Shown one piece after another: positions 1 through 64,000 of a stretch of 64,000 nt of DNA. How positions within the stretch are numbered: position 1 is the stretch's first letter; every line of letters starts with the position of its first letter. This DNA comes from Phaeosaccion multiseriatum (taxonomy: Eukaryota; Protista; Ochrophyta, other classes), in the NCBI GenBank assembly GCA_965112735.1, contig OZ218965.1:2356001-2420000 (forward strand), in the 5' to 3' direction. Both the position numbers and the translations under genes were made by a program. The notes below the pieces were generated by a model, which saw only the letters and a program-made list of their open reading frames with translations, made no database searches and had not been told where the DNA came from.

Positions 1-110
1 TGGACTAACTGAGGCTGCTGATCCTCTGCAGAACTTGGATAAAAGTCGTCTTATGCGCGAATGTGTGCTCTATTTCCCGTGGGTGTTGTGTGCATGTTCT
101 CTGGCGCAGG

Positions 111-1541
111 GAGAGTACCTAAGCGACAGCAGCGATGGGAGCGGTGTAGAGACTCGCCGTGGCGTCGTCCCGGTGAGTACAGGAGAGGACGAGGCAGGCA
201 AAAGCGCTGGGGCTACTCGGAGCAGGAAAGGGGACTCTGCTGTTCAGGCAGGCAGGGGACATGAGACGGAACAGAATGATTCGATGTCTCTGCATTGGGA
301 GGGCCCCCACCACGGCCCCCGACCTCGCCTGATACAACGCCTAAACGACCCCTCCACTTTCTCCCGCTACGCCTCTCCCCACCCCCCTCCAGAGGGGCCC
401 CCTGCTGAACCTGTTTCTGACGGTGAGCGCGTGCACCGTGACGGTGGCTCTCGGCGTGGCTGTGGCGCAAGTGCTCATCGTCGTGTATCTGCGCAACGTC
501 CTCAGTGGTGCGTGCGTGCGTGTGTACGTGCATCGAACAGATTACCTGTGGATGGCACTGGAGGGAGGGGGGATATCCGCTACTGCTGCTTCTGCTGCTG
601 AAAATTGAATGCACCCCCCGCCCCTCCCCCTCTTTCACCTGCCCCTGCCTGCCCCTGGCTGATAGTGTTCTCCATGGCCCTGCGCGTGTACAACGTGCTC
701 TTCTGCTTCATCATCATCTTCACGGAGCTGGGCTGGACCAAGCTGAGCAAGAACCTCGGGCTGCTCCAGAACTGGCTCATGCGCGGGATCGCGTACGCCT
801 TGTGAGTGGCCCACTTTGGAAAGGAGGGGGGGTGGAGGGAGCTCCGAAGACGGACAAAGGACTTCAAAGGTGCATGCGTTTTCTGCCTTCGTGGAATCGA
901 ATCTGCACCTCCTGGGCTAGAGGGGGTCTCTCTCACTCACTCACTCACTCACTCACTCACTCACTCACTCACTCACTCACTCACTCACTCACTCACTCCC
1001 TCACCCCCCTGTCGTGCCCTGCCCCCCCGCTGCCCTTCAGCGTGGCGCTCCTGACTCTCGAGGAGGCCAAGGAGAGAGACTTGCCCGAGGGGGCGGCGAC
1101 GCTCTACGTGGAGGCTATCGCATACGCCCTGCTGGGGGTAGGCGGGCTCTACGCCCTCATGGGGTGAGCAGCGCGGGGGGATGGCAGTGGATGGGGGGGG
1201 GGGGGGGGGGGTCAGTGAGCAAGTGATTGGGGGGGTGAGGGCGCTTAGTATCTCGCTGGTGCTATGAATAGTCTTTCCCCAGGCACTCTGCTGCGATCTA
1301 AGACTCTGTGGGGTGGTCTCGCTTTCCTCTCTCTGTGTCTGTCTGTCTCTCTCTCCCCGTGCGTGTGCCTGTTACGTTCCTGTTACGTACCTCCCTCCCG
1401 TATGCCCCCAGGCTGTGCTGCCTGCACGCCCTTCGCGAGCGTGAGGAGGAGAGCTACATGAAGCTGGTGGAGCATCAAAGGAGGGTCCAGGCCCTCGAGG
1501 CCCACGACGACACAGGAGACGACGACAGCACGTTCCAATGA
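111..1541 (+). CDS. Multi-exon small multipass membrane protein, COPI-associated/Tvp15-like; 5' end probably upstream or uncertain
   Basis: Spliceable hydrophobic exons: about 392-508 (LLNLFLTVSACTVTVALGVAVAQVLIVVYL), 666-801 (ALRVYNVLFCFIIIFTELGW..LLQNWLMRGIAY), 1041-1164 and 1412-1541 (stop). Mostly GT-AG boundaries. The pattern resembles the COPI_assoc family from memory. Confidence 0.55.
931..1003 (+). repeat. (TCAC)n intronic microsatellite
   Basis: Direct reading. Confidence 0.95.
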
Positions 1542-1662
1542 GGCAGGTCCTTCAAGGAGATGACGCCAGCACCTCCCCAGCGGGGAAGGAGGGATGTAGG
1601 GTTTCCGCTTCCACAAGGCGCGACAGTTTGAAGGGAGGCCCCTCGCCTCACACGCCGGCGGG

Positions 1663-1713
1663 GCTTAGGGTTAGCTCCATTAGGGTTAGGCTTAGGCTTA
1701 GGCTTAGGGTTAG
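1663..1713 (+). repeat. Short degenerate interstitial telomere-like tract (TTAGGG/TTAGGC)
   Basis: gcttagggttagctccattagggttaggcttaggcttaggcttagggttag. Confidence 0.8.
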
Positions 1714-2633
1714 CTCCCGGCCGGGAGGGGCGTGTGTGCCTGGTGTTGCGGAGGGACACAGAGCTTGAAGGCTGCCCACCTGGGTAAGCGGAGGCTCTGC
1801 TGTCCCCCTGGGTTAAGTCAAGGCCTGGCCCGGTTGAACACGCCCATGCCCATATGCCCGGCGTGTGGCGTGTGGCAGCCGCTATGGCACTACAAGCCCT
1901 CCGGGGCGCTTCGTTCGCAGAGAGAAGCGAGGAGCTGGCGCGCCTCGTCGCCAAGCACCGCGAGCCCCGAGGGTGCCCTCTCGCAGGCCCCTCCAGGGTC
2001 CCAAGAGAGACCTGGCCTGGCTTCGGCTGGCCTGGCTCGGCTCAGCGGAACAGGCGAGGAGGGACACACGAGCTCAACCTCAGCTGCGCAACGCGGCACC
2101 TCTCTACTTGTTACTCGCTGAGTTCGGCCGGTGCAGACCCGGCTTTCTCGGGGGGGACTTCAGTCGAAGCGATGTGAGGAAAGGCCTTAGTAGCAAGCAA
2201 AGGCAGCCTTAGCCAAACAGCCTTAGCCAAGACAGCCTTAGCCAAGACAGCCTTTAGCAGCGTGGCGACAGAACAAGGCCCTCCTCCGCAGCGCAGCGAC
2301 GCGAGAGAGAGGGGCCCGAGAGGGAGGGGCATGGCAGCGGGGGGCAGCCCAGTGTGGAGCTGTGACGTCATCGCGTGGCAGGCAGGGGAGACGTTCAGCA
2401 GACGCCACTGAGACTTGCTTTCACTTGTTGAGCTTGAGCTTGTTGGGAGAGCATGACAGCCGGCACCAACCGCAAGTCAAGGACACACGTCGCTGTATTT
2501 TTTTCTCTTTTTTTTCCCTGGGCACGACTGGTCCTGCAAAATGCACGGAGGGAAAGTGCCATGTTCTCTGCCGTTGTGTTTGACGGAAAAAGAAAAGAGT
2601 GTCACAGCTGCTAACGGACCGCCTCGGCTCTGC

Positions 2634-2732
2634 CGTGCCCATGTGCCTGCCCATGTGCCTGCCCATATGCCTGCCCATATGCCTGCCCATGTACCTGCCC
2701 ATGTGCCTGCCCATATGCCTGCCCGCTGTGCC
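2634..2732 (+). repeat. 12-bp tandem repeat (GTGCCTGCCCAT)n
   Basis: About 8 near-identical units. Confidence 0.9.
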
Positions 2733-3570
2733 CGTAGCCTCGGGTCATGACCGTTTTGGTCCCAAAAGTTTTATAGGCTCCACCCCCACTCCCCTCTCCA
2801 GCGTGCTGCCCTTGACCCCAGTGATGCTCCTCCTCCTTCTCCTCCTTCTCCTTCTCCTCCTCCTCCTCCTCCCCTGCCCGTCCCGCCTCCGGGCCGCCCA
2901 GCTGCATTTCCCTTGCGCTGACCGCCTCGAACATACCCATATGCTTGCCCCCGTCCAGCTCGAACCGTTTGCAGCGCGGATCGGAGCCTGCGCTAAGCTT
3001 GCCCCCCCCCCCCGCGCACAAGATGGCTCTGGTCCCGTCCGCTGCTGCGATGAGAGCCTCCTGCGGTAGCACCCGCGCCTCCCTCCGCGCAACCCCCCTG
3101 TAGCCCCACACCGCGCCGCCAGCACCTCCAGCACCTCCAGCACCTGTCCCCTCCCCCACCAGGAGTAGCGCCCTCTTTCCTTTATGCCCGGCCTCCTGCC
3201 GTGACCTTGCTGCTGCTACCGCTGCTGCCTCTCCGCTGCCCCTGCACCACGAAGGCCTCCCCTTCATTACCGTTCCCCTCTTGCCGCAAGAGTCCCGCTG
3301 CTTCCCGCCGTAGCCCCACCCCCCCGGGCTTCCACCTCCGCCCCCTTCTCCCTCAGGCCCTGCCCTTCGGACCTGCATGTCGTCCACCACCCCGTCCCTC
3401 AAAGCTCCGGATGGCAGCAGAGGGCCTGCGCTGAAGAGCGTGTCTCGCAGCTCCTCCGAGCCGTCGCCTCCCTCTTCTTCCTCCTTTGGGGCCTGACACC
3501 AACAGCACAGCAACGCACAGGGAGGAGCGAGCACAGAGATGCATGAGAGTCCTGTCTGTTTACCTGTACT

Positions 3571-4605
3571 CTACCCTACCCTGCCCATACACCTCCACCC
3601 CGCCCTGCCCTGCCCATGTACCTCTAACCTGTCCAGCCCTTCCCACATACCTCCCTGCCTCACCTCTGCTGCCTCCCCCCGCCGCCGCTCCCGCCCTCTC
3701 TGCAGCGTGCTTTCCTTCACGGGCACCACGGCGAGGCCTTTGTGGTGCTTGACCTTGCCGAAGCACTTGATGCAGTACGGGGCACGGCAATCGGGGCACC
3801 ACAGCGCCGCAGACGACCGCCGACAGAGGCAGCAAGGGATGGCTGCCTCCTCCTCCCCCCCCTCCTCCTCCTCCTCCTCCTCCTCCTCCTCCTCCTCGCC
3901 TCTGCGCCTGAGCTGCTGTACCCTCCCCTGCCGCGCTGTGCTAGGGACTCCTTCCCCCGCCATAGCCGACGAGTGGCGCACGACTTGTCCTCCTCCGCCA
4001 CCGCCGTTCATGTTTGGAAACTGAGCTCGATCTCCTTGCTCCCCCCCGTCCCTCGGAGTGGAGGCTCCTCCTCCCCCCTCCCCTCCCCAGGACTGCTGCA
4101 TCTTGGTCTCGGCGCTGGTGCTCCCGCTCAGGTCGCGGTAGTGGCCCTCCCCGCCTGCCTTTGCCCCTCCCTCCCCTCCCTCCCCTCCCTCCCCTCCCTC
4201 CCCTCCCTCCTCTCCCTCCCCTCCCTCCTCTCGCGCCGAGGAGAGGGCCTTCTCCTCTGCCCGGAAGTTCATGGGCCGCACCTTGCCGCCAATCTGCACT
4301 CTCCTCCTCCTCACCGCTAGCTGCCTCATGTGCGCCTGTACCAGCAACGCCGCTTCCCCCGTGCTCATGGCCTTCTTTGCCCCCACGTGCTGCCACTCGG
4401 GCAGAGCCGCCACAGGCACGGAGCCATCAGAGCCGTCACTGTCCTCCTGTTTGCTCCTCCCGAGACTGAGACTGAGCCGCTTCGTCTGCATGAGGTTGCA
4501 TGTGTGCTCGGGCCTTGCGTCCGCCAAGGGCTTGCAGCGCCTGACCCAGGCGGGGGGCCACTCCCTGTACGGCACCACCGTGCTGTTCACCATGTTGTCC
4601 GTGTC

Positions 4606-4641
<36 letters not shown>

Positions 4642-5733
4642 CTCGTTGCCAGGGCCATGGCCCAGCAGCGCCCTACCCCCTCCTCCCGCCGCGGCGGGGT
4701 GCTGGAGAGGCTGGGGGCGCGGTGCAGAAGGGCCTGTCGCGGCCCCCGTCCCGAAGAAGGAGCCCATGCCCGGCACGGAGCTCTCTACGCTCTCCCCTGC
4801 CTCCTCCACCCTACCCTGGCACATGTCCACGGGCCCCTGGAGAGGCGCTGCCTCTGCCCCTCCCGACGGAGACGGGTGCTGCGAGCGGTGCGCATCGAGC
4901 AAGCGGCTGGTGGGCTGGTGGCCCCCTCTCTGGGCCGGGAAAAGCAAAGAGTCCGCCGCGCTGCCAGCGGGCTGAGACAGGTGAGAGAGGCTTGTGGACT
5001 GGTACCAGCTGGCGGAGGCGCCTTCCATGAGCGGGAGAGAGCCCAGCAGGGCCTGGCCCGATGTCCCGGCCCCTCCCTTGGATGCACCGCCCAGGCTTGA
5101 CCCCCCTCGGCTTCCTGCCCCGCTCCCTGATGATGCCTGCCTTGCCCCCCCTTCCCGGCTTTTTGGTCCACCCGGCCCCCCTGCACTGGCGGGGCTCGGG
5201 CTGACCCTGGCGCCGCCCCCCAGTATCCTTGCTGCCGCTGCCTTCACCGCCGCCGCTGCTTGCTCCTCCTCCTCTCGCCGGGCCAGGATTTGGTTTGCCA
5301 GCGCCACAAAGGCCCCCCCTCCCTTGCTCAGCAGCCCCAGTCGCTCCATCAACAGTCCCCAAGCCACCGTGAAGCGGTCGCTCGTGAGGGAAGAGCAGCC
5401 CATAGAGTGTCGTACCCACTCCTGCTCGGCCTCATCCGCCATCTCAGCCTCCGTCAGCACAATATGCCCTTCGTCATGGGCGACCTTTAGAGTACGCGTC
5501 AATAGCCCGATGTAGGTGGGCTTCCCCATGCACACGGCGTCCCCCTGCTTGGCTATGCGCATCGAGCTCTTCCACAGGTCCTTGAGCGCCTGCCGCACCT
5601 GGGGCTTCTGCATCACGGCCTGCCTCTCGTCCGCCGTCCATTGCCTCCCCCCTCTTGGGTCGTGATCGTACCCGTCCCAGGAGCCGAGAGACACGTCGTC
5701 TCCCCCCCCCCGCCCCAAGCTGTAGGCCCCCAT
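3571..5733 (-). CDS. Low-complexity protein with IQ-like motif and B-box-type zinc finger; probably spliced to further 3' exons at about 2.9-3.5 kb
   Basis: 720-aa ORF from ATG 5733. Contains AALLVQAHMRQLAVRRR (IQ-like) and CCLCRRSSAALWCPDCRAPYCIKCFGKVKHH (B-box-like). Confidence 0.65.
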
Positions 5734-5865
5734 CTTCTCTGATGAATAAAAAAATGCTAGAAAACATCAAAACAAGCTCCGGCGGCGGCGAAACTGTCAA
5801 ATGACTTACTGTACTTGGCCGTTCTCCCCCTCTGCGACTGGCTTGAAAGCTTCAAAGGACATGAG

Positions 5866-8800
5866 ATGAGGGAAATTGAGCCCTTGTTGATCCCCATAAA
5901 CGGCCATGCATACAGGGAAGTAAGCAGCAGCCGGGGCTCATCCCTGCCTCGGCTGCTGTGCGTCCTCATGCTCAACTTCGCGTGCCTGCTGCTGCCACTG
6001 CTCGCAGAGGCAAGCAACTCCCTTCTTGCTGTCCAGGGGCACGACTTCCATGTCGAAGGGAGAACACGGGTGGGGCATGGAGGGACGGTGGGCCGGCAGC
6101 AGCAGCAGCGGCGGCGGCGGCAGCAGCAGCAGGAGCAGGACCTTGGCAGGCTCAACGTGACAGAAGTGCCAGTGGCCGACTCTCCTGCGTCGCTCGCACT
6201 GGCCTTCGAGTGGAATGGGGAGTCCTTTGACGCCACCCTCGCACATGACCCTCAGTCGGCGCAGCTGCTTCCGGGGGCCATGCTCAGAGCCACCCCCGGT
6301 GGGGGCGAGAGGCCAGTCCGCCCCACATTGTACTCGGGCAAGGCCGTGCGGCGTGGGGCTGGGGACGGACAAGCGGGGCTCGCCGCGGCAATGGAGCTTG
6401 GCGGAGGAGACTACGCCCTGAGTTTTCAGTGGGACGGAGAAACGCACGTTGTTTTGCCGCGCTGGTACGAGGGGCAGCGAGGAGGCGCAGACGTCCGGGG
6501 GGCGCCCGAGAACCGGGCAACTCACGTGATCAGTCGGGCCTTAGGGGGCGGCGAGGCCGAGGTAGCCGCGGGAGGAGGCAGTGAGTGTGAGGGGCCGCTC
6601 TTCGCAGGCTGCCCGGCCTCCACGAAGACCCTCCAGGTGGGCGTGTTGGTGGACGCGGGGTACGCCAAGGCCCTCACGGGATACGGCACAGACCCAAGTG
6701 GCAACGAGTACAGCAAGTACCGCTCAGGGGCAGGGGGAGGAGTTGTCACCGCCTCCAGCGCCGTGGCGCAGGTGGAGGCGCACGTGCAGAGCAGTTTTGG
6801 GCTCATCAACGCGCTCCTCACCCCAAGGACCAACGTGGTGCTCCAGCTGGCGAGGCTCGAGGTCAGGCTGGAGGCGCACTCGCACTTGGAGGGGGGGGGT
6901 GGGAGTGAGGAAGCATGGAATCAGGAGCCGCTGGACATCACAAGGGCCGGACTGGACAGGGCGGCGTGGGGCTGCCCGAGCAGCACGGAGGGGGGGCTTG
7001 GCGCTCCAGGGGCGGGGCCGCAAGCTGACCACCTCAAGGTCAGCAGGGCGGCGCAAGCCCGTGTGTGTGTGTGTGTGTGCATGTGTGTGTGTGCATAGGA
7101 GTGTGTGTGTGTGCATAGGAGTGTGTGATGTGTGCGTCTGTGTATGTGTTTGAACACATGTGCGAGGCAGAGGCTGCCCTTCTGCTGAGTCTCACTCTGT
7201 CATCATGCCCTGTGTCCGCCCGGCCTTCTGTCCGACTAAACTGTCCCCCCTCAGACTCTGGAGCACCTCTCGCGCTGGAGATGGACACGGCCCAGGGACC
7301 AGCAGTTCGGTACGTAGTCGCTACTTGGTACATGGGAGTTGCTCAGTCGACGGTTGAAGGAGACCTTACGAGAGGCCTCCTCTGCTGCCTGCTCTCCCTC
7401 GCACACGACACGAGACCGGTCCTGCTCCATGTCCGTGATTGATCGATCGATCCGGCGGTGTCTGCTGTAGCTACACCTCATGCCTGCAGCCTTTGTGGAG
7501 CCTCTGTGGAGCCTCTGTGGAGCCTCTGTGGAGCCTTTGAGTGCCTACCCCTTCCTCTGCCTCTGTTGATTTGGCCAATTTCCCGCTCCGTGCCCGCCCT
7601 CACGCGCCAACGCGCTCCAACACACGCCCATACATGCCCACAGGCCTCTGGCACCTGCTCACCAACTGCTACAGCGGCGATCCCAGCGAAGGCAGCGGCC
7701 CTGCCCCGAGCGGTATGGGGACTGAGGGTGTGAGCAGTATCGGGGTCATAATCGACGGTCTGAGCTACGAGGCGGCCGCCTGTGATGATGGCAGAGCCGT
7801 GGGATGGAGCTCGCTCCCTCCCCCCTCGCAGGACGCCGCTGGGAGTGAGCCCCCCGGATGGCAGCTGATGGGCAGGGAGATAGGCCGGAGCTTGGGCGGG
7901 GACGACTGGCTGAGTGTGGCGAGTCAGCGGAGTATGTGCAGCAGCATCGGGTACAAGCTCGAGGACTGCTTCGTGGTGAGTTTCAAAAGTCAAGAGGGCC
8001 GGCAGAACGAAGGACTCATCCACCCATCCGCCCATGTGCTGCTTTTTCTCCTCTCTTGTGCTCTGCTCTGCTCAGCCCTGCCCTGCCCTGCTCTGCTAAT
8101 GACGTCATGCTGCTGTGCCCCGCCCCCCCAGGACGCCCGCCCAGACTGCACCGTCGGATCTTCGGAGCCGCTCGGCGAGGCGTGTGGCGAGGATGGGGAG
8201 TGCCAGTCTCTCCCACCGTCAGCTGCCATCCGCTCCGTCCCGTTGGTCCCCTCCCCTGACTGTGCCCTCCACCGACACAGAGCGCTCCACGCGCGACGCA
8301 GACGCAGCGCTGCCGTATCACCACTGGCTGTTGTATCACCAACTGCTGTGACGGTGTTCGCCCCTTTCCGCGACGAGGTGTTGCGTGTGGGCAGCTCTGC
8401 GCTTCTCTCGTGGACCTCTCCGGCGGTGGGGGGCTCCTCTCCGAAGGTTGCGCTGTACCTCAAGGCCCTGTCCCCCGGGGCCGCATCGCCACAGCAAAGA
8501 CAAGGCGAGGGGAAGGCTCGGCTACTCACGGCCTCGGCGCTAGGGAGCGGGGGGACACATCACTTGCTGTGGGAGGTGCGGCCCATCGACGACGTCCTGG
8601 GGTGAGAGCGAAGGAGCGAAAGACAGGGTCAGGGTCAGGGTCAGGGTCAGGGTCAGGGCCATGGTCAGGGTCAGGGTCAGAGTCAGGGCCAGGGTCAGGG
8701 TCAGGGTCAGAGTCAGGGCCAGGGTCAGGGTCAGGTTCAGTTTCAGTGTCACGACCAGGGCAACGGTCAGGATCAGGGTAGTCTGTCTCTTGTCAAGGCA

Positions 8801-11800
8801 CGCGCAGAGAAATGGGCTCCCCCCCCCCCTGGGGCCGGGCATATGGTGAAAGGATCCCGCTGCTTCCCCTACACCCATCCCGGGGGAGAACAGGACACGC
8901 CTGAGGAAGCATCACTGTTCGCTGACACTCCTCTCCCCCCCCCCCCCCTCCACTACCCTCCTCTTCCTCTTCCTCCTCCTGCTACTGCTGCTGCTGCTCC
9001 AGCTACTATGTGATCGAGCTGCTGTACACCCCTTCCTCCTCCTCCTCCTCCTCCTCCTCCTCCTCCTCCTCCTCCTCCTCCTCCTCCCCGCTCGGCTCTG
9101 GCCCCATGGTCGTGCAAAGCGCCCCCTTCGTGCTTGAGGCGGCGAGGGCCCTCGAGTTCACTGACTTACTGGAGCCGCCCCCAGAGGACGGCCAGGAGCG
9201 CCGTGCAGCGTGGACCTCCCAGGGGGGCATCGAGAGCGTCTCACTATCTCTCCACAGGCACAGGCATCGAGAGGACGAGGACGAGGTGAGTGTGCATGCT
9301 TCCCTTCTGCTTCAGTGCTTCCCTCCTCCTTCAGTGCGAGTGGCCGCTTCAGAGGCCTGCTTCCGCTTCGCTCTGTCGCTCGAGAGGCGGCCCCGGTATA
9401 TGCCATGACGCCCACCCGCACAGCTCCAATCGCCAAGGAGGGGCTCGAATGTCCCTCTTGGTCTTCCACCTCGTCAACATCCGTTATCATTCGCCCCTTC
9501 CCCGCTGACTCTCGACTGCACGCCCCTCCATTCCTTCCCGTTCCCCTCCCCTCCCCAGCCCGAGGCCGCTCCTTTGGATCTAGGAATGTATCCCGCCGGC
9601 CTGGGCAGTACAGGTGTGCGCTGGGTGGTGCCCAGCAGCCTGCTCGCCCCCTCGGGACAGACAAAGCCTGAGGCTGCGCTCTACTCGCTGCGCGTCTCGT
9701 CGGCGGAGCACTACAGACAGAAACAGGTGTGTCCCGGGGAGGCATTGCCCCGAGGGGGCATTGTCCCAAGGGGGAAGCAGAGCTGGCCTCGCTGCGGCTG
9801 CTGTGCTGCTGAGGTCTGACCCTAACCCTCCACGCGCTTGGGCCGCCCATATCCACTTTCGTACCCAACATTCCGCCGTCCTACCCACCCCACAGGTGCA
9901 TGCCGACTCGGAGCCCTTCCTGGTGCTTGCCCCCTCCGCTGCTGCTGGTGATGTAGCTGAGCTGCGCTTCCTCAGCCCCACCCTCAACGCCTTCATCCCC
10001 AGGGGGGCTGCCTTCCGAGTGTCTTGGAGCAGCCCCCTCTCGGGCCAGGTCAAGGTAAGCCCTACGCCGTGGCCACCATGACCACCATGACCACCATGAC
10101 CACCATGACCACCATGACCACTGGGCCACTGGACCGGCCGCGCTGCCTCAATTCCCTCTCCTTATATCTCAGTCCTCCACTTACATCCCCTCCACTGCCA
10201 TCCCCTCCACTGCCCCCCCCCCCAGCTCACACTACGCAACATATGGCGCAAAGACCCCGTTTCCACCCTGCTGGAGTCTTGGAGCACCAACTCCTTCGTG
10301 TGGCACGTGGACCCCGGCCTAAGCACGGGCTCGGGCTACTTCCTCTCCCTGTCTGTGTCTCTGCCGCTGGCTCCTGCTGAGGCTGCCTCTGCCTCTGCCT
10401 CTGCCTCTGCTGACTCGGCGGCGCCCATCCTCACTGCTGTGTCGGGGCTGTTCAGCGTGACTCCCCTGCAGCCGAGACTCAGGCTCAATGACGCCTTCGC
10501 GGGACAGGGCGGCGACGTGTGGGTGTCCGGCAGCATGGCGACTGTGGGGTTCGTGAGCCAGGGGCCGGTGAGTGAGTGAGTAAGGGAGTGACTGACTGAG
10601 TGAGTGAGTGAGTGAGTGAGTGAGTGAGGGAGGGAGGGAGGGAGGGAGAGAGGGAGCGAGTGAGGGAGGGAGGGAGGGAGGGAAGGAGTGAGTGAGTGAG
10701 TGAGTGAGTGAGTGAGTGAGTGAGTGAGTGAGTGAGTGATCCAGGGGCGTGAGTGAGTCAGTGAGTCAGTGAGTCAGTGCGGCTTCAATCGAATAGAGCG
10801 CTCTTTCTGTGCAGCTCACTCCACGTCCCTCTTCGCCCCTGCTGCTGTGTTCTGCCCCCCATCCGCTGCCACCCCCCATCCCCACGTCCACTGCCATCCC
10901 CCCTCAGGTGGGCGAGGTCCGTGTGGAGCTGCTGCACGACGACGAGCAAGGCCCGCTGCACTACCGCACTCACACGCTGCTCCAGGACTTGGGCTCCGAT
11001 GACGACCCGCTGTCCCTGCAGCTGCCGCCCGCTCTGCCTCCCTCGCTGCCGGACGGGGACGGTTACGTGCTCCGCCTCACGCCTCTGCGCCACCCCCAGG
11101 CCAGGGCCACGAGCAAGCCCTTCCGCGTGTCGAGCCGCGTGCCCTCGAGCTGGGAGAGAGAGGCGCCCCTCCTGTCATTGCTTGGGTCTTTTGAGGAGGC
11201 CCAAGCGGGCCAAGAGGGCCCGGTTTCCTCAAGGAGCGCGAGTGCGGTCCTGACGATACCCCCAGGACGAGGCGGAGAGCAGGACGGGGACGGGGACGGG
11301 GACGGGGAGGGGGAGGGCAGCGCACGCGCACCAGCACCCGTGGCGTTGACAGCGGGGGTGGAGGCTTCCCTGCGGTGGCTGAGCAGGCACGTACCCACGG
11401 TGAATGCGGCTCTACTCGGCCCCGACGGAGCCGAGCTGCTCCTCCTCCTCGACGGGGCAGGCAACCAGGGCCACCTCACGCTCGAGCTTCCCTTCCTCTC
11501 CGGAGAGGGAGGGGGCGAGGGCAAGGGCAGGGGGAGGAGAGAGAGCCAACGGGAGAGCCTTGCTTTGGCCATGGCGTCGGCGTCTGTGCCGGTGTCCGCG
11601 TCGGCATGCGCGAGTGGTAGGGGCACCCCCGCCGCGCTGGCCCTCTCCTCCGCCACTTTCAGGTACGGTATAGTCGTGCGGTGTGTGCCGCCGGGGGCTC
11701 CGCTCTATGCGAAAGAGTCCAAGTCCTTGCTGTTGCCCACCACTCTGACTTGGCTGCTCCATCACCAACTGCTGCTGTCCTCACCAACTGCTGCTGCTGG

Positions 11801-13313
11801 TGCCCCTTCGGGCCCTCCCTCAGTGTGCGCGTGTGGAGCTCCGTGGACGAGTCTGTGGGTTTCCGCTCCCCTCCGTTCTCTGTGCAGTGCCCGGCCTTGG
11901 ATGACCAACACGTCTCCCTAACGGTGCAGCTCGCCTCTCCGTCTCCCGTGTGGGGGGTCGGCTCCACTCAGCAGGTGAGACTCTTCTGCCCGCCATGTAG
12001 TGCCATCTGCTGCCTCGCCCCCTCCCTTCAATGCCCTTCTGACCTGCCCTCCCCCTCCCCCCGTGGCAGATATCTTGGAGCTCGAGGGGCGTGTCTCGGC
12101 CTGTGCGCCTCTCCCTCAAAGTGGAGCAACGCCAGAGCTCCGACAGGGGCTGGAGCGCCCCCGCCCCCCCCCCCGCCGCGGTGGTGGTGCTGGCGGACGG
12201 GCTGGCCAGCAAGGGGACCATGGCGTGGACCGTGCAGCTGCCAGAAGGCCTCGAGGGTAGTATGGATGACTTGTTTTTCTCGCCGCTGCCGGGCAAGAGC
12301 CCTTTCCGCGGCACGCTGACGGCAAGCGTGGCCGACGAGACGGACATTGGGGCCGAGGTCGAGGCAGAGGTCAGTGTCGATATCGAGATGCCTCCTGCGC
12401 TGCGCTTCGAGGGCAGGGCCGCCAACGCGTCTGTGGAGGAGTGGGATAAGGGAGGCGTGTACGAGGTGGAGTGGCGCACGGCGGGCGGAAAGGACTTTGA
12501 GGTAGGTAGGGTAGGGTAGGGTGGAGACAAGCGGTAAAGGGGTGGCCCCGCTTGTATACCTATCTGAGGCAGTCGAATACCCTTCCTCCCCCAATCCCTT
12601 TGCGGTGTTGGAGCAGGTCCAGCTGCAGCTGTTCCAAGGTACCCCGCGGGCGCGCACGACAGACGGACGCGACTGTGTCGCCCCTCGCACGGCAACAAGT
12701 AACGCCACTGGCGGCAGTCGCAGCCCGGCAGAGGAGGTGTGTCTCCCCCACCCGCTGAGCCCACGGCACGGCCGCTGCTTGGCGCAAGGGGAGGGCGAGG
12801 GGGAGGGGGGTGGACTGCAATTGACCCCCTGTGCGGAGGAGAGCGCTTCGATGCAGCTGCTGCTAGTACCGCCGCCCCTCGCGGAGGGCCAACAGCAGCC
12901 TGCGGCGGGAGGGAGGGACACGCTCCCCAGCAGCGAGGGCAAGTGGAGGGTGGTGCTGCCCAGGGACGAGCAGGCGCTGCCCCCGGTGGGAGACAGCGGC
13001 TTCTTCTGGAGGGTGAGTGGGCGGCGCTTTGGAGGAGGAAGCTCTTCGGGCGAAACTTGGCCACCTTCTTGCTTGTGCATGCCGACCCTCCCCGTTGAGG
13101 GTGGCCTCTCCCTTCTCTAGTCTCATCATCCCCTCCCCGCCCCGACCCGTGCAGCTGGTGTCCACCACAGACCCCGAGGTGTACGCGTTGAGTCCTCCCT
13201 TCTCTATCGGAGTGGGCGCCTCTTACTTGTCCTTCGACCTCCCCACGGCAACAGAGGGGGTGGTGGCGGCTGTGGCGGCTCTCGCGGGCATCGAAGAGAG
13301 TCGGCTCGTTCAA

Positions 13314-13360
<47 letters not shown>

Positions 13361-14081
13361 CGGGCGGGGGCACGGAGAGGCCGGCGCTGGCGACGACGTG
13401 GTGGAAGTGTCCCTTCGCTTGGGCCGGAGTACCGACTTCGGGGCGGTAACGGCTCGCCACGCCGTGCATGTTCTGGGCAGCTTGTGCGACCAAGGCCACC
13501 TCTCGGCTTCTTTGCAGTCGGTGAGCAGGGTCGCAAGTGTGGTGCACACCAGAGACGGCGTCTGTAGCTAGCCCACCATCATCCTCGCCTCCTGTCTCCG
13601 TCTGTACCTAGCTCACCACCATCCTCTGCGCATGTACCTTTCGTTTGCTTGCGTGCGCCCCCACTCCCCCACGCAGGCTACACGGCGGCTGCAGCAGCAG
13701 AGCGGCGGGGAGAGCAACGAAAATAGACCCCCCCCCCTCCTCAGGGCGGGGAGTGCGGAGTCGCTAAACCCTCTCCTCGGCATGCGCTGCGACTCGCTCC
13801 AGGCCCGAGACCAGAGCGGCGCTTACACCTTCTCCTACCGCGCCAACCACGCCAGGGACAGCGCCAGCCTCTCCAGCCGCGCCAGAGCGGAGGGGACCCC
13901 CTGGGGGCTGGGCAGCAGCGACTCGTCCTCGAGAACTGCGCGCCTCTTCGCGCTGCTGGGGGCGCTACTCTCCGTGCTGGTGCTGGCCACGCTGGTGTCC
14001 GTTTGGTGCATGCAGAGGAGACGCAAGCACTGGCAACGGGACGTGCAGCTGAGCAGCAGGCACGGCCACGGCCCTCTATAG
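5866..14081 (+). CDS. Large multi-exon type-I membrane protein: N-terminal hydrophobic signal, reprolysin (M12B)-like domain with degenerate zinc motif, repeated Ig-like/Kre9-like beta domains, C-terminal TM helix
   Basis: LLCVLMLNFACLLLPLLAEA signal; KTLQVGVLVDAGY...INALL...NVVLQL; GLWHLLTNCY; MGREIGRSLGG at the HExxHxxG position; repeated 'V.W.S...V.L.L....Y......S..F.V' modules; LFALLGALLSVLVLATLVSVWCM followed by RRRK. GT-AG introns throughout. Confidence 0.6.
8624..8778 (+). repeat. Intronic (TCAGGG)n-type hexamer repeat, a telomere-variant motif
   Basis: agggtcagggtcagggtc... with degenerate units. Confidence 0.85.
10569..10778 (+). repeat. (GAGT)n/(GAGG)n intronic microsatellite
   Basis: Direct reading. 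Confidence 0.9.
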
Positions 14082-14462
14082 GGCCTATATAACATATGCG
14101 TGGTCCGTTCCGCGCTATCAGCGCTCTAACCATAAGCCTTTTCGCATGTGGCCTTGATCGTCGCCCACATTCTATCTGTGGGTTGTAACAGAATAAGTAG
14201 TTACGTATGTATTACGAAGGAGGGAGGGAATGCGATCGTAGCAGGGCTGTCAGGGCTCACAGCTGCCCTTAATACAGTCTCATAGAAAGGACTGCGCTGC
14301 TGGGCTCGCCTCCCGCTGCAGCTCGTCCACTGCATGAATGCTTCTAGGGCGATGAGGTGAGCGATTGCGTATGGGGGGCAGACCCTCTCGATCCTCTCGA
14401 GATCCTCTCGAAGATTCCAGCTGTATCACCTTTGATCTTTTTCCTTCTCTGGCTGCTGCCTG

Positions 14463-16429
14463 ATGCCTCTCCCTCTTGCGTGTCCTCCTGCATTTCCGCC
14501 TGTAATCAGTGGCAGCAGCCAAACCCCTGGGCACGGGCAACTGCTGGATCAAAGGAAGCCCCAGGGGAAGGCCCTGGAGAAGCCACAGGAGGCGCGAGGC
14601 GATGAATCGACTGGTAGGGGAAAGTGTCGGCGGTACTTCTTGCTGGGCCTCTCGCTGCTCTCTCTGGCTGTCGTGGGGTGGCACACCAGTCTCCGTTTCA
14701 CGGGAGAGTGGGGCTTGGCGAAGGACTGGGCAGCGACTGGGAGTGACCACAGCTCCACCACCATGCCCTCAGTCGCTGACCACAGCTCCACCAGCAAGCC
14801 CTCAGCAGTCGAGGAATGGGCCAGAGAATATGTAAACCGTTTGCCCAGTGGCGTGGTCGACTGGGCCGGGCTCTTTGGCAATGTGAGCTCTTACGAGGGC
14901 CTTGTGGTGGCCTCCACCGTGACCTACCCTTGGATTCCCCGAAACGCGGTGGTTCACGCCCCGCACGACGGACGGAGCGGTGACTCAGTTGCAGCCGCCA
15001 GGCGAGAAGGCAAGACAGCCGCCATGCAGAGCATGGTGGACAGGCTAAACGCCGAAGGAGAGGACGGAGTGCCCTGCGCCTGCCCCCCGGGCCTGGTAGG
15101 GGCTTTCGTGTGGGGCAGCGGGAAGGCAGAGTACAAGGGCGAGAAGCCCCTCGTGCAGCGCAGCTATGAGCGGTGCGGCTGCCCCTTCGTGCACTTGCAC
15201 TACGACAAGGACAAATGGAGCTGGATAGGGAAGGTGCGTGAGGGGATGCTGCAGTGCTCCACTCCTCCCCGCCCTCCTGCTGGATGTGATGAGCTCCATT
15301 TCTTCCCTCACTCCTTGGCAAGCCCTCTTCAGCCCTGAACCTAGCCCCCCCCCCCCTGGTCTCTCTCTGGTGTGCGCTGTGCGCTGTATGTGCGCAGATC
15401 TCTCCGCTGCTGGACTGGCTGGAGGCGGGCCACGCGGCCAACTACACACACGTGCTCTTCAGCGACGCGGGGGACGTGTCTGTGACGCGCGATATGTCGC
15501 ACTTCATCGAAGCCTTCGAAAAGTACGAGGCGGACGTGCTCTTCGTGGGCACGCAGGTGAGCAGCAGCACAGCAGTTGGTGGTACGACAAGGGCAAGGGA
15601 ATGGTGCTGAGCGTGGGCCTGCTTTCAGCGTCTCACCTCCTCTGGGCTCCTCCCTCTTCCCCATACGCCCACTCGTTTCATGTGTGTGTGTATGTGTGTG
15701 TAGGCGGACTGGCCCAACAATAGCACACAGAAATCCTTCGAGGACAAGGCGTCACCCTACAGCCACCGCCACTCGCACCTGTCGGCAGGCGTGTTCATGG
15801 GCCGCACAGACCGCCTCGGTCGCTACCTGCACATGATGGTGCAAGACTTCGACGCCTGGGAGGCCTTCCAGGACGAGTTGGAGGTCAAGGGAAGGGCGGT
15901 CTTGGACAAGGAGAAGAAGGAGAAGGCGGAGAAGGAGCGGAAGAAGAAGAAGGAGGAGGAGGAGGAGGAGGAGGAGGAGGAGAAGGAGAAGGCAGAGGAA
16001 CGGGAGAAGAAGGAGAAGGAGGAGGGGGAGGGGGGAAACATGGACAAGGCGGAGAAGGGGACGAAGCAGGAGCAGGAGGAGGACATGAGGCCGGAAGTGG
16101 AGGGAGGGGGGGACAGTGGGCCGCCTCAGACGGCAAAGGGAAATATGCTGCAACAGAAAGTGAAATTGATGAAGGGCGGACGAGGAAGAAGAAGGAGGAA
16201 AAGGAGACGGAGAAGGTTGCCGACGTCGGAGCAGACTGAGGCGAGGGTGCTGCAGTATCGCGACCCGCACGATAAAACAGGGGGTCCTCCCCCCAAATGG
16301 AGCCACCGCATCCAGTGGGACGACCAACGGGCCTGGCGCAAAATGCTCGTGTCTGAGCACCCCCGCATCAAGGTGGACAGCCTGTGTCTGCTGTTCCAGC
16401 GCCTCGACGACCAAATGCATGTGCTGTAG
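14463..16429 (+). CDS. Type-II membrane glycosyltransferase, PLOD/procollagen galactosyltransferase-like GT domain (3 exons)
   Basis: TM segment YFLLGLSLLSLAVVGW; THVLFSDAGDV; HLSAGVFMGR; WDDQRAW...IKVDSLCLLFQ, matching the PLOD-GT motifs. Charged E/K insertion in the last exon. Confidence 0.7.
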
Positions 16430-16686
16430 GGACAGTGCAGTGCAGGCAGAGGAGGGCAGCGCCTGCTTCGCTCTCCGACAGTTTTGAAGCATCGTGACTA
16501 GATGTACATTTTACAGCACCGCAACTGTAATTGTCAATATATAGCTATGTATGGGATGGGGGGGAGGAGGAAAGGAGGAAGGCGGAGTTTAGAACCAACC
16601 GCTCAATTTACGAAATCTGTGATCGTATCGAGGAAAAAAATGGCACCAGACGGTCAACCTCGTCTTCGAGCAAACTTCAAACTTCC

Positions 16687-17992
16687 ATGGATTTGGCAGA
16701 CCTCAGAGAGCGGCGGCTACGTGCTCTGGGTGCAAGTAGTAACAGCAGCAGCGGTAGCAGCAGCAGCGATGTAGGTCAGCAGAAGCAGGAACAGGCGAAA
16801 GCAGCAGCGCCTGCTTCCTCTTCCTCTGCTAGTGCTGCTGATGTGTGTCGAAAGACGCCTTTGGATGCCGCAACGGTCGCCTCCCTATTCAATAGTATGT
16901 TCGACCAGACAAGGTCAACGCCAGAAGACAAGCAGAGGTGGCTCACGCAGGTAGGGAGGGGGCAGTCCCTGGTGCAATGGGAGCGACCCTCTTGGCTCCA
17001 ATGCGCCGCTCTGCATGGCTGGGCCGCTTCTGCGCTGCTCCCTGTCTCCCTCACCCCCCCACCGCCCCCCGACCCCAACATGCAGGGCTTTGTGCTGTGC
17101 TCGGAGCCTTCCTTCGGCCTGGAGCAGGGCAAGGGCGGCCCGTGCGCGGTGCTGGCGGCGGTGCAGGCGGAGATGCTGCGCTTTCTGCTGTTCGGAGGGC
17201 GGAAGAGGACTGCAGAAAAGGAGGCAGCTGAGGACGGCAAGGCTGGGCCAGCGGTGCGTGAAGTGCCGCAGATGACGACCGAACAGGCGGAGGACTGTCT
17301 CGTCAAGGCCGTGTTGAGCATCCTGGCGCTGGTGGTGGGCGACGAGGCAGATGGCGCGAGAATCGCGGTGGTGACGACCGTGGGAGGAGGGGGAGAGGTT
17401 GGCACGAGTAGCGAGCAGCTCAAGTACCAGCGGATGGACCTGCCCGTGCCCGAGGGGCTGTGGAGCGGGGATGAGGGCTCCGCGAGCCTGACAGCCTCCA
17501 CCACCTTCCGATACGTCAAGGACGAGGCCCTGGGCCAGCTGCGCGGCAGCCACGGGATCTTCCTGTTCGTCATGTCGCTGCTGCTCAGCAGGGGCCTGGA
17601 TAGGGTCAAGCAGGATAGAGACGACTCCGACGACGGCTGCCTCACGGGCCAGTTCGGGCACAGCTCCCAGGAGCTGCTCAACTTGCTGCTGTGCGGCCGG
17701 GCTGTGTCCAATGTTTTCGACGGCGTGCAAACCTTGGGGGAGTCCGGCATGACGCTGAATGGGGTGCCGCACAGACCCAACGTGGGCTTCCTTACGCACC
17801 TCGAGGCACTCCGCTACTGCCAGGTGATGGTGATACCCTCGCTACTTTCACGTTCCTGTGGCTGACAAGAGCGGCTGAGCGAGCGGCTGAGCAGCTTCGG
17901 TGTGCGGGCTGTAGCGCTCCTCCTCCTCCCCTGGGCGGGTCTCCCCTGACTGCCCTCCCCCAATCCCTCCCACCCTCGCCCCCTCCCTCCCT

Positions 17993-18045
<53 letters not shown>

Positions 18046-19675
18046 CGTGCGTGCTTGCGTGCCTGCCTGCGTGCCTGCGTGCCTGCCTGCAGGTGGGCAC
18101 GTTCTACAAGTGCCCCCTGGACCCCATCTGGGTGGTGGGCTCCTCCAGCCACTACACCGTGCTCTTCAGCGCAGACAGAGCGGCTGTGCGAGAGACCGCC
18201 TCCGAGCTGCTGCTGCAGAGAGTCACGCGGGCCTTCAAGGCGGCGGACACACAGGAGGCAGGGTTCATCGAGACGGGCAAGCTCAGGGCCGTGCTGGCTG
18301 ACTTGCTGCCAGAGCTAGCAGGGGACGCGCACGACGGAAGGGTGGGGGTGAGTGGGGAGTTTGGAGTTTGCCTGGGAGGGTTGCTGGTCCGGGAAAAGTT
18401 TCAGTGTTTAGGGATACTCTCTGCCTCCTTCTCTGTTCTGTTCCTGTCTCTTGTCCCTCTCTCTCCCTGGTCTCTCTAGTCTCCCGCCCCTCCTGCCTCT
18501 CTCTCATCTCTCTCCCTCTCTCTCCCTGCGCAGGCCCTAGCAAGCAAACTGGAGATGCCTGGCGGCACGGGCATCATCGTGTGGAGCGACTTTTGGCAGG
18601 CCGTGTCGAGTCTAATGAGCGGCGCTGCAAGCCTCACGCAGCTGCTCGGCGGGGACCAAGCGGCGGCCCCACAGCCAGGCTCCCCGGGGGGGGGGTCCCC
18701 GCGTGGACAGCAGAGGCCCAGGAGGTACGAGCCGTGTGACACTCCTCTGCTTCTGCTCTGTGTTGTGTTGTGTTGTGCCCCTGCGACGCGTGCGCTGTTC
18801 TTGCCTGGCATGACCTGCAGCTTCTCGCGCCGGGGGTTGCTTGACGCCTGACGCTGCTTGCCCATGATTCCAGCCTCTGCACGTGACTCATGACTCCTGC
18901 GTCTGCGTCTACGTCTGCGTCTACCTCTACCTCTGCCTCTGCCTCTGCCCTCCAAAACAGTGACTCCGACGTGGCGAGGGAGCTGCAGGCGCAATTCGAC
19001 GACGTCCCTCCGCCCCTCATTGACGCTGATCTCTCTGCGTCAGGCAGCGGTGCGGCAGGGGTGGCGGCAGGGGACACAACAGGGGGAGGGGACAGGGACG
19101 CCTCCAGCTTCCCCTCGCAGCTGGTGAGAAGCGACTCGGACATCGCTCGCCAGATGCAGGCAGAGTTCGACGCAGACGAGCAGGGCTGGGGGGGAGGGGA
19201 TGCTTCGGTGATGGCGGTTGGGTCACCAGTACCCCAAGCAGCAGCTGGAGGAGGAGGGAGTCAGTTAGGACCAGGGCCCGCTTCCGTCCCAGGGGGTGGG
19301 CAGCAGCAGCAGGGGGGGGCAGCGGCGTGGGGAGGTGGCGGCGGTGGCAGCGGCGGAGGTAGCAGTACCAGTACCAGCCACAACCCTCGCGCGGCCGTGC
19401 ACCGCCACGACAGCGTGGCCGGGGAAGACGACCCCTCCTTCGAACTGTTCCATTACAACGGACTCACGGCGGGCGGAAAGAAGACGCCCGCGCTGGTGCG
19501 CTTCAGGCTCACGCGGCGCTCCGCAGACAGTGCAGTGGGTGCGAGCGTATCGCTGGACGGGGGCGGGGCGGGGGCAGGGGCGGCGTATGCGTGTCCGATC
19601 GAGGCAGTGCTTCACACCAAATGGCCGGGGGCGAGGGTGGACTGGAGAGGAACCACCCCCCCCTCCATTGACTGA
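16687..19675 (+). CDS. MINDY3: MINDY-3/4 family (FAM188/DUF4205) deubiquitinase with EF-hand-like insert and UIM/MIU-like helices
   Basis: GLEQGKGGPCAVLAAVQA (catalytic Cys); SQELLNLLLCGRAVSNVFDG; VGFLTHLEALRYCQ|VGTFYKCPLDPIWVVGSSSHYTVLF (catalytic His); FELFHYNGL; PIEAVLHTKWPGARVDW. Confidence 0.88.
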
Positions 19676-20154
19676 CTGAGGATTGATTCCCTCGCACCTC
19701 GACACCCGTCGATGGTCATTTTGCTATTGTGCCTTTTAAAATTAATGACTACAACCGCGGCCGCTCGTTACGCCTTGTGGTGGTGGTATGCATGGTCTTG
19801 GTGGTGTATGCCAATGGGGCATGCATGGTCTTGTGGTCGGGGCAGGGACTCTCTGGCCACACAGCCTCCGATGGTGCAAGTTGAGAAAAGATGTAAAAAT
19901 CAGGGTAAGGATGGGCTGCTGTATTTCAAAGGATACGTCTGCAAACTCAATCGGGATGGAGAGCAGGCGGGTTGTGCCATAGAATGACAGCGGCACGACG
20001 CTGCACGCGCTCCTCTCCCTCCTGCTGCTACCGCCACTGCTGCTGCTTAGGAGCAAACAAGATGTCCCCGTTATGAGCTGCTGCGGGCACTTCCCCGCTG
20101 CAGACCTCTTGAGCAAGCAAGCAAGCAAGCTTCAACGCCCCCCCTCCCCTCTGC

Positions 20155-20512
20155 TCAGCTGCTCGCAAGGCCGACCTCCTTCCCGCTGGCCAAGGACCAC
20201 TTCTGCAGCGCCTCTAGCATATCCTGCGGGGAAGCGGCGGAGGGAGCGGTCCCGTCCACTGTCACCACCACACGCTTGGCAGCTACGTCCGCCTGCACGT
20301 CCGACACGCCCGGCATCTTGCCCAGGATGCGCTTGCACGCCCCAGCGCACCCATCGCACGTCATGCCCACATCGAACAGGACGGTCTCGGGCTGCGTAAG
20401 GAGCAAGGGGGCAGGAACCAGTCGAGAGGAAGGGGGGGGGGTTAGGAGCGCGTTGAAGTTTGGCAGCGGAATGGGTACATCCTGTGGGCAATCCCAGGAT
20501 TTTGCTCACCAT
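20155..20512 (-). CDS. ATX1: ATX1/ATOX1-like copper chaperone (HMA domain)
   Basis: ATG at 20512, then intron GTGAGC..CGCAG, then exon 20391-20155: VLFDVGMTCDGCAGACKRILGKMPGV..ALQKW..SGK (MxCxxC). Confidence 0.88.
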
Positions 20513-20774
20513 ACTGTCACGCGCTGTCTCCTCTCGCCTCTCCGACTCTCCACTAATGAACTATTGGGATCTCGACGAGTCTCTCGTCCCCTCCGAGTGG
20601 TAGCACAGGGAATGAGAAGGCGCAGAGAAAGGTTGATTTGCGGATTGCGGATTGCGGAGAGATTGAAGGAGGATGGCGACTGCTGTATGCCCACCTTGGG
20701 TGGAAAAAGTGCCATTTTCTTCTTTCCCTCTTGTTGGATCGTTCCTCCCACAGATCCCCATCACAGGCAGCCTT

Positions 20775-22656
20775 ATGGGAGCAGCTGCTCTGACTGCAGC
20801 CGCTGTCGCCCTGCTGCTCTGGGGAACCGTGGACGTTTGCACAGCATTCTCGGGAAGCATGTCGGGCTTCTGGCTGAAATCAAAGCAGAGCGGAGTAGGA
20901 GTGAAACTTCAAGACTGTCCCACAGCGGAGTCCGAGGAGGGGTTGGGCGAGGCTCCGGTGCGGAGGGTAGAAACTGTGGACCTGGGTGGCCGAGGCATTC
21001 GCGTGACTTGCCTAAGCGACTTACACACGGACTACAAGCAGGTATGAGGAGGGAGCTGCAGAAGCGAGGAGGTAGTCGATCAGGGCCCTAACGTCGACGC
21101 ATTGCAACCCCTGTACCGCAGAACTTGCAGTACGTGAAGGACTGGCCACGTGAAAAATCGGATAGCAGCAGCTGCAAGCCTTTGGAGGCCATCGTGGTGC
21201 CTGGCGATATTAGCAGCAGGTGGGTGGGAGGAGTTTCATTGCCCGCTCTTGACCACCACGAGAGGCGGTGCAACACCCTTCCTCGATGGCTGTGACAACG
21301 CTCTGTTTGCACGTTTTCATCACTGCTTGCGTTTCCAGGACGGCGATCTTCAAAGAGACGATGGAGTCGTTGAAGGACAAGTATGACGAGGTGCGTAGCA
21401 AAGCGCCCTCGCGGGAAGTACGGTAGTGGATTCAAGCACGCACCTCCCTCCCTTTGCTCGCCCCCTTCAGGTGTTTGTCATTCCCGGAAATCACGACTTA
21501 TGGGTAGAGTACGAGTTCAGGTGAGTGGAGAGACCCACCCCCCCTTCGCCCTTTTCTTCCTACTCTTGCCGCTCGGCTCTTATTCCTTATTGGGCGGGCG
21601 GACCACCCCCCCCCCCCCTGAACTATTAAGTCAATAAGTAAACACCCCTCCCCCCTCCTGAACCCTCCTTCCTGTGCGGCAGAACGACGCGCACGAGCGT
21701 GGACAAGAACATCGAGCTGCAGCACTTGTGCAAGGAGCTGGGAGTGAGGACAGACCCCGTCAGGTTCACTAGTAGCGTGGAGCCGGCCAAGGCCGACCAG
21801 AAAGAGGGGGGCGGAGGGCAGGGGCCCTTCTCACTCTGGATCGTGCCTCTCATGAGTTGGTACCACCCCTCCTGGGACCAGGAGCCAGACCTTCCCACCG
21901 CGTTACAGCACCGCAACGGGGACTTTACGGAGCGGTGAGTAGCGCACCAGTCACTGGCAGGGGCGGGCACGGAAGAGGTCAGGGAGGGGTGGCACTGCTA
22001 CTGTTGCGACCGCCTAAATAGGCTCCACAGCTTGTCAGCCTACAGGTGTCCGCCCGAAGGCGTCGCTCTCTAACCCCATGCGGGCACGGCTTCTCAAACA
22101 GTTTGGTACTCTTCACACACACCTTCCTTCCATTGCCCTCTGGTCAGGTGGGTGGACTTCTACAAATGCAAATGGCCTGCGAGCTTGTGCTCCAAGGTGA
22201 GAAGGAGTCGAAAGGAGAAGGGGGGTGTCAGGGACAGGGAGGGCTCTGTCTGGCGACGGCACCACAGAGTCGGAGAGACAGAGAGGGAGCGAGAGAAGAG
22301 AAGAGAGAGAAAGGGGCGGTATCAGCGCGCGCGAGCCCTGCGCGGAAAGTTAAGACACCACCCCCCCTTCCTGTTGCTTTTGCGCTTCGCAGGAGGGCTT
22401 TGTGTCTTTGACGAGCACTGTGGAACGCGACGAGGCCCTCGCCATCGCCAAGCACTTCTCCGCCCTCAACACGGACTGCATGGACGAGGTGCTGCGGCAG
22501 CGCTCGTTGAGTGAGGGCGGGGAGGAGCAGGTGGTCATCTCCTTCTCGCACTTCTTGCCCCGCAAGGTGCGAGGCCTCCTTGGGGCCCTGGGGAAGCGCT
22601 TGTGACCACACTTCTTCTCCCTGACGCTCACGCTCTCGCTCTGGCTACGGCTCTCT

Positions 22657-22718
<62 letters not shown>

Positions 22719-23105
22719 ACTGTCTGTGTGTGCGTCCCTGTCCTCAGGAGCTCATACCAGAGAAGCGTTTTCTACTCGGTAAGGACTAAAGCGGATGTGA
22801 GGGAGGGAGAAAGGAACTTTGGCCGCTGTTTACTAGTACCTTACACCTGCATCGCTCCCCGCCCTCCCACTGCCCACCCCTCCCAGAGCCCAACTTGCCG
22901 CGGGTTGTGGGCAGTGCCCCTCTCATGTCGGACGTGGCGAAGCTGCAGCCCGACATGCACTGCTACGGCCACACGCACATACCGTACGACGCGCTGGTGA
23001 GGTGCCGCACAAGTACACGTGCAAAGTTTCAATGCTTCGCAGCTTCTTTTCTGTCTGTCTGTCTGTCTGTGTGTCTGTGTGTCTGTCTGTCTGTGTGTCT
23101 GTCTA

Positions 23106-23156
<51 letters not shown>

Positions 23157-23163
23157 TTCTGCC

Positions 23164-23206
<43 letters not shown>

Positions 23207-23648
23207 GTGTCTGCCTGTCTGCCTGTCTGTCTGTCTGTCTGCCAGTCTGGCTGTGTCAGGGCAAGCTACGTCTGCCCTCGCACGAGTCGCTGTGCCGTTG
23301 GAACCTCTCGCTCTTTTCGTGACTTTCTTGGTCTTCCTCTTTTCTCGGTCCCTCCTTGCTCTCTTTGCATTGATGCTGTAGCTGGACGGCGTGCGGTACA
23401 CGCAGTGGCCGCTGGGCAGCGTGAGGGAGCAGACCGTCCAGTGCCGCCCCATGAGGGAGCATGGCCCTTGCCTGCTCTTCAGTCGCGCGGGCCGTGGCGC
23501 CCCCGCCCTGGACGGGGAGGAGCAGCAGCAGCAGAGCAGCGGCTTCCCGGCCATCCACAAGACCTTCTGGGGGGAGTACTACAGCAAACACGAGAGGGAC
23601 ACCACCGTGTTTGACGTTCCGGATTACGCCATGGGAAGGCGCAGATAG
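20775..23648 (+). CDS. Calcineurin-like metallophosphoesterase, multi-exon, with N-terminal signal/targeting peptide
   Basis: Motifs in order across exons: SDLH, PGDIS, PGNHDLW, FSHFLP, YGHTH; C-terminal DGVRYTQWPLGS. Confidence 0.85.
23050..23250 (+). repeat. (CTGT)n intronic microsatellite
   Basis: Direct reading. Confidence 0.95.
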
Positions 23649-23905
23649 TATATAGAGGCGTACGAGCAAGAGCAAAGCGTCCACCGTTATTCGGCTTGGT
23701 CTGGAGAAGGGAACTTTTGGTTGTCATCGTTTCGTCTCTGTTTTGATTTACGGGTTGTTTATGTACACTTGACTACACCAGGCGCCGAAAATAGGCCGGG
23801 TGATGCTGTAAATATGTAGCTGGCCTACAACGCTCTCTATATACACAAAACTTGAGAGCAGCGTATGGTATGCCCCCCCATTGTACTCCTACTTGCATTC
23901 CTACT

Positions 23906-25316
23906 TTACTTGGTCACCTTGAACTTCTTGACCTTGTCCAGCAGCACCTTGGCGTCGCCCGTCGCGAAGTGTGCCCTGACGGGCTGCAGGATTCTGTTGA
24001 GGGCCTCCGCGCAGGCGGGTTTGAGGTCCGAGGGGTGCAGCTTGCCGCTCACGAAGTCCGCCTCGAGGGCCTCGTAGCTCGAGTACACTTCAGTGGAAGA
24101 GTCGGCTTTGAACGTCACGGACAGCTGCACAGAGAGAGAGAGAGAGAGAGAGGGGGGGGTGTTTAGGGGGGGGGGGGGGGGGTGCCGTCACCCACAAACG
24201 GAGGGGGCTAAAGCCATGGCTGGGGGAGAGGGGAGAGAATGCGCGAGGCGCCGTTCATGTTTGCCTTCAGCGATCTTGGTGATTCGTGTCGTCATTCGAG
24301 CCGAAGCCGTCGAGAGTAGCAAATATTTTTCACATCCTCGGCGAAACATGAGCGCCAGCAGCGGCAGTGAGAGAGAGAGAGAGAGAGAGAGGAGGGAGCA
24401 AGGCGATCGCGCTCGAAGGGGTGTATACACCAGCCTCTCCTGCCTTCACCTGTCCGTAGTAGCCGAAGAGCAGGTGCTTCACGTAGTCCAGGATGGGGTT
24501 GCCCTCCGCCACCCCGGGGGGGCAGAAGGCCTTCTTGATCTTGCGCGACACATCCTCCGCGGAGTCCTCCATGAAGATGGCGGAGTCGGGCTGCGATTTG
24601 GACATCTTCTCCTGCCCCTCCGCCAGCCCGGCCAGCATGTGGTGCCCCAGGATGACGGGCTTGAACTTGCGCTTGATCTGGTCGCAGTACTCCCTGGCCA
24701 GCATGTTGACCTTGCGCTGGTCCATGCCCAGCTGGCAAATGTCCGCCTTGAGGAAGAACACATCCGCGCACTGCATGCAGGGGTAGAAGATCTGGCTGGA
24801 GGGGATGGAGTCGGCGTCCTCCTGCCGGCCCATGATGGTGCCGCACTTCTTGATGCGCGCCAGGCTGTTGAGCCGCGCAATCTCCATGACGCGCGACCAG
24901 TACTCGTCAGGGGCCTTGTTGATCTCCTCGCTCGCCCACAGGAACTGCACGTTGGTCATATCCATGCCCACGGCCTTCCAAATCTCGATCATGTACTTGC
25001 CCACGGTCTGGATCTTTTTGAGGTCCCCGCCCATCTTGTTGTTGAGCTGCGCGAACCAGTCCGCGACCCAGAACTTGAAGTGGCAGCCCGCCTTGGTGAG
25101 GCGGTTCACGTTGATGACCCTCAGCACGCCCTGCGCGATGTGCATGCGGCCCGAGGGCTCGAAGCCGTCGTACACAATGGGGTGGGGCCTGGCCTCGAGC
25201 AGCTTGCGCAGCTCCTCCTCCTGGATGCACTCCTCGGCCACGCTGCGGCATAGGCGGAAGCGCTCCTCCAGGGACTCCGTGGACGCCCGGAGCTGAGACA
25301 CGTCGAACGGCGGCAC
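23906..25316 (-). CDS. TyrRS: Cytosolic tyrosyl-tRNA synthetase (core exons; additional short 5' exons probably extend to ATG about 25932)
   Basis: YDGFEPSGRMHIAQG (HIGH equivalent); YPCMQCAD; QLGMDQRKVN; KMSKS; KIKKAFCP; last exon LHPSDLKP. Confidence 0.95.
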
Positions 25317-26119
25317 CTACGTGGGGGGGAGGGTAGAAATCGTCAGGGAACTACTTGTTCTTTTTGCGCTCAGCTCTTGCCGTGCCCACTCACCGGCAGC
25401 AGCTCCGGCTCATCCCCGCCCTTCTTGCTCTTGCTCTTGCTCTTGCTCTTGGATCCCGCAGCACCTGCCCGAGGCGCGTGAAGCAGGAAAGAGTTGCAGT
25501 GAGTAAGTGATGTAGGACAAAATGGCAGAGGAGGAGGGGCCGGGGCGTACAGCGACCCGATGAGTGCTCGAGATAATGAGATTCCGATTTGTTCGTCAGC
25601 ACTGCCGATGCTCACTACAAGCTGGCTCTGCTGTCCCAATCAATATTCATCATTGCACATGGGGTTGCCAATTCATATCCTTCACTTCGCAGATGCTTGC
25701 CAATTGCGAGTAGAAAGACGAGAACAGGGAGTGGTGGGTGGGGGTGCGAGACTGCAGAGGTAGTGCATATCGAGGCCTGACTCCAGCTAGGAGAATGGAG
25801 ACAGAGGGAGGCCAGAGTTGCTGTTGGCAGAGGCGCAGTTCCCCCTGGCCATCTCAGCGTCTCTCTGCCCACTCACCGATCTCCAGCACTGCGAACTTGG
25901 CCGTCGGGCACAGCTTGATGTTGCCGGCCATGATGACTACTCCAGCTGCCTCCTTCGCTCCTCCTGCCGCCGCCCCTTTTTCTCTTTGTGGTGTGGGCCG
26001 CCCATTTTCAGCCGGGGGAAAAATTTTAGTTTGGAAGCTGCTGGCGGCTTCTAACCTCAAGCGCGGCCCTCACACACGAGTCAATTTGTGCGTCAACGGC
26101 AGCGGCAGAAGGAGGAAAG

Positions 26120-27278
26120 ATGGCGAGTCCCAACCGCAGTGTTGTGATGGCGCTACTTCTGCTGCTGACCGTGGCGGCCCTGCTCCTTCCCGCGTGCGAT
26201 GCCTTCCTGAGGCCGGCCGGTTTGGTGGCGAGGGTGGCCCAGGGGCGAGGCGGGAGGGGCAGCGGCAGCAGCGGCAGCACCAGCCTGCGGATGGGCATCT
26301 TCGACGACGTCTCTGTTCGTCTGAAGAATGCCATGAAGTGCGGCAACAAAGAGGAGCTAGGCACGCTCAGGAACATTAGGTGAGGCTGTTTTTTAGAGGC
26401 TCAGCTTTTCCCTTCTTCTCCTCGCAAGCTCCACTGACCCACGTACCCCTCTCATGAGTTGCGATAGCCAACGTGCCCCTCTCGCGAGCTGCACTGACCC
26501 TCTCTGGTGAGGTCCACGGACTCACACCCGCCCCGGCCCCGTCCACCCGTCCACGTGCCGCTCAGGTCCGCCTTCCTGACGGAGACCAAGTCCTCTGGTG
26601 CCGGTGATAGCCTGCCTGACGACAAGTGCCTGACCATCTTGAAGAAGCTGGCAAAGCAGCGAAATGGTATGGGCAGGGCCTTATCATCTATCAGTTTCGT
26701 CTGTGGCTGCTTCGAATGTGTTTGCCCTGCTCCCTGGTGCCCTCAAGTGATGTTTACGCCTCCGATCCGCTGGCCTCAATTTTGCTTCGTCTTGTTCTTG
26801 TTTCCCACCTTACTTCGCCCGCCCTCCAGAGTCAATCGATATGTACGTAAAAGGCGGGCGCGACGAGCTGGCCGAGGCAGAGAAGAAGGAGGTGAGCATA
26901 ACGAAGCATGAACACAGTAGCCGCCCGGCGCCTGTCGGTTGAGAGAGTCGAAGAAAGGGCTCTTCGCGGAGGTGCTGCTCTGGCCACGGGACTTCTGTAA
27001 GCTTTCTGCCGCCGTCTCACCCCTCTCGTGCCCCCTCTTGTCTGTGCCTGTTCTTGTTCTTGTATGTACAGCTGGACCTCATCAGCGCCTACCTGCCGAC
27101 GCTAGCGGACGCGGCCACAGTGGAGGCATGGGCAGACGCGGCCATCGCTGAGGCAGGCGCCAAAGGACCGGCAGAAATGGGCAAGGTCATGGGCCTCATG
27201 ATGAAGCAGCACAAGGCCGAGATGGACGGCAAGCAGGCACAGGGCATCGTGGCGGCCAAGCTCAAGGCCATGCAATGA
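26120..27278 (+). CDS. YqeY/GatB-C-like protein with bipartite plastid-targeting presequence (4 exons)
   Basis: Signal peptide ending CDA|FL (ASAFAP-like), then transit peptide; LKNAMK..LGTLRNIR; ILKKLAKQR..SIDMY..GGRDELAEAE; ISAYLP; MGKVMGLMMK..DGK. Confidence 0.85.
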
Positions 27279-27963
27279 CGGGGGCACCTGCTCGCAGAGG
27301 TCCCGCATTGGGCAGGGCAGCGGGGGCTTGGGCTTTGCAAGGGCGGGGCGTTTTGGTCACTGGGGGGCTCGAGAGGGCTCAACATGAAGGGTTGGAGGAG
27401 CTGCATCACAGGGGTTGCACATAGAGCGTATCGCACTCAGGTACACAGATAAAATAGATCACAAGACTTTCTCGTTACGCGGATCTGTTTTTTTCTTCTT
27501 TCTCCCCTCGGCAAATACTGGAAAGGACATAAATTTGGTACAGCCCTTCGGTATCCAGGGAGTGGAGCGTGTGGCAGACAATCAGTCTCACAATGTCTTC
27601 CAAGCAGGGGGGTGCGAGGGGAGGGAGGGCATGGACCGGAAGGAGCGTCCGGGAGGGCGCAGGAAAGCACACCTGCAGTCCTCAGAGAGAACGTCCTCAG
27701 AGAGTCTAACCAAACAAAAAAGGGAGGAGATAAAATAAGTTCCTATTCCGTGCTGCTATGCTTACTTGTTCAGGTAGACCAGGCAGGGCGGTGTGATGCA
27801 CCTGGCTGCCCCTTCAAAGCCCTACCCTGGATCGCTCGTACTTTCCTTCAATAAATACAGTGCCGTACCGTGTGCTCTGTGCCCTTTCCCACGCACAAGT
27901 CTCTGTGTCACAAAAGCCTCAAGCCTACCAGAGCCTGCCCGCCTGCCTGCCTGCCTGCCTGCC

Positions 27964-28880
27964 TTACGAGGTAGCCGACGCGGCCGCCGACGAGGCCGAC
28001 GCCATGGCCTTCTGGGACTTCCTCCACGCCTTCTGAATAACCCTCGCAGCAGCTTGGGCTGCGTCACCCGCCTTCCCGGTCAGATCATACTTTGCGTTCA
28101 AATCGAGCGCCGTGTGCTTGATGGTGTGCTTGACCGTGTGTAGGGCGTCCCCAGCCTTGTCCGTGATGTCGTACTTTTCATTCAAGTCGATTGCGGTATG
28201 CTTGATTGTGTGCTTGGCGTCGTGCAGCCCATCCCCTACCTTCTCGGAGATGTTGTACTGCTTATCCAAATCGAGGGCAGTGTGCTTGATGGTGTGCTTG
28301 GCGTTGTGAAGCGCGTCACCGGCGGTCTCCGTGATCTTGTAATCTTCGTTAAGTTGCTTGACCTTCTCGATGGCGGTGTCCACTGAGCAGCAAGCAGAAC
28401 AGAGAAAGAAAGGGAGAAGGGGAGGGTCAGAGGAGAGGTCAAATGGGTGGGCTGTCAGACAAGTGTCCATTGAGTGGCTAGAAGAGAGAGAAAGGGACGA
28501 CGGTCGGCCGGACGGTGGGGAAGTCAGAGGAGAGGTGGAAACCGTGGCGCGCCAGGCAGACGTGTCCGTTGAGTGACCACCAGACAGAGAGAGACAGGGA
28601 CGAGGGCTTGGTGTGGTGCATTGTGCGGGTTCTATGTTTGCATGACGGCCCGAGAGCGGTCGTTAGCCACAGCATCGCCCACGCAGAGCAGGATAGCTTA
28701 GAGCAGAACAGAAACGACCTGAGCCGCCCACGCCCTGGGCCACGCACATCCCCTATACCAATACGAGAAGGGTCGAGCATGGCAGGGTCATACCCCCTCC
28801 CCGCGTGCTTCTTCTCATGCTTCTCAGGCCCGTCAGTCATGCTCACCTACGCCTCCAGCCTGGTTCGTCAGCTCTGCCAT
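27964..28880 (-). CDS. Small protein with about 3.5 tandem 29-aa repeats and a C-terminal IQ-like motif
   Basis: 87-bp repeats (KYDITDKAGDALHTVKHTIKHTALDLN); AARVIQKAWRK; putative first exon MAELTNQAGGV from ATG 28880. Confidence 0.6.
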
Positions 28881-29628
28881 CTTTAGAGTGTTGCTGGGTT
28901 TTGGGGAGGAGGGTTTTGCCTGAGTAGAGGGAAAAGCGGGCACCACACACACAGACCTATTAGGAAGTTGCTTACAAGGGAAGGAGGAAGGCGACTGAAG
29001 CGGAGGGCGCGGGGTAAGCAGAGAAGAAAAAAAAGCTATAGACCGAGATTTGACGTGGAACAAAGGGGCCCCTTAAACATTCGTACTGCTGCTTCGCGCC
29101 AAAGGCGACGCGAAAAGTGTATACAAAGGTAAGAAACAAGAGCCAAAGGGAAGCGCTATATGGGAAGAGCATACCAGTCGAAACTGCAAGCCAAAAGGAG
29201 GAAGAGGCCGCAGATGAGATGAGAGGAGACCTAAGAAGAAAAAGATACGCACCGAGTTCCTTCACTACACAAGGCAGGAGGGGAAGGGAAGACAGGCAGG
29301 AGAGGCGAAGACGATCTCTTTTAGCAGAGAACGAAAGTCAAGGGGGATGAGGAAAGAAGGAAGGCTGGTTTGTGGGCCCCTCACCTTCCAAAGACGATAT
29401 CCAAGAAAGAGTTCCAGCACGCGGGGGCTCTTCAGAATCGTCCACCCCTGGGCCTAATCCTGACACCAGGCTGGGCCTGACCCTAAGCAGGATTTTCCTC
29501 TATCCACGACCGGGGCTGATCTGTCTTCTTCCCCCCGTTGCTCTCATCTCTCTTCTTGCATAAGCCCCTGCCGGAAGTAACACGCGCTCGCTTCGGTACT
29601 GCTGCTGTGGAGCGGAGGAGCCTTTAGG

Positions 29629-30569
29629 ATGCAGGTGCGACGAGTTTTAATCTTGTCTTCCCCCCGGTTTAAACCTTTTGTCCTCTGTCTACCTCTGAGC
29701 ATTGGTCGGCGGGTCAGTGGTCTGGGTGTAGCATCGGCGGACTTGTCTTTTATCTCTCCCTCTCTCTCGCTCATCCGCGCGTACTACCTGGTGCGCGTGT
29801 CTGCTGCATTGTGAGAGAGCCTCTCTCCGCGCGCTCCGCCCCTCTGCCGCTCAGGGAGTGCAAGTTCCGCTTTTGTGCCTCCTTTCTCCCCCCCTCTCTG
29901 CGGATAGGCCCCCTCCTTGTGATTGCTTCTCTGTTTACTTCTTGATTGCCCATCTTAAGAACCTCTCTTCACGTGTTCCGCTCAGAGGAGCTTTTCCCTC
30001 TCTCTCCTGTCTTTCTTTAAGTTGGTTGTGCTTTGTTCCCCCTTGATACCGTCCGCCAAGTCCACTTCCCCCTGTTCTGAGTGTTGTGCACGCCGTGATC
30101 TCTACGCAATGCTCGCCCCTCCCCCCCCCCCTGGCTCTTGGTGGCTCCCCTCAGATCTGGATCAAGACCCTCACGGGGCGAAAGCAGCAGTTCAACTTTG
30201 AGCTGGAGGACAAGGTGGTGCAGGTGAAGCACTCGCTGCAGGAGAAGGAGGGCATCCAGGTGGACCAGATTCGGCTCATCTACGCGGGCAAGCAGCTCGC
30301 AGACGACCAGACTCTCGCGTTCTACAACGTGGCAGCAGGCGGTGAGTAGCAGCGGGTGAGGAGCGCAGGTGCCTGTGCTCGTCTCCTGAGCCGCGAGGCG
30401 GCGTGTGGGGCCGCGCTTTTTACTCTGTGTCGCCTCTCCGGCACTTGCTGTATCTCTGACGCCTCAACCCTCCTGCTATGCCCCTCGCCACCCTGTGGCC
30501 GCGCCCGAACCCCCAGGCACAATCCACATGGTGCTGCAGCTGCGAGGAGGAGGAGGCGCAAGCGCTTAG
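29629..30569 (+). CDS. NEDD8: NEDD8/RUB1 ubiquitin-like modifier (exons 29629-29634, 30155-30341, 30517-30569)
   Basis: Spliced product [84 protein letters not shown] is typical of protist NEDD8. Confidence 0.85.
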
Positions 30570-31569
30570 CCGAGTTTGTTTCTTCTGCACCCTTTCATAC
30601 TTCCTTCCGCGGCTCGCTACCGGCGTGGCACGTTGGGGGGCAGGACGTCCTCAGGACTTCTTACACGCCTCCCTGCGCAGCGCCTCGGAAACGCGAGGGT
30701 GGCAGCGTACTTAGAGGAGAACAAGGAGGGCGGCAGAAGCGCTGCCCCAATCTTGCGGAGCGTCCGTCAGGGAGCTCCGCGTGCCAGATCATCAAATGAT
30801 GTCCTTCTCCTGTCATCACAGGCGCAGAGGTCCCGCACAACCAACGTCGGATGTCTTGCGGACGGGCCGTGGGGGAGGGAAATGATGTGATGATGGGGGG
30901 GGGATTCTCTCTTGTTCTACTCTTACATTCTTCGGAAGAGAGGCGCAGTGCAGCCCTTGAGGGCCTGCACGCGCTCTGCCAGAGGTGCATGAGAGGTGCT
31001 TGGAGTGGGGGGGGCATTGGCAGCGCCCGTCTTCTCGGGGCCGGAGAGTTCCGCTGCTAGCCGAGGAGTGGGCTTCAGGGGGGATCCGCTGCGGTACTCC
31101 CCTCAGGCGGATACCTGCGGCTGCTTCGCCGCTCATCTCCCTGTCGCGGCTGCCTCCGCCGTGAAGACCTTCCGCGCATGCTGTGAAACGAATATATATA
31201 CTGCTACGAAGTACCTTTTTTGCCCCAACAGCCTCGGTGGCTCTAAACTGGTCCACTCCGTGATATGTTGGGAGTTGAGGAGGCTCCTCGCCCTGATTTC
31301 GACCCGGGAGCGCTGAGCTGTGCTTTCTCTGGGCCGGTGGGGTTGAAATGGTCCCGCCATGGTCGGCATGAGTCTGCCCTGCGTCTCTGGTGTGCCCGGT
31401 GCGAAGGACACATCATTAAAGGGAGGGGGGGGGGGGATGTAGATGGCAATAGGGGGGTGGCCATGGTCGGGCATTGCCGTTCTTCATGTGGAGTGTGTGG
31501 TATTGTGCGGCGTCCGTTCCCCGTGTGGCTGTGGCTCTCCACTCTCCGTGCGCTCCCCTCGTTGTGCAG

Positions 31570-31795
31570 GAGAGGCTGGAGGCCGTGCGTAGGGCCTTTG
31601 GCAAACGATCGGCGGCCGACGCCCTCGAGGAGGAGTTCCCGTCAGCACTCGCTCCGCGTCATCGAAACGGTCATCAATTTGGTCTGCCCGTGTTGCAATC
31701 AGGCCTTCGTGAACTTTACCGGCTGCTTCACTCTCAAGGGCGGCCGCTGTGCGGCGGGCTTTGGCGCCTACTGCCTCGCGGCGGACTGCGGTAGA
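31570..31795 (+). pseudogene. Degenerate RBR E3 ligase RING2-like fragment
   Basis: VIETVINLVCPCCNQAFVNFTGCFTLKGGRCAAGFGAYCLAADCG resembles LxCPxC..F.DF.GC.AL.C..C...FCAxCL.DCG with several Cys lost and frames broken. Confidence 0.5.
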
Positions 31796-32002
31796 GAGTG
31801 TCTGTGTGAGTGTCTGTGTGAGTGTCTTTGTGTGTGTGTGGGTGTGTGAGAGTGTCTGTGAGTGTCCTTGTGTGTGTGTGGTGTGTGTGAGAGTGTCTGT
31901 GTGTGTGGTGTGTGTGTGGTGTCTGTGTGAGAGTGTCTGTGTGAGTGTCCATGTGTGTGGTGATGAGGTATTTGGTCTGTGTGTGTGTGGTGTATGTGTG
32001 AG

Positions 32003-32034
<32 letters not shown>

Positions 32035-32350
32035 AGTCTGCCTCTCCGCTGCTCGCTGCCGCGCCTCCTCTCACTCCTCGCCCACTGCCCTTTTTTTCTT
32101 CCTCTGCTGTGCGTGTGCACTGTGCAGGTACGTGTTGGTGGCTGCAGGGCGCATCGGTGGCGAGCTGATGCGGCTTGTGGCGGCGGCCATCTTCGAGGCG
32201 ATGAGGGCAGAGAAGATTGCGCCCAACTCCATCAGCCACCTACGGACTGTACACCAGCCAGAGCCCTCGGCGAGAACAACGCCAAACAACGCCTTCAATG
32301 CAGCGTCGTCAAGTGACAAGGCGGGCTACAGGGGAGGGGGGAGCAGTCCT

Positions 32351-32382
32351 GTACCAGTCTAGCAAAAGCACGACTTCTAACA
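32351..32382. mobile_element. Isolated arm of the 89-bp palindromic mini-element terminus
   Basis: gtaccagtctagcaaaagcacgacttctaaca, identical to 38260-38291. Confidence 0.85.
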
Positions 32383-32599
32383 GTCCGCACAGTGTCCCTG
32401 CGAGTCACGCGCACGCACACACCGGGCAGGCAGGGCCACGGGCAGGGTTCCGGCCAGGGCTACAGACAGGGCGTGTTCGAGGAGCTGGGACTGCAGTGGT
32501 GCGAGGCCGTGCTGGGCACCTCCTCCGCCGCCTCCGCCGTGGAGAGGGCGGGGGCCGCACGGAGGGGAAGTGCCATGACCCCAGCCAGCCTCAGCCGAG

Positions 32600-35175
32600 G
32601 TGGGGGCAAACATTGCCATCGCCTCCATGGTGGGGGGGGTGGGCTCTCCCTCCACGGCATCATCGGGAGCGATTGGCACGGGCACGCCAAGGGGGGGCGC
32701 AGGGCTGTCTGCGCTCTCTGCAGGGGGGCGCATGCGGAGGGGCTCCGTGCACGTGGGGCAACAGCCGCGCTTCGGCAATGCGTTGGCCAGGAGCGGAGAG
32801 GTGCACAGCCTGAAGATTGATGTGTCCGCCTCGGCGGAGGGCACCGACAGCGGTGCCGCCACGCTCAGCAGGACCCCGCGCAGGGGCAGATCTCCCAGCC
32901 ACCGGCGGAGGCGGGGCAAGGCACACACATGCGTCTGGGGGGAGGGCTTTGGTCACGCTGCAGAGGCCAAAGAGGCCCCTGCCAAGCCAACTGCCAAGCC
33001 AACTGCCAAGGTGTCCAAGGGGATGTGGGCCACCGTGTTGTGTAGGAAATCATGGCGAGGTGGAGCCACGCCTGCGAGGGGGACATAGCTACACTTCCAA
33101 GTGAGTCAGTTGGCAGTGGATCGAGTATGGCTCGTGTTTGTTTGTTCACTCCAAGGAAGGAAGGGCGGAAGAAAGGAAGGAAGGAAGGAGGGGGGAGGGG
33201 AGGCGAAGCGGCGTATGGGAAAGGGGAAACGAAACCTCCGAGGCACTTTGCTGCAGACTGTAGTCCCTTCTCTCTGCCGTCATCTTTTCCTCCCTCTCTC
33301 TCACTCTCTGCCTCTCTCTCTTCTCTCTCGCCCACACCCACCTACCCACCCACACCCACCCATGGACACACCCACTTACACACACTCAAACAACACACTT
33401 ACCTCTCTCAACGATGTGCCGTCAACTCTGTCTCAATTATCCCGTGTCTCCTGGCGGTCTCTGCAGATAGCGTGTCGCCGCTACAACTGTTCGCTGCTCC
33501 CACACCTCTCGTACTTTGTAGCAAAGCCGAGCAACCCGTCACAGTCAGACGGGGAGAGAGTACAAGCTGCTGCTGCGGCGGCAGCAGCAGCAGGAGCAGG
33601 AGCGAGTGAGGACACAGGGGCGGAGACGGAGAAGGTGCGACAGAGCACGCTGTCCTCCAGAGGCGCGGAGCCTTTGAGTAGTGTGAAGCGAGACTTATCC
33701 ACCGCCTCTGTGCTGGTGATGCTGGAGGAGGGAGGGGAGGGAGGGGAGGGAGGAGACCGCCTCGACTTGGCATCTCCATCGACGGCGGCTGCTTTGCTCC
33801 TGGGGGACGGTGCGGAAGGCTTTGTGGTGGAGGAGGGGAGGAGCGGCAGCATTTGCGCCGCGCAGGCTGAGAACCGCAGAGGGTCCATCAGCGGTCACTT
33901 GGCGGACTCTGTGGAGGGCAGGGCTGCGTACCTCAGCCCCATGGTGCTGCGCCATCAGCTCGAGAGGCTCGTGGTCACACACGGGGAGCAAGTGCTCACC
34001 TTGGAGTGTTTGCGCCGCTACCGTAGGCACCTCTTTTGGAATGTGAGTCAGTCTCTTGTTCGTCTGTCGTGTGCTGTTTTGCATTCAGTACTTACTCAAT
34101 ACCCTACCCCGTGTGTGTGTGTGTGCTGTCCGCCGATGGATCAGGTCGTGTGGCTGAGCACTCGTCTGGGGCTGCCCATGCCGCTGTTCCTGTCGGAGAG
34201 CTTTGAGGTGGAGGAGACGGTCGTCATCGGCTCCTGCAAGGCCGTGGTGAGCGCGCGCTGCCGGCAGCTCCTGGACATCCTGTCCCCTCCCACTCTTTCT
34301 CCGGCCCCCTCTCTGGCCTTCTCCTTGAGCGCCTCGATGGCCTCCCCGGGCATGCAGAAGGCCCTGCTGCCCCCCCTCCTGCTTGAGACGGTGTTCAGCG
34401 GGGCCTCCTCCAGGGAGCTTAAGGTGTGTGCGCTGTGCATGGCTGCGCTTCTCACGCACGGTCGGGCGGGGCTTTCCCAACGTCACTAGCCGACTGCAGC
34501 GCTTAGACAACCAGCCGGAGAGGGGGCTGACTCAGTGCAGTCACGCGGGGGGGACTTCTCTCCACGGGCGATGGTCTCTACCTCATGGTGCTGAAGCTCG
34601 TCACCTTCTATCGCCCCCCAAAGGCCCCTGGGAGCGTGGGGTACATCCAAGAGCTGCGCAGGTACAGAGAGGATGGCAGAGAGGTTGCTTTGCTTCGCCC
34701 CGTGCTGGGGACCCTCTTGTCGTGTTGCTGCCTCTGCCTCTGCCTGCCTGACGCCGAGCGTCGTGCCCTTCTCGTTCTCAGACGTAGTGGGCAGCCGCGT
34801 TTCGAGCAAGCGTTTGTAGAAGGTGAGTGAGTCTCTACCTTAATCACGCCCTGCCTGCCTGCCTGCCTTGCCTGGCGCACCCTTGCCAGCCGCATACTCG
34901 TAAGATGCGAAGCGAAGCGAACCCAACTCAACCCTGCCCATAATATGCCAACAGACCCGCTGCAGATGGTGGAAAGCGTTGGGCCAAGAGAGGTGCAGCT
35001 GCAGGGCCCACATGGACAGGGCGACGAGGCGGACAGAGACAGAGAAAGCCCCGGGGGGGGGGCGCGGCGCAGGTGCACAGTATCTCTGGCAAGCAAGTTG
35101 CTCTCTCTCATGAACGAGGTGCCCACCACCAAGAGCCTCATCTACAGAAACGTTTTTGGAAACGTCATGTGGTAG
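32600..35175 (+). pseudogene. 3' portion of a DENND4-like gene (C-terminal domain only); 5'-truncated, introns retained
   Basis: YLSPMVLRHQLERLV...HLFWN|VVWLSTRLGLP matches the DENND4 C-terminal motif YLSPLVLRKELE..IFWNLVWYF.RL.LP. No DENN domain or clear start seen upstream. Stop at 35175. Confidence 0.55.
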
Positions 35176-35219
35176 GGTAGCCAGTACAATGGTAAAGCAG
35201 GCACATTCTATATCAATAT

Positions 35220-35416
35220 CAGTTTCGCCGAAATTTTTTGAGGCTGATTCAGACTGCGAGTTACTTCTCTTCACCATGCGGTTGGGGGGGGGGGGGGTTC
35301 GACTTGCTTATAGCAACGGTCTTGTTAGAAGTCGTACTTTTGCTAGACTGACCTCCCGGCCGGTCTGAATTCAGAGGGTAGAGGTATCCGTCTAGCAAAG
35401 AGTACGACTTCTAACA
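35220..35416. mobile_element. Diverged, inverted partial copy of the palindromic mini-element (part of the internal region plus one palindromic terminus, 35323-35416)
   Basis: agactgcgagttacttctc..G-run..ttcgac is the reverse complement of 38292-38360, followed by tgttagaagtcg...cgacttctaaca. Confidence 0.85.
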
Positions 35417-35435
35417 GCATCCGCCTGCGCTTCAT

Positions 35436-35828
35436 TGTTGAAAATCAGTATAATGTCAATGGCCCAGGCCCAGGCCCAGGCAAATACGGTGAGAAACGGT
35501 GCGTGGCCCGTTTCTCACTCACCTCCCAGCAGGTTGGTCGCTCGTTTAGGATGGCTCACGGATAAAGCTAATAGAGACAAGGCTGGCTGCCAGGCTGGCT
35601 TTGGGGTTGCTATTACCTTGTCCATGCGGCTACTCCTATCCTAGGTGGAGAGCAACGTGACTCTTTACAACCCCAAAGCCAGCCTAGCAGCCAGCCTTGC
35701 CTCTACTAACTTATCGCATGCTAGTCCTAAACGACCACCTACGCACATAGGATAGTGAGAGCCACGCCACCCGTTCTCACCGCATCTGCCTGGGCCTGGG
35801 CCATTGACTTACGAATCGACTTTCCACA
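35436..35828. mobile_element. 393-bp foldback/MITE-like element with TG..CA ends and 4-bp TSD TCAT
   Basis: Long imperfect inverted arms (gtcaatggcccaggccc../..gggcctgggccattgac; ggctggctttggggttg/caaccccaaagccagcc); tcat at 35432-35435 and 35829-35832. Confidence 0.8.
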
Positions 35829-36052
35829 TCATGTCGGAGTTTAGGCCAGCACACACAGCACAGCGATTTTAGTAGCCTAGTACTTGTAATTACAAAGGGA
35901 AGTCTAAATGCAACGTTTTGTCCCTACGACTCGTCAGTCCCCCCCATCGGAACAAAGTTCATATCAGCGATAACCCATGTGTCGCATGGACCTCTCATGC
36001 CGAAGCCTCTGGAGCGCCACTGCCAAACGCCTGCGTATAGCGCACATGGCTG

Positions 36053-36383
36053 TACACTTCGTCCGAGGCCTCAGGAATCGAGAACCACTTGAGAACCACT
36101 TCGTCCGAGGCCTCAGGACTCGAGAACCACTTGAGAACCACTTCGTCCGAGGCCTCAGGACTCGAGAACCAGTGGAGAACCACTTCGTCCGAGGCCTCAG
36201 GACTCGAGAACCACTTGAGAACCACTTCGTCCGAGGCCTCAGGACTCGAGAACCACTGGAGAATCACTTCGTCCGAGGCCTCAGGACTCGAGAACCACTT
36301 GAGAACCACTTCGTCCGAGGCCTCAGGACTCGAGAACCACTTGAAAACCACTTCGTCCGAGGCCTCAGGACTCGAGAACCAGT
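36053..36383 (+). repeat. 42-bp subtelomeric satellite, proximal block (about 8 units)
   Basis: Unit GAGAACCACTTCGTCCGAGGCCTCAGGACTCGAGAACCA(GTG/CTT/CTG). Confidence 0.95.
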
Positions 36384-36583
36384 TGTAAAAGCGACCTAAG
36401 CCGCTTAGACAAGTGGTAACCCTTGATATATTATACGGGATGGAACCCGTTTGCAAGCCCTGCTGCTAGGCTCTCCTTATACCAAGATCACCGTTCTGAC
36501 ATCCTCCTCCACTCAGAATCTACGTAATATAGGACACACCGACCATTGACTTATGGTCCTTCTCGCTCTGAGGCCTTCCAACA
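36384..36583 (-). repeat. 3' LTR of element A
   Basis: Direct repeat of 53439-53631 (2 substitutions, 1 indel); adjacent purine tract on the minus strand. Confidence 0.92.
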
Positions 36584-36659
36584 TCCCCAATGCCTATCCC
36601 GTAACCTTCCAACATCCCCAATGCCTATCCCGTCTCTGCGACCACCACCACCGCAAGGT

Positions 36660-38202
36660 CTAGAACCCCAAATGTTGCGCCGTCTCCGCAGCGATGCCCA
36701 TCCCCCACTTCTCGTGCAACATGGCGCGCACGGTGCGCTCTCGTTTAGACCGCTGCCCACGCTTGCGCTGCACGCTCGGGTCCAACGCCCCTGGCGCCAA
36801 AGAGTCCTCGAATGCCTCTATTGCCGCCCTCTCCCCGCGCCGCAAGAGCCAATCGTCCCACTCCCACGTCTGATAACTGCCACCCTCCCGTACAGCCCAA
36901 CGGACACAGTACTCACGCCGTAGGGGCTGCCCTGTGGCCTTACGCCACCTCATCTTCACTATCCGCGCCAGGTTGGGCGCCCGCCCTATCCCAACCTCGT
37001 CATCGGTCACGCTACGCTTCTCCTGCAGTGCACTAGTACCCCAGTGGGCTGAGCAGTACCGGATGTGGTATCGAGCGAACCCATCTGGTAGTCCTTCCGG
37101 TTGGCCACTCACCCCATCAACGAACGGCTTGGTGAGGTCCCTATGGTACGCCCCTTGCTTGAACTCCACTCCCCCGCCTCTGACCCTCGGCACATCCAGA
37201 TACACCGTGCTACGGCGCATCACCGCGTAGTGCTCGTCGTTGAGTATGCCACCATGTCGCGCCTGGAAGGCCTGCTGTGTGGGCCAAGCCAGGACTTGGA
37301 ACGGTCCGTCCCAAGCATGACTCAGCGCCTTGAGCGTCAGTGCCTTCTGCTCCTCCATGGCCTCACCCTCCTCCTGCGCCGCCCCCCCTGGACGGTACAA
37401 CCACACCTTAGTGCCAGGAGGCATCGGCGCTGGCCAGCGACGCTCACGGTTCTTGAGCTGTAGCCTGCTGCGATACTCCTCGCGCCTGCCCGTCACCACC
37501 TGCGCCGCCGCTGCCATCCGCGCCCTCAGCTCGTGCACCCATGCCGAAGGCGTCTCGAACGAGCCGTCCTCCTCGAGGGCAGGCAGCATCGCTTGAAGTG
37601 GAATCGGGGGGTGTCGACCGAAGAGAGTGTAGTACGGGGAGAGGCCTGTGGTCTTGTGAGCTCTGCAGTTGTACGCGTACGTGAGCGCGGGAACATACTC
37701 AGGCCACTGCTGCATCTGGGCCTCCACTGTCGTCGCCAGCATGTCCTTCATCGTGGCCATGAAGCGCTCCACTTGCCCATTGGCTTGCTGATGCATCGGC
37801 GTAGTGAAGACTTGTGATGTCTGGAGTACGCGCAGCACATCGGCCATGAGCGTGCTCGTGAACTGCGACCCTTGGTCACTGACCAGCACCTTGGGCGCCC
37901 CCAGCACCGTCACTACGTGCCGCACGAATGCCCGAGCAATGCCCTCCGCTGTATAGTCCTTGGCGCACAATGGTACCACCACTGTCCATTTGGTGAACCA
38001 ATCTTGAAACACCAAAATGTACTCCTCCCCCCCCATGGCCATGGGGAAAGGTCCTGCCACGTCAGCACCCATAACCGCCCATGGCCCATTCACAGCCGCC
38101 GGTGATATGGACGAGAGCGGAACCTGTGGAGGCCGCCTCCGTGGTGTCTTGCGTGTCTGGCACGCAAGACATGAACGGGCCCAGTACAGCGCATGCCCGT
38201 TC
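36660..38202 (-). pseudogene. Element A integrase core, GPF motif and chromodomain (3' half of the split pol)
   Basis: GADVAGP, LVSDQGSQF, NGQVERF (DDE); WDGPF; IVKMR..EYCVRW..TWE. Continues the 51009-53438 frame when the insert is removed. Confidence 0.9.
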
Positions 38203-38515
38203 TGTTAGAAGTCGTGCTTTTGCTAGACTGGTACCTACCCTCTGAATTCAGACCGGGAGGTACCAGTCTAGCAAAAGCACGACTTCTAACAAGCCCTAAT
38301 GCTAGAAGTCGAACCCCCCCCCCCCCACCGCACATAGTGGAGAGAAGTAACTCGCAGTCTGGGAATCAGACTAATGGGTGCCAGCCGGTACCAGTTTTCG
38401 CCGAAAAACACACTTTTTTCACAAGCTACAGCCAGGATTCGAACTCGCAATGGCCTTGTTAGAAGTCGTGCTTTTGCTAGACTGGTACCTACCCTCTGAA
38501 TTCAGACCGGGAGGT
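38203..38515. mobile_element. Mini-element with palindromic terminal repeats: 89-bp palindrome (38203-38291), 165-bp spacer, second truncated copy (38457-38515)
   Basis: 34-bp perfect inverted arms tgttagaagtcgtgcttttgctagactggtacct around a tctgaattcaga centre; direct repeat of the unit at 38457. Confidence 0.88.
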
Positions 38516-38519
38516 TAGG

Positions 38520-38715
38520 TGTCGAAACTACCGACAGCTAGCCTCAAAGCCAAGCTAGAGCAGAGCAGGAGCTGAAGCAAGCACCCGGAAGCCAGCCCAC
38601 ACGCAGGCTGCGCTTCCTTCCTTTTATTACTGATTTACCGTCTAGTTGGCCCGTTTTCCGGCCGTTACACTACTGATTGGGTCCCCAAGGGACCCCAACT
38701 AGGCCACTTCTAACA
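38520..38715 (-). repeat. 3' LTR of element B
   Basis: Identical to 50813-51008. Confidence 0.96.
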
Positions 38716-38753
38716 TCCCCCTCACTACACCCCCGCCTCTTCCGCCAGCTCCC

Positions 38754-41700
38754 TCAGAAGCCGAGATGCGAGCGATAGAATTGCGTCTCGTGCGCCAGCC
38801 CGCTGCCCCACTTCTCATGTTGCCGCAGACGGATCGTGCTTTCCCGTTTAGACCTATGCCCTCTTTTGACATTCACTCCTGGATCAAGGGCAGTGTGCGG
38901 GAGGGCGTTCTCGAACGCCTCTATGGCCTTGGCGTGTCCCCGCTCCAGTAACCACTCAGCCCATTCCCAGGTCTGGAAAGTGCCGCCGTCCGACACCGCC
39001 CACCGCACGTTATACTCTCGCCGCAGTGGCAGCCCCGTGGCTTTGCGCCAGCGGAACTTCACAATCCTCGCCAGCGTGGGCACTTTCCCTTCACTCACCT
39101 CGTCCAGCTCTAAGCTACGCTGCTCCTGCATTGCGCTGGTAGCCCACTGAGGAGAGCACCAACGGATATGATACCTGGCGAACCCTTCCGGGAGACCGAA
39201 GGGCCGCTCGCTCACCCCATCGATGAACGGCTTCGTCAAGTCTCTGTGGTACGCCCGTTGCAGCTGCTCCACACCATTGCCGCGCACCCGTTTCATAGAC
39301 AGATACACTGCGCTGCGCTGCATGACCTGATAGTGCTCTTCACTCACCCGCCCATGCTGAGCACAGTAGGCCCCCAGAGCTGGCCAAGGCAAGACTGTAT
39401 AAGGACCATCCCACGAGTGCTGCAGAGCCTTGAGTTGCGCTGACGGGGGCCCTTCGAGTTCTTCCCCTTCTTGCTGGGCGGCGGCACCAGGACGATACAA
39501 CATCACCTTGGTTCCGGGTCGCAGGGGCGTCGGCCAACGGCGTGAGGCGTTCTTCAGCTGCAATCTCCCGTGGTAGTCGCAGCGCCTCCCATTGACCACC
39601 GCCGCAGCCGCAGCCAGACGTGCCCGCAGTTCGTGGACCCATGCCGAGGCAGACGAAAACGACCCGTCCTCCACTAGCGCCGGAAGCATCGCCTGTAGAG
39701 GCACCGGGGGGTGCCGACCGAACAAGGCGTAGAATGGCGCCATCCCCGTGCTCTCCTGCGAGCGGCAGTTGTACGCATAGGTGAGCCCGGCGACGTAATC
39801 TGGCCACTGCTGCATCTGTGACTCCACGGTCGTCGCCAACATGTCCTTGATCGTGGCCATGAAGCGCTCCACCTGCCCATTGGCCTGTTGGTGCATCGGC
39901 GTCGTGAACACTTGCGACGCCGATAGAACTCGCATCACATCGCCCATGAGCGCACTGGTGAACTGCGAGCCTTGATCACTCACCAGCACTCGGGGCACAC
40001 CCAGGGTGGTGACGACATGCCGCACGAAGGCCCGAGCAATACCTTCCGCCGTATAGTCCTGTGCCCTCAAAGGCACCACCACTGTCCACTTCGTGAACCA
40101 ATCCTGAAACACCAAGAGGTACTCCTCACCGCCCATGCCCATAGGAAAGGGGCCAGCCACATCAGCGCCCATGACCGCCCAAGGTCCATCCACCTTGGAA
40201 ATGGACGACAGCGGCACAGGCTTTGGCTGCCGGCGAGGAGTCTTGCGTGTCTGGCACGCCAGACAGGAGCGGGCCCAATACAGCGCATGTGCATTCATCT
40301 TCTCCCACCATACGCGCTCTTGCAGCGCGTCTAGCATACGTCCCGGGCCTTGGTGCCCACCTGCGATGGCATCGGTGTGGGCGGCATGCAGCAAGGCTGG
40401 CCGCATCTCCTTGGGCACACATACTTGTAGCCGAGTGTGCCGCACCCGCCACCGAAAGCCCCCAGGAGCCCACTTACGCATCAAGAGCCCGTCCTCATCC
40501 ACAAAGAACTCACCCCCACCTGCATCCACCACGCCGCCGGTGGGCCCAGCCTGAACACGGCGACGGAGTGCTTCCAGCTCCGCATCAGCCCGCTGCGCAC
40601 GCACCCACCACGCGGCCTCGACATGCAGACTGCCACCCAAAGCTCCAGCCGCTCGTCTGTGCGCCGCGGCAGCAGGCACCGTGCCTGGTAGAGACCACCC
40701 AAACTGTCGCTCTGCCTCTCGTCGATGCCCATCAAGCTCGCGCTGCAAGGTGGACTCCTGCTCCACCGGCTCCTTGGAAACTGAATCCACTGCCTCCTCA
40801 GCTTCATTATCCACTGCATCCGCAGCTTCATCACCTGCATCCCCCGCTTCTTCCGTGACCAGTAGATCTGCCGTACCAGGCTCCGACGGCGACTCCGCAG
40901 CAGGCGGCTCCCCAGGGTGGGTGATGCGGCCCTCCTCCGTAACAAGCTCCTCACCCTCGGTGGCACCAGCAACAGCAGCTGGACACACCTCCGAGGGCAG
41001 ACGAGACGCATCCTCCTCAAGCTCGGCCTCCCATGCAGCCCACGCATGAGCGGCCGCGGCACCCGTTTGCTGAGCCTCCGCTGGTGTGCACATCGAGAAG
41101 TAGTCACGCGACACCTGACGGACTTGCTTCCATGGCAACTCGATCATGGTATCTAGATGACTGGCCAACGCGCCCACCACCTTCCGCTGGCGCTTATATG
41201 TCCGCGTGAACCGCTCCACCATCTGCATCATTGTCTCCCACGAGCACTGCAGTTTGAATTGCAGTTTGGCCAGGTCGAATACCTCCAACGTCTTGGAGTG
41301 GACACCAAAGATGTAGAGCGGTGACACGTGGTCGCGATCGCCCCAATAACCAACCGCGGCCTGCATGAACCTGCCGACTTGCATCTCCTCCTGCTCCGCA
41401 GGGGTGTGAGCAGGGCTCATCGCGCTAAGCTCCACCCCCGGGCCACCATGGACGAACGGCACACACTCCGCCATGCGAGGCCAGAGGCGGAGGAGCGCCG
41501 CAGCGTCAGCAAACGCGTACTCCCGTTGAGCGGCGGACAGCGGCCGCTTCGTCCAATCGGTGGCCCGCTCCTCCTTGCTAAGGTGTTGCTCCAAAAACAT
41601 GCTGACAAGGTCCTGGAGTCCGATGAACTGAGTATGTTCGGGGCACACGCGCTTAAAGAGGTCACTGGTGTCCACCAAGTTGACGATGTGCTGGACATGC

Positions 41701-44700
41701 TCCGCGAGCTCCGGCCATCGGCCCAGGGCACGTTGGTCGTGACTCCAGTGGTGAGCCAGCTTCACAATCGAGGGTTCGGCCCACAGGTCCCGCAACACTT
41801 GCGCCAGTACCATCATACCCCCCGCCTTCTGAAGCGCGTCTAGATCAATCAAGAGCCCATAGTCACGCGCCACATCCGGCAGCGGCCCAACCTGCACGGC
41901 CAATTGCAGCAGCGACGCGCGCCGTCGGTGACGCGCCCACTCCGAATCCATAGCGACCACTTTGGCTGAGCGCAACTGAGTCGATAGAGCCTGCACGTGC
42001 CTCGGCGTAGACACGTACGTGCACCTCGCTGCGGAAATGTGACTCACAAATGGCGGCATCTGACCCGGCTGCCAGGCCTCTATCACAGCCTTCTTCACAC
42101 CCAGCTGAGGTGCTCGCGTAGGCTGCCATCCACATTGCTGAAGACGCTGTGTCCAAGCACGCCGAGCAGTACCCCTGCGTGACTGCGTCGCCGCCAAGTC
42201 CACCTCTGCAGTCTGCCAGGCTTGTAGGGCCTCCGCTCCGCTCTGCTGCTGGTGGTGGCACCGTTGCTGCTGTTGCTGGGCCGTCACGGCAGGCACAGGA
42301 ATAGGAAGGCGTGTGTCGGCTTCGCCCTGCAGCTGTTGCGCCACTGCGAGAAAGCGAAGCAGTGCGCCCTCCGTGGGCTCCTCCCAATGAAGGCTGCACT
42401 CGTCCCCTACCATCTCCACCAGGTTCAACTGCACCCCCATCGAAGCACACCAGGTGTGCAAGGGCGACGGCCACTCGCACGCAACCATGGCCAAGTCTAC
42501 CCCCGCATGCGTCTCCCACTCCTGCACCGGAAGCGCGTTGCGAGAGAGGCAGTCAGGCACCACCATTTGCTTCCCGGGACGATGCACAAACTGCAAGTGG
42601 TGCGTAGAGAGCCGCTCGTACCATCTGAACAGCTTGGAATTGGTATCCTTGTGCCCAGCCAACCACAACAAGGGCTGATGGTCCGTCACCACTGTGGTGG
42701 GGTAGTGGCAGATGTACATGGCCAGTTTGCGCACACACCACACCACTGCCAGCAGCTCCAGCTCCGTGCTGCTCAGTCGCGCCTCCGTCTCCGTGGTAGC
42801 CCGACTGATGAACGTCACCACACGCTCCTCCCCGGTCGCATCTTTCTGAGAGAGCACTCCTGCTAACCCTTCCGTCGAGGCATCGGTACTCAGGGTGAAA
42901 GTCGTCGCTGGCCCGTACTCCGGAAAAGCCAGTGCAGGGGAAGACAACAAGTCGGCAACGAGTCCATCCCAAGCTGCATCGTGCGAGGCATTCCAGGCGG
43001 TGCTCACGTCGACGCCCTTACGCAGCAGCCCATTGAGGGGCCGCACTTTGCGCGCAAACTCCGGAATGAAACGGCGAAAGTAGCTGAGCATGCCAATGAA
43101 ACGCCGCACCTGCTTAACTCGATTGACGCCGCCATCCTTCGCAAGCAACCTCAACGGCTTGACCAGCTCTTGCACCGCCGCATGCTTGGCCGGGTCTGTG
43201 CGCACCCCATTCTGATCCAGCAAATGCCCGCAGAACCGCACCTCCGGTGCACCCAATACAGCCTTACTCGGCTCCAACTTGAGCTTGTGCTCCACCAACC
43301 GCGCAAGCACAGCATCCAAATGCTCCAGATGCTGCTCAACCGTAGCCGAAAACACAGCAATATCGTCCACAAAGCATGCCACATGCTCCTGAAGCCCCTT
43401 GAGCACCTTGTTCATAAGCCGCACAAAGACTGCAGGCGCATTCTTCGCGCCCTGCGGCATCACTCGCCAAGCGTAAGTTCCACTGTGGCACACAAAGGTG
43501 GATATGTCCTCTTCCGCTGCTGATGCCATCGGCACATTGAAGTAGCCCGACATGATGTCCATCACCGAGAACACCTTGGAGCCATGCATCTCTGCCAGCA
43601 GATCATCAATCACCGGCATCGCAGGGGCCTCCGTGCGACACGCATCATTCAGCTGAGACAAGTCACACGTCATACGTACCACAGGCGTCCCATCCTCATG
43701 ACACTTGGTTTTGCCAGCTGCGTCCGTCTTCAAGACCGCCATCAGCGGAGTAGCCCAGCTGGAAGTGCTGGGGCGAATGATGGCAGCCGCGAGAAGCTTG
43801 TCAATCTCAATCTCAATCCCCCGCCGCAAATGTGGAGGATACCGTCGAGCGGAGCTCCGAATGGGCTGCTGATTCGCATCCTTCAGTCCCCACTCAAAGA
43901 AGAGAGTATCCGTCCGACCGTAGTCACCAGGCCTCTGACAGAATGCTTGCGACCGAGCGCGAAGGATCGCCACCAGTCCCCAGCGTTGCACCTCCGTCCA
44001 GGCACCGTCGCCAATCGTGATAGCGTGCAGGGGCGACGGTAGCTCCCTGAGCCAGAACTGAGCCCGCTCCGTAGTGAGCTTGGCACGGCGCCGCTGCTCC
44101 ACCACAAGCTCTCCTGCATCCCACGACTCCACTCCACCACCAAGACAGCGACTCTCCTGCAGCACCGTTCGCAATTGGATAAGGAGCAGCAGCGCATTGG
44201 TCATATCCTGCTCCACCTTCTCCTGCTGCTGTAATGGGCGACTAGACCACAACGACAAGAGCTGTTGGGCCCATGCGGCCACAGCAACGTCCCCAACGCC
44301 GCTCAGACCCGTGCCAGCGGCTTGGTGTACATGGGGGCGCAGGAGCAGTAGCGCGGTCACAGCCCCTTCCTCTGCCGCAACCAAGCACTCGCGCAGACGT
44401 CCATACACTCGCTCTGACAGGTGAGGGTACCACTCCTTGATCAACTGCACTCCTGCCATCAGAGTCCCACCGGACGTGTCACTCTGGCTACCGAGTCGCA
44501 AGGCACCATCCGCATCCAGTACCCACCCATCACCGCGTAGGTCAGTCAATGATGTGCCCACCGCCGCCGACGATGAACCTGCCTCGGACCGTAGTGGCGG
44601 TTCCTCCGACGCCACTGACGATGCCGCCCCTGGCGCAGGCCTGCTGGTGGAATCATCAGCCCCCGCCACGTGGTGGACCTGCAGCTGGCCTGTACGAGGC

Positions 44701-46700
44701 GGTCGGGGCTCCTGCAACTGTGTCTGACGGCGTCGCGCTACCGCCGCCGGAGCCACCTGCTGCTGTACCGCATTGGACCGCTGAACCTGCTGAGCTGCCG
44801 ACGAATCCGCTCGCTTAAAGAGCTCTTCCCGCTGGGCCTTGTGCCGTCGCTGCAATGCCCACTGGCGTTGCTGCCGTGCCTGCTGCTGTGCCGCTTGTAA
44901 CCGCTTGGCCTGCTGCGTTGCCAACCATGCTGCTGTCTCCTCCTTCGAGTCCACTCGTGGTGTGTCAGCTCGTCTGGCCGGCACTCGCACTATCCCCCCC
45001 CAGGAGGGCGCCAAGGGCACGCGACGCTCCCGCGGCACCTGTCGTTGCCCCAAGTCGCTCCCCCAAGCGAGACGAAGCCCTCGGTGATGCCAGGCGCAGG
45101 AGCCGTCAGCGCACAGCTCCCGTCGCAGCGGCAAAACTTGTCGTCGCACTTGCTCATGGCGCTCCAACACTGCTTGCCGATGAACCTGGTCCCACAGCAC
45201 AGGAGACTCCACAAGCATTGATGCCACTCTCCGACGTTGCCGCTGCAACCGCCCAGCACCCACTCGACTCTGACGACACTGACTCCCCTTCTTGCCGCTG
45301 CGCTGCAAATGCTGAAACCGGGCCTTCACTGCCGGCTGAGGCACCAGAGTCGATGGCACCCCCACCTCAGTCCGTGGGTGCGTCAGGGCCTGCACCTGCA
45401 CAGCTTGCAGCGGAAGCGCCGTAGCCCCCAGCTCAGCCTCCTCTGGTACCACCGAGCAGCGAACTACAGGCCCCTGCGGTGGGCACCAGACCGGCTCAGC
45501 TCCTGCTTCAGCTTCAGCCGGCTGCTGCGACGCCTCCTCCTCCACCACAGACTCAACCGCCTCCCGCGCCTTGGACCATGGCAGCCTGCGCTTCACCACA
45601 CGCCTCACCATCCCGCCAAGAGCACCAAGCCAGGAGGAAGGGGCCGCTGCAGTCTCCGGCATGGTATCTGAAGAAGCCGGCTCAGCGAGCATGAGCGCGG
45701 CCACCTCAGCGCTCGCCTCCGAGTCGAGCAAGCAAGAAGCGGTGCCGATGACCTGCCCAGGAACGACCACAATGACCTGATTGTGGTGATTCTGCACTGT
45801 GATTCGGTAACTCTGCCCCCCAGCATACACACCATCTTTGTGCGCCACTAGAACCTGCTCGTGCTCCAGCCACCATAGAACGTCCGCCTCTGCCGCCAAG
45901 TGTCCGTGAGCGCCCAGCTCCACCACCGCCTGGACACCCTCAACGATACCCGTAAGCTCGAGGAGAAGGGACCCCGTCTGTCCAGGTCCCAAGCTCAAAG
46001 CCTCCACCGCACGTACCCCCCCAACAGCAGCGTTGCCGTCCACCACTGCCAGCACTTGCACAGCCAAGGCATCGGACGGACGAGCATCCGACGTGGCCTC
46101 CTCCGAAGGAGTCGGAAGTACGTAGAGCTGCTTCGCACGATGATCGACGACTGCCCCTACTTGGGTGAAGAAATCCTGCCCCAAGAAGATGGGCCGCGCC
46201 AAGTGGTCCACCACATGAAAGGGTAGCACCGGCTGGCACGTCGGCGTGAGTCCCACCTGAAGCCAAACAAGCCCTCTGGACATGGTCTTGGCACGATTGT
46301 CAGCGTAAGACACCTGCACCCCCTTCTGCGTGGCGAGCTCTGACCGCTCCACCGTGCCATCCGCCACCAGTTGATTGAAGCAGGCTGTCGAGATGCAGCC
46401 CGCTCCTGTGCACCCACTGTCCATCAAGGCTGTAAAGGCGCTCTTCTCCACGGCGTCGGCGGCACTGGCATCCCGTGGAGCGGTAGCAGCCAAGCAATGC
46501 CGAGCGTCACTGACCTTCACTGGCGAGCGCACCGTAACCTCGATCGTGTGGCCCCGCCCTGCTGGGACTGCCGTACGACCCGTGGCAGCCACCGCTTCGG
46601 CAATCTCAGCTCTCCGCACTGCTGTCTGCAAGGCGGCCACCCCCCCGGAGCGTCCTCCATCCGCACACGGTAGAGAGCCAAGGCAGCGCGTTGCACACAC
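38754..46700 (-). CDS. pol: Pol polyprotein: aspartic protease, dUTPase-like segment, long spacer, RT, RNase H, DEDDy 3'-5' exonuclease, unknown domain, integrase, chromodomain
   Basis: LMDSGC; MDIMSGYFNV, MPQGAKNAP, FVDD; STDAS, ELELLA, TDHQPL, PDCLSR; AMDSEW..HDQRAL..YAFAD; H-H-C-C, D-D-E, GPY; EYNVRW..TWE. Confidence 0.95.
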   Translation of the reverse strand: MCATRCLGSLPCADGGRSGGVAALQTAVRRAEIAEAVAATGRTAVPAGRGHTIEVTVRSPVKVSDARHCLAATAPRDASAADAVEKSAFTALMDSGCTGAGCISTACFNQLVADGTVERSELATQKGVQVSYADNRAKTMSRGLVWLQVGLTPTCQPVLPFHVVDHLARPIFLGQDFFTQVGAVVDHRAKQLYVLPTPSEEATSDARPSDALAVQVLAVVDGNAAVGGVRAVEALSLGPGQTGSLLLELTGIVEGVQAVVELGAHGHLAAEADVLWWLEHEQVLVAHKDGVYAGGQSYRITVQNHHNQVIVVVPGQVIGTASCLLDSEASAEVAALMLAEPASSDTMPETAAAPSSWLGALGGMVRRVVKRRLPWSKAREAVESVVEEEASQQPAEAEAGAEPVWCPPQGPVVRCSVVPEEAELGATALPLQAVQVQALTHPRTEVGVPSTLVPQPAVKARFQHLQRSGKKGSQCRQSRVGAGRLQRQRRRVASMLVESPVLWDQVHRQAVLERHEQVRRQVLPLRRELCADGSCAWHHRGLRLAWGSDLGQRQVPRERRVPLAPSWGGIVRVPARRADTPRVDSKEETAAWLATQQAKRLQAAQQQARQQRQWALQRRHKAQREELFKRADSSAAQQVQRSNAVQQQVAPAAVARRRQTQLQEPRPPRTGQLQVHHVAGADDSTSRPAPGAASSVASEEPPLRSEAGSSSAAVGTSLTDLRGDGWVLDADGALRLGSQSDTSGGTLMAGVQLIKEWYPHLSERVYGRLRECLVAAEEGAVTALLLLRPHVHQAAGTGLSGVGDVAVAAWAQQLLSLWSSRPLQQQEKVEQDMTNALLLLIQLRTVLQESRCLGGGVESWDAGELVVEQRRRAKLTTERAQFWLRELPSPLHAITIGDGAWTEVQRWGLVAILRARSQAFCQRPGDYGRTDTLFFEWGLKDANQQPIRSSARRYPPHLRRGIEIEIDKLLAAAIIRPSTSSWATPLMAVLKTDAAGKTKCHEDGTPVVRMTCDLSQLNDACRTEAPAMPVIDDLLAEMHGSKVFSVMDIMSGYFNVPMASAAEEDISTFVCHSGTYAWRVMPQGAKNAPAVFVRLMNKVLKGLQEHVACFVDDIAVFSATVEQHLEHLDAVLARLVEHKLKLEPSKAVLGAPEVRFCGHLLDQNGVRTDPAKHAAVQELVKPLRLLAKDGGVNRVKQVRRFIGMLSYFRRFIPEFARKVRPLNGLLRKGVDVSTAWNASHDAAWDGLVADLLSSPALAFPEYGPATTFTLSTDASTEGLAGVLSQKDATGEERVVTFISRATTETEARLSSTELELLAVVWCVRKLAMYICHYPTTVVTDHQPLLWLAGHKDTNSKLFRWYERLSTHHLQFVHRPGKQMVVPDCLSRNALPVQEWETHAGVDLAMVACEWPSPLHTWCASMGVQLNLVEMVGDECSLHWEEPTEGALLRFLAVAQQLQGEADTRLPIPVPAVTAQQQQQRCHHQQQSGAEALQAWQTAEVDLAATQSRRGTARRAWTQRLQQCGWQPTRAPQLGVKKAVIEAWQPGQMPPFVSHISAARCTYVSTPRHVQALSTQLRSAKVVAMDSEWARHRRRASLLQLAVQVGPLPDVARDYGLLIDLDALQKAGGMMVLAQVLRDLWAEPSIVKLAHHWSHDQRALGRWPELAEHVQHIVNLVDTSDLFKRVCPEHTQFIGLQDLVSMFLEQHLSKEERATDWTKRPLSAAQREYAFADAAALLRLWPRMAECVPFVHGGPGVELSAMSPAHTPAEQEEMQVGRFMQAAVGYWGDRDHVSPLYIFGVHSKTLEVFDLAKLQFKLQCSWETMMQMVERFTRTYKRQRKVVGALASHLDTMIELPWKQVRQVSRDYFSMCTPAEAQQTGAAAAHAWAAWEAELEEDASRLPSEVCPAAVAGATEGEELVTEEGRITHPGEPPAAESPSEPGTADLLVTEEAGDAGDEAADAVDNEAEEAVDSVSKEPVEQESTLQRELDGHRREAERQFGWSLPGTVPAAAAHRRAAGALGGSLHVEAAWWVRAQRADAELEALRRRVQAGPTGGVVDAGGGEFFVDEDGLLMRKWAPGGFRWRVRHTRLQVCVPKEMRPALLHAAHTDAIAGGHQGPGRMLDALQERVWWEKMNAHALYWARSCLACQTRKTPRRQPKPVPLSSISKVDGPWAVMGADVAGPFPMGMGGEEYLLVFQDWFTKWTVVVPLRAQDYTAEGIARAFVRHVVTTLGVPRVLVSDQGSQFTSALMGDVMRVLSASQVFTTPMHQQANGQVERFMATIKDMLATTVESQMQQWPDYVAGLTYAYNCRSQESTGMAPFYALFGRHPPVPLQAMLPALVEDGSFSSASAWVHELRARLAAAAAVVNGRRCDYHGRLQLKNASRRWPTPLRPGTKVMLYRPGAAAQQEGEELEGPPSAQLKALQHSWDGPYTVLPWPALGAYCAQHGRVSEEHYQVMQRSAVYLSMKRVRGNGVEQLQRAYHRDLTKPFIDGVSERPFGLPEGFARYHIRWCSPQWATSAMQEQRSLELDEVSEGKVPTLARIVKFRWRKATGLPLRREYNVRWAVSDGGTFQTWEWAEWLLERGHAKAIEAFENALPHTALDPGVNVKRGHRSKRESTIRLRQHEKWGSGLAHETQFYRSHLGF

Positions 46701-47774
46701 CCCTCACACATATCACACTCACTGTCAACAGCCGACGCACAGGCACAAGCTCCCGGACTGGGGGGCTCCTTGAGCAGAGCGACTCCCGCGCCAGGCTCCA
46801 AGGCTACTGCATGACAAGCACGCACAAACGGATCAAGGGCAAGCGTGTGCAGCCCCGCCTCCTCCGTCAACACCGCCGTGAAAGCAGCCTCCTGCTGATG
46901 CTGCTGTGCTGCTGCTGTCGCACGAGCACGCTGCCTCCGCTGCTTCCTCCGTACCCGCCGTCGAAGAGCTACTGCGCGCCTCGCTGCATCCTGCTGCTCC
47001 TGTGCCGCCTGCTCGTCACCCTTGCGCAGCGCTGCCTTCGCCTGCTGGGCACGCCGTCTCAACCACTTTGCTGCCACCCTCTGCTCAGTCCTGCTCCGCC
47101 CCTCCGCCGGAGGCACCGCTGGAGACGTCAGCGGCAGGGTCCGAAGGCTCTGCTCCTGCTGCTGAAGCTGAACCTCCTCCTGCTGCTGAAGCTGAACCTG
47201 CCACGCCCACTGTTCATGTTCCCCCGTGGGAGTGAATGGCGGAAGAGATGCTGCCCCGAGCGGTAAGGCCCGCACGAGGCCCATGGCCTTGGCCTGGCGA
47301 GGCGTCACCAGGGAGCACAGCTGCTGAGGCTGAAGCTCATCGCTTGACGGTGGGCTGGCTTTTGCAACCTGGACGGCAGCCTCGACAGCATGACCCTGCT
47401 GCTGCTCCAATTGCTCCTGCTGCCCCCCCGCCACCTGCGGCTGCTGCTGCAGCAGCTGCTGCTGCTGTCCCAGCCGCTGTTGCCGCTCCTTCGCCGCACG
47501 CAGTGCGCGCTGTTCCGGGAAGGCACACGCACGCACCCGCTCCAAACCCCTTGCATCCATCCAGACAGACTCGTGTTGCGCAACGGTTGCCGCCTCGCAC
47601 TCAACCTCCCCCACTGCCGACGGTGGCACCTGCTGCTCCGGACACTCACCCGCAACGACTGCATCCTCCTGGCGCAGAGGCAGCGGCAGCGCGACGTCAG
47701 GTCCGCTCGACGGCTCGACGGCAGAGCCGGGCTGCGGTGCTTCGACTAAGCACACGGAGCGTACCACTGGACAC

Positions 47775-47807
<33 letters not shown>

Positions 47808-48448
47808 GGCGGCGGCAGCTGCTCGACTGCGGAAGCCGCTGGCGCAGCCTCCTGGTGCGCGCCCTCCACGACTACCTCTACTGCACGCTGCGCCTGCTGC
47901 TGTACCGCCGTCATCGTCGTGTGCTCACCAGCAACGACTGCATCCGGGCCGTCAGTGCCCCGCGACTGCTCGACCACAGAGCGTACCACAGGACCCGGCT
48001 GCTGGCGCTGCGGCTGCGGCAGCTGCCGCTCCGACGCTGGCAGCTGCTCGACCGCGGACGGCGCAGGCACAGCCTCTCTGTGCGCACCCTCCACGACTGC
48101 CTCTACGACACGGCGCTGCTGCTGCTGCTGCTGCTGCTGCAGCTGCTGCTGCTGTTGCTGTTGCCGTTGTAGCCGAGCACGTTTGAGTCTGTCGCCACAC
48201 CACATGTCACTCCGATAAACTCTGATGGCAGGTGACTCCTGCTCTACACGACTAGCCTGACCGCTCCTACGCTGAGCGTCGGCATGGGGCAAAGGTGGGT
48301 CTGACAAACAAGATAGGTGCGAAGTACATTCATTATCTTCTACACTGCTCTTGCCCGCCCTCCCCCCCTGTTCCCCCACGCCGACGCTATCCTCACGCGC
48401 GGCGGTCGTGGTCCCCAGGGCTGCTGGCCAAGCAGCCCCGGGGCACCG
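46517..48448 (-). CDS. Q/E-rich intermediate ORF of element B, in frame with gag behind a single UGA
   Basis: No stop between 48448 and 46517; repeated AVEAVVEGAH.EA.PA.SAVEQLP modules. Confidence 0.6.
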
Positions 48449-48749
48449 TCAGCCTTCGAACTTGAACCCGTCCTGCGCCGCCAGAGTGCCCGCCACCATT
48501 GCTGCTACGGCTTCAGACATGTCGGACTCCTGGTGCTGCGCTCTGACCGCCTGCCGCCGCTGCACGCGACTCACAATGCCGAGCAGCTCCTCACGCGTAG
48601 CGGGGATGGCGTTGCATTCTATCCATCCATGGCCGGCGCGGCGACAAGTCATGCAGTTAAATGGGGCATTGCCGTTGCCACGCTGCTTCACCGAGCCGTG
48701 GAACAGCAAGGGCCGCTGCTGGGTGGGCGTGAGCCGCGGCTGCTGCGCC

Positions 48750-48784
<35 letters not shown>

Positions 48785-50670
48785 TGCATTCACCCCCACC
48801 TCCTGTGACGGCTGATGGTCCAGATGCTGCTCCACCGAATTCACGGCCACTTCCAGATGCTGCTCCACCGCATTCACGGCCACTCCCCCGCGCGGAGTGC
48901 GCAGACCACCACCACCACCACCACGGGCCCGCGTAGCCCCACCAGTAGAAGAGAGCGTAAGTGGGCTACCAGCCTGGAGCACCCGAGTCGCGGAAGGAAA
49001 TGCCTTCTGGAAGGCGGCGTAGAAATCACTCCACGAGGGAGTCGCCGACTCCCAGCGCAGCCAGAAGTTGGTCATGCCGTCAGTTAATGGCAACGAGCCG
49101 TGACGAAGCCGAATCTCGACCTCTGGCCGCAGCACCGCCAGCAGGCCCGTAACCAAGGCTTGCTCATCCGTGGCCTGCCCCGTCACCTGCGCCAGACACA
49201 GAGAGAGTTCCGCCAGCTTGGTGAGCAGCCTGGCGAGCGCCTGGTTCACCTCGGCAGGAACGGTGGACGCTTCCAGAGGCTTGGCCTCCCGCACCAACGT
49301 CTGGACAAGCTGCTGGAGGCCGTCTCGCGCAACAGGAACGCCGAAGAGACGCAACAGACACCTCGCGAGCAATTGGAACTGTGCACTCTCCGTCTCCCAC
49401 TCCAATGTGACGTGCTGGTCGCCCTCCATCCACGACGCACCCTTCTGAGCCTCCGCCAGGACAGTGGCCCGATCCACTGCACCCAAGTCGGCCAGCACTC
49501 GCTGCTCCATCACCCGCCCTTGGCCCGGAAGCACGGACCCAGTAGAAGTCAAGATCTCCTGTCCTTGCAGAATGCTCACCCAGTTGTACATGCGTGCGAG
49601 CACCACAGCACGAGGATGAGGCTGTCCAGCCGCATCGAATAGAGAGGGAAGTTTCTGCTCCTGGAGCACACGGATAGCACCCACGGGCAGCGTGATCGTC
49701 TGCACCGTATGACGGGCGGGCGCCTGCAGCACATCCAGGGCCTGCTGCCGTGCCCGCTCCCGCTCCCGTTCCATGTCCCGCTGTAGCATATCCTTAACCT
49801 GCTGCTGCAGCACCTCTACCCCCCCGGTGCGGCATCCTTAACCTGCTGGAGCTGCGCCGCTAACAGCTCCCGCTGCAACGTCTCCACCTCCAACTGGGCA
49901 GCACCCTCAGGCGGCCGCTTCGGCGGCGGCTGCGCCGCCATCTGTCGCTGCAGCTCCGCCGCCACCTGCTGCTGCAGCTCCACCGCAAACTTCCGCTGCT
50001 GCTCCGCCCCCCGCGAGAGCCGCAGCACCTCCAGTTCCCGCTGGAGGGCCGCCGTCTCCGCCTTGCTCTCCCGCAGTTGGGCCGCCATGAGCTGCGCAGC
50101 TTGGTGCTGCGTCAGCATCTCAAGCCCCTCCTGGAGAACCCGCGTGTCCTCCTGCTCCGGTGTCTTCTCTCCCTCCGCTGGCTGATCCACCACCCGAGCC
50201 CCGCCAGACGCACCAACAAGAGGGACCAAGGGCGTGCCAACCACATCCCACACCGTGCTCTCCTCCTGGCCCACCGACTCTGCATCCCCCGAGTCCTCCT
50301 GGCCCACCGACTCTGCATCCCCCGAGTGGAAGGAAACCTCCGACGCCGCCACCGTCAGCGGCCTCACCCCAGCAGCAGGAGGGGAAGCGGCAGCAGCCGT
50401 AATCGCAGACCCCTCAAAAAAAGAGGGCGACTCCAGGGACTCCTCCCCCCGACGCAACGCCGCCCGCACACGGTCCACAGCCCCAGGGCTGGCAGTGACC
50501 TCCGCAGGAGGAGCAGCAGCTTCCGATACCACAGACCCCACGTCCGCAGCACCACCATCAGCTCCACCGCCCTCAGCGTCACTCGTAGCGCCCTCCGCCG
50601 ATGAAAGACTCAGGAAGTCCCCCTCCTCAGCCCTGGCCACCCTAGCAGCGTGGAACCGCAGGAAGTCCAT
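48449..50670 (-). CDS. gag: Gag of element B, two segments separated by a frame break at the G7 run (49819-49825)
   Basis: ATG 50670; coiled-coil N-terminal part; zinc knuckle CMTCRRAGHGWIEC (CX2CX4HX4C). Confidence 0.8.
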
Positions 50671-50803
50671 CCCCGCCTCAGCCAGTGCCACCCTAGCAAG
50701 CCCAAAGCTGTCTACGGCCTAAAGCTGGGCAGCTGGAAGCAAAGCTCAAGCCAACACAATAAATCAGCCTCAAAGCTGGATCTCAGACCTGTGTCTTTCG
50801 GGT

Positions 50804-50812
50804 CTTCCGGGT
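50804..50812 (-). promoter_or_regulatory. Putative self-priming primer-binding site (ACCCGGAAG)
   Basis: Immediately follows the 5' LTR; complementary to LTR 50876-50884; lacks the TGG of a tRNA PBS. Confidence 0.7.
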
Positions 50813-51008
50813 TGTCGAAACTACCGACAGCTAGCCTCAAAGCCAAGCTAGAGCAGAGCAGGAGCTGAAGCAAGCACCCGGAAGCCAGCCCACACGCAGG
50901 CTGCGCTTCCTTCCTTTTATTACTGATTTACCGTCTAGTTGGCCCGTTTTCCGGCCGTTACACTACTGATTGGGTCCCCAAGGGACCCCAACTAGGCCAC
51001 TTCTAACA
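50813..51008 (-). repeat. 5' LTR of element B
   Basis: Identical to 38520-38715; TAATAAAA at 50915-50922. Confidence 0.96.
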
Positions 51009-53438
51009 GTTCATGGAGGGCCACCACACTCGCTCCTGCAGCGCATCCAGCATCCGCCCTGGCCCGTGATGGCCGCCTGAGACCGCATCGCCGTGCGTGG
51101 CATGCAGCAGGGCCGGCCTGAGCGCCTTGGGGACGCAGAGCTGCAACCTCGTTCGCTCTACCCGCCACCGTCGCCCCCCGGGGGCCCACTTGCGGCGAAG
51201 GACGCCATCGCCATCGAGAGAGAACTCCCCCCCGCCCGCATCGAACACCCCCTCGCCTGGGGAGGCTGCCAAGACCTTCTGACGCCACCCCTCCAACTCA
51301 GCGTCCTGCTGCTGCGCCTTCACCCACCACGCGGGCTGGTAAGTCCGAGCCCCATGCAATATGCGGGCTGCGCACGACTGCTCACCCACTGCCGGGGGAA
51401 CACCAGGGAGGGACCACCCAAATTGCCGCGTAGCAGCCTGCCTTGCGGCCTCCACGTCTGCCAGCGCTGCTGCCTCGCTCGCCGCAGCCGCATGGGCATC
51501 GGTGTCAGCCGCTAGAGTCGCTCCAGCCTCTCGTCCCTCCACCCCCGTGGCCGAGCCGCCAACTGTGAGTCCGCCGCCTCCTCCTCCTCCTCCTCCTCCG
51601 CCTCCTCCTCCTCCTCCTCCTCCTCCTCCTCCTCCTCCTCCTCCTCCTCCTCCTCCTCCTCCTCCTCCACCTCCGCCGCCGCCGCTGCCGCCGCCTTCAA
51701 CCCCTCCTCCGCCGCCTGCACCACCCGCACCGTCACCGCCGCCGGCTGTGGCGTCTGCTGGGGCCGCAGGCGGTGTGCGCTCCGCCTCCACCGTCGATGC
51801 ACCCACCACGCCCGCGGCCTCGACGGCGGCAGGGATGTCCCACGCCACACCTTGGGTTTGCCACTGCTGCTGGGCCTCTGTGGGGGTCACCATGGTGTAG
51901 TAGCCGCCCGTATCTGCGGCGATGGCACTCCACGTCTTCTCAATCATAACCGCTCGAGGTAGTGACAGCTTGCCACGCCTCCGCGCCGCGGCCGGCCGAT
52001 AGCGCGCCCTGAACTGCTCCACTGCGTCCATGAGCTCCGTCCAGGTCCACTGGGGATGTCGGTAAGAAAGAAGGATCAGGTCGATCATCTCCACTGACTT
52101 AGCGGTCGCTGAGAAAATGAAGAGCGGACTGGCGTGCTCCCGATCGGCCCAATACCCCACCCCGGCAGAGACGAACTGTCCTGCGCGCATCTCAGCACGC
52201 GTCACACCCGCCCCCCCGCTATCCACCGCGCTCACTTCCATCGCAGACGGCACCGGAACTGCACAAGCCCGCATCTTCGGCAACAACTGTAGTAATGCGG
52301 CCACATCGTCGAAGGCATAGCTGAGCTGGGCCGCAGTGAGCTCCCGCTGAGTCCAATCCGTCTTCTGCTCCTCCTTGCTCATAAAACGCTGCAGGAACAT
52401 ACTAACCAGGTCTGCTAAGCCAATGGGACGGCAGTGCTCAGGCCACACCTCCTTGAATAAATGCGTCGTGTCGACCAAGTTGGCGATGGTCCACACATGC
52501 GGCGCCAACGCCGGCCACTTCCCTAGGGCACGCTGGTCGTGACTCCAGTGATGCGCCAGCTTCATAATCCCCCCGTCGCCCCACAGCTCACTCAGCACCG
52601 CCGCCAGCGCCTCCATACCACCATTGCCACTCAAACTGTCCAAATCCACCCAGAACCCACAATCACGCTCCGAATTGGCGACGCCGCTATACTGAACACC
52701 CAACTGCAGCAGAGACGCCGGCCGAGGAGGAGTGCGTATAGCCCACTCCGAGTCCATGGCCACCACTGTCGCCTCCCGCAGTGCCGCTCGCATGTCCCAC
52801 ACCTGCTCCTCCGTGCGTATGTACGTGCACCGCGCTGCTGGCACGTGGCTGAGAAACAGCGGCAGCTGAGACCACTCCTCTATCACCCGTTTCTTCTCGT
52901 TGATGTGGGACAGGGTCACTGGAGCCCAGCCACATTGCCGCATCTGCTCCACGTGCTGCAGCCGAGCCGACCCGAAGCCGCCTGGCGCCTCGACCGCCAC
53001 ACTGTCCACGCACAGCGCCTCCAAACCTGCCGACGCCTGCTGTCTCGCCGTGACCGACGAGAGCCCCTCCATAGGCACTGACTGAGCCGCCACCGCCTCC
53101 CCTTGCAACTGCTGCGCCGCGGCAGCAAACCGCAGCACCGCACCTTCCACCGGATCCTCCCACCCTAACGCGAGGGTGTCACCCACCACATCCACCAACG
53201 CCACCTCCACTCCCACCGCATCACACCACTCAGTCACAGGCAAGGGGTCGCGTGACAAGCAGTCAGGCACCACAAGCTCCCGCCCCGGTTTGTGGACAAA
53301 CTTGAGATGATGAGCAGAGAGCCGTTCATACCACCGAAAGAGCTTGGAGTTGGTGTCCTTGTGTGTCGCCAGCCACAGCAATGGTTGGTGGTCCGTCACC
53401 ACCGTGCAGGGATGGTGGCAAATGTACATGCTCAACTT
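51009..53438 (-). pseudogene. Element A pol fragment: RNase H C-terminal half, DEDDy exonuclease, unknown domain, poly-Gly linker, integrase zinc-finger N-half
   Basis: TDHQPLLWL..PDCLSR; AMDSEW..HHWSHDQRAL..YAFDD; HATH..GGHHGPGRMLDALQERVWWPSMN. Confidence 0.9.
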
Positions 53439-53631
53439 GCGACCTAAGCCGCTTAGACAAGTGGTAACCCTTGATATATTATACGGGATGGAACCCGTTT
53501 GCAAGCCCTGCTGCTAGGCTCTCCTTATACCAAGATCACCGTTCTGACGTCCTCCTCCACTCAGAATCTACGTAATATAGGACACACCGACCATTGACTT
53601 ATGGTCCTTCTCGCTCCGAGGCCTTCCAACA
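53439..53631 (-). repeat. 5' LTR of element A (7 bp of the U5 end missing, fused to RNase H)
   Basis: Direct repeat of 36391-36583. Confidence 0.9.
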
Positions 53632-55548
53632 CAGTGGAGAACCACTTCGTCCGAGGCCTCAGGACTCGAGAACCACTTGAGAACCACTTCGTCCGAGGCC
53701 TCAGGACTCGAGAAACCACTGGAGAATCACTTCGTCCGAGGCCTCAGGACTCGAGAACCAGTGGAGAACCACTTCGTCCGAGGCCTCAGGACTCGAGAAC
53801 CACTTGAGAACCACCTCGTCCGAGGCCTCAGGACTCGAGAACCAGTGGAGAACCACTTCGTCCGAGGCCTCAGGACTCGAGAACCACTTGAGAATCACTT
53901 CGTCCGCGGCCTCAGGACTCGAGAACCAGTGAAGAACCACTTCGTCCGAGGCCTCAGGACTCGAGAACCAGTGGAGAACCACTTCGTCCGAGGCCTCAGG
54001 ACTCGAGAACCAGTGGAGAACCACTTCGTCCGAGGCCTCAGGACTCGAGAACCACTGGAGAACCACTTCGTCCGAGGCCTCAGGACTCGAGAACCAGTGG
54101 AGAACCACTTCGTCCGAGGCCTCAGGACTCGAGAACCACTGGAGAATCACTTCGTCCGAGGCCTCAGGACTCGAGAAACAGTGGAGAACCACTTCGTCCG
54201 AGGCCTCAGGACTCGAGAACCAGTGGAGAACCACTTCGTCCGCGGTCTCAGGACTCGAGAACCACTTGAGAATCACTTCGTCCGCGGCCTCAGGACTCGA
54301 GAACCAGTGAAGAACCACTTCGTCCGAGGCCTCAGGACTCGAGAACCAGTGGAGAACCACTTCGTCCGAGGCCTCAGGACTCGAGAACCAGTGGAGAACC
54401 ACTTCGTCCGAGGCCTCAGGACTCGAGAACCACTGGAGAACCACTTCGTCCGAGGCCTCAGGACTCGAGAACCAGTGGAGAACCACTTCGTCCGAGGCCT
54501 CAGGACTCGAGAACCACTGGAGAATCACTTCGTCCGCGGCCTCAGGACTCGAGAACCACTTGAGAACCACTTCGTCCGAGGCCTCAGGACTCGAGAACCA
54601 GTGGAGAACCACTTCGGCCGCGGCCTCAGGACTCGAGAACCACTTGAGAACCACTTCGTCCGAGGCCTCAGGACTCGAGAACCACTGAGGCCTCAGGACT
54701 CGAGAACCAGTGGAGAACCACTTCGTCCGCGGCCTCAGGACTCGAGAACCAGTGGAGAACCACTTCGTCCGATGCCTCAGGACTCGGGAACCAGTGGAGA
54801 ACCACTTCGTCCGAGGCCTCAGGACTCGAGAACCAGTTGAGAACCACTTCGTCCGAGGCCTCAGGACTCGAGAACCACTTGAGAACCACTTCGTCCGCGG
54901 CCTCAGGACTCGAGAACCACTTGAGAACCACTTCGTCCGCGGCCTCAGAACTCGAGAACCACTTGAGAACCACTTCGTCCGAGGCCTCAGGACTCGAGAA
55001 CCACTTGAGAACCACTTCGTCCGAGGCCTCAGGACTCGAGAACCACTTAAGAACCACTTCGTCCGAGGCCTCAGGACTCGAGAACCAGTGGAGAACCACT
55101 TCGTCCGCGGCCTCAGGACTCGAGAACCACTTGAGAACCACTTCGTCCGAGGCCTCAGGACTCGAGAACCACTTGAGAACCACTTCGTCCGAGGCCTCAG
55201 GACTCGAGAAACAGTGGAGAACCACTTCGTCCGAGGCCTCAGGACTCGAGAACCACTTGAGAACCACTTCGTCCGAGGCCTCAGGACTCGAGAACCAGTG
55301 GAGAACCACTTCGTCCGAGGCATCAGGACTCGAGAACCAGTGGAGAACCACTTCGTCCGAGGCCTCAGCACTCGAGAACCAGTGGAGAACCACTTCGTCC
55401 GAGGCCTCAGGACTCGAGAACCAGTGGAGAACCACTTCGTCCGAGGCCTCAGGACTCGAGAACCAGTGGAGAACCACTTCGTCCGATGCTTCAGGACTCG
55501 AGAACCAGTGGAGAACCACTTCGTCCGCGGCCTCAGGACTCGAGAACC
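53632..55548 (+). repeat. 42-bp subtelomeric satellite, distal block (about 45 units), directly joined to the telomere
   Basis: Same unit as 36053-36383; junction ..gagaacc|ttaggg. Confidence 0.97.
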
Positions 55549-58500
55549 TTAGGGTTAGGGTTAGGGTTAGGGTTAGGGTTAGGGTTAGGGTTAGGGTTAG
55601 GGTTAGGGTTAGGGTTAGGGTTAGGGTTAGGGTTAGGTTAGGGTTAGGGTTAGGGTTAGGGTTAGGGTTAGGGTTAGGGTTAGGGTTAGGTTAGGGTTAG
55701 GGTTAGGGTTAGGGTTAGGGTTAGGGTTAGGGTTAGGGTTAGGGTTAGGGTTAGGGTTAGGTTAGGGTTAGGGTTAGGGTTAGGGTTAGGGTTAGGGTTA
55801 GGGTTAGGGTTAGGGTTAGGGTTAGGGTTAGGGTTAGGGTTAGGGTTAGGGTTAGGGTTAGGGTTAGGGTTAGGGTTAGGGTTAGGGTTAGGGTTAGGGT
55901 TAGGGTTAGGGTTAGGGTTAGGGTTAGGGTTAGGGTTAGGGTTAGGGTTAGGTTAGGGTTAGGGTTAGGGTTAGGGTTAGGGTTAGGGTTAGGGTTAGGG
56001 TTAGGGTTAGGGTTAGGGTTAGGGTTAGGGTTAGGGTTAGGGTTAGGGTTAGGGTTAGGGTTAGGGTTAGGGTTAGGGTTAGGGTTAGGGTTAGGGTTAG
56101 GGTTAGGGTTAGGGTTAGGGTTAGGGTTAGGGTTAGGTTAGGGTTAGGGTTAGGGTTAGGGTTAGGGTTAGGGTTAGGTTAGGGTTAGGGTTAGGGTTAG
56201 GGTTAGGTTAGGGTTAGGGTTAGGGTTAGGGTTAGGGTTAGGGTTAGGGTTAGGGTTAGGGTTAGGGTTAGGGTTAGGGTTAGGGTTAGGGTTAGGGTTA
56301 GGGTTAGGGTTAGGGTTAGGGTTAGGGTTAGGGTTAGGGTTAGGGTTAGGGTTAGGGTTAGGGTTAGGGTTAGGGTTAGGGTTAGGGTTAGGGTTAGGGT
56401 TAGGGTTAGGGTTAGGGTTAGGGTTAGGGTTAGGGTTAGGGTTAGGGTTAGGGTTAGGGTTAGGGTTAGGGTTAGGGTTAGGGTTAGGGTTAGGGTTAGG
56501 GTTAGGGTTAGGGTTAGGGTTAGGGTTAGGGTTAGGGTTAGGGTTAGGGTTAGGGTTAGGGTTAGGGTTAGGGTTAGGGTTAGGGTTAGGGTTAGGGTTA
56601 GGGTTAGGGTTAGGGTTAGGGTTAGGGTTAGGGTTAGGGTTAGGGTTAGGGTTAGGGTTAGGGTTAGGGTTAGGGTTAGGGTTAGGGTTAGGGTTAGGGT
56701 TAGGGTTAGGGTTAGGGTTAGGGTTAGGGTTAGGGTTAGGGTTAGGGTTAGGGTTAGGGTTAGGGTTAGGGTTAGGGTTAGGGTTAGGGTTAGGGTTAGG
56801 GTTAGGGTTAGGGTTAGGGTTAGGGTTAGGGTTAGGGTTAGGGTTAGGGTTAGGGTTAGGGTTAGGGTTAGGGTTAGGGTTAGGGTTAGGGTTAGGGTTA
56901 GGGTTAGGGTTAGGGTTAGGGTTAGGGTTAGGGTTAGGGTTAGGGTTAGGGTTAGGGTTAGGGTTAGGGTTAGGGTTAGGGTTAGGGTTAGGGTTAGGGT
57001 TAGGGTTAGGGTTAGGGTTAGGGTTAGGGTTAGGGTTAGGGTTAGGGTTAGGGTTAGGGTTAGGGTTAGGGTTAGGGTTAGGGTTAGGGTTAGGGTTAGG
57101 GTTAGGGTTAGGGTTAGGGTTAGGGTTAGGGTTAGGGTTAGGGTTAGGGTTAGGGTTAGGGTTAGGGTTAGGGTTAGGGTTAGGGTTAGGGTTAGGGTTA
57201 GGGTTAGGGTTAGGGTTAGGGTTAGGGTTAGGGTTAGGGTTAGGGTTAGGGTTAGGGTTAGGGTTAGGGTTAGGGTTAGGGTTAGGGTTAGGGTTAGGGT
57301 TAGGGTTAGGGTTAGGGTTAGGGTTAGGGTTAGGGTTAGGGTTAGGGTTAGGGTTAGGGTTAGGGTTAGGGTTAGGGTTAGGGTTAGGGTTAGGGTTAGG
57401 GTTAGGGTTAGGGTTAGGGTTAGGGTTAGGGTTAGGGTTAGGGTTAGGGTTAGGGTTAGGGTTAGGGTTAGGGTTAGGGTTAGGGTTAGGGTTAGGGTTA
57501 GGGTTAGGGTTAGGGTTAGGGTTAGGGTTAGGGTTAGGGTTAGGGTTAGGGTTAGGGTTAGGGTTAGGGTTAGGGTTAGGGTTAGGGTTAGGGTTAGGGT
57601 TAGGGTTAGGGTTAGGGTTAGGGTTAGGGTTAGGGTTAGGGTTAGGGTTAGGGTTAGGGTTAGGGTTAGGGTTAGGGTTAGGGTTAGGGTTAGGGTTAGG
57701 GTTAGGGTTAGGGTTAGGGTTAGGGTTAGGGTTAGGGTTAGGGTTAGGGTTAGGGTTAGGGTTAGGGTTAGGGTTAGGGTTAGGGTTAGGGTTAGGGTTA
57801 GGGTTAGGGTTAGGGTTAGGGTTAGGGTTAGGGTTAGGGTTAGGGTTAGGGTTAGGGTTAGGGTTAGGGTTAGGGTTAGGGTTAGGGTTAGGGTTAGGGT
57901 TAGGGTTAGGGTTAGGGTTAGGGTTAGGGTTAGGGTTAGGGTTAGGGTTAGGGTTAGGGTTAGGGTTAGGGTTAGGGTTAGGGTTAGGGTTAGGGTTAGG
58001 GTTAGGGTTAGGGTTAGGGTTAGGGTTAGGGTTAGGGTTAGGGTTAGGGTTAGGGTTAGGGTTAGGGTTAGGGTTAGGGTTAGGGTTAGGGTTAGGGTTA
58101 GGGTTAGGGTTAGGGTTAGGGTTAGGGTTAGGGTTAGGGTTAGGGTTAGGGTTAGGGTTAGGGTTAGGGTTAGGGTTAGGGTTAGGGTTAGGGTTAGGGT
58201 TAGGGTTAGGGTTAGGGTTAGGGTTAGGGTTAGGGTTAGGGTTAGGGTTAGGGTTAGGGTTAGGGTTAGGGTTAGGGTTAGGGTTAGGGTTAGGGTTAGG
58301 GTTAGGGTTAGGGTTAGGGTTAGGGTTAGGGTTAGGGTTAGGGTTAGGGTTAGGGTTAGGGTTAGGGTTAGGGTTAGGGTTAGGGTTAGGGTTAGGGTTA
58401 GGGTTAGGGTTAGGGTTAGGGTTAGGGTTAGGGTTAGGGTTAGGGTTAGGGTTAGGGTTAGGGTTAGGGTTAGGGTTAGGGTTAGGGTTAGGGTTAGGGT

Positions 58501-61500
58501 TAGGGTTAGGGTTAGGGTTAGGGTTAGGGTTAGGGTTAGGGTTAGGGTTAGGGTTAGGGTTAGGGTTAGGGTTAGGGTTAGGGTTAGGGTTAGGGTTAGG
58601 GTTAGGGTTAGGGTTAGGGTTAGGGTTAGGGTTAGGGTTAGGGTTAGGGTTAGGGTTAGGGTTAGGGTTAGGGTTAGGGTTAGGGTTAGGGTTAGGGTTA
58701 GGGTTAGGGTTAGGGTTAGGGTTAGGGTTAGGGTTAGGGTTAGGGTTAGGGTTAGGGTTAGGGTTAGGGTTAGGGTTAGGGTTAGGGTTAGGGTTAGGGT
58801 TAGGGTTAGGGTTAGGGTTAGGGTTAGGGTTAGGGTTAGGGTTAGGGTTAGGGTTAGGGTTAGGGTTAGGGTTAGGGTTAGGGTTAGGGTTAGGGTTAGG
58901 GTTAGGGTTAGGGTTAGGGTTAGGGTTAGGGTTAGGGTTAGGGTTAGGGTTAGGGTTAGGGTTAGGGTTAGGGTTAGGGTTAGGGTTAGGGTTAGGGTTA
59001 GGGTTAGGGTTAGGGTTAGGGTTAGGGTTAGGGTTAGGGTTAGGGTTAGGGTTAGGGTTAGGGTTAGGGTTAGGGTTAGGGTTAGGGTTAGGGTTAGGGT
59101 TAGGGTTAGGGTTAGGGTTAGGGTTAGGGTTAGGGTTAGGGTTAGGGTTAGGGTTAGGGTTAGGGTTAGGGTTAGGGTTAGGGTTAGGGTTAGGGTTAGG
59201 GTTAGGGTTAGGGTTAGGGTTAGGGTTAGGGTTAGGGTTAGGGTTAGGGTTAGGGTTAGGGTTAGGGTTAGGGTTAGGGTTAGGGTTAGGGTTAGGGTTA
59301 GGGTTAGGGTTAGGGTTAGGGTTAGGGTTAGGGTTAGGGTTAGGGTTAGGGTTAGGGTTAGGGTTAGGGTTAGGGTTAGGGTTAGGGTTAGGGTTAGGGT
59401 TAGGGTTAGGGTTAGGGTTAGGGTTAGGGTTAGGGTTAGGGTTAGGGTTAGGGTTAGGGTTAGGGTTAGGGTTAGGGTTAGGGTTAGGGTTAGGGTTAGG
59501 GTTAGGGTTAGGGTTAGGGTTAGGGTTAGGGTTAGGGTTAGGGTTAGGGTTAGGGTTAGGGTTAGGGTTAGGGTTAGGGTTAGGGTTAGGGTTAGGGTTA
59601 GGGTTAGGGTTAGGGTTAGGGTTAGGGTTAGGGTTAGGGTTAGGGTTAGGGTTAGGGTTAGGGTTAGGGTTAGGGTTAGGGTTAGGGTTAGGGTTAGGGT
59701 TAGGGTTAGGGTTAGGGTTAGGGTTAGGGTTAGGGTTAGGGTTAGGGTTAGGGTTAGGGTTAGGGTTAGGGTTAGGGTTAGGGTTAGGGTTAGGGTTAGG
59801 GTTAGGGTTAGGGTTAGGGTTAGGGTTAGGGTTAGGGTTAGGGTTAGGGTTAGGGTTAGGGTTAGGGTTAGGGTTAGGGTTAGGGTTAGGGTTAGGGTTA
59901 GGGTTAGGGTTAGGGTTAGGGTTAGGGTTAGGGTTAGGGTTAGGGTTAGGGTTAGGGTTAGGGTTAGGGTTAGGGTTAGGGTTAGGGTTAGGGTTAGGGT
60001 TAGGGTTAGGGTTAGGGTTAGGGTTAGGGTTAGGGTTAGGGTTAGGGTTAGGGTTAGGGTTAGGGTTAGGGTTAGGGTTAGGGTTAGGGTTAGGGTTAGG
60101 GTTAGGGTTAGGGTTAGGGTTAGGGTTAGGGTTAGGGTTAGGGTTAGGGTTAGGGTTAGGGTTAGGGTTAGGGTTAGGGTTAGGGTTAGGGTTAGGGTTA
60201 GGGTTAGGGTTAGGGTTAGGGTTAGGGTTAGGGTTAGGGTTAGGGTTAGGGTTAGGGTTAGGGTTAGGGTTAGGGTTAGGGTTAGGGTTAGGGTTAGGGT
60301 TAGGGTTAGGGTTAGGGTTAGGGTTAGGGTTAGGGTTAGGGTTAGGGTTAGGGTTAGGGTTAGGGTTAGGGTTAGGGTTAGGGTTAGGGTTAGGGTTAGG
60401 GTTAGGGTTAGGGTTAGGGTTAGGGTTAGGGTTAGGGTTAGGGTTAGGGTTAGGGTTAGGGTTAGGGTTAGGGTTAGGGTTAGGGTTAGGGTTAGGGTTA
60501 GGGTTAGGGTTAGGGTTAGGGTTAGGGTTAGGGTTAGGGTTAGGGTTAGGGTTAGGGTTAGGGTTAGGGTTAGGGTTAGGGTTAGGGTTAGGGTTAGGGT
60601 TAGGGTTAGGGTTAGGGTTAGGGTTAGGGTTAGGGTTAGGGTTAGGGTTAGGGTTAGGGTTAGGGTTAGGGTTAGGGTTAGGGTTAGGGTTAGGGTTAGG
60701 GTTAGGGTTAGGGTTAGGGTTAGGGTTAGGGTTAGGGTTAGGGTTAGGGTTAGGGTTAGGGTTAGGGTTAGGGTTAGGGTTAGGGTTAGGGTTAGGGTTA
60801 GGGTTAGGGTTAGGGTTAGGGTTAGGGTTAGGGTTAGGGTTAGGGTTAGGGTTAGGGTTAGGGTTAGGGTTAGGGTTAGGGTTAGGGTTAGGGTTAGGGT
60901 TAGGGTTAGGGTTAGGGTTAGGGTTAGGGTTAGGGTTAGGGTTAGGGTTAGGGTTAGGGTTAGGGTTAGGGTTAGGGTTAGGGTTAGGGTTAGGGTTAGG
61001 GTTAGGGTTAGGGTTAGGGTTAGGGTTAGGGTTAGGGTTAGGGTTAGGGTTAGGGTTAGGGTTAGGGTTAGGGTTAGGGTTAGGGTTAGGGTTAGGGTTA
61101 GGGTTAGGGTTAGGGTTAGGGTTAGGGTTAGGGTTAGGGTTAGGGTTAGGGTTAGGGTTAGGGTTAGGGTTAGGGTTAGGGTTAGGGTTAGGGTTAGGGT
61201 TAGGGTTAGGGTTAGGGTTAGGGTTAGGGTTAGGGTTAGGGTTAGGGTTAGGGTTAGGGTTAGGGTTAGGGTTAGGGTTAGGGTTAGGGTTAGGGTTAGG
61301 GTTAGGGTTAGGGTTAGGGTTAGGGTTAGGGTTAGGGTTAGGGTTAGGGTTAGGGTTAGGGTTAGGGTTAGGGTTAGGGTTAGGGTTAGGGTTAGGGTTA
61401 GGGTTAGGGTTAGGGTTAGGGTTAGGGTTAGGGTTAGGGTTAGGGTTAGGGTTAGGGTTAGGGTTAGGGTTAGGGTTAGGGTTAGGGTTAGGGTTAGGGT

Positions 61501-64000
61501 TAGGGTTAGGGTTAGGGTTAGGGTTAGGGTTAGGGTTAGGGTTAGGGTTAGGGTTAGGGTTAGGGTTAGGGTTAGGGTTAGGGTTAGGGTTAGGGTTAGG
61601 GTTAGGGTTAGGGTTAGGGTTAGGGTTAGGGTTAGGGTTAGGGTTAGGGTTAGGGTTAGGGTTAGGGTTAGGGTTAGGGTTAGGGTTAGGGTTAGGGTTA
61701 GGGTTAGGGTTAGGGTTAGGGTTAGGGTTAGGGTTAGGGTTAGGGTTAGGGTTAGGGTTAGGGTTAGGGTTAGGGTTAGGGTTAGGGTTAGGGTTAGGGT
61801 TAGGGTTAGGGTTAGGGTTAGGGTTAGGGTTAGGGTTAGGGTTAGGGTTAGGGTTAGGGTTAGGGTTAGGGTTAGGGTTAGGGTTAGGGTTAGGGTTAGG
61901 GTTAGGGTTAGGGTTAGGGTTAGGGTTAGGGTTAGGGTTAGGGTTAGGGTTAGGGTTAGGGTTAGGGTTAGGGTTAGGGTTAGGGTTAGGGTTAGGGTTA
62001 GGGTTAGGGTTAGGGTTAGGGTTAGGGTTAGGGTTAGGGTTAGGGTTAGGGTTAGGGTTAGGGTTAGGGTTAGGGTTAGGGTTAGGGTTAGGGTTAGGGT
62101 TAGGGTTAGGGTTAGGGTTAGGGTTAGGGTTAGGGTTAGGGTTAGGGTTAGGGTTAGGGTTAGGGTTAGGGTTAGGGTTAGGGTTAGGGTTAGGGTTAGG
62201 GTTAGGGTTAGGGTTAGGGTTAGGGTTAGGGTTAGGGTTAGGGTTAGGGTTAGGGTTAGGGTTAGGGTTAGGGTTAGGGTTAGGGTTAGGGTTAGGGTTA
62301 GGGTTAGGGTTAGGGTTAGGGTTAGGGTTAGGGTTAGGGTTAGGGTTAGGGTTAGGGTTAGGGTTAGGGTTAGGGTTAGGGTTAGGGTTAGGGTTAGGGT
62401 TAGGGTTAGGGTTAGGGTTAGGGTTAGGGTTAGGGTTAGGGTTAGGGTTAGGGTTAGGGTTAGGGTTAGGGTTAGGGTTAGGGTTAGGGTTAGGGTTAGG
62501 GTTAGGGTTAGGGTTAGGGTTAGGGTTAGGGTTAGGGTTAGGGTTAGGGTTAGGGTTAGGGTTAGGGTTAGGGTTAGGGTTAGGGTTAGGGTTAGGGTTA
62601 GGGTTAGGGTTAGGGTTAGGGTTAGGGTTAGGGTTAGGGTTAGGGTTAGGGTTAGGGTTAGGGTTAGGGTTAGGGTTAGGGTTAGGGTTAGGGTTAGGGT
62701 TAGGGTTAGGGTTAGGGTTAGGGTTAGGGTTAGGGTTAGGGTTAGGGTTAGGGTTAGGGTTAGGGTTAGGGTTAGGGTTAGGGTTAGGGTTAGGGTTAGG
62801 GTTAGGGTTAGGGTTAGGGTTAGGGTTAGGGTTAGGGTTAGGGTTAGGGTTAGGGTTAGGGTTAGGGTTAGGGTTAGGGTTAGGGTTAGGGTTAGGGTTA
62901 GGGTTAGGGTTAGGGTTAGGGTTAGGGTTAGGGTTAGGGTTAGGGTTAGGGTTAGGGTTAGGGTTAGGGTTAGGGTTAGGGTTAGGGTTAGGGTTAGGGT
63001 TAGGGTTAGGGTTAGGGTTAGGGTTAGGGTTAGGGTTAGGGTTAGGGTTAGGGTTAGGGTTAGGGTTAGGGTTAGGGTTAGGGTTAGGGTTAGGGTTAGG
63101 GTTAGGGTTAGGGTTAGGGTTAGGGTTAGGGTTAGGGTTAGGGTTAGGGTTAGGGTTAGGGTTAGGGTTAGGGTTAGGGTTAGGGTTAGGGTTAGGGTTA
63201 GGGTTAGGGTTAGGGTTAGGGTTAGGGTTAGGGTTAGGGTTAGGGTTAGGGTTAGGGTTAGGGTTAGGGTTAGGGTTAGGGTTAGGGTTAGGGTTAGGGT
63301 TAGGGTTAGGGTTAGGGTTAGGGTTAGGGTTAGGGTTAGGGTTAGGGTTAGGGTTAGGGTTAGGGTTAGGGTTAGGGTTAGGGTTAGGGTTAGGGTTAGG
63401 GTTAGGGTTAGGGTTAGGGTTAGGGTTAGGGTTAGGGTTAGGGTTAGGGTTAGGGTTAGGGTTAGGGTTAGGGTTAGGGTTAGGGTTAGGGTTAGGGTTA
63501 GGGTTAGGGTTAGGGTTAGGGTTAGGGTTAGGGTTAGGGTTAGGGTTAGGGTTAGGGTTAGGGTTAGGGTTAGGGTTAGGGTTAGGGTTAGGGTTAGGGT
63601 TAGGGTTAGGGTTAGGGTTAGGGTTAGGGTTAGGGTTAGGGTTAGGGTTAGGGTTAGGGTTAGGGTTAGGGTTAGGGTTAGGGTTAGGGTTAGGGTTAGG
63701 GTTAGGGTTAGGGTTAGGGTTAGGGTTAGGGTTAGGGTTAGGGTTAGGGTTAGGGTTAGGGTTAGGGTTAGGGTTAGGGTTAGGGTTAGGGTTAGGGTTA
63801 GGGTTAGGGTTAGGGTTAGGGTTAGGGTTAGGGTTAGGGTTAGGGTTAGGGTTAGGGTTAGGGTTAGGGTTAGGGTTAGGGTTAGGGTTAGGGTTAGGGT
63901 TAGGGTTAGGGTTAGGGTTAGGGTTAGGGTTAGGGTTAGGGTTAGGGTTAGGGTTAGGGTTAGGGTTAGGGTTAGGGTTAGGGTTAGGGTTAGGGTTAGG
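55549..64000 (+). repeat. Telomere (TTAGGG)n, at least 8.4 kb; TTAGG and TTAGGGG variants only in the proximal ~700 bp
   Basis: Direct reading; G-rich strand runs towards the window end. Confidence 0.99.

Follow-up and report, generated by a model that had tools for sequence, protein, structure and literature searches.

A retrotransposon and a palindrome-ended mini-element joined within one target duplication: capture in a break or integration of a chimeric DNA?

How does a complete LTR retrotransposon come to lie in a genome without a target duplication of its own, sharing a single duplication with a small element at its side? This question is raised by a joined pair, consisting of a 12.5-kb retrotransposon (here called B) and a small mini-element with hairpin ends, which is found inside an older retrotransposon (A) in a stretch of 64,000 nucleotides (the window). 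We regard the composite as the product of an unusual event at one locus, either a repair or the formation of a chimera, and not as a new kind of system.

The borders of the composite are marked by two copies of GTTC, at 38199-38202 on the left and at 51009-51012 on the right, which were assigned from the sequence and from a frame test over 70 residues that span the joint of A as it would be with the insert removed. When position 38202 is joined to 51013, the minus strand carries an open frame (...ERVWWPSMNGHALYWARSCLACQTRKTPRR...), and the restored integrase frame of A is collinear with B (...ERVWWEKMNAHALYWARSCLACQTRKTPRR...) without any gap. The insert therefore comprises exactly 38203-51008 plus one GTTC. 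A four-base match at fixed borders has a chance of 1/256, and exact restoration of the frame is stronger evidence than this match. The outer tips of the composite are inverted, with TGTTAGAAGT at 38203-38212 on the plus strand and at 50999-51008 on the minus strand; in the whole window, 10 matches to this motif with at most one mismatch were observed, while 2.1 are expected. The terminal 10 bases (ACTTCTAACA) are common to the palindrome end and the LTR end of B, and the sharing covers exactly these 10. The preliminary description had already reported the bracketing by GTTC, the return of the frame of A upon excision of 38203-51008 and one GTTC, the inverted termini and the lack of an own duplication of B (left flank TAGG, right flank GTTC), and all of this holds.

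Element A lies on the minus strand between its 3′ LTR (36384-36583, sense start TGTTGGAAGG) and its 5′ LTR (53439-53631), which has lost the U5 tip. Pairwise comparison gave 99% identity between the two (191/193), with the tips TGTTGGAAGG...TTTTACA. Besides the U5 tip, the primer-binding site, gag, protease and reverse transcriptase (RT) have been deleted from A, and its internal part begins within RNase H: the ORF at 51003-53504 starts at position 62 of the RNase H profile and retains everything from the RNase H tail through the integrase. A is a dead element, and it is older than the composite inserted into it. Its 4-bp target duplication, CAGT, can be read directly at 36380-36383 and 53632-53635, and removal of A together with one CAGT restores a 42-bp unit of a subtelomeric satellite. 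Duplications of 4 bp are typical of the lineage of A and B, CAGT being an example. The locus is near a chromosome end.

Element B (38520-51008, minus strand) has two LTRs of 196 bp, at 38520-38715 (3′) and 50813-51008 (5′). They are identical at all 196 positions and complete at both tips (TGTTAGAAGT...TTTCGACA); at the U5 tip (38520) not even the final base is lost, and the U3 tip of the 5′ LTR abuts GTTC. On the same strand, a polypurine tract (PPT; 38716-38743, sense ...GAGGGGGA) adjoins the 3′ LTR and is followed by a pol ORF of 2648 aa (38754-46700). According to its Pfam domains (RVT_1, RT_RNaseH, Integrase_H2C2 and rve, in this order), this ORF codes for RT, RNase H and the zinc finger and core of an integrase, with a 3′-5′ exonuclease (PF01612) between RNase H and integrase. 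Three further ORFs in different frames (620, 454 and 291 aa; 46517-50691, minus strand) lie upstream; in the approximately 7 kb of ORFs upstream of RT, no Pfam match of any kind was obtained, even at E = 5, so that neither gag nor protease was recognised. A primer-binding site of 9 bases (50804-50812, minus strand, sense ACCCGGAAG) lies directly beside the 5′ LTR and is the complement of sense bases 125-133 of the LTR (50876-50884 in the window), about 30 bases past a TATA-like motif. In this respect B appears similar to the self-priming Ty3/gypsy elements of the Tf1 type, a likeness that would concern the replication of B, not the composite joint. With their direct TG...CA LTRs and the order RT, RNase H, integrase, both A and B can probably be assigned to Ty3/gypsy (Metaviridae-type). 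The corresponding target duplication is present for A (CAGT) and for B and mini-element together (GTTC), while B alone is flanked by TAGG and GTTC.

The mini-element is also read on the minus strand. Its palindrome 1 (38203-38291, 89 bp), which takes the place of the 3′ repeat when the element is read in its inferred sense, was recognised by sequence comparison and folding; the computed hairpin reaches -44.8 kcal/mol (z = -16), and both tips are of the U3 type (TGTTAGAAGT ... ACTTCTAACA). The internal part (38292-38456) is non-coding on reading the sequence, its ORFs being short and due to chance only. On the minus strand, a PPT-like GCATTAGGGCT abuts palindrome 1 and is similar in sequence to the PPT of A (GCATTGGGGA); the core also contains a G13 run and, near palindrome 2, a B-box-like GAGTTCGAATCC. 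Palindrome 2 (38457-38515, minus strand) is truncated: compared with palindrome 1 it is identical at 59 of 59 positions (bases 1-59), and the final 30 bases are absent. This anatomy is as given in the preliminary description, in which the coordinates need small corrections: 38203-38291 for the first palindrome, a start at 38457 for the second, and four bases (38516-38519) that are part of neither partner. A complete mini-element would have about 343 bp, namely the 89-bp palindromic repeat, a core of 165 bp and the repeat again. Its tips probably copy the U3 tip of the Ty3/gypsy lineage of A and B. Derivation from A or B by deletion was rejected, as similarity is confined to the tips. Next to the 5′ repeat, neither a complementarity of at least 6 bases to the own repeat nor a start complementary to a tRNA was found that would represent a primer-binding site. 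ARAGORN and Rfam detected no tRNA in the mini-element and Rfam assigned no family; a tRNA or SINE identity was rejected, as ARAGORN found none and Rfam produced only sub-threshold microRNA-hairpin matches, which are caused by the palindrome.

Two further members of this palindrome family occur in the window, both on the plus strand. A 33-bp relic (32350-32382) consists of TGT and palindrome bases 60-89 (32/32 identical) and is flanked by GTCC at 32346-32349 and 32383-32386. This separate duplication shows that members of the palindrome family insert in the absence of B. Exactly those 30 bases which are missing from palindrome 2 of the composite are retained in the relic, and its breakpoint (GGT/ACC) is that of palindrome 2, which suggests a recurrent break site. 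An older partial copy (35221-35416, about 83% identical) comprises the 3′ part of the internal region and one palindrome, a single full one at 35323-35416. A mini-element with two full palindromes was not found in the window, all three instances being incomplete.

At the joint between truncated palindrome 2 and the intact U5 end of B, four filler bases, TAGG, are found (38516-38519). TAGG is absent from the LTR of B and from palindrome 1, which has ACCA at that place. Together with the preceding GGT the filler reads GGTTAGG, which is in the telomeric register and on the telomere-directed strand. An origin from primer or primer-binding sequence was rejected (on the sense strand of B the filler is CCTA, and the primer-binding site of B starts with ACCC), as was a copy of neighbouring palindrome sequence. 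Joints made by integrase leave no filler behind. Given the filler and the missing duplication of B, the U5 joint was therefore not made by integrase.

We tentatively favour a history in two steps, with integrase acting in the first one only, although we give it somewhat less than an even chance. The mini-element of about 343 bp would have integrated into the integrase gene of A, creating the GTTC duplication. Later, palindrome 2 would have broken at GGT/ACC, four bases into the hairpin stem, and a full-length linear cDNA of B would have been trapped in the break. At one side, the chromosomal 3′ end (...GGGAGGT) may have gained TAGG and been ligated to the intact U5 tip of B by non-homologous end joining. 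At the other side, the U3 tip of B may have annealed by way of the 10 bases that it shares with the outer palindrome end, and the remaining 30-base arm would have been trimmed as a flap, as in microhomology-mediated joining, with the result that the final base of B now abuts the GTTC of the mini-element. We infer in which order the events took place, that there was a break and how it was repaired; the borders, the filler, the identity over 10 bases, the 4-bp duplications of the lineage and the independent insertion of the palindrome family are observed.

Several observations argue for such a capture. The frame of A is restored and GTTC is duplicated; the duplication has the length known from the lineage (CAGT of A, where the satellite unit is restored), and the palindrome family inserts alone with 4 bp (GTCC, 32346-32386). 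B has complete tips and LTRs identical at 196/196 positions, with TAGG and GTTC as flanks, and the filler is foreign to palindrome 1 although the palindromes match at 59/59 positions. The palindrome forms a strong hairpin, as calculated above, and long palindromes are known break sites. Palindrome end and LTR end agree over exactly the 10 terminal bases, and the GGTTAGG register of the filler is compatible with a free chromosomal 3′ end having been extended. The composite combines a filler at the U5 end with 10 bases shared at the U3 end, and B lacks a duplication. In yeast, LTR-retrotransposon cDNA has been captured at chromosomal breaks by end joining (PMC10802722, PMC1976456), but the captured pieces are mostly short (PMC10802722), and capture of a cDNA of 12.5 kb whose U5 tip was left untrimmed is rare. 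In addition, none of the three mini-elements in the window has the two full palindromes that this history starts from, the head-to-tail arrangement of B and mini-element, with one inferred sense for both, is predicted only half the time, and the telomeric reading of a 4-base filler may be due to chance (1/256, judged post hoc).

Nearly as likely is a single integration of a chimeric DNA, in which the U5 end of B had been joined to a mini-element cDNA whose 5′ repeat lacked bases 1-30. Inside the particle or in the nucleus, RT could have jumped end to end between templates, adding four untemplated bases, or two unintegrated cDNAs could have been linked by end joining. Integrase would then have used the U3 tip of B and the outer U3-type tip of the mini-element, inserting 12.8 kb and making GTTC at once. 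This would account for the single duplication around the whole composite with TGTTAGAAGT at both outer tips, for the U5 tip being exact to its final base, as when a strand reaches its template end, and for the absence from the window of any mini-element with two full palindromes. It is also in line with the head-to-tail arrangement in one inferred sense and with the similarity of the PPT-like motif at palindrome 1 to the PPT of A. The retained layout R-U5-core-U3-R-U5 would be that of an unfinished cDNA if the RNA starts at repeat base 31. As both tips of the mini-element are of the U3 type, integrase evidently accepts such pairs. However, a non-homologous join of two different cDNAs is required, followed by successful integration, for which we know of no natural precedent. 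The predicted start at base 31 implies a U3 of 30 bases without a visible promoter, and a recognisable primer-binding site is missing from the mini-element; the telomeric register of the filler and the breakpoint shared with the relic are explained more simply by breakage of a chromosomal hairpin. A probability slightly below that of this history as a whole applies to the more specific claim that integrase, in a single act, placed a chimera of 12.8 kb, made of a complete Ty3/gypsy element and a palindromic mini-element in truncated form, by means of two inverted U3-type tips and no U5 tip. An integration of chimeric DNA by two U3-type ends had been offered as one alternative in the preliminary description; it gains from the head-to-tail orientation and is nearly as likely as break repair. 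The other alternative offered there, insertion of B into palindrome 2 with deletion of the rest, is compatible with the data when modified, except for an integrase-made U5 joint, which is at odds with the TAGG filler. If the mini-element came first, B was joined by break repair and not by insertion and subsequent deletion.

Plain nesting without further change is excluded by the TAGG filler. A serial version, in which the mini-element came first, B was integrated into an already altered palindrome 2 with TAGG as its duplication, and the TAGG on the right was lost with the remainder of the arm through slippage from one ACTTCTAACA repeat to the other, is improbable: the 10-base direct repeat favours such a deletion, and internal deletions do occur in the palindrome family (the 33-bp relic), but as far as the joint the palindromes are identical at 59/59 positions, and TAGG is absent from palindrome 1 there and beyond, so that an earlier, undetected change of palindrome 2 must be assumed, and three or four events are needed instead of two. 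It is very improbable that the composite is an assembly artefact caused by a false join at the palindrome or the shared 10-mer. Misassembly is classically met with at palindromes and repeats; yet an artefact is not expected to yield the exact frame of A, a perfect 4-bp duplication and two complete, identical LTRs, and a long-read assembler would not be misled by a repeat of only 10 bases. Two other histories were rejected. If B had come first and the mini-element second, GTTC would have to be reused and then lost, and read-through transduction of a flanking mini-element would result in a normal B cDNA, as the first strand transfer lands on the internal R.

The likeness to Ty1 cDNA capture, of which yeast reports from 1996 are the classic accounts, consists in a filler at one side, microhomology at the other and a captured element without its own target duplication. 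It differs in that the element at hand is complete, with 12.5 kb and two intact LTRs, that the event is one that we infer, and that the hairpin which would have broken belongs to a parasite element sharing the terminal 10 bases of the cDNA. In nested LTR elements, a lost duplication is usually ascribed to recombination between copies at different loci. The unmatched flanks of B correspond to those of nested elements without own duplication (nesting survey PMC6911290), but a single site in A accounts for both flanks of the composite, and a filler is present at the odd joint. TRIM elements resemble the mini-element in being small and non-coding, in their TG...CA tips and PPT-like tract and in a presumed dependence on an autonomous LTR element (PMC10886601). 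A complete mini-element would also share with them a pair of identical terminal repeats, which here agree over the 59 bases present in palindrome 2, and a 4-bp duplication. TRIM elements differ from it in that its repeat is an 89-bp near-perfect palindrome with U3-type tips at both ends, no primer-binding site is recognised and no complete copy occurs in the window; as to the duplication, GTTC brackets mini-element and B together, while the 33-bp relic has its own GTCC. Such a mini-element with palindromic repeats represents an undescribed layout among small non-autonomous elements.

Ginger DNA transposons have TGTNR termini and 4-bp duplications and are integrase-related, and their inverted repeats have been proposed to come from two opposed LTR ends flanking an integrase gene (PMC2836005). 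The composite has this proposed geometry, with inverted TGTTA/TGTTG termini (TGTNR), a 4-bp duplication and an implied Gypsy-type integrase. In contrast to Ginger, there is no CCGG specificity of the target, and B, with its direct LTRs, is an ordinary retrotransposon. An integrase-like transposase without RT was not found in the window, where all integrases belong to pol genes that contain RT.

Although its reach is limited to a single locus in one protist, the composite preserves a base-exact joint between a U5 tip and foreign DNA which was not made by integrase and lies within a perfect duplication of the integrase type. If B was captured in a break, this bears on how often hairpin-ended parasites trap the cDNA of their own helper. 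If a chimera was integrated, Gypsy-type integrase can insert DNA with two U3 ends in nature, which bears on the origin of integrase-derived transposons; together with the mini-element family this would mean that this particular integrase moves any DNA bounded by two U3-type tips, and the composite would be a natural example of the step from LTR ends to inverted repeats that has been proposed for the origin of Ginger-like DNA transposons.

In searches for relatives, the palindrome arm had no match in an exact-pattern scan of contigs from metagenomes and prokaryote genomes, a profile-guided locus search of metagenome and viral contigs with an integrase alignment gave no confirmed match, and look-ups of the exact products (the ORFs of B and A and two small ORFs of the mini-element) found nothing on record. 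Word-index protein searches with the pol of B and its integrase part returned nothing closer than 34% identity, apart from one fragment that is similar to A. This fragment (P0037), which lies on a Logan contig of 1288 bp from run SRR29999185, is 88.8% identical to A at the DNA level over 36591-37881 and ends before both the LTR and the GTTC site. A human origin was rejected: the GC content of the window is 62%, and the best protein matches of the host gene are from oomycete and xanthophyte sequences, with about 40% identity.

Element B, a full-length LTR retrotransposon (38520-51008, minus strand), and the mini-element, a small non-coding element with palindromic ends (38203-38515), lie side by side within the integrase gene of element A, an older LTR retrotransposon on the same strand. 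In the preliminary description, the two were taken as a single composite insertion bracketed by one target duplication, and this holds. GTTC is found at both borders (38199-38202 and 51009-51012), and as B is flanked by TAGG on one side and by GTTC on the other, it has no target duplication of its own. The empty site of A was assessed by its reading frame over 70 residues across the joint of 38202 with 51013. This joint yields an open minus-strand frame (...ERVWWPSMNGHALYWARSC...), which aligns without gaps and collinearly with the corresponding region of B (...ERVWWEKMNAHALYWARSC...). Because removal restores the frame free of gaps, the insert comprises exactly 38203-51008 and one copy of GTTC. 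The composite joint is real, well preserved and odd, and we consider an assembly artefact to be very improbable.

The borders of A were obtained from a self-comparison of the window and by direct reading of the sequence. Its LTRs (36384-36583 and 53439-53631, minus strand) are 99% identical, and CAGT occurs on both sides of the element (36380-36383 and 53632-53635). When A and one CAGT are taken out, a unit of a 42 bp satellite is restored, which shows that the lineage of A and B makes 4 bp duplications and that A was inserted into a subtelomeric satellite. This satellite (about 54 units, at 53632-55548 and in a block at 36055-36383), split by A with its CAGT duplication, precedes 8.4 kb of TTAGGG repeats, including some TTAGG variants, which extend to the end of the window (55549-64000). 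The window has a GC content of about 62% and is a chromosome end. Element A is dead. Its 5′ LTR has lost the U5 tip, and what remains of the interior runs from within RNase H through a 3′-5′ exonuclease domain and integrase. A perfect 31 bp tandem duplication in A (36574-36633) takes in the polypurine tract together with 10 bases from the start of U3.

Element B has 196 bp LTRs that are identical to each other, and a pol ORF of 2648 residues (38754-46700) that codes for RT, RNase H, a PF01612 3′-5′ exonuclease and integrase. For the approximately 7 kb of B ORFs upstream of RT no family match was obtained, and gag and protease were not recognised there. A polypurine tract adjoins the 3′ LTR, while the 5′ LTR is adjoined by a 9-base site (50804-50812) which is complementary to LTR bases 125-133 (50876-50884 in the window). 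The match in the LTR is located about 30 bases past a TATA-like motif, and its chance occurrence at that position has a probability below 0.001. A primer-binding site that is complementary to the own LTR is shared with self-priming elements of the Tf1 type and suggests that B may prime itself in the same manner. In both pol genes the PF01612 domain is found between RNase H and integrase (residues 1562-1744 of the pol ORF of B, residues 227-412 of the A ORF at 51003-53504), and the same architecture is present in one metagenome protein (P0029). A and B are Ty3/gypsy-type elements carrying an accessory exonuclease domain, which has already been reported for polyproteins of LTR retrotransposons (PMC6338049).

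The mini-element is made up of palindrome 1, a non-coding core of 165 bases, and part of palindrome 2. Palindrome 1 (38203-38291) is a near-perfect hairpin of 89 bases (-44.8 kcal/mol, z = -16); only the first 59 bases of palindrome 2 persist in the composite, and these are identical to palindrome 1. Both tips of palindrome 1 read TGTTAGAAGT, ten bases that are the same as the U3 tip of B and agree with that of A at 8 of 10 positions. With at most one mismatch, this motif has 10 matches in the whole window versus 2.1 expected. On the minus strand, the end of the core beside palindrome 1 (GCATTAGGGCT) resembles the polypurine tract of A (GCATTGGGGA), and we therefore took this strand as the sense strand, as in B. 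Beyond the tips, the mini-element has no similarity to A and B. It presumably works like a TRIM (PMC10886601), from which it differs by its palindromic repeats and in that no primer-binding site was found; a tRNA-like fold was not found in it either. TGTNR termini and a 4 bp duplication are common to Gypsy LTRs and Ginger transposons (PMC2836005), and the mini-element fits this pattern, but neither an RT-less transposase nor excision, as for Ginger, was seen here. The core (38292-38335, 38420-38456) carries a degenerate extra palindrome tip, TGCTAGAAGTCG, and a run of 13 C, and also a B-box-like GGATTCGAAC followed by TTTTT on the opposite strand; a tRNA or SINE was not recognised in it.

An older partial copy of the mini-element is located at 35221-35416. 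In addition, there is a palindrome relic of 33 bases (32350-32382) with GTCC on both flanks (32346-32386). It consists of TGT and palindrome bases 60-89, exactly the 30 bases that are missing from palindrome 2 of the composite, and is most simply explained as a solo palindrome which lost one arm and the loop. Its own GTCC duplication indicates a palindrome family that inserts on its own. The breakpoint GGT/ACC is common to the relic locus and the composite within a 2-base ambiguity, for which the chance is about 0.05 to 0.1.

Between palindrome 2 and the U5 tip of B, which is complete at this joint, there is a filler, TAGG (38516-38519), that is absent from palindrome 1 (which has ACCA at that place) and from the LTR of B. 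To our knowledge, integrase joins leave no filler, and we thus ascribe the inner joint to end joining or a polymerase jump. It had also been proposed that B inserted into palindrome 2 and that the remainder was deleted through shared microhomology. Because the filler is found at the intact U5 tip, ordinary nesting with a simple deletion is insufficient. Nesting into a palindrome that had already been altered, followed by slippage, seems unlikely. GGTTAGG, the sequence formed by the filler and the GGT before it (38513-38519), is in telomeric register on the strand running toward the telomere; a random 4-mer would do so in 1 of 256 cases, and the match was spotted after the fact. The filler hints at extension of a free chromosomal 3′ end; GGTTAGG may have been left at a break by telomerase or through telomere-templated fill-in, unless it is due to chance.

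We tentatively favour a history in which the mini-element came first and a cDNA of B was later captured in a break of the second hairpin. Integration of the mini-element would have created the GTTC duplication, and the second hairpin would then have broken at GGT/ACC, with linear B cDNA being captured in the break. The U5 tip would have been attached through end joining with filler, and the U3 tip through annealing of the ten shared bases, the 30-base rest of the arm being trimmed. Two events would account for every border, all by known processes, and capture of Ty1 cDNA at breaks has been documented (PMC10802722, PMC1976456). Nearly as likely is the first proposal of the preliminary description, a chimeric DNA integrated by two U3-type ends. 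In this case, the U5 end of B DNA would have been linked to a mini-element cDNA that was still incomplete, and integrase would have inserted this chimera by its two U3-type tips. The exact U5 tip of B, the head-to-tail arrangement of the two elements, the layout of the retained mini-element part as R-U5-core-U3-R-U5, and the lack of a complete mini-element within the window speak for the chimera. Against it, this layout presupposes an RNA that begins at repeat base 31, for which the sequence gives no indication, and a natural precedent is not known to us.

Searches of metagenome, prokaryote and viral contigs or proteins retrieved no further copies of B, the mini-element or the joint. The only relative found was a contig of 1288 bp from Logan run SRR29999185 (L001) with an integrase fragment of the A family, which reaches neither LTR nor the GTTC site. 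At the DNA level the contig matches A (36591-37881) with 88.8% identity, and this run is therefore from the same or a related organism. A host ORF (16531-17865) codes for a MINDY-3/4 deubiquitinase domain; its closest proteins, from oomycetes and the xanthophyte Tribonema, are about 40% identical, and hence the host lineage is poorly sampled. We regard the host as a GC-rich protist that has not been sampled before, possibly a stramenopile, and a human origin is rejected. tRNA genes were not found within the window. At 35455-35808, an additional long hairpin (about 355 bp) has a perfect outer stem of 21 bases and inner stems of 35 and 45 bases; it gives a sub-threshold MIR844-like match in Rfam and may be another foldback element.

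Follow-up and report, generated by a model that had tools for sequence, protein, structure and literature searches.

A mobile, non-coding family with hairpin terminal repeats, co-integrated with a gypsy-type element in Phaeosaccion multiseriatum

The usual hallmarks of non-autonomous LTR elements are direct repeats, a PBS and a PPT. Functionally, the closest known class to the family described here is that of the TRIMs, which include tandem TDRx_I(x-1) arrays (PMC6934838). Self-priming in reverse transcription is cited in the same paper for Tf1/Tf2-type elements (PMC6934838). Among transposons with integrase-type chemistry, Ginger1 has TIRs of 40-270 bp and targets CCGG/CCGT, and Ginger2 targets RTATAY (PMC2836005). 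Full-text literature searches returned no description of a palindromic-LTR or hairpin-LTR mini-element. Two more distant systems make use of DNA that folds back on itself: retroviral minus-strand strong-stop DNA can snap back, and parvoviruses such as AAV possess terminal hairpins with an asymmetric centre that occurs in two orientations, and form rolling-hairpin dimers.

The family is like TRIMs in being non-coding and shorter than 1 kb, in making short target duplications, and in having terminal direct repeats of ~90 bp with TG..CA ends around an internal domain of ~165 bp. Repeat-sharing arrays, a rare solo repeat and an apparent dependence on an autonomous LTR element are further likenesses, and its duplications have the same length (4 bp) as those of the presumed autonomous partner, element B. 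Unlike in TRIMs, each terminal repeat is a near-perfect hairpin, no tRNA-type PBS was found, and inverted dimers predominate at the loci examined. Moreover, the family resembles its presumed partner only in the 10-nt U3 tip, which is present at both ends.

The window analysed was a stretch of 64,000 nt (contig OZ218965.1, positions 2,356,001 to 2,420,000, forward strand). Numbering of the hairpin repeat P and the body b follows the sense strand of element B, here the minus strand. The features are as follows, in window coordinates:

32346-32386, plus strand: micro-insert of 33 bp (32350-32382) in a 4-bp duplication, GTCC
35241-35416, plus strand: older truncated copy of the family, comprising part of b and a 94-bp P, 86-87% identical
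38199-38202, no strand: target duplication GTTC, left copy
38203-38291, minus strand: hairpin repeat P, complete, 89 bp; the integrated DNA terminates with its outer end, TGTTAGAAGT
38292-38456, minus strand: internal body b, 165 bp, non-coding
38457-38515, minus strand: partial P, positions 31-89 in b-sense numbering, stopping at the boundary of stem and bubble
38516-38519, no strand: filler of 4 nt (minus strand: CCTA) that separates the partial P from the LTR end of B
38520-38715, minus strand: 3' LTR of the gypsy-type element B, 196 bp, TGTTAGAAGTGG...TTTCGACA, 100% identical to 50813-51008
38716-50812, minus strand: internal part of B, with gag-like ORFs and a pol of 2648 aa
50813-51008, minus strand: 5' LTR of B, its U3 start adjoining the right target duplication
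51009-51012, no strand: target duplication GTTC, right copy

Inspection of 38203-38291 bore out the 89-bp unit that the sequence-only reading had described, with perfect inverted arms of 34 bp (37 nt at 97%) and a palindromic core of 12 nt (TCTGAATTCAGA) at its centre. The bubble is asymmetric, one flank being 1 nt longer than the other. As single-stranded DNA, P was calculated to fold at -44.8 kcal/mol (z = -16.5). A second copy begins 254 bp later in direct orientation, leaving the 165-bp gap that is b, as had been noted; but this copy is limited to 59 nt, which as a single strand fold with the 3' end paired. The sequence-only reading had taken 38203-38515 for a free-standing element with the first 10 nt of B's U3 at both tips. 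This had to be revised: the identity holds for the outer end of P, whereas 38515 is no element end, and the integrated unit is 38203-51008. The tip sequence, TGTTAGAAGT, constitutes the first 10 nt of B's LTR (the U3 start) and occurs 8 times in the window versus 0.06 expected. Beyond this 10-nt tip, sequence comparison found no similarity of P and b to B or to a second element, A. On the minus strand, a T-loop-like box, GTTCGAATCC, lies close to the 5' end of b, and a run of 13 G is situated 22 nt ahead of the next P; copies of b with 100% identity occur in at least 15 other places in the genome.

Related pieces reported elsewhere in the window were located at 32350-32382 and 35241-35416. The former, the micro-insert, consists of T plus P58-89, i.e. 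one hairpin stem; it starts at P58, whose pairing partner in the hairpin is P32. A different foldback of 393 bp with TG..CA ends has been noted at 35432-35832, 16 bp from the older mini-element copy.

From 38203 to 51008 the order is P, the 165-bp b, partial P, filler and B, and the sole 4-bp duplication is GTTC. The insertion splits the integrase gene of element A, the two halves of which flank the composite: 51006 is the last position of the zinc domain, and the core domain is taken up again at 38093. The empty site was found in Logan contigs of public runs (X1, X3 and X5, from two studies), which join 38202 straight to 51013 onward; the P59/LTR junction was unbridged in the public-run contigs shown. 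The single GTTC duplication and the uninterrupted site in these contigs demonstrate that P, b, P[31-89], the filler and B were inserted together in a single DNA molecule. Both outer tips of the composite are TGTTAGAAGT, one being the P end and the other the U3 start of B. Three other derivations were ruled out. Elsewhere in the genome, ~35 matches to the LTR terminate exactly at 38520, so P-b-P is not part of B's normal LTR. Landing of B in a pre-existing mini-element is excluded by the lack of any P remainder past 51008, and the 4 bases beside the LTR differ from P27-30. Derivation by internal deletion from B or A was rejected because the likeness is confined to the 10-nt tip.

B is a Ty3/gypsy-type element of 12.5 kb on the minus strand. 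Its 2648-aa pol contains RT, RNase H, 3'-5' exonuclease and integrase zinc and core domains, and its own 4-bp duplications (TGAT, CACA, CATT and CGCC) are as varied as those of the mini-element. A tRNA-type PBS is absent from B as well. The exonuclease domain (DNA_pol_A_exo1, Pfam E = 1e-20) lies between RNase H and integrase at window positions 41480-42010, within the minus-strand ORF 38754-46700; element A also carries DNA_pol_A_exo1 (Pfam E = 2e-15). The 9 nt directly after the 5' LTR of B (ACCCGGAAG; window 50795-50812, minus strand) are complementary to CTTCCGGGT inside the LTR, at LTR positions ~125-133 and ~30 nt downstream of the AATAAAAGG box, a layout resembling self-priming in Tf1. 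P32-40 of the mini-element (CCTCCCGGT) matches the CTTCCGGGT motif at 7 of 9 positions. The U3 of element A starts with TGTTGGAAGG, and a 42-bp satellite at 35897-36490 and 53570-55548 was recognised as part of A's LTR. Because the window ends in ~8.4 kb of TTAGGG telomere repeats (55549-64000), the composite is placed ~4.5 kb from the chromosome end, and its mini-element part ~17 kb.

A search of the genome (67 Mb, 22 contigs) agreed with the earlier suggestion of a dispersed non-coding family. The 254-bp b+P unit gave at least 250 matches, at least 15 of them at 100% identity, and the core pattern TTTTGCTAG...CTAGCAAAA identified 147 palindromes versus 0 in the control. The palindromes fall into subfamilies P1, P1b, P2 and P2b, in which arm differences are paired and the asymmetric-centre design is retained. 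In the second family, P2, the ends are TGTAAGAA(A/G)G and the body is 173 bp, with the landmarks of b: a GTTCGAWTC box ~10 nt past the 5' repeat, motifs reading TTTTCGG, and a G-run after which the end of the repeat recurs in degenerate form. A partner LTR with an end matching that of P2 was not found; a purine run followed by TGTAAGAARG gave 16 hits versus 10 in the control, and the idea that each hairpin family mirrors a partner of its own is unsupported for P2.

When target duplications were tabulated, exact 4-bp duplications were found at 10 of the 14 arrays in which both outer repeats are intact (CGTA, ACAG, ATCT, CTTC, CGTG, GGAG, GTTT, AACG, GTCA and CCAT), versus 0.05 expected by chance. 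Four others are flanked by CGCG, CGCT, GCCA and CATG, a solo P by AACA and the 33-bp insert by GTCC, so that at least 16 insertions with varied 4-bp duplications belong to the family. The termini are TGTTAG...CTAACA, of the TG..CA type. The family is thus mobile and non-coding, its ends are identical to the U3 tip of B, and it has been co-integrated with B.

The commonest form among the loci fetched is an inverted dimer of 597 bp, P-b'-P-b-P, and dimers far outnumber monomers there. Young dimers are perfect palindromes save for the asymmetric bubble. As read from this bubble, the orientation of the outer P relative to b is fixed in all 28 cases, and only the central P of dimers occurs in both orientations. 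The terminal repeats are therefore direct and the layout is TRIM-like, as the sequence-only reading had it; the repeats are likewise direct in tandem P-b-P-b-P arrays and in a P2 monomer. Nine junctions were head-to-head, one was tail-to-tail and five were tandem. In one dimer (L029, C10:2319268-2319886) the arms are ~90% and ~99% identical to the young family and ~10% apart; this dimer is a heterodimer of subfamilies, and it implies recombination or template switching between different copies.

Because the tips copy the U3 end of B, it was inferred with good support that a gypsy-type integrase, most likely that of B, would insert linear mini-element DNA and generate the 4-bp target duplications. 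The enzyme had been proposed to be a chromovirus integrase. The TG..CA ends, the 4-bp duplications and the fusions with B-type LTRs within shared duplications fit a gypsy-type integrase, and they withstand the refutation set out in the sequence-only reading; a chromodomain, however, was not found in B (Pfam, last 500 aa, E up to 1), where only rve and rve_3 were detected. Taking the evidence together, we consider it fairly probable that P-b-P is a non-coding, non-autonomous, TRIM-like LTR mini-element that a gypsy-type integrase inserts and that would be copied by a snap-back mechanism.

The main competitor, already named in the sequence-only reading, is a foldback DNA transposon, a Ginger-like MITE. 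Here the 597-bp dimer with its 254-bp inverted arms would be the unit, moved by an integrase-related DDE transposase encoded elsewhere, and in the composites the enzyme would use the P end and the distal TGTTAGAAGT end of the adjacent B. A transposase recognising the same 10-nt ends could indeed move both elements and composites. The termini fit TGTNR, the duplications are 4 bp, the arm length is within the range of Ginger1 TIRs (PMC2836005), dimers are far more frequent than monomers, and neither a PBS nor an adjacent PPT was found. However, the targets are varied and are not CCGG/CCGT or RTATAY, which weakens the proposal, and the repeats are direct rather than inverted in 28 of 28 cases. 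Among ~80 loci examined there was no P-bounded element longer than ~2.3 kb, and a transposase partner for the family was not found. The ends match the LTR of a retroelement with roughly 20 young copies in the genome, and the family is fused to cDNA-type ends of that retroelement, unlike Ginger1 and Ginger2. Nor would cut-and-paste transposition be expected to yield discrete internal ends at P31/32 (described below) or chimeras that differ in polarity. A Ginger-like origin is accordingly regarded as unlikely.

Two additional fusions with B-type LTRs were observed, indicating that physical joining of mini-element DNA to the cDNA-type ends of B is recurrent. On contig 10, a P-b-P-b-P array adjoins the U3 start of a full B (...CTAACA/TGTTAG..., the stroke marking the junction), the whole being bracketed by TCCT. 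On contig 5, close to its end, P46-89 is fused to the U3 start of a B-like LTR. Furthermore, seven independent chimeric junctions begin abruptly at P30-32, where the perfect stem gives way to the bubble. The sequence upstream of the break at each is:

this window: LTR end of B plus CCTA
C14:2726312: truncated body of the P2 family
C4:4081240: b' cut at position 27
C6:2381437: complete P end
C14:2357452: foreign C-run sequence
C9:447304: unrelated flank, with P30-89 alone
C14:1558570: TGTTA joined to P32-89, 64 bp in all, with the duplication CATG

Genome-wide patterns gave a foreign base before A31 at 6 sites (one of them an arm mutation) versus 2 at neighbouring positions, and one extra base at positions 31/32 at 6 sites versus 1 at neighbouring positions. 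Register variants at P31/32 comprise a single extra base or a duplication of 5 nt. Breaks also cluster at a second site, the tip of the hairpin (P44-48), where they are frequently accompanied by AT-rich filler.

These breaks suggest, with moderate support, that a linear species ending at P31/32 exists during the copying of the TRIM-like mini-element. Its simplest source might be first-strand cDNA stopped at the 5' end of a b-sense RNA that would start at approximately P31/32. The 3' end of this cDNA would pair across the centre of the hairpin, and three fates can be envisaged. It may snap back and copy itself, so that the second arm and then b and P are regenerated, giving a head-to-head dimer P-b'-P-b-P with one central P. 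Alternatively, another growing strand may enter the cDNA end to produce chimeras, or the cDNA may be joined to that of B, as in the composite of the window, which would have been integrated via its two outer TGTTAGAAGT ends. Under snap-back extension the arms would remain perfect, whereas a bubble copied from the template would retain its asymmetry; the register variants at P31/32 would fit imprecise priming.

Extending this scheme, we tentatively propose, with the balance somewhat against it, that the hairpin repeat, besides being an integrase site, has a role in replication: RNA would be made from the stem/bubble boundary, strong-stop cDNA would prime itself, and half of each central repeat would be rebuilt per cycle. 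If true, this would be a polar, rolling-hairpin-like reverse transcription needing no tRNA primer, and it would explain why the arms are perfect, why the asymmetric bubble is conserved and why head-to-head dimers and chimeras at P31/32 occur. Like self-priming of the Tf1 or retroviral type, it would involve a nascent or template end that folds on a nearby complement and acts as a primer, and B itself has the 9-nt complementarity between LTR and post-LTR sequence seen in Tf1. Unlike in those systems, the fold-back of the mini-element would be productive, rebuilding half of a terminal repeat. The likeness to parvoviruses and AAV is one of geometry only, namely terminal palindromes with an asymmetric centre and dimers that share a single central palindrome. 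In contrast to them, the family has no Rep/HUH nickase, its outer repeats never flip, its junction bias corresponds to one polar step and not to symmetric rolling, and its ends are integrase sites.

Several observations speak against the snap-back model or reach beyond it. Regeneration of the complete outer P is unaccounted for in it, as are the first-strand primer and the role of the G-runs. The latter (G13 in family 1, G9 in family 2) lie 22-24 nt upstream of P and are not adjacent to it, as a polypurine tract should be. A tRNA-type primer site beside P was not found with ARAGORN and Rfam, and the conserved GTTCGAWTC box has the sense orientation of a tRNA rather than the antisense one. The dimer whose arms are ~10% different cannot arise by snap-back alone, and recombination between subfamilies would be needed. 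End-joining of extrachromosomal DNAs would account for the fusions equally as well as template jumping. Origin of P and b from a tRNA or SINE was considered and rejected, ARAGORN giving no hit and Rfam only generic, sub-threshold miRNA-hairpin hits. An A-box/B-box resemblance was noted but not adopted either, since the spacing and an early T5 run would yield a small RNA only.

Another interpretation is that there is no replicator at all, P and b being by-products of the reverse transcription of B, or captured hairpin DNA inserted sporadically by integrase. Such events might explain the duplications around very short inserts (33 bp and 64 bp) and the fusions with B's cDNA ends. Nevertheless, b and P have only 10 nt in common with B, and there are hundreds of near-identical copies of constant architecture and a second homologous family of the same design, which indicate a self-perpetuating lineage; we regard the by-product interpretation as improbable. 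A host palindromic satellite that spread through segmental duplication or fold-back rearrangement, or alternatively an artefact of assembly, could account for three copies centred in larger flank palindromes, for inverted duplicates in some regions of contig C14 and for the subtelomeric clustering, but is scarcely credible, given that the elements are dispersed over many contigs, that their 4-bp duplications differ and that independent runs contain the empty site.

If the TRIM-like reading holds, such a parasite may need little beyond 10 nt of its partner's U3 tip, placed on a hairpin. The inserts of 33 bp and 64 bp suggest a smaller requirement still, perhaps only TGT...ACA ends. The family would also be of use as a natural archive, in the genome, of abortive and chimeric products, all of which point to one discontinuity and so open the question of copying to direct tests.

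In addition, the hairpins seem to remodel the ends of chromosomes. Copies of the family are clustered in subtelomeres, and in two places telomere repeats, (TTAGGG)n, begin directly on a truncated b: at L003:2426-2546 (C13:3328000-3328120) and at L074:4230-4260 (C5, ~4375040). The repeats follow the G13 run in one copy and TTTTTGGG in the other. It appears that broken mini-elements at chromosome ends were healed by telomere addition. A P-b-P, a dimer and a solo P, one each, were found at the exact centre of larger palindromes, at L021:1350-1820 (C7:3934100-3934570), L040:2196-2906 (C14:2648280-2648990) and L073:1820-1990 (C8). Their flanks are reverse-complementary over 18 to at least 60 nt, without a direct duplication, which suggests that the hairpins trigger fold-back inverted duplication of host DNA. 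Finally, insertions at the exact tip of a central P were observed at L008:2043-2123 together with L007:1304-1374 (C12:3039992-3041387) and at L003:1786-2026 (C13:3327374-3327592). One is a 1.4-kb piece with inverted ends of ~50 bp and the other is 220 bp long, and the centre of the hairpin thus seems to be a hot spot for insertion or repair.

What the first reader, a model, noticed from the sequence alone, without database searches (positions are those of the whole stretch)
41480..42010. Gypsy Pol with an embedded MUT-7/WRN-type DEDDy 3'-5' exonuclease between RNase H and integrase
Seen: in-frame segment with ExoI (VVAMDSEW), SLLQLA, ExoII (KLAHHWSHDQRAL), LVDT, GLQDLVSMFL...SKEERATDWTKRPLSAAQREYAFAD (ExoIII YxxxD). 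All catalytic acids are present. The same domain, diverged but with intact motifs, sits at the same place in element A (about 52290-52810), so it is a lineage trait rather than a one-off capture. Known: this is the DnaQ-like RNase D/WRN/MUT-7 fold; DEDDy domains are reported in extra ORFs of bdelloid retroelements, but canonical gypsy Pol has nothing at this position. Inference: it could proofread an unusually long (12.5 kb) genome, trim the self-primer or cDNA ends, or counter small-RNA silencing (MUT-7 relatives act in RNAi).
Basis: partly seen in the sequence, partly recalled or inferred. Interest (0 to 1): 0.92.

Follow-up and report, generated by a model that had tools for sequence, protein, structure and literature searches.

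The report
Gypsy retrotransposon with built-in 3'-5' exonuclease
A recently active 12.5-kb jumping gene at a chromosome end of a stramenopile protist carries a complete 3'-to-5' exonuclease inside its replication protein, between RNase H and integrase; selection has kept it in two sister families, and I found this layout in no searched database or paper.

Summary
Window 41469-42017 (minus strand) encodes a Pfam DNA_pol_A_exo1 (PF01612) domain, E 1.2e-20. It lies in frame in a 2648-aa Pol, between RNase H and integrase. The host element is a 12,489-bp Ty3/gypsy element with identical 196-bp LTRs.

- **Active site:** all five DEDDy residues are present (D1585, E1587, D1655, Y1728, D1732).
- **Fold:** an AlphaFold model (pLDDT 92) matches the exonuclease domains of Nibbler/Mut-7, RNase D, Rrp6 and WRN.
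- **Second family:** the element it sits in, "A", has the same domain (59% aa identity, 52269-52826).
- **Copies:** the genome holds about 20 B-type and 11 A-type copies. All 28 non-degraded copies keep DEDYD.
- **Selection:** dN/dS is about 0.2 in the exonuclease, against 0.05-0.08 in RT and IN.
- **Origin:** no host paralog is similar.
- **Novelty:** none of 94 related gypsy polyproteins, and none of 66 of the best exonuclease homologs scanned with Pfam, combines RT or IN with PF01612. The closest precedent is a separate DEDDy ORF3 in bdelloid rotifer retroelements.

Function is inferred, not shown. The domain most likely trims 3' ends of the element's own replication intermediates. Both families look Tf1-like self-priming, and PBS and PPT abut the LTR ends. 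Proofreading and anti-silencing remain open. The label "MUT-7/WRN-type" is only loosely supported. This scan had already noted the same layout on other copies in this genome.

The parts
50813..51008 (-). Element B 5' LTR (196 bp, TG...CA)
   Evidence: 100% identical to 38520-38715
50876..50884 (-). Putative self-primer segment within the 5' LTR (CTTCCGGGT), probably near the RNA 5' end
   Evidence: Exact reverse complement of the 9 nt that directly follow the LTR. Family A has a different but again complementary pair. The RNA fold pairs the two segments
50804..50812 (-). Primer-binding site (ACCCGGAAG) abutting the LTR end with no spacer
46517..50691 (-). Upstream gag-like ORFs (291, 454 and 620 aa). 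The last two share a frame and are separated by one stop. The last overlaps Pol in another frame. No Pfam match
38754..46700 (-). Pol open reading frame, 2648 aa: PR (DSG at aa 94), RT, RNase H, exonuclease, integrase
43224..43664 (-). Reverse transcriptase (RVT_1, aa 1013-1159)
   Evidence: E 1.9e-27
42606..42995 (-). RNase H (RT_RNaseH / RT_RNaseH_2, aa 1236-1365)
   Evidence: E 2.9e-28
41469..42017 (-). DEDDy 3'-5' exonuclease domain (PF01612, aa 1562-1744). Catalytic codons: D1585 41946-41948, E1587 41940-41942, D1655 41736-41738, Y1728 41517-41519, D1732 41505-41507
41090..41385 (-). Region of about 100 aa after the exonuclease, of unknown fold, followed by an acidic low-complexity linker
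   Evidence: No Pfam match. AF2 pLDDT 56-76. No Atlas look-alike
40239..40418 (-). Integrase zinc-binding domain (Integrase_H2C2, aa 2095-2154)
39906..40166 (-). Integrase catalytic core (rve, aa 2179-2265)
38716..38746 (-). Polypurine tract abutting the 3' LTR
   Evidence: Read directly from the sequence
38520..38715 (-). Element B 3' LTR
38203..38515 (-). 313-bp mini-element with palindromic ends, adjoining B. It lies inside the same 4-bp duplication (GAAC) as B
51009..53438 (-). Element A, 5' internal part: end of RNase H, exonuclease, start of integrase. The 5' LTR is joined directly to RNase H, an internal deletion
52269..52826 (-). Element A exonuclease domain (PF01612, E 2.2e-15, DEDYD intact, 59% aa identity to B)
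36584..38198 (-). Element A, 3' internal part (rest of integrase and C-terminus), 73% nt identity to B 38907-40289
53439..53631 (-). Element A 5' LTR (193 of 200 bp kept)
   Evidence: 99% identical to 36391-36583
36384..36583 (-). Element A 3' LTR (200 bp). The 4-bp duplication ACTG lies in the flanking 42-bp satellite

Best explanation
SHOWN: 41469-42017 (minus strand) encodes a complete DEDDy-type 3'-5' exonuclease domain (PF01612; the RNase D / Rrp6 / Mut-7 / WRN fold). It is an in-frame part of the Pol polyprotein (PR, RT, RNase H, Exo, IN) of a 12,489-bp Ty3/gypsy LTR retrotransposon with identical LTRs. That element is nested in a diverged sister element with the same layout, in the subtelomere of a stramenopile chromosome. 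The domain is a trait of two sister families (about 20 and about 11 copies). It is under purifying selection and keeps all five catalytic residues in every non-degraded copy. It is not a recent capture of a gene of the present host.

INFERRED: it is an active nuclease that enters the particle as part of Gag-Pol and works on 3' ends of the element's own replication intermediates. The likeliest jobs are two. One is cutting back single-stranded 3' tails on the fold-back RNA self-primer. The other is removing unpaired or non-templated nucleotides from cDNA 3' ends, so that they finish exactly at the TG...CA termini that integrase needs.

My confidence in the identity and selection part is about 0.95. 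My confidence in the mechanism is about 0.45.
For: - **Identity:** Pfam gives 74.4 bits, E 1.2e-20. The catalytic D, E, D, Y, D fall in invariant or near-invariant columns. The AF2 model has pLDDT 92 and pTM 0.88. Foldseek's best hits are Nibbler EXO (TM 0.73), RNase D, Rrp6 and WRN exo (TMt 0.81). PDB profile searches agree.
- **Lineage trait:** the own-genome search finds 46 matches in two families. All 28 non-degraded copies, plus one metagenomic relative, read DEDYD. Every full RT-bearing copy also carries the exonuclease.
- **Selection between A and B:** in the exonuclease pN is 0.29 and pS 0.68, so dN/dS is about 0.2 (P = 3e-9 against neutrality).
- **Selection within B subfamilies:** 16 S / 11 N and 20 S / 11 N differences, dN/dS 0.16-0.20 (P = 9e-5 and 2e-6).
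- **Recent activity:** LTRs are identical in B (196/196) and in a full-length A copy (200/200, with target-site duplication ACGC).
- **Not from the present host:** host PF01612 genes exist, but none resembles the element's domain beyond the ExoIII motif.
- **Self-priming:** in both families the bases right after the 5' LTR are complementary to an LTR segment about 70 nt upstream, and the sequences differ between families. B pairs CTTCCGGGT with ACCCGGAAG. A pairs AAACGGGT with ACCCGTTT. The predicted RNA folds close on that pairing. This is the Tf1/Tf2 mechanism (PMC5341516).
- **Blunt cDNA ends:** PBS and PPT abut the LTR ends with no spacer. A correct cDNA is therefore already blunt at TG...CA, and any extra 3' nucleotide would have to be removed. 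The RT of the self-priming element Tf1 is noted for strong template-independent addition (PMC3035444).
- **Position in Pol:** being inside Pol implies packaging with RT and IN. From established knowledge of lentiviral pol genes, the RNase H-integrase junction is where non-primate lentiviruses carry dUTPase, another accessory enzyme that acts on the cDNA.
Against: No biochemical or expression data exist. The only public runs that hold the element are unlabelled contigs. Tf1 and Tf2 self-prime and integrate without any exonuclease, so the proposed jobs do not require one. The domain is flanked by long, poorly conserved linkers of about 200 and 350 aa (dN/dS 0.3-0.5), so it may be released as a free protein and act elsewhere. 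It evolves about four times faster at the protein level than RT, RNase H or IN (dN 0.37 against 0.09-0.14). That fits an accessory role and could also fit a host-directed one. Substrate type (RNA or DNA) cannot be read from the sequence.
Confidence: 0.5

Rival explanations
1. Counter-defence: the exonuclease degrades or trims host small RNAs, or double-stranded RNA derived from the element, and so blunts RNA silencing. This would parallel the roles of Mut-7, Nibbler and other DEDD nucleases in small-RNA pathways and the immune-evasion ExoN of arenaviruses.
For: The nearest cellular and structural relatives include Mut-7/Nibbler. The domain evolves faster than the core enzymes, as host-facing proteins often do. 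Long flexible linkers could allow release as a free protein. Rodriguez et al. also raise a silencing-related role for the rotifer DEDDy ORFs (PMC5408684).
Against: The domain sits inside Pol, which is normally made in small amounts and enclosed in particles, a poor place for a cytoplasmic suppressor. dN/dS of 0.16-0.2 shows purifying selection, and I found no sign of an arms race. Subfamily assignment to Mut-7 is not secure, and no Mut7-C domain is present. No small-RNA data are available.
Confidence: 0.2
2. True proofreading: the exonuclease removes misincorporated nucleotides from the growing cDNA 3' end. This would raise the fidelity of reverse transcription for an unusually long element, as ExoN does for nidovirus RNA replication.
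For: PF01612 is the proofreading domain of family A DNA polymerases. It lies next to RT-RNase H in one polypeptide. The elements are long, 12.5-13.9 kb with a Pol of up to 3303 aa.
Against: The domain is separated from RNase H by about 200 poorly conserved residues. Longer LTR elements exist without any exonuclease (established knowledge). By sequence and structure its nearest relatives are stand-alone RNA- or DNA-end trimming enzymes, not polymerase-linked editing domains. No test of coupling to RT was possible.
Confidence: 0.12
3. Non-catalytic module: the fold is kept as an RNA- or DNA-binding or scaffolding domain, as in Maelstrom, EXD1 or Egalitarian, and does not cut.
For: Inactive DEDD-fold proteins are known in small-RNA and RNA-transport pathways (PMC5408684; Egalitarian among the fold matches).
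Against: All five catalytic residues are invariant across the two families at 59% identity, the 41%-identical metagenomic relative, and all 28 non-degraded copies. Inactive relatives typically lose them.
Confidence: 0.08
4. Neutral passenger: a captured host fragment carried along without function.
For: Retrotransposons do pick up host sequence. Other accessory domains occur sporadically in related polyproteins.
Against: Synonymous changes significantly exceed the neutral expectation, both within B and between A and B. The domain is retained in frame in two families that differ by 41% of its residues. No similar host gene exists.
Confidence: 0.03

Closest known systems
DEDDy ORF3 of bdelloid rotifer LTR retrotransposons (Juno, Vesta) and of Athena/Terminon elements (Rodriguez et al. 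2017, PMC5408684; Arkhipova and Yushenova 2019, PMC6431247)
   Same: A reverse-transcribing element carries an RNase D-like DEDDy 3'-5' exonuclease as an accessory function. The function is unknown there too, and 3'-end processing of RNA or ssDNA was suggested. Terminons are also telomere-associated.
   Different: In rotifers it is a separate ORF3 downstream of pol, with the motif changed to DEED. Here it is fused in frame inside Pol between RNase H and integrase, with the full DEDDy set, in a stramenopile. No sequence relationship to the rotifer ORFs was tested.
dUTPase between RNase H and integrase in non-primate lentiviruses (established knowledge, not tested here)
   Same: An accessory enzyme is inserted at the same RNase H-integrase junction of Pol, is packaged with RT, and improves the quality of the cDNA.
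   Different: It is a different fold and chemistry, acting on the nucleotide pool and not on nucleic-acid ends.
Tf1/Tf2 and other self-priming Ty3/gypsy elements (PMC5341516)
   Same: The PBS is complementary to the start of the element's own transcript, there is no tRNA primer, and the PBS lies directly at the LTR end.
   Different: Tf1 and Tf2 have no exonuclease, and their RNase H is reported to release the primer. RT identity to anything in the protein database is at most 37%.
Cellular Mut-7 / Nibbler / EXD3, WRN exonuclease, RNase D, Rrp6
   Same: The same Pfam family, catalytic motifs and fold. 12 of the 66 best homologs carry Mut7-C, and named ones are 'exonuclease mut-7 homolog'.
   Different: Identity is only 25-36%. 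No Mut7-C, HRDC or helicase partner domain is present. The subfamily is not resolved.
Nidovirus nsp14 ExoN and arenavirus NP ExoN
   Same: A replicating RNA element that encodes its own DEDD-superfamily 3'-5' exonuclease, used for proofreading or immune evasion.
   Different: Those are DEDDh enzymes of RNA viruses with no reverse transcription. None appeared among the top 50 viral fold matches, which were all giant-virus or phage exonucleases.

Membership tests
DEDDy 3'-5' exonuclease (Pfam PF01612, DnaQ-like) | Profile match above the curated cut-off | tested here: met
   74.4 bits against a cut-off of 23.6 (B) and 57.4 bits (A)
DEDDy 3'-5' exonuclease (Pfam PF01612, DnaQ-like) | ExoI D-x-E, ExoII D and ExoIII Y-x3-D all present | tested here: met
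   D1585, E1587, D1655, Y1728 and D1732 lie in invariant or near-invariant columns. DEDYD is present in all 28 non-degraded copies
DEDDy 3'-5' exonuclease (Pfam PF01612, DnaQ-like) | RNase H-like alpha/beta fold of the exonuclease type | tested here: met
   AF2 pLDDT 92. Foldseek probability 1.0 to Nibbler, RNase D, Rrp6 and WRN exo
DEDDy 3'-5' exonuclease (Pfam PF01612, DnaQ-like) | Metal-dependent 3'-5' exonuclease activity | not testable with these tools
   Needs an enzyme assay
Mut-7 / EXD3 subfamily | C-terminal Mut7-C (PF01927) domain | tested here: not met
   No Pfam match downstream of the exonuclease, even at E up to 1
Mut-7 / EXD3 subfamily | Closest sequence relationship to Mut-7/Nibbler over other DEDDy groups | tested here: inconclusive
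   With the element-only profile, diDNase scores 1.7e-9, Nibbler 3.9e-9 and Rrp6 1.2e-7. Nibbler is first only with a profile dominated by cellular sequences
RNase D / Rrp6 / WRN group | HRDC domain after the exonuclease | tested here: not met
   No PF00570 match. The region after the exonuclease is modelled at low confidence as a small alpha/beta unit
Ty3/gypsy (Metaviridae) LTR retrotransposon | Domain order PR-RT-RNase H-IN, with the Integrase_H2C2 and rve type of integrase | tested here: met
   The nearest relatives are all gypsy polyproteins
Ty3/gypsy (Metaviridae) LTR retrotransposon | Direct LTRs ending TG...CA, a polypurine tract, and a primer-binding site next to the 5' LTR | tested here: met
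   The PBS is of the self-priming kind, not complementary to a tRNA
Ty3/gypsy (Metaviridae) LTR retrotransposon | Short target-site duplication | tested here: inconclusive
   A has ACTG here and ACGC at C5. B alone has none. GAAC brackets B plus the mini-element
Bdelloid-type retroelement DEDDy ORF | Exonuclease encoded as a separate ORF3 after pol | tested here: not met
   Here it is in frame inside Pol, with RNase H upstream and integrase downstream in one 2648-aa ORF

The most novel reading that the evidence does not exclude
These elements encode the first natural reverse-transcriptase polyprotein with a covalently linked editing 3'-5' exonuclease. On this reading the domain removes mismatched or non-templated nucleotides from the growing or finished cDNA, giving a retroelement a fidelity or end-polishing function that reverse transcriptases are thought to lack.
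Probability: 0.12. Interest if true: 0.9.

Novelty: new variant of a known kind. Interest (0 to 1): 0.62.

Why it matters
Reverse transcriptases are the textbook polymerases without proofreading. Retroelements are thought to rely on RNase H and integrase alone for all nucleic-acid cutting. Here a third RNase H-superfamily nuclease is kept by selection inside Pol, in elements that have moved very recently. It offers a natural system to ask whether a retroelement can edit or polish its own primer or cDNA ends, or disarm small-RNA defence from within Pol. If the domain works with RT, it would also interest enzyme engineers who want a higher-fidelity RT. It extends the only earlier report of DEDDy nucleases in retroelements (separate ORFs in bdelloid rotifers) to another eukaryotic supergroup and to a fused architecture. 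That suggests repeated, independent recruitment of this enzyme by retroelements.

Tried and rejected
- **Long relatives of the exonuclease:** a word-indexed search among proteins of 1456-4634 aa found no hit. This says little, because the index needs shared 5-mers.
- **Metagenome scan:** a scan with the A + B + P0001 alignment found only distant cellular-type matches at 29-43% identity.
- **Only close relative:** P0001 (41-47% identity) sits on a 917-bp contig (L011). Its frame is open to the 5' edge but shows no context.
- **Expression:** four runs from one sample hold the stretch. They are unlabelled and kept as contigs. They cover 40001-46000 without joints, so no splicing is seen, but they cannot show transcription. 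No verdict.
- **Complex prediction:** RT-RNase H against the exonuclease gave no answer, which is neither support nor evidence against.
- **Region after the exonuclease and the linkers:** no Pfam match, no Atlas look-alike, low-confidence model.
- **Dating the acquisition:** the next RT lineages in this genome are only 37-38% identical. The two copies I examined are cut off at or soon after RNase H, so I cannot say whether the sister lineage lacks the domain.
- **Host donor:** about ten host PF01612 loci exist. None resembles the element's domain beyond the ExoIII motif. I rejected recent capture from this host.
- **Misread second RNase H:** I considered whether the domain is a misread second RNase H (aRNH) and rejected it. 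All profile and fold matches are to DEDDy exonucleases.
- **tRNA in the mini-element:** none found.
- **Telomere repeat:** I read the repeat at 55549-64000 only to place it.

Full report
**Observation.** The plus-strand frame of 41480-42010 is full of stops. The minus strand carries one ORF, 38754-46700, of 2648 codons. Pfam finds these domains in this order:

| Domain | Residues | Score |
|---|---|---|
| RVT_1 | 1013-1159 | E 1.9e-27 |
| RT_RNaseH | 1265-1365 | E 2.9e-28 |
| DNA_pol_A_exo1 (PF01612) | 1562-1744 | 74.4 bits, cut-off 23.6, E 1.2e-20 |
| Integrase_H2C2 | 2095-2154 | E 1.4e-14 |
| rve | 2179-2265 | E 3.7e-06 |

A D-S-G protease motif lies at aa 94. The exonuclease therefore occupies window 41469-42017. 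This Pol has three RNase H-superfamily nucleases in a row: RNase H, exonuclease and integrase.

**The domain itself.** I aligned it with the second element's copy, one metagenomic relative and 57 cellular homologs. ExoI D and E, ExoIII Y and D are invariant, and ExoII D is nearly so. In Pol numbering these are D1585, E1587, D1655, Y1728 and D1732. AlphaFold2 on that alignment gives pLDDT 92 and pTM 0.88. Foldseek against the PDB puts Nibbler (Mut-7 homolog) EXO first (TM 0.73). RNase D, Rrp6, EXD2 and WRN exonuclease (TMt 0.81) follow. Sequence searches of the PDB agree.

The subfamily is not settled. A profile of the element's own three sequences scores a bacterial RNase D-like diDNase, Nibbler and Rrp6 about equally. 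No Mut7-C or HRDC domain follows. So "DEDDy, PF01612" is secure, and "MUT-7/WRN-type" is only a loose label.

**The elements.**
- **Element B** has LTRs at 38520-38715 and 50813-51008 that are 196/196 identical. They start TG and end CA and enclose 12,489 bp.
- **Element A** surrounds B, with LTRs at 36384-36583 and 53439-53631 (99% identical). The part of A on the 5' side of B ends in the zinc-binding domain of integrase. The part on the other side resumes three residues later.
- **A is internally deleted.** Its 5' LTR runs straight into RNase H. It still holds end of RNase H, then PF01612, then Integrase_H2C2.
- **Setting.** A is inserted, with a 4-bp duplication (ACTG), into a 42-bp satellite that adjoins about 8.4 kb of telomere repeat at the window's end.
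- **Host.** A host gene in the window (MINDY deubiquitinase, 16531-17865) has its nearest named relatives in oomycetes and Tribonema, at no more than 44% identity. The host is probably a stramenopile with no close sequenced relative. This rests on one gene.

**A lineage trait under selection.** The 67-Mb assembly holds about 20 B-type copies (90-100% aa identity in the domain) and about 11 A-type copies (about 58%). I fetched 28 other copies. Together with the window's two, 28 of the 30 domains are not degraded, and all 28 read D-E-D-Y-D. Most B copies are open in one frame from RT to IN. Every full RT-bearing copy has the exonuclease. A full-length A copy on contig 5 is 13,299 bp, with 200/200 identical LTRs, duplication ACGC and a 3199-aa Pol.

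Nei-Gojobori counts between A and B:

| Region | dN/dS | Note |
|---|---|---|
| Exonuclease | about 0.2 | pN 0.29, pS 0.68; dS is saturated, so the ratio is rough |
| RT | 0.05 | |
| RNase H | 0.05 | |
| Integrase | 0.08 | |
| Flanking linkers | 0.3-0.5 | |

Between B subfamilies the exonuclease shows 16 synonymous and 11 non-synonymous differences, and 20 and 11. About 76% non-synonymous is expected under neutrality (P = 9e-5 and 2e-6). The domain is therefore constrained, though less tightly than the core enzymes.

**Origin and distribution elsewhere.** An exhaustive HMMER search of 1.84 billion representative proteins found 516 relatives. Only one is close: P0001, 186 aa, on a 917-bp metagenome contig. 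The rest are 25-36% identical. Of 66 of the best hits that I scanned, all have PF01612, 12 have Mut7-C, and none has an RT or integrase domain. Named ones are "exonuclease mut-7 homolog". Searching with the RT-RNase H part found 94 gypsy polyproteins, at no more than 37% identity. Some carry other accessory domains, but none has PF01612. A metagenome scan found nothing close. The 50 best fold matches among viral proteins are giant-virus and phage exonucleases, with no reverse-transcribing virus. The host has about ten PF01612 loci of its own, and none resembles the element's domain beyond the ExoIII motif. So the domain was acquired before A and B split, not from a gene that the present host still has in similar form.

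**Literature.** DEDDy exonucleases are reported in retroelements only as separate ORFs. These are ORF3 of the bdelloid Juno and Vesta LTR elements (motif DEED) and ORFs of Athena/Terminon elements. Their function is unknown (PMC5408684, PMC6431247). A review cites this as a known accessory domain (PMC6338049). A survey of the RNase H-like superfamily describes only RNase H plus integrase as the Pol arrangement (PMC3985635). My further searches for an exonuclease inside a gypsy Pol, or a retrotransposon-encoded proofreading domain, found nothing. This holds for the library at hand, not for all literature or Repbase.

**How it may work.** Two features of the sequence bear on this. First, both families look self-priming in the Tf1/Tf2 manner (PMC5341516). 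The bases immediately after the 5' LTR are the exact complement of an LTR segment about 70 nt upstream, and the pair differs between families. B pairs CTTCCGGGT with ACCCGGAAG. A pairs AAACGGGT with ACCCGTTT. Predicted RNA folds close on this pairing (z about -2.4 each). Second, PBS and polypurine tract abut the LTR ends without spacer. A correct cDNA therefore ends exactly at TG...CA, and any extra 3' nucleotide must be removed before integration. The RT of the self-priming element Tf1 is known for strong non-templated addition (PMC3035444). The domain is also made as part of Pol and so would be packaged with RT and integrase.

Together these make 3'-end trimming of the element's own primer or cDNA the most economical reading. 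I give it about 0.45. True proofreading gets about 0.12. Counter-defence against small RNAs gets about 0.2. A non-catalytic role gets about 0.08, disfavoured by the invariant catalytic residues. A neutral passenger gets about 0.03, disfavoured by dN/dS. None of these was tested directly. The public runs are unlabelled contigs, and the complex prediction gave no answer.

**Verdict.** It is a new variant of a known kind: a known accessory enzyme of retroelements in a new, fused position and a new host group, with good evidence of selection and recent activity. This scan had already noted the same layout on other copies in this genome, and my tests agree with those notes.

Noticed in passing
38203-38515: A 313-bp mini-element with 89-bp near-palindromic ends that begin TGTTAGAAGT, like element B's LTR. 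It gives more than 200 matches across the genome, often in head-to-head or tandem groups. A contig of run X4 shows the same end joined inside another B copy at 45284. It is probably a non-autonomous element moved by this family's integrase.
   Followed up: partly
38199-51012: Element B alone has no target-site duplication. The 4-bp duplication GAAC (minus strand) brackets B, 4 bp and the mini-element as one unit. How this composite arose is unexplained.
   Followed up: partly
50804-50884; L002:9614-9707: Both families show a Tf1-like self-priming signature. The PBS directly after the 5' LTR is complementary to an LTR segment about 70 nt upstream, with compensating differences between families A and B, and a closed RNA fold is predicted.
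   Followed up: yes
48449-48451: Two gag-like ORFs share one frame and are separated by a single stop. The copy on contig 1 likewise has one in-frame stop in front of a 3274-aa ORF. This suggests gag-stop-pol readthrough in this family. In the window's copy the Pol frame is offset from the upstream ORF, whereas copies on contigs 1 and 5 are continuous.
   Followed up: partly
53632-55548 and about 35900-36383; telomere 55549-64000: A 42-bp satellite directly adjoins about 8.4 kb of telomere repeat. Element A is inserted in the satellite, so the satellite now flanks A on both sides. The telomere letters were not sent to any search tool.
   Followed up: partly
Whole genome (G000): contigs 5, 11, 13, 16 ends; contig 14 at 2.3-2.75 Mb: Copies are concentrated near chromosome ends. 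Of 20 separate loci, 6 lie within 30 kb of a contig end, where 2% is expected (P about 2e-6). A further cluster of nested copies lies on contig 14. Whether this reflects targeting or survival in gene-poor DNA is unknown.
   Followed up: partly
41090-41385: A region of about 100 aa after the exonuclease is shared by A and B at low identity. It has no Pfam or Atlas match and only a low-confidence small alpha/beta model. An acidic low-complexity linker follows it.
   Followed up: partly
Pol, aa 1000-2270 across B subfamilies (L016, L019, L027 against the window): Synonymous divergence between B subfamilies is mosaic along Pol: 0.22 in RNase H and the linker, 0.02-0.03 in the exonuclease, 0.10 in integrase. 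This indicates recombination between subfamilies.
   Followed up: no
16531-17865: A host MINDY-3/4 deubiquitinase exon. Its nearest named homologs are in oomycetes and Tribonema minus (no more than 44% identity), which points to a stramenopile host with no close sequenced relative.
   Followed up: partly
L046 (G000:C10:1-8300): About 8 kb of (CCTGG)n simple repeat lies at the start of contig 10. It has no stop codons and so creates a spurious 4622-aa open frame that runs into a truncated gypsy element whose RT is 37% identical to B's.
   Followed up: partly
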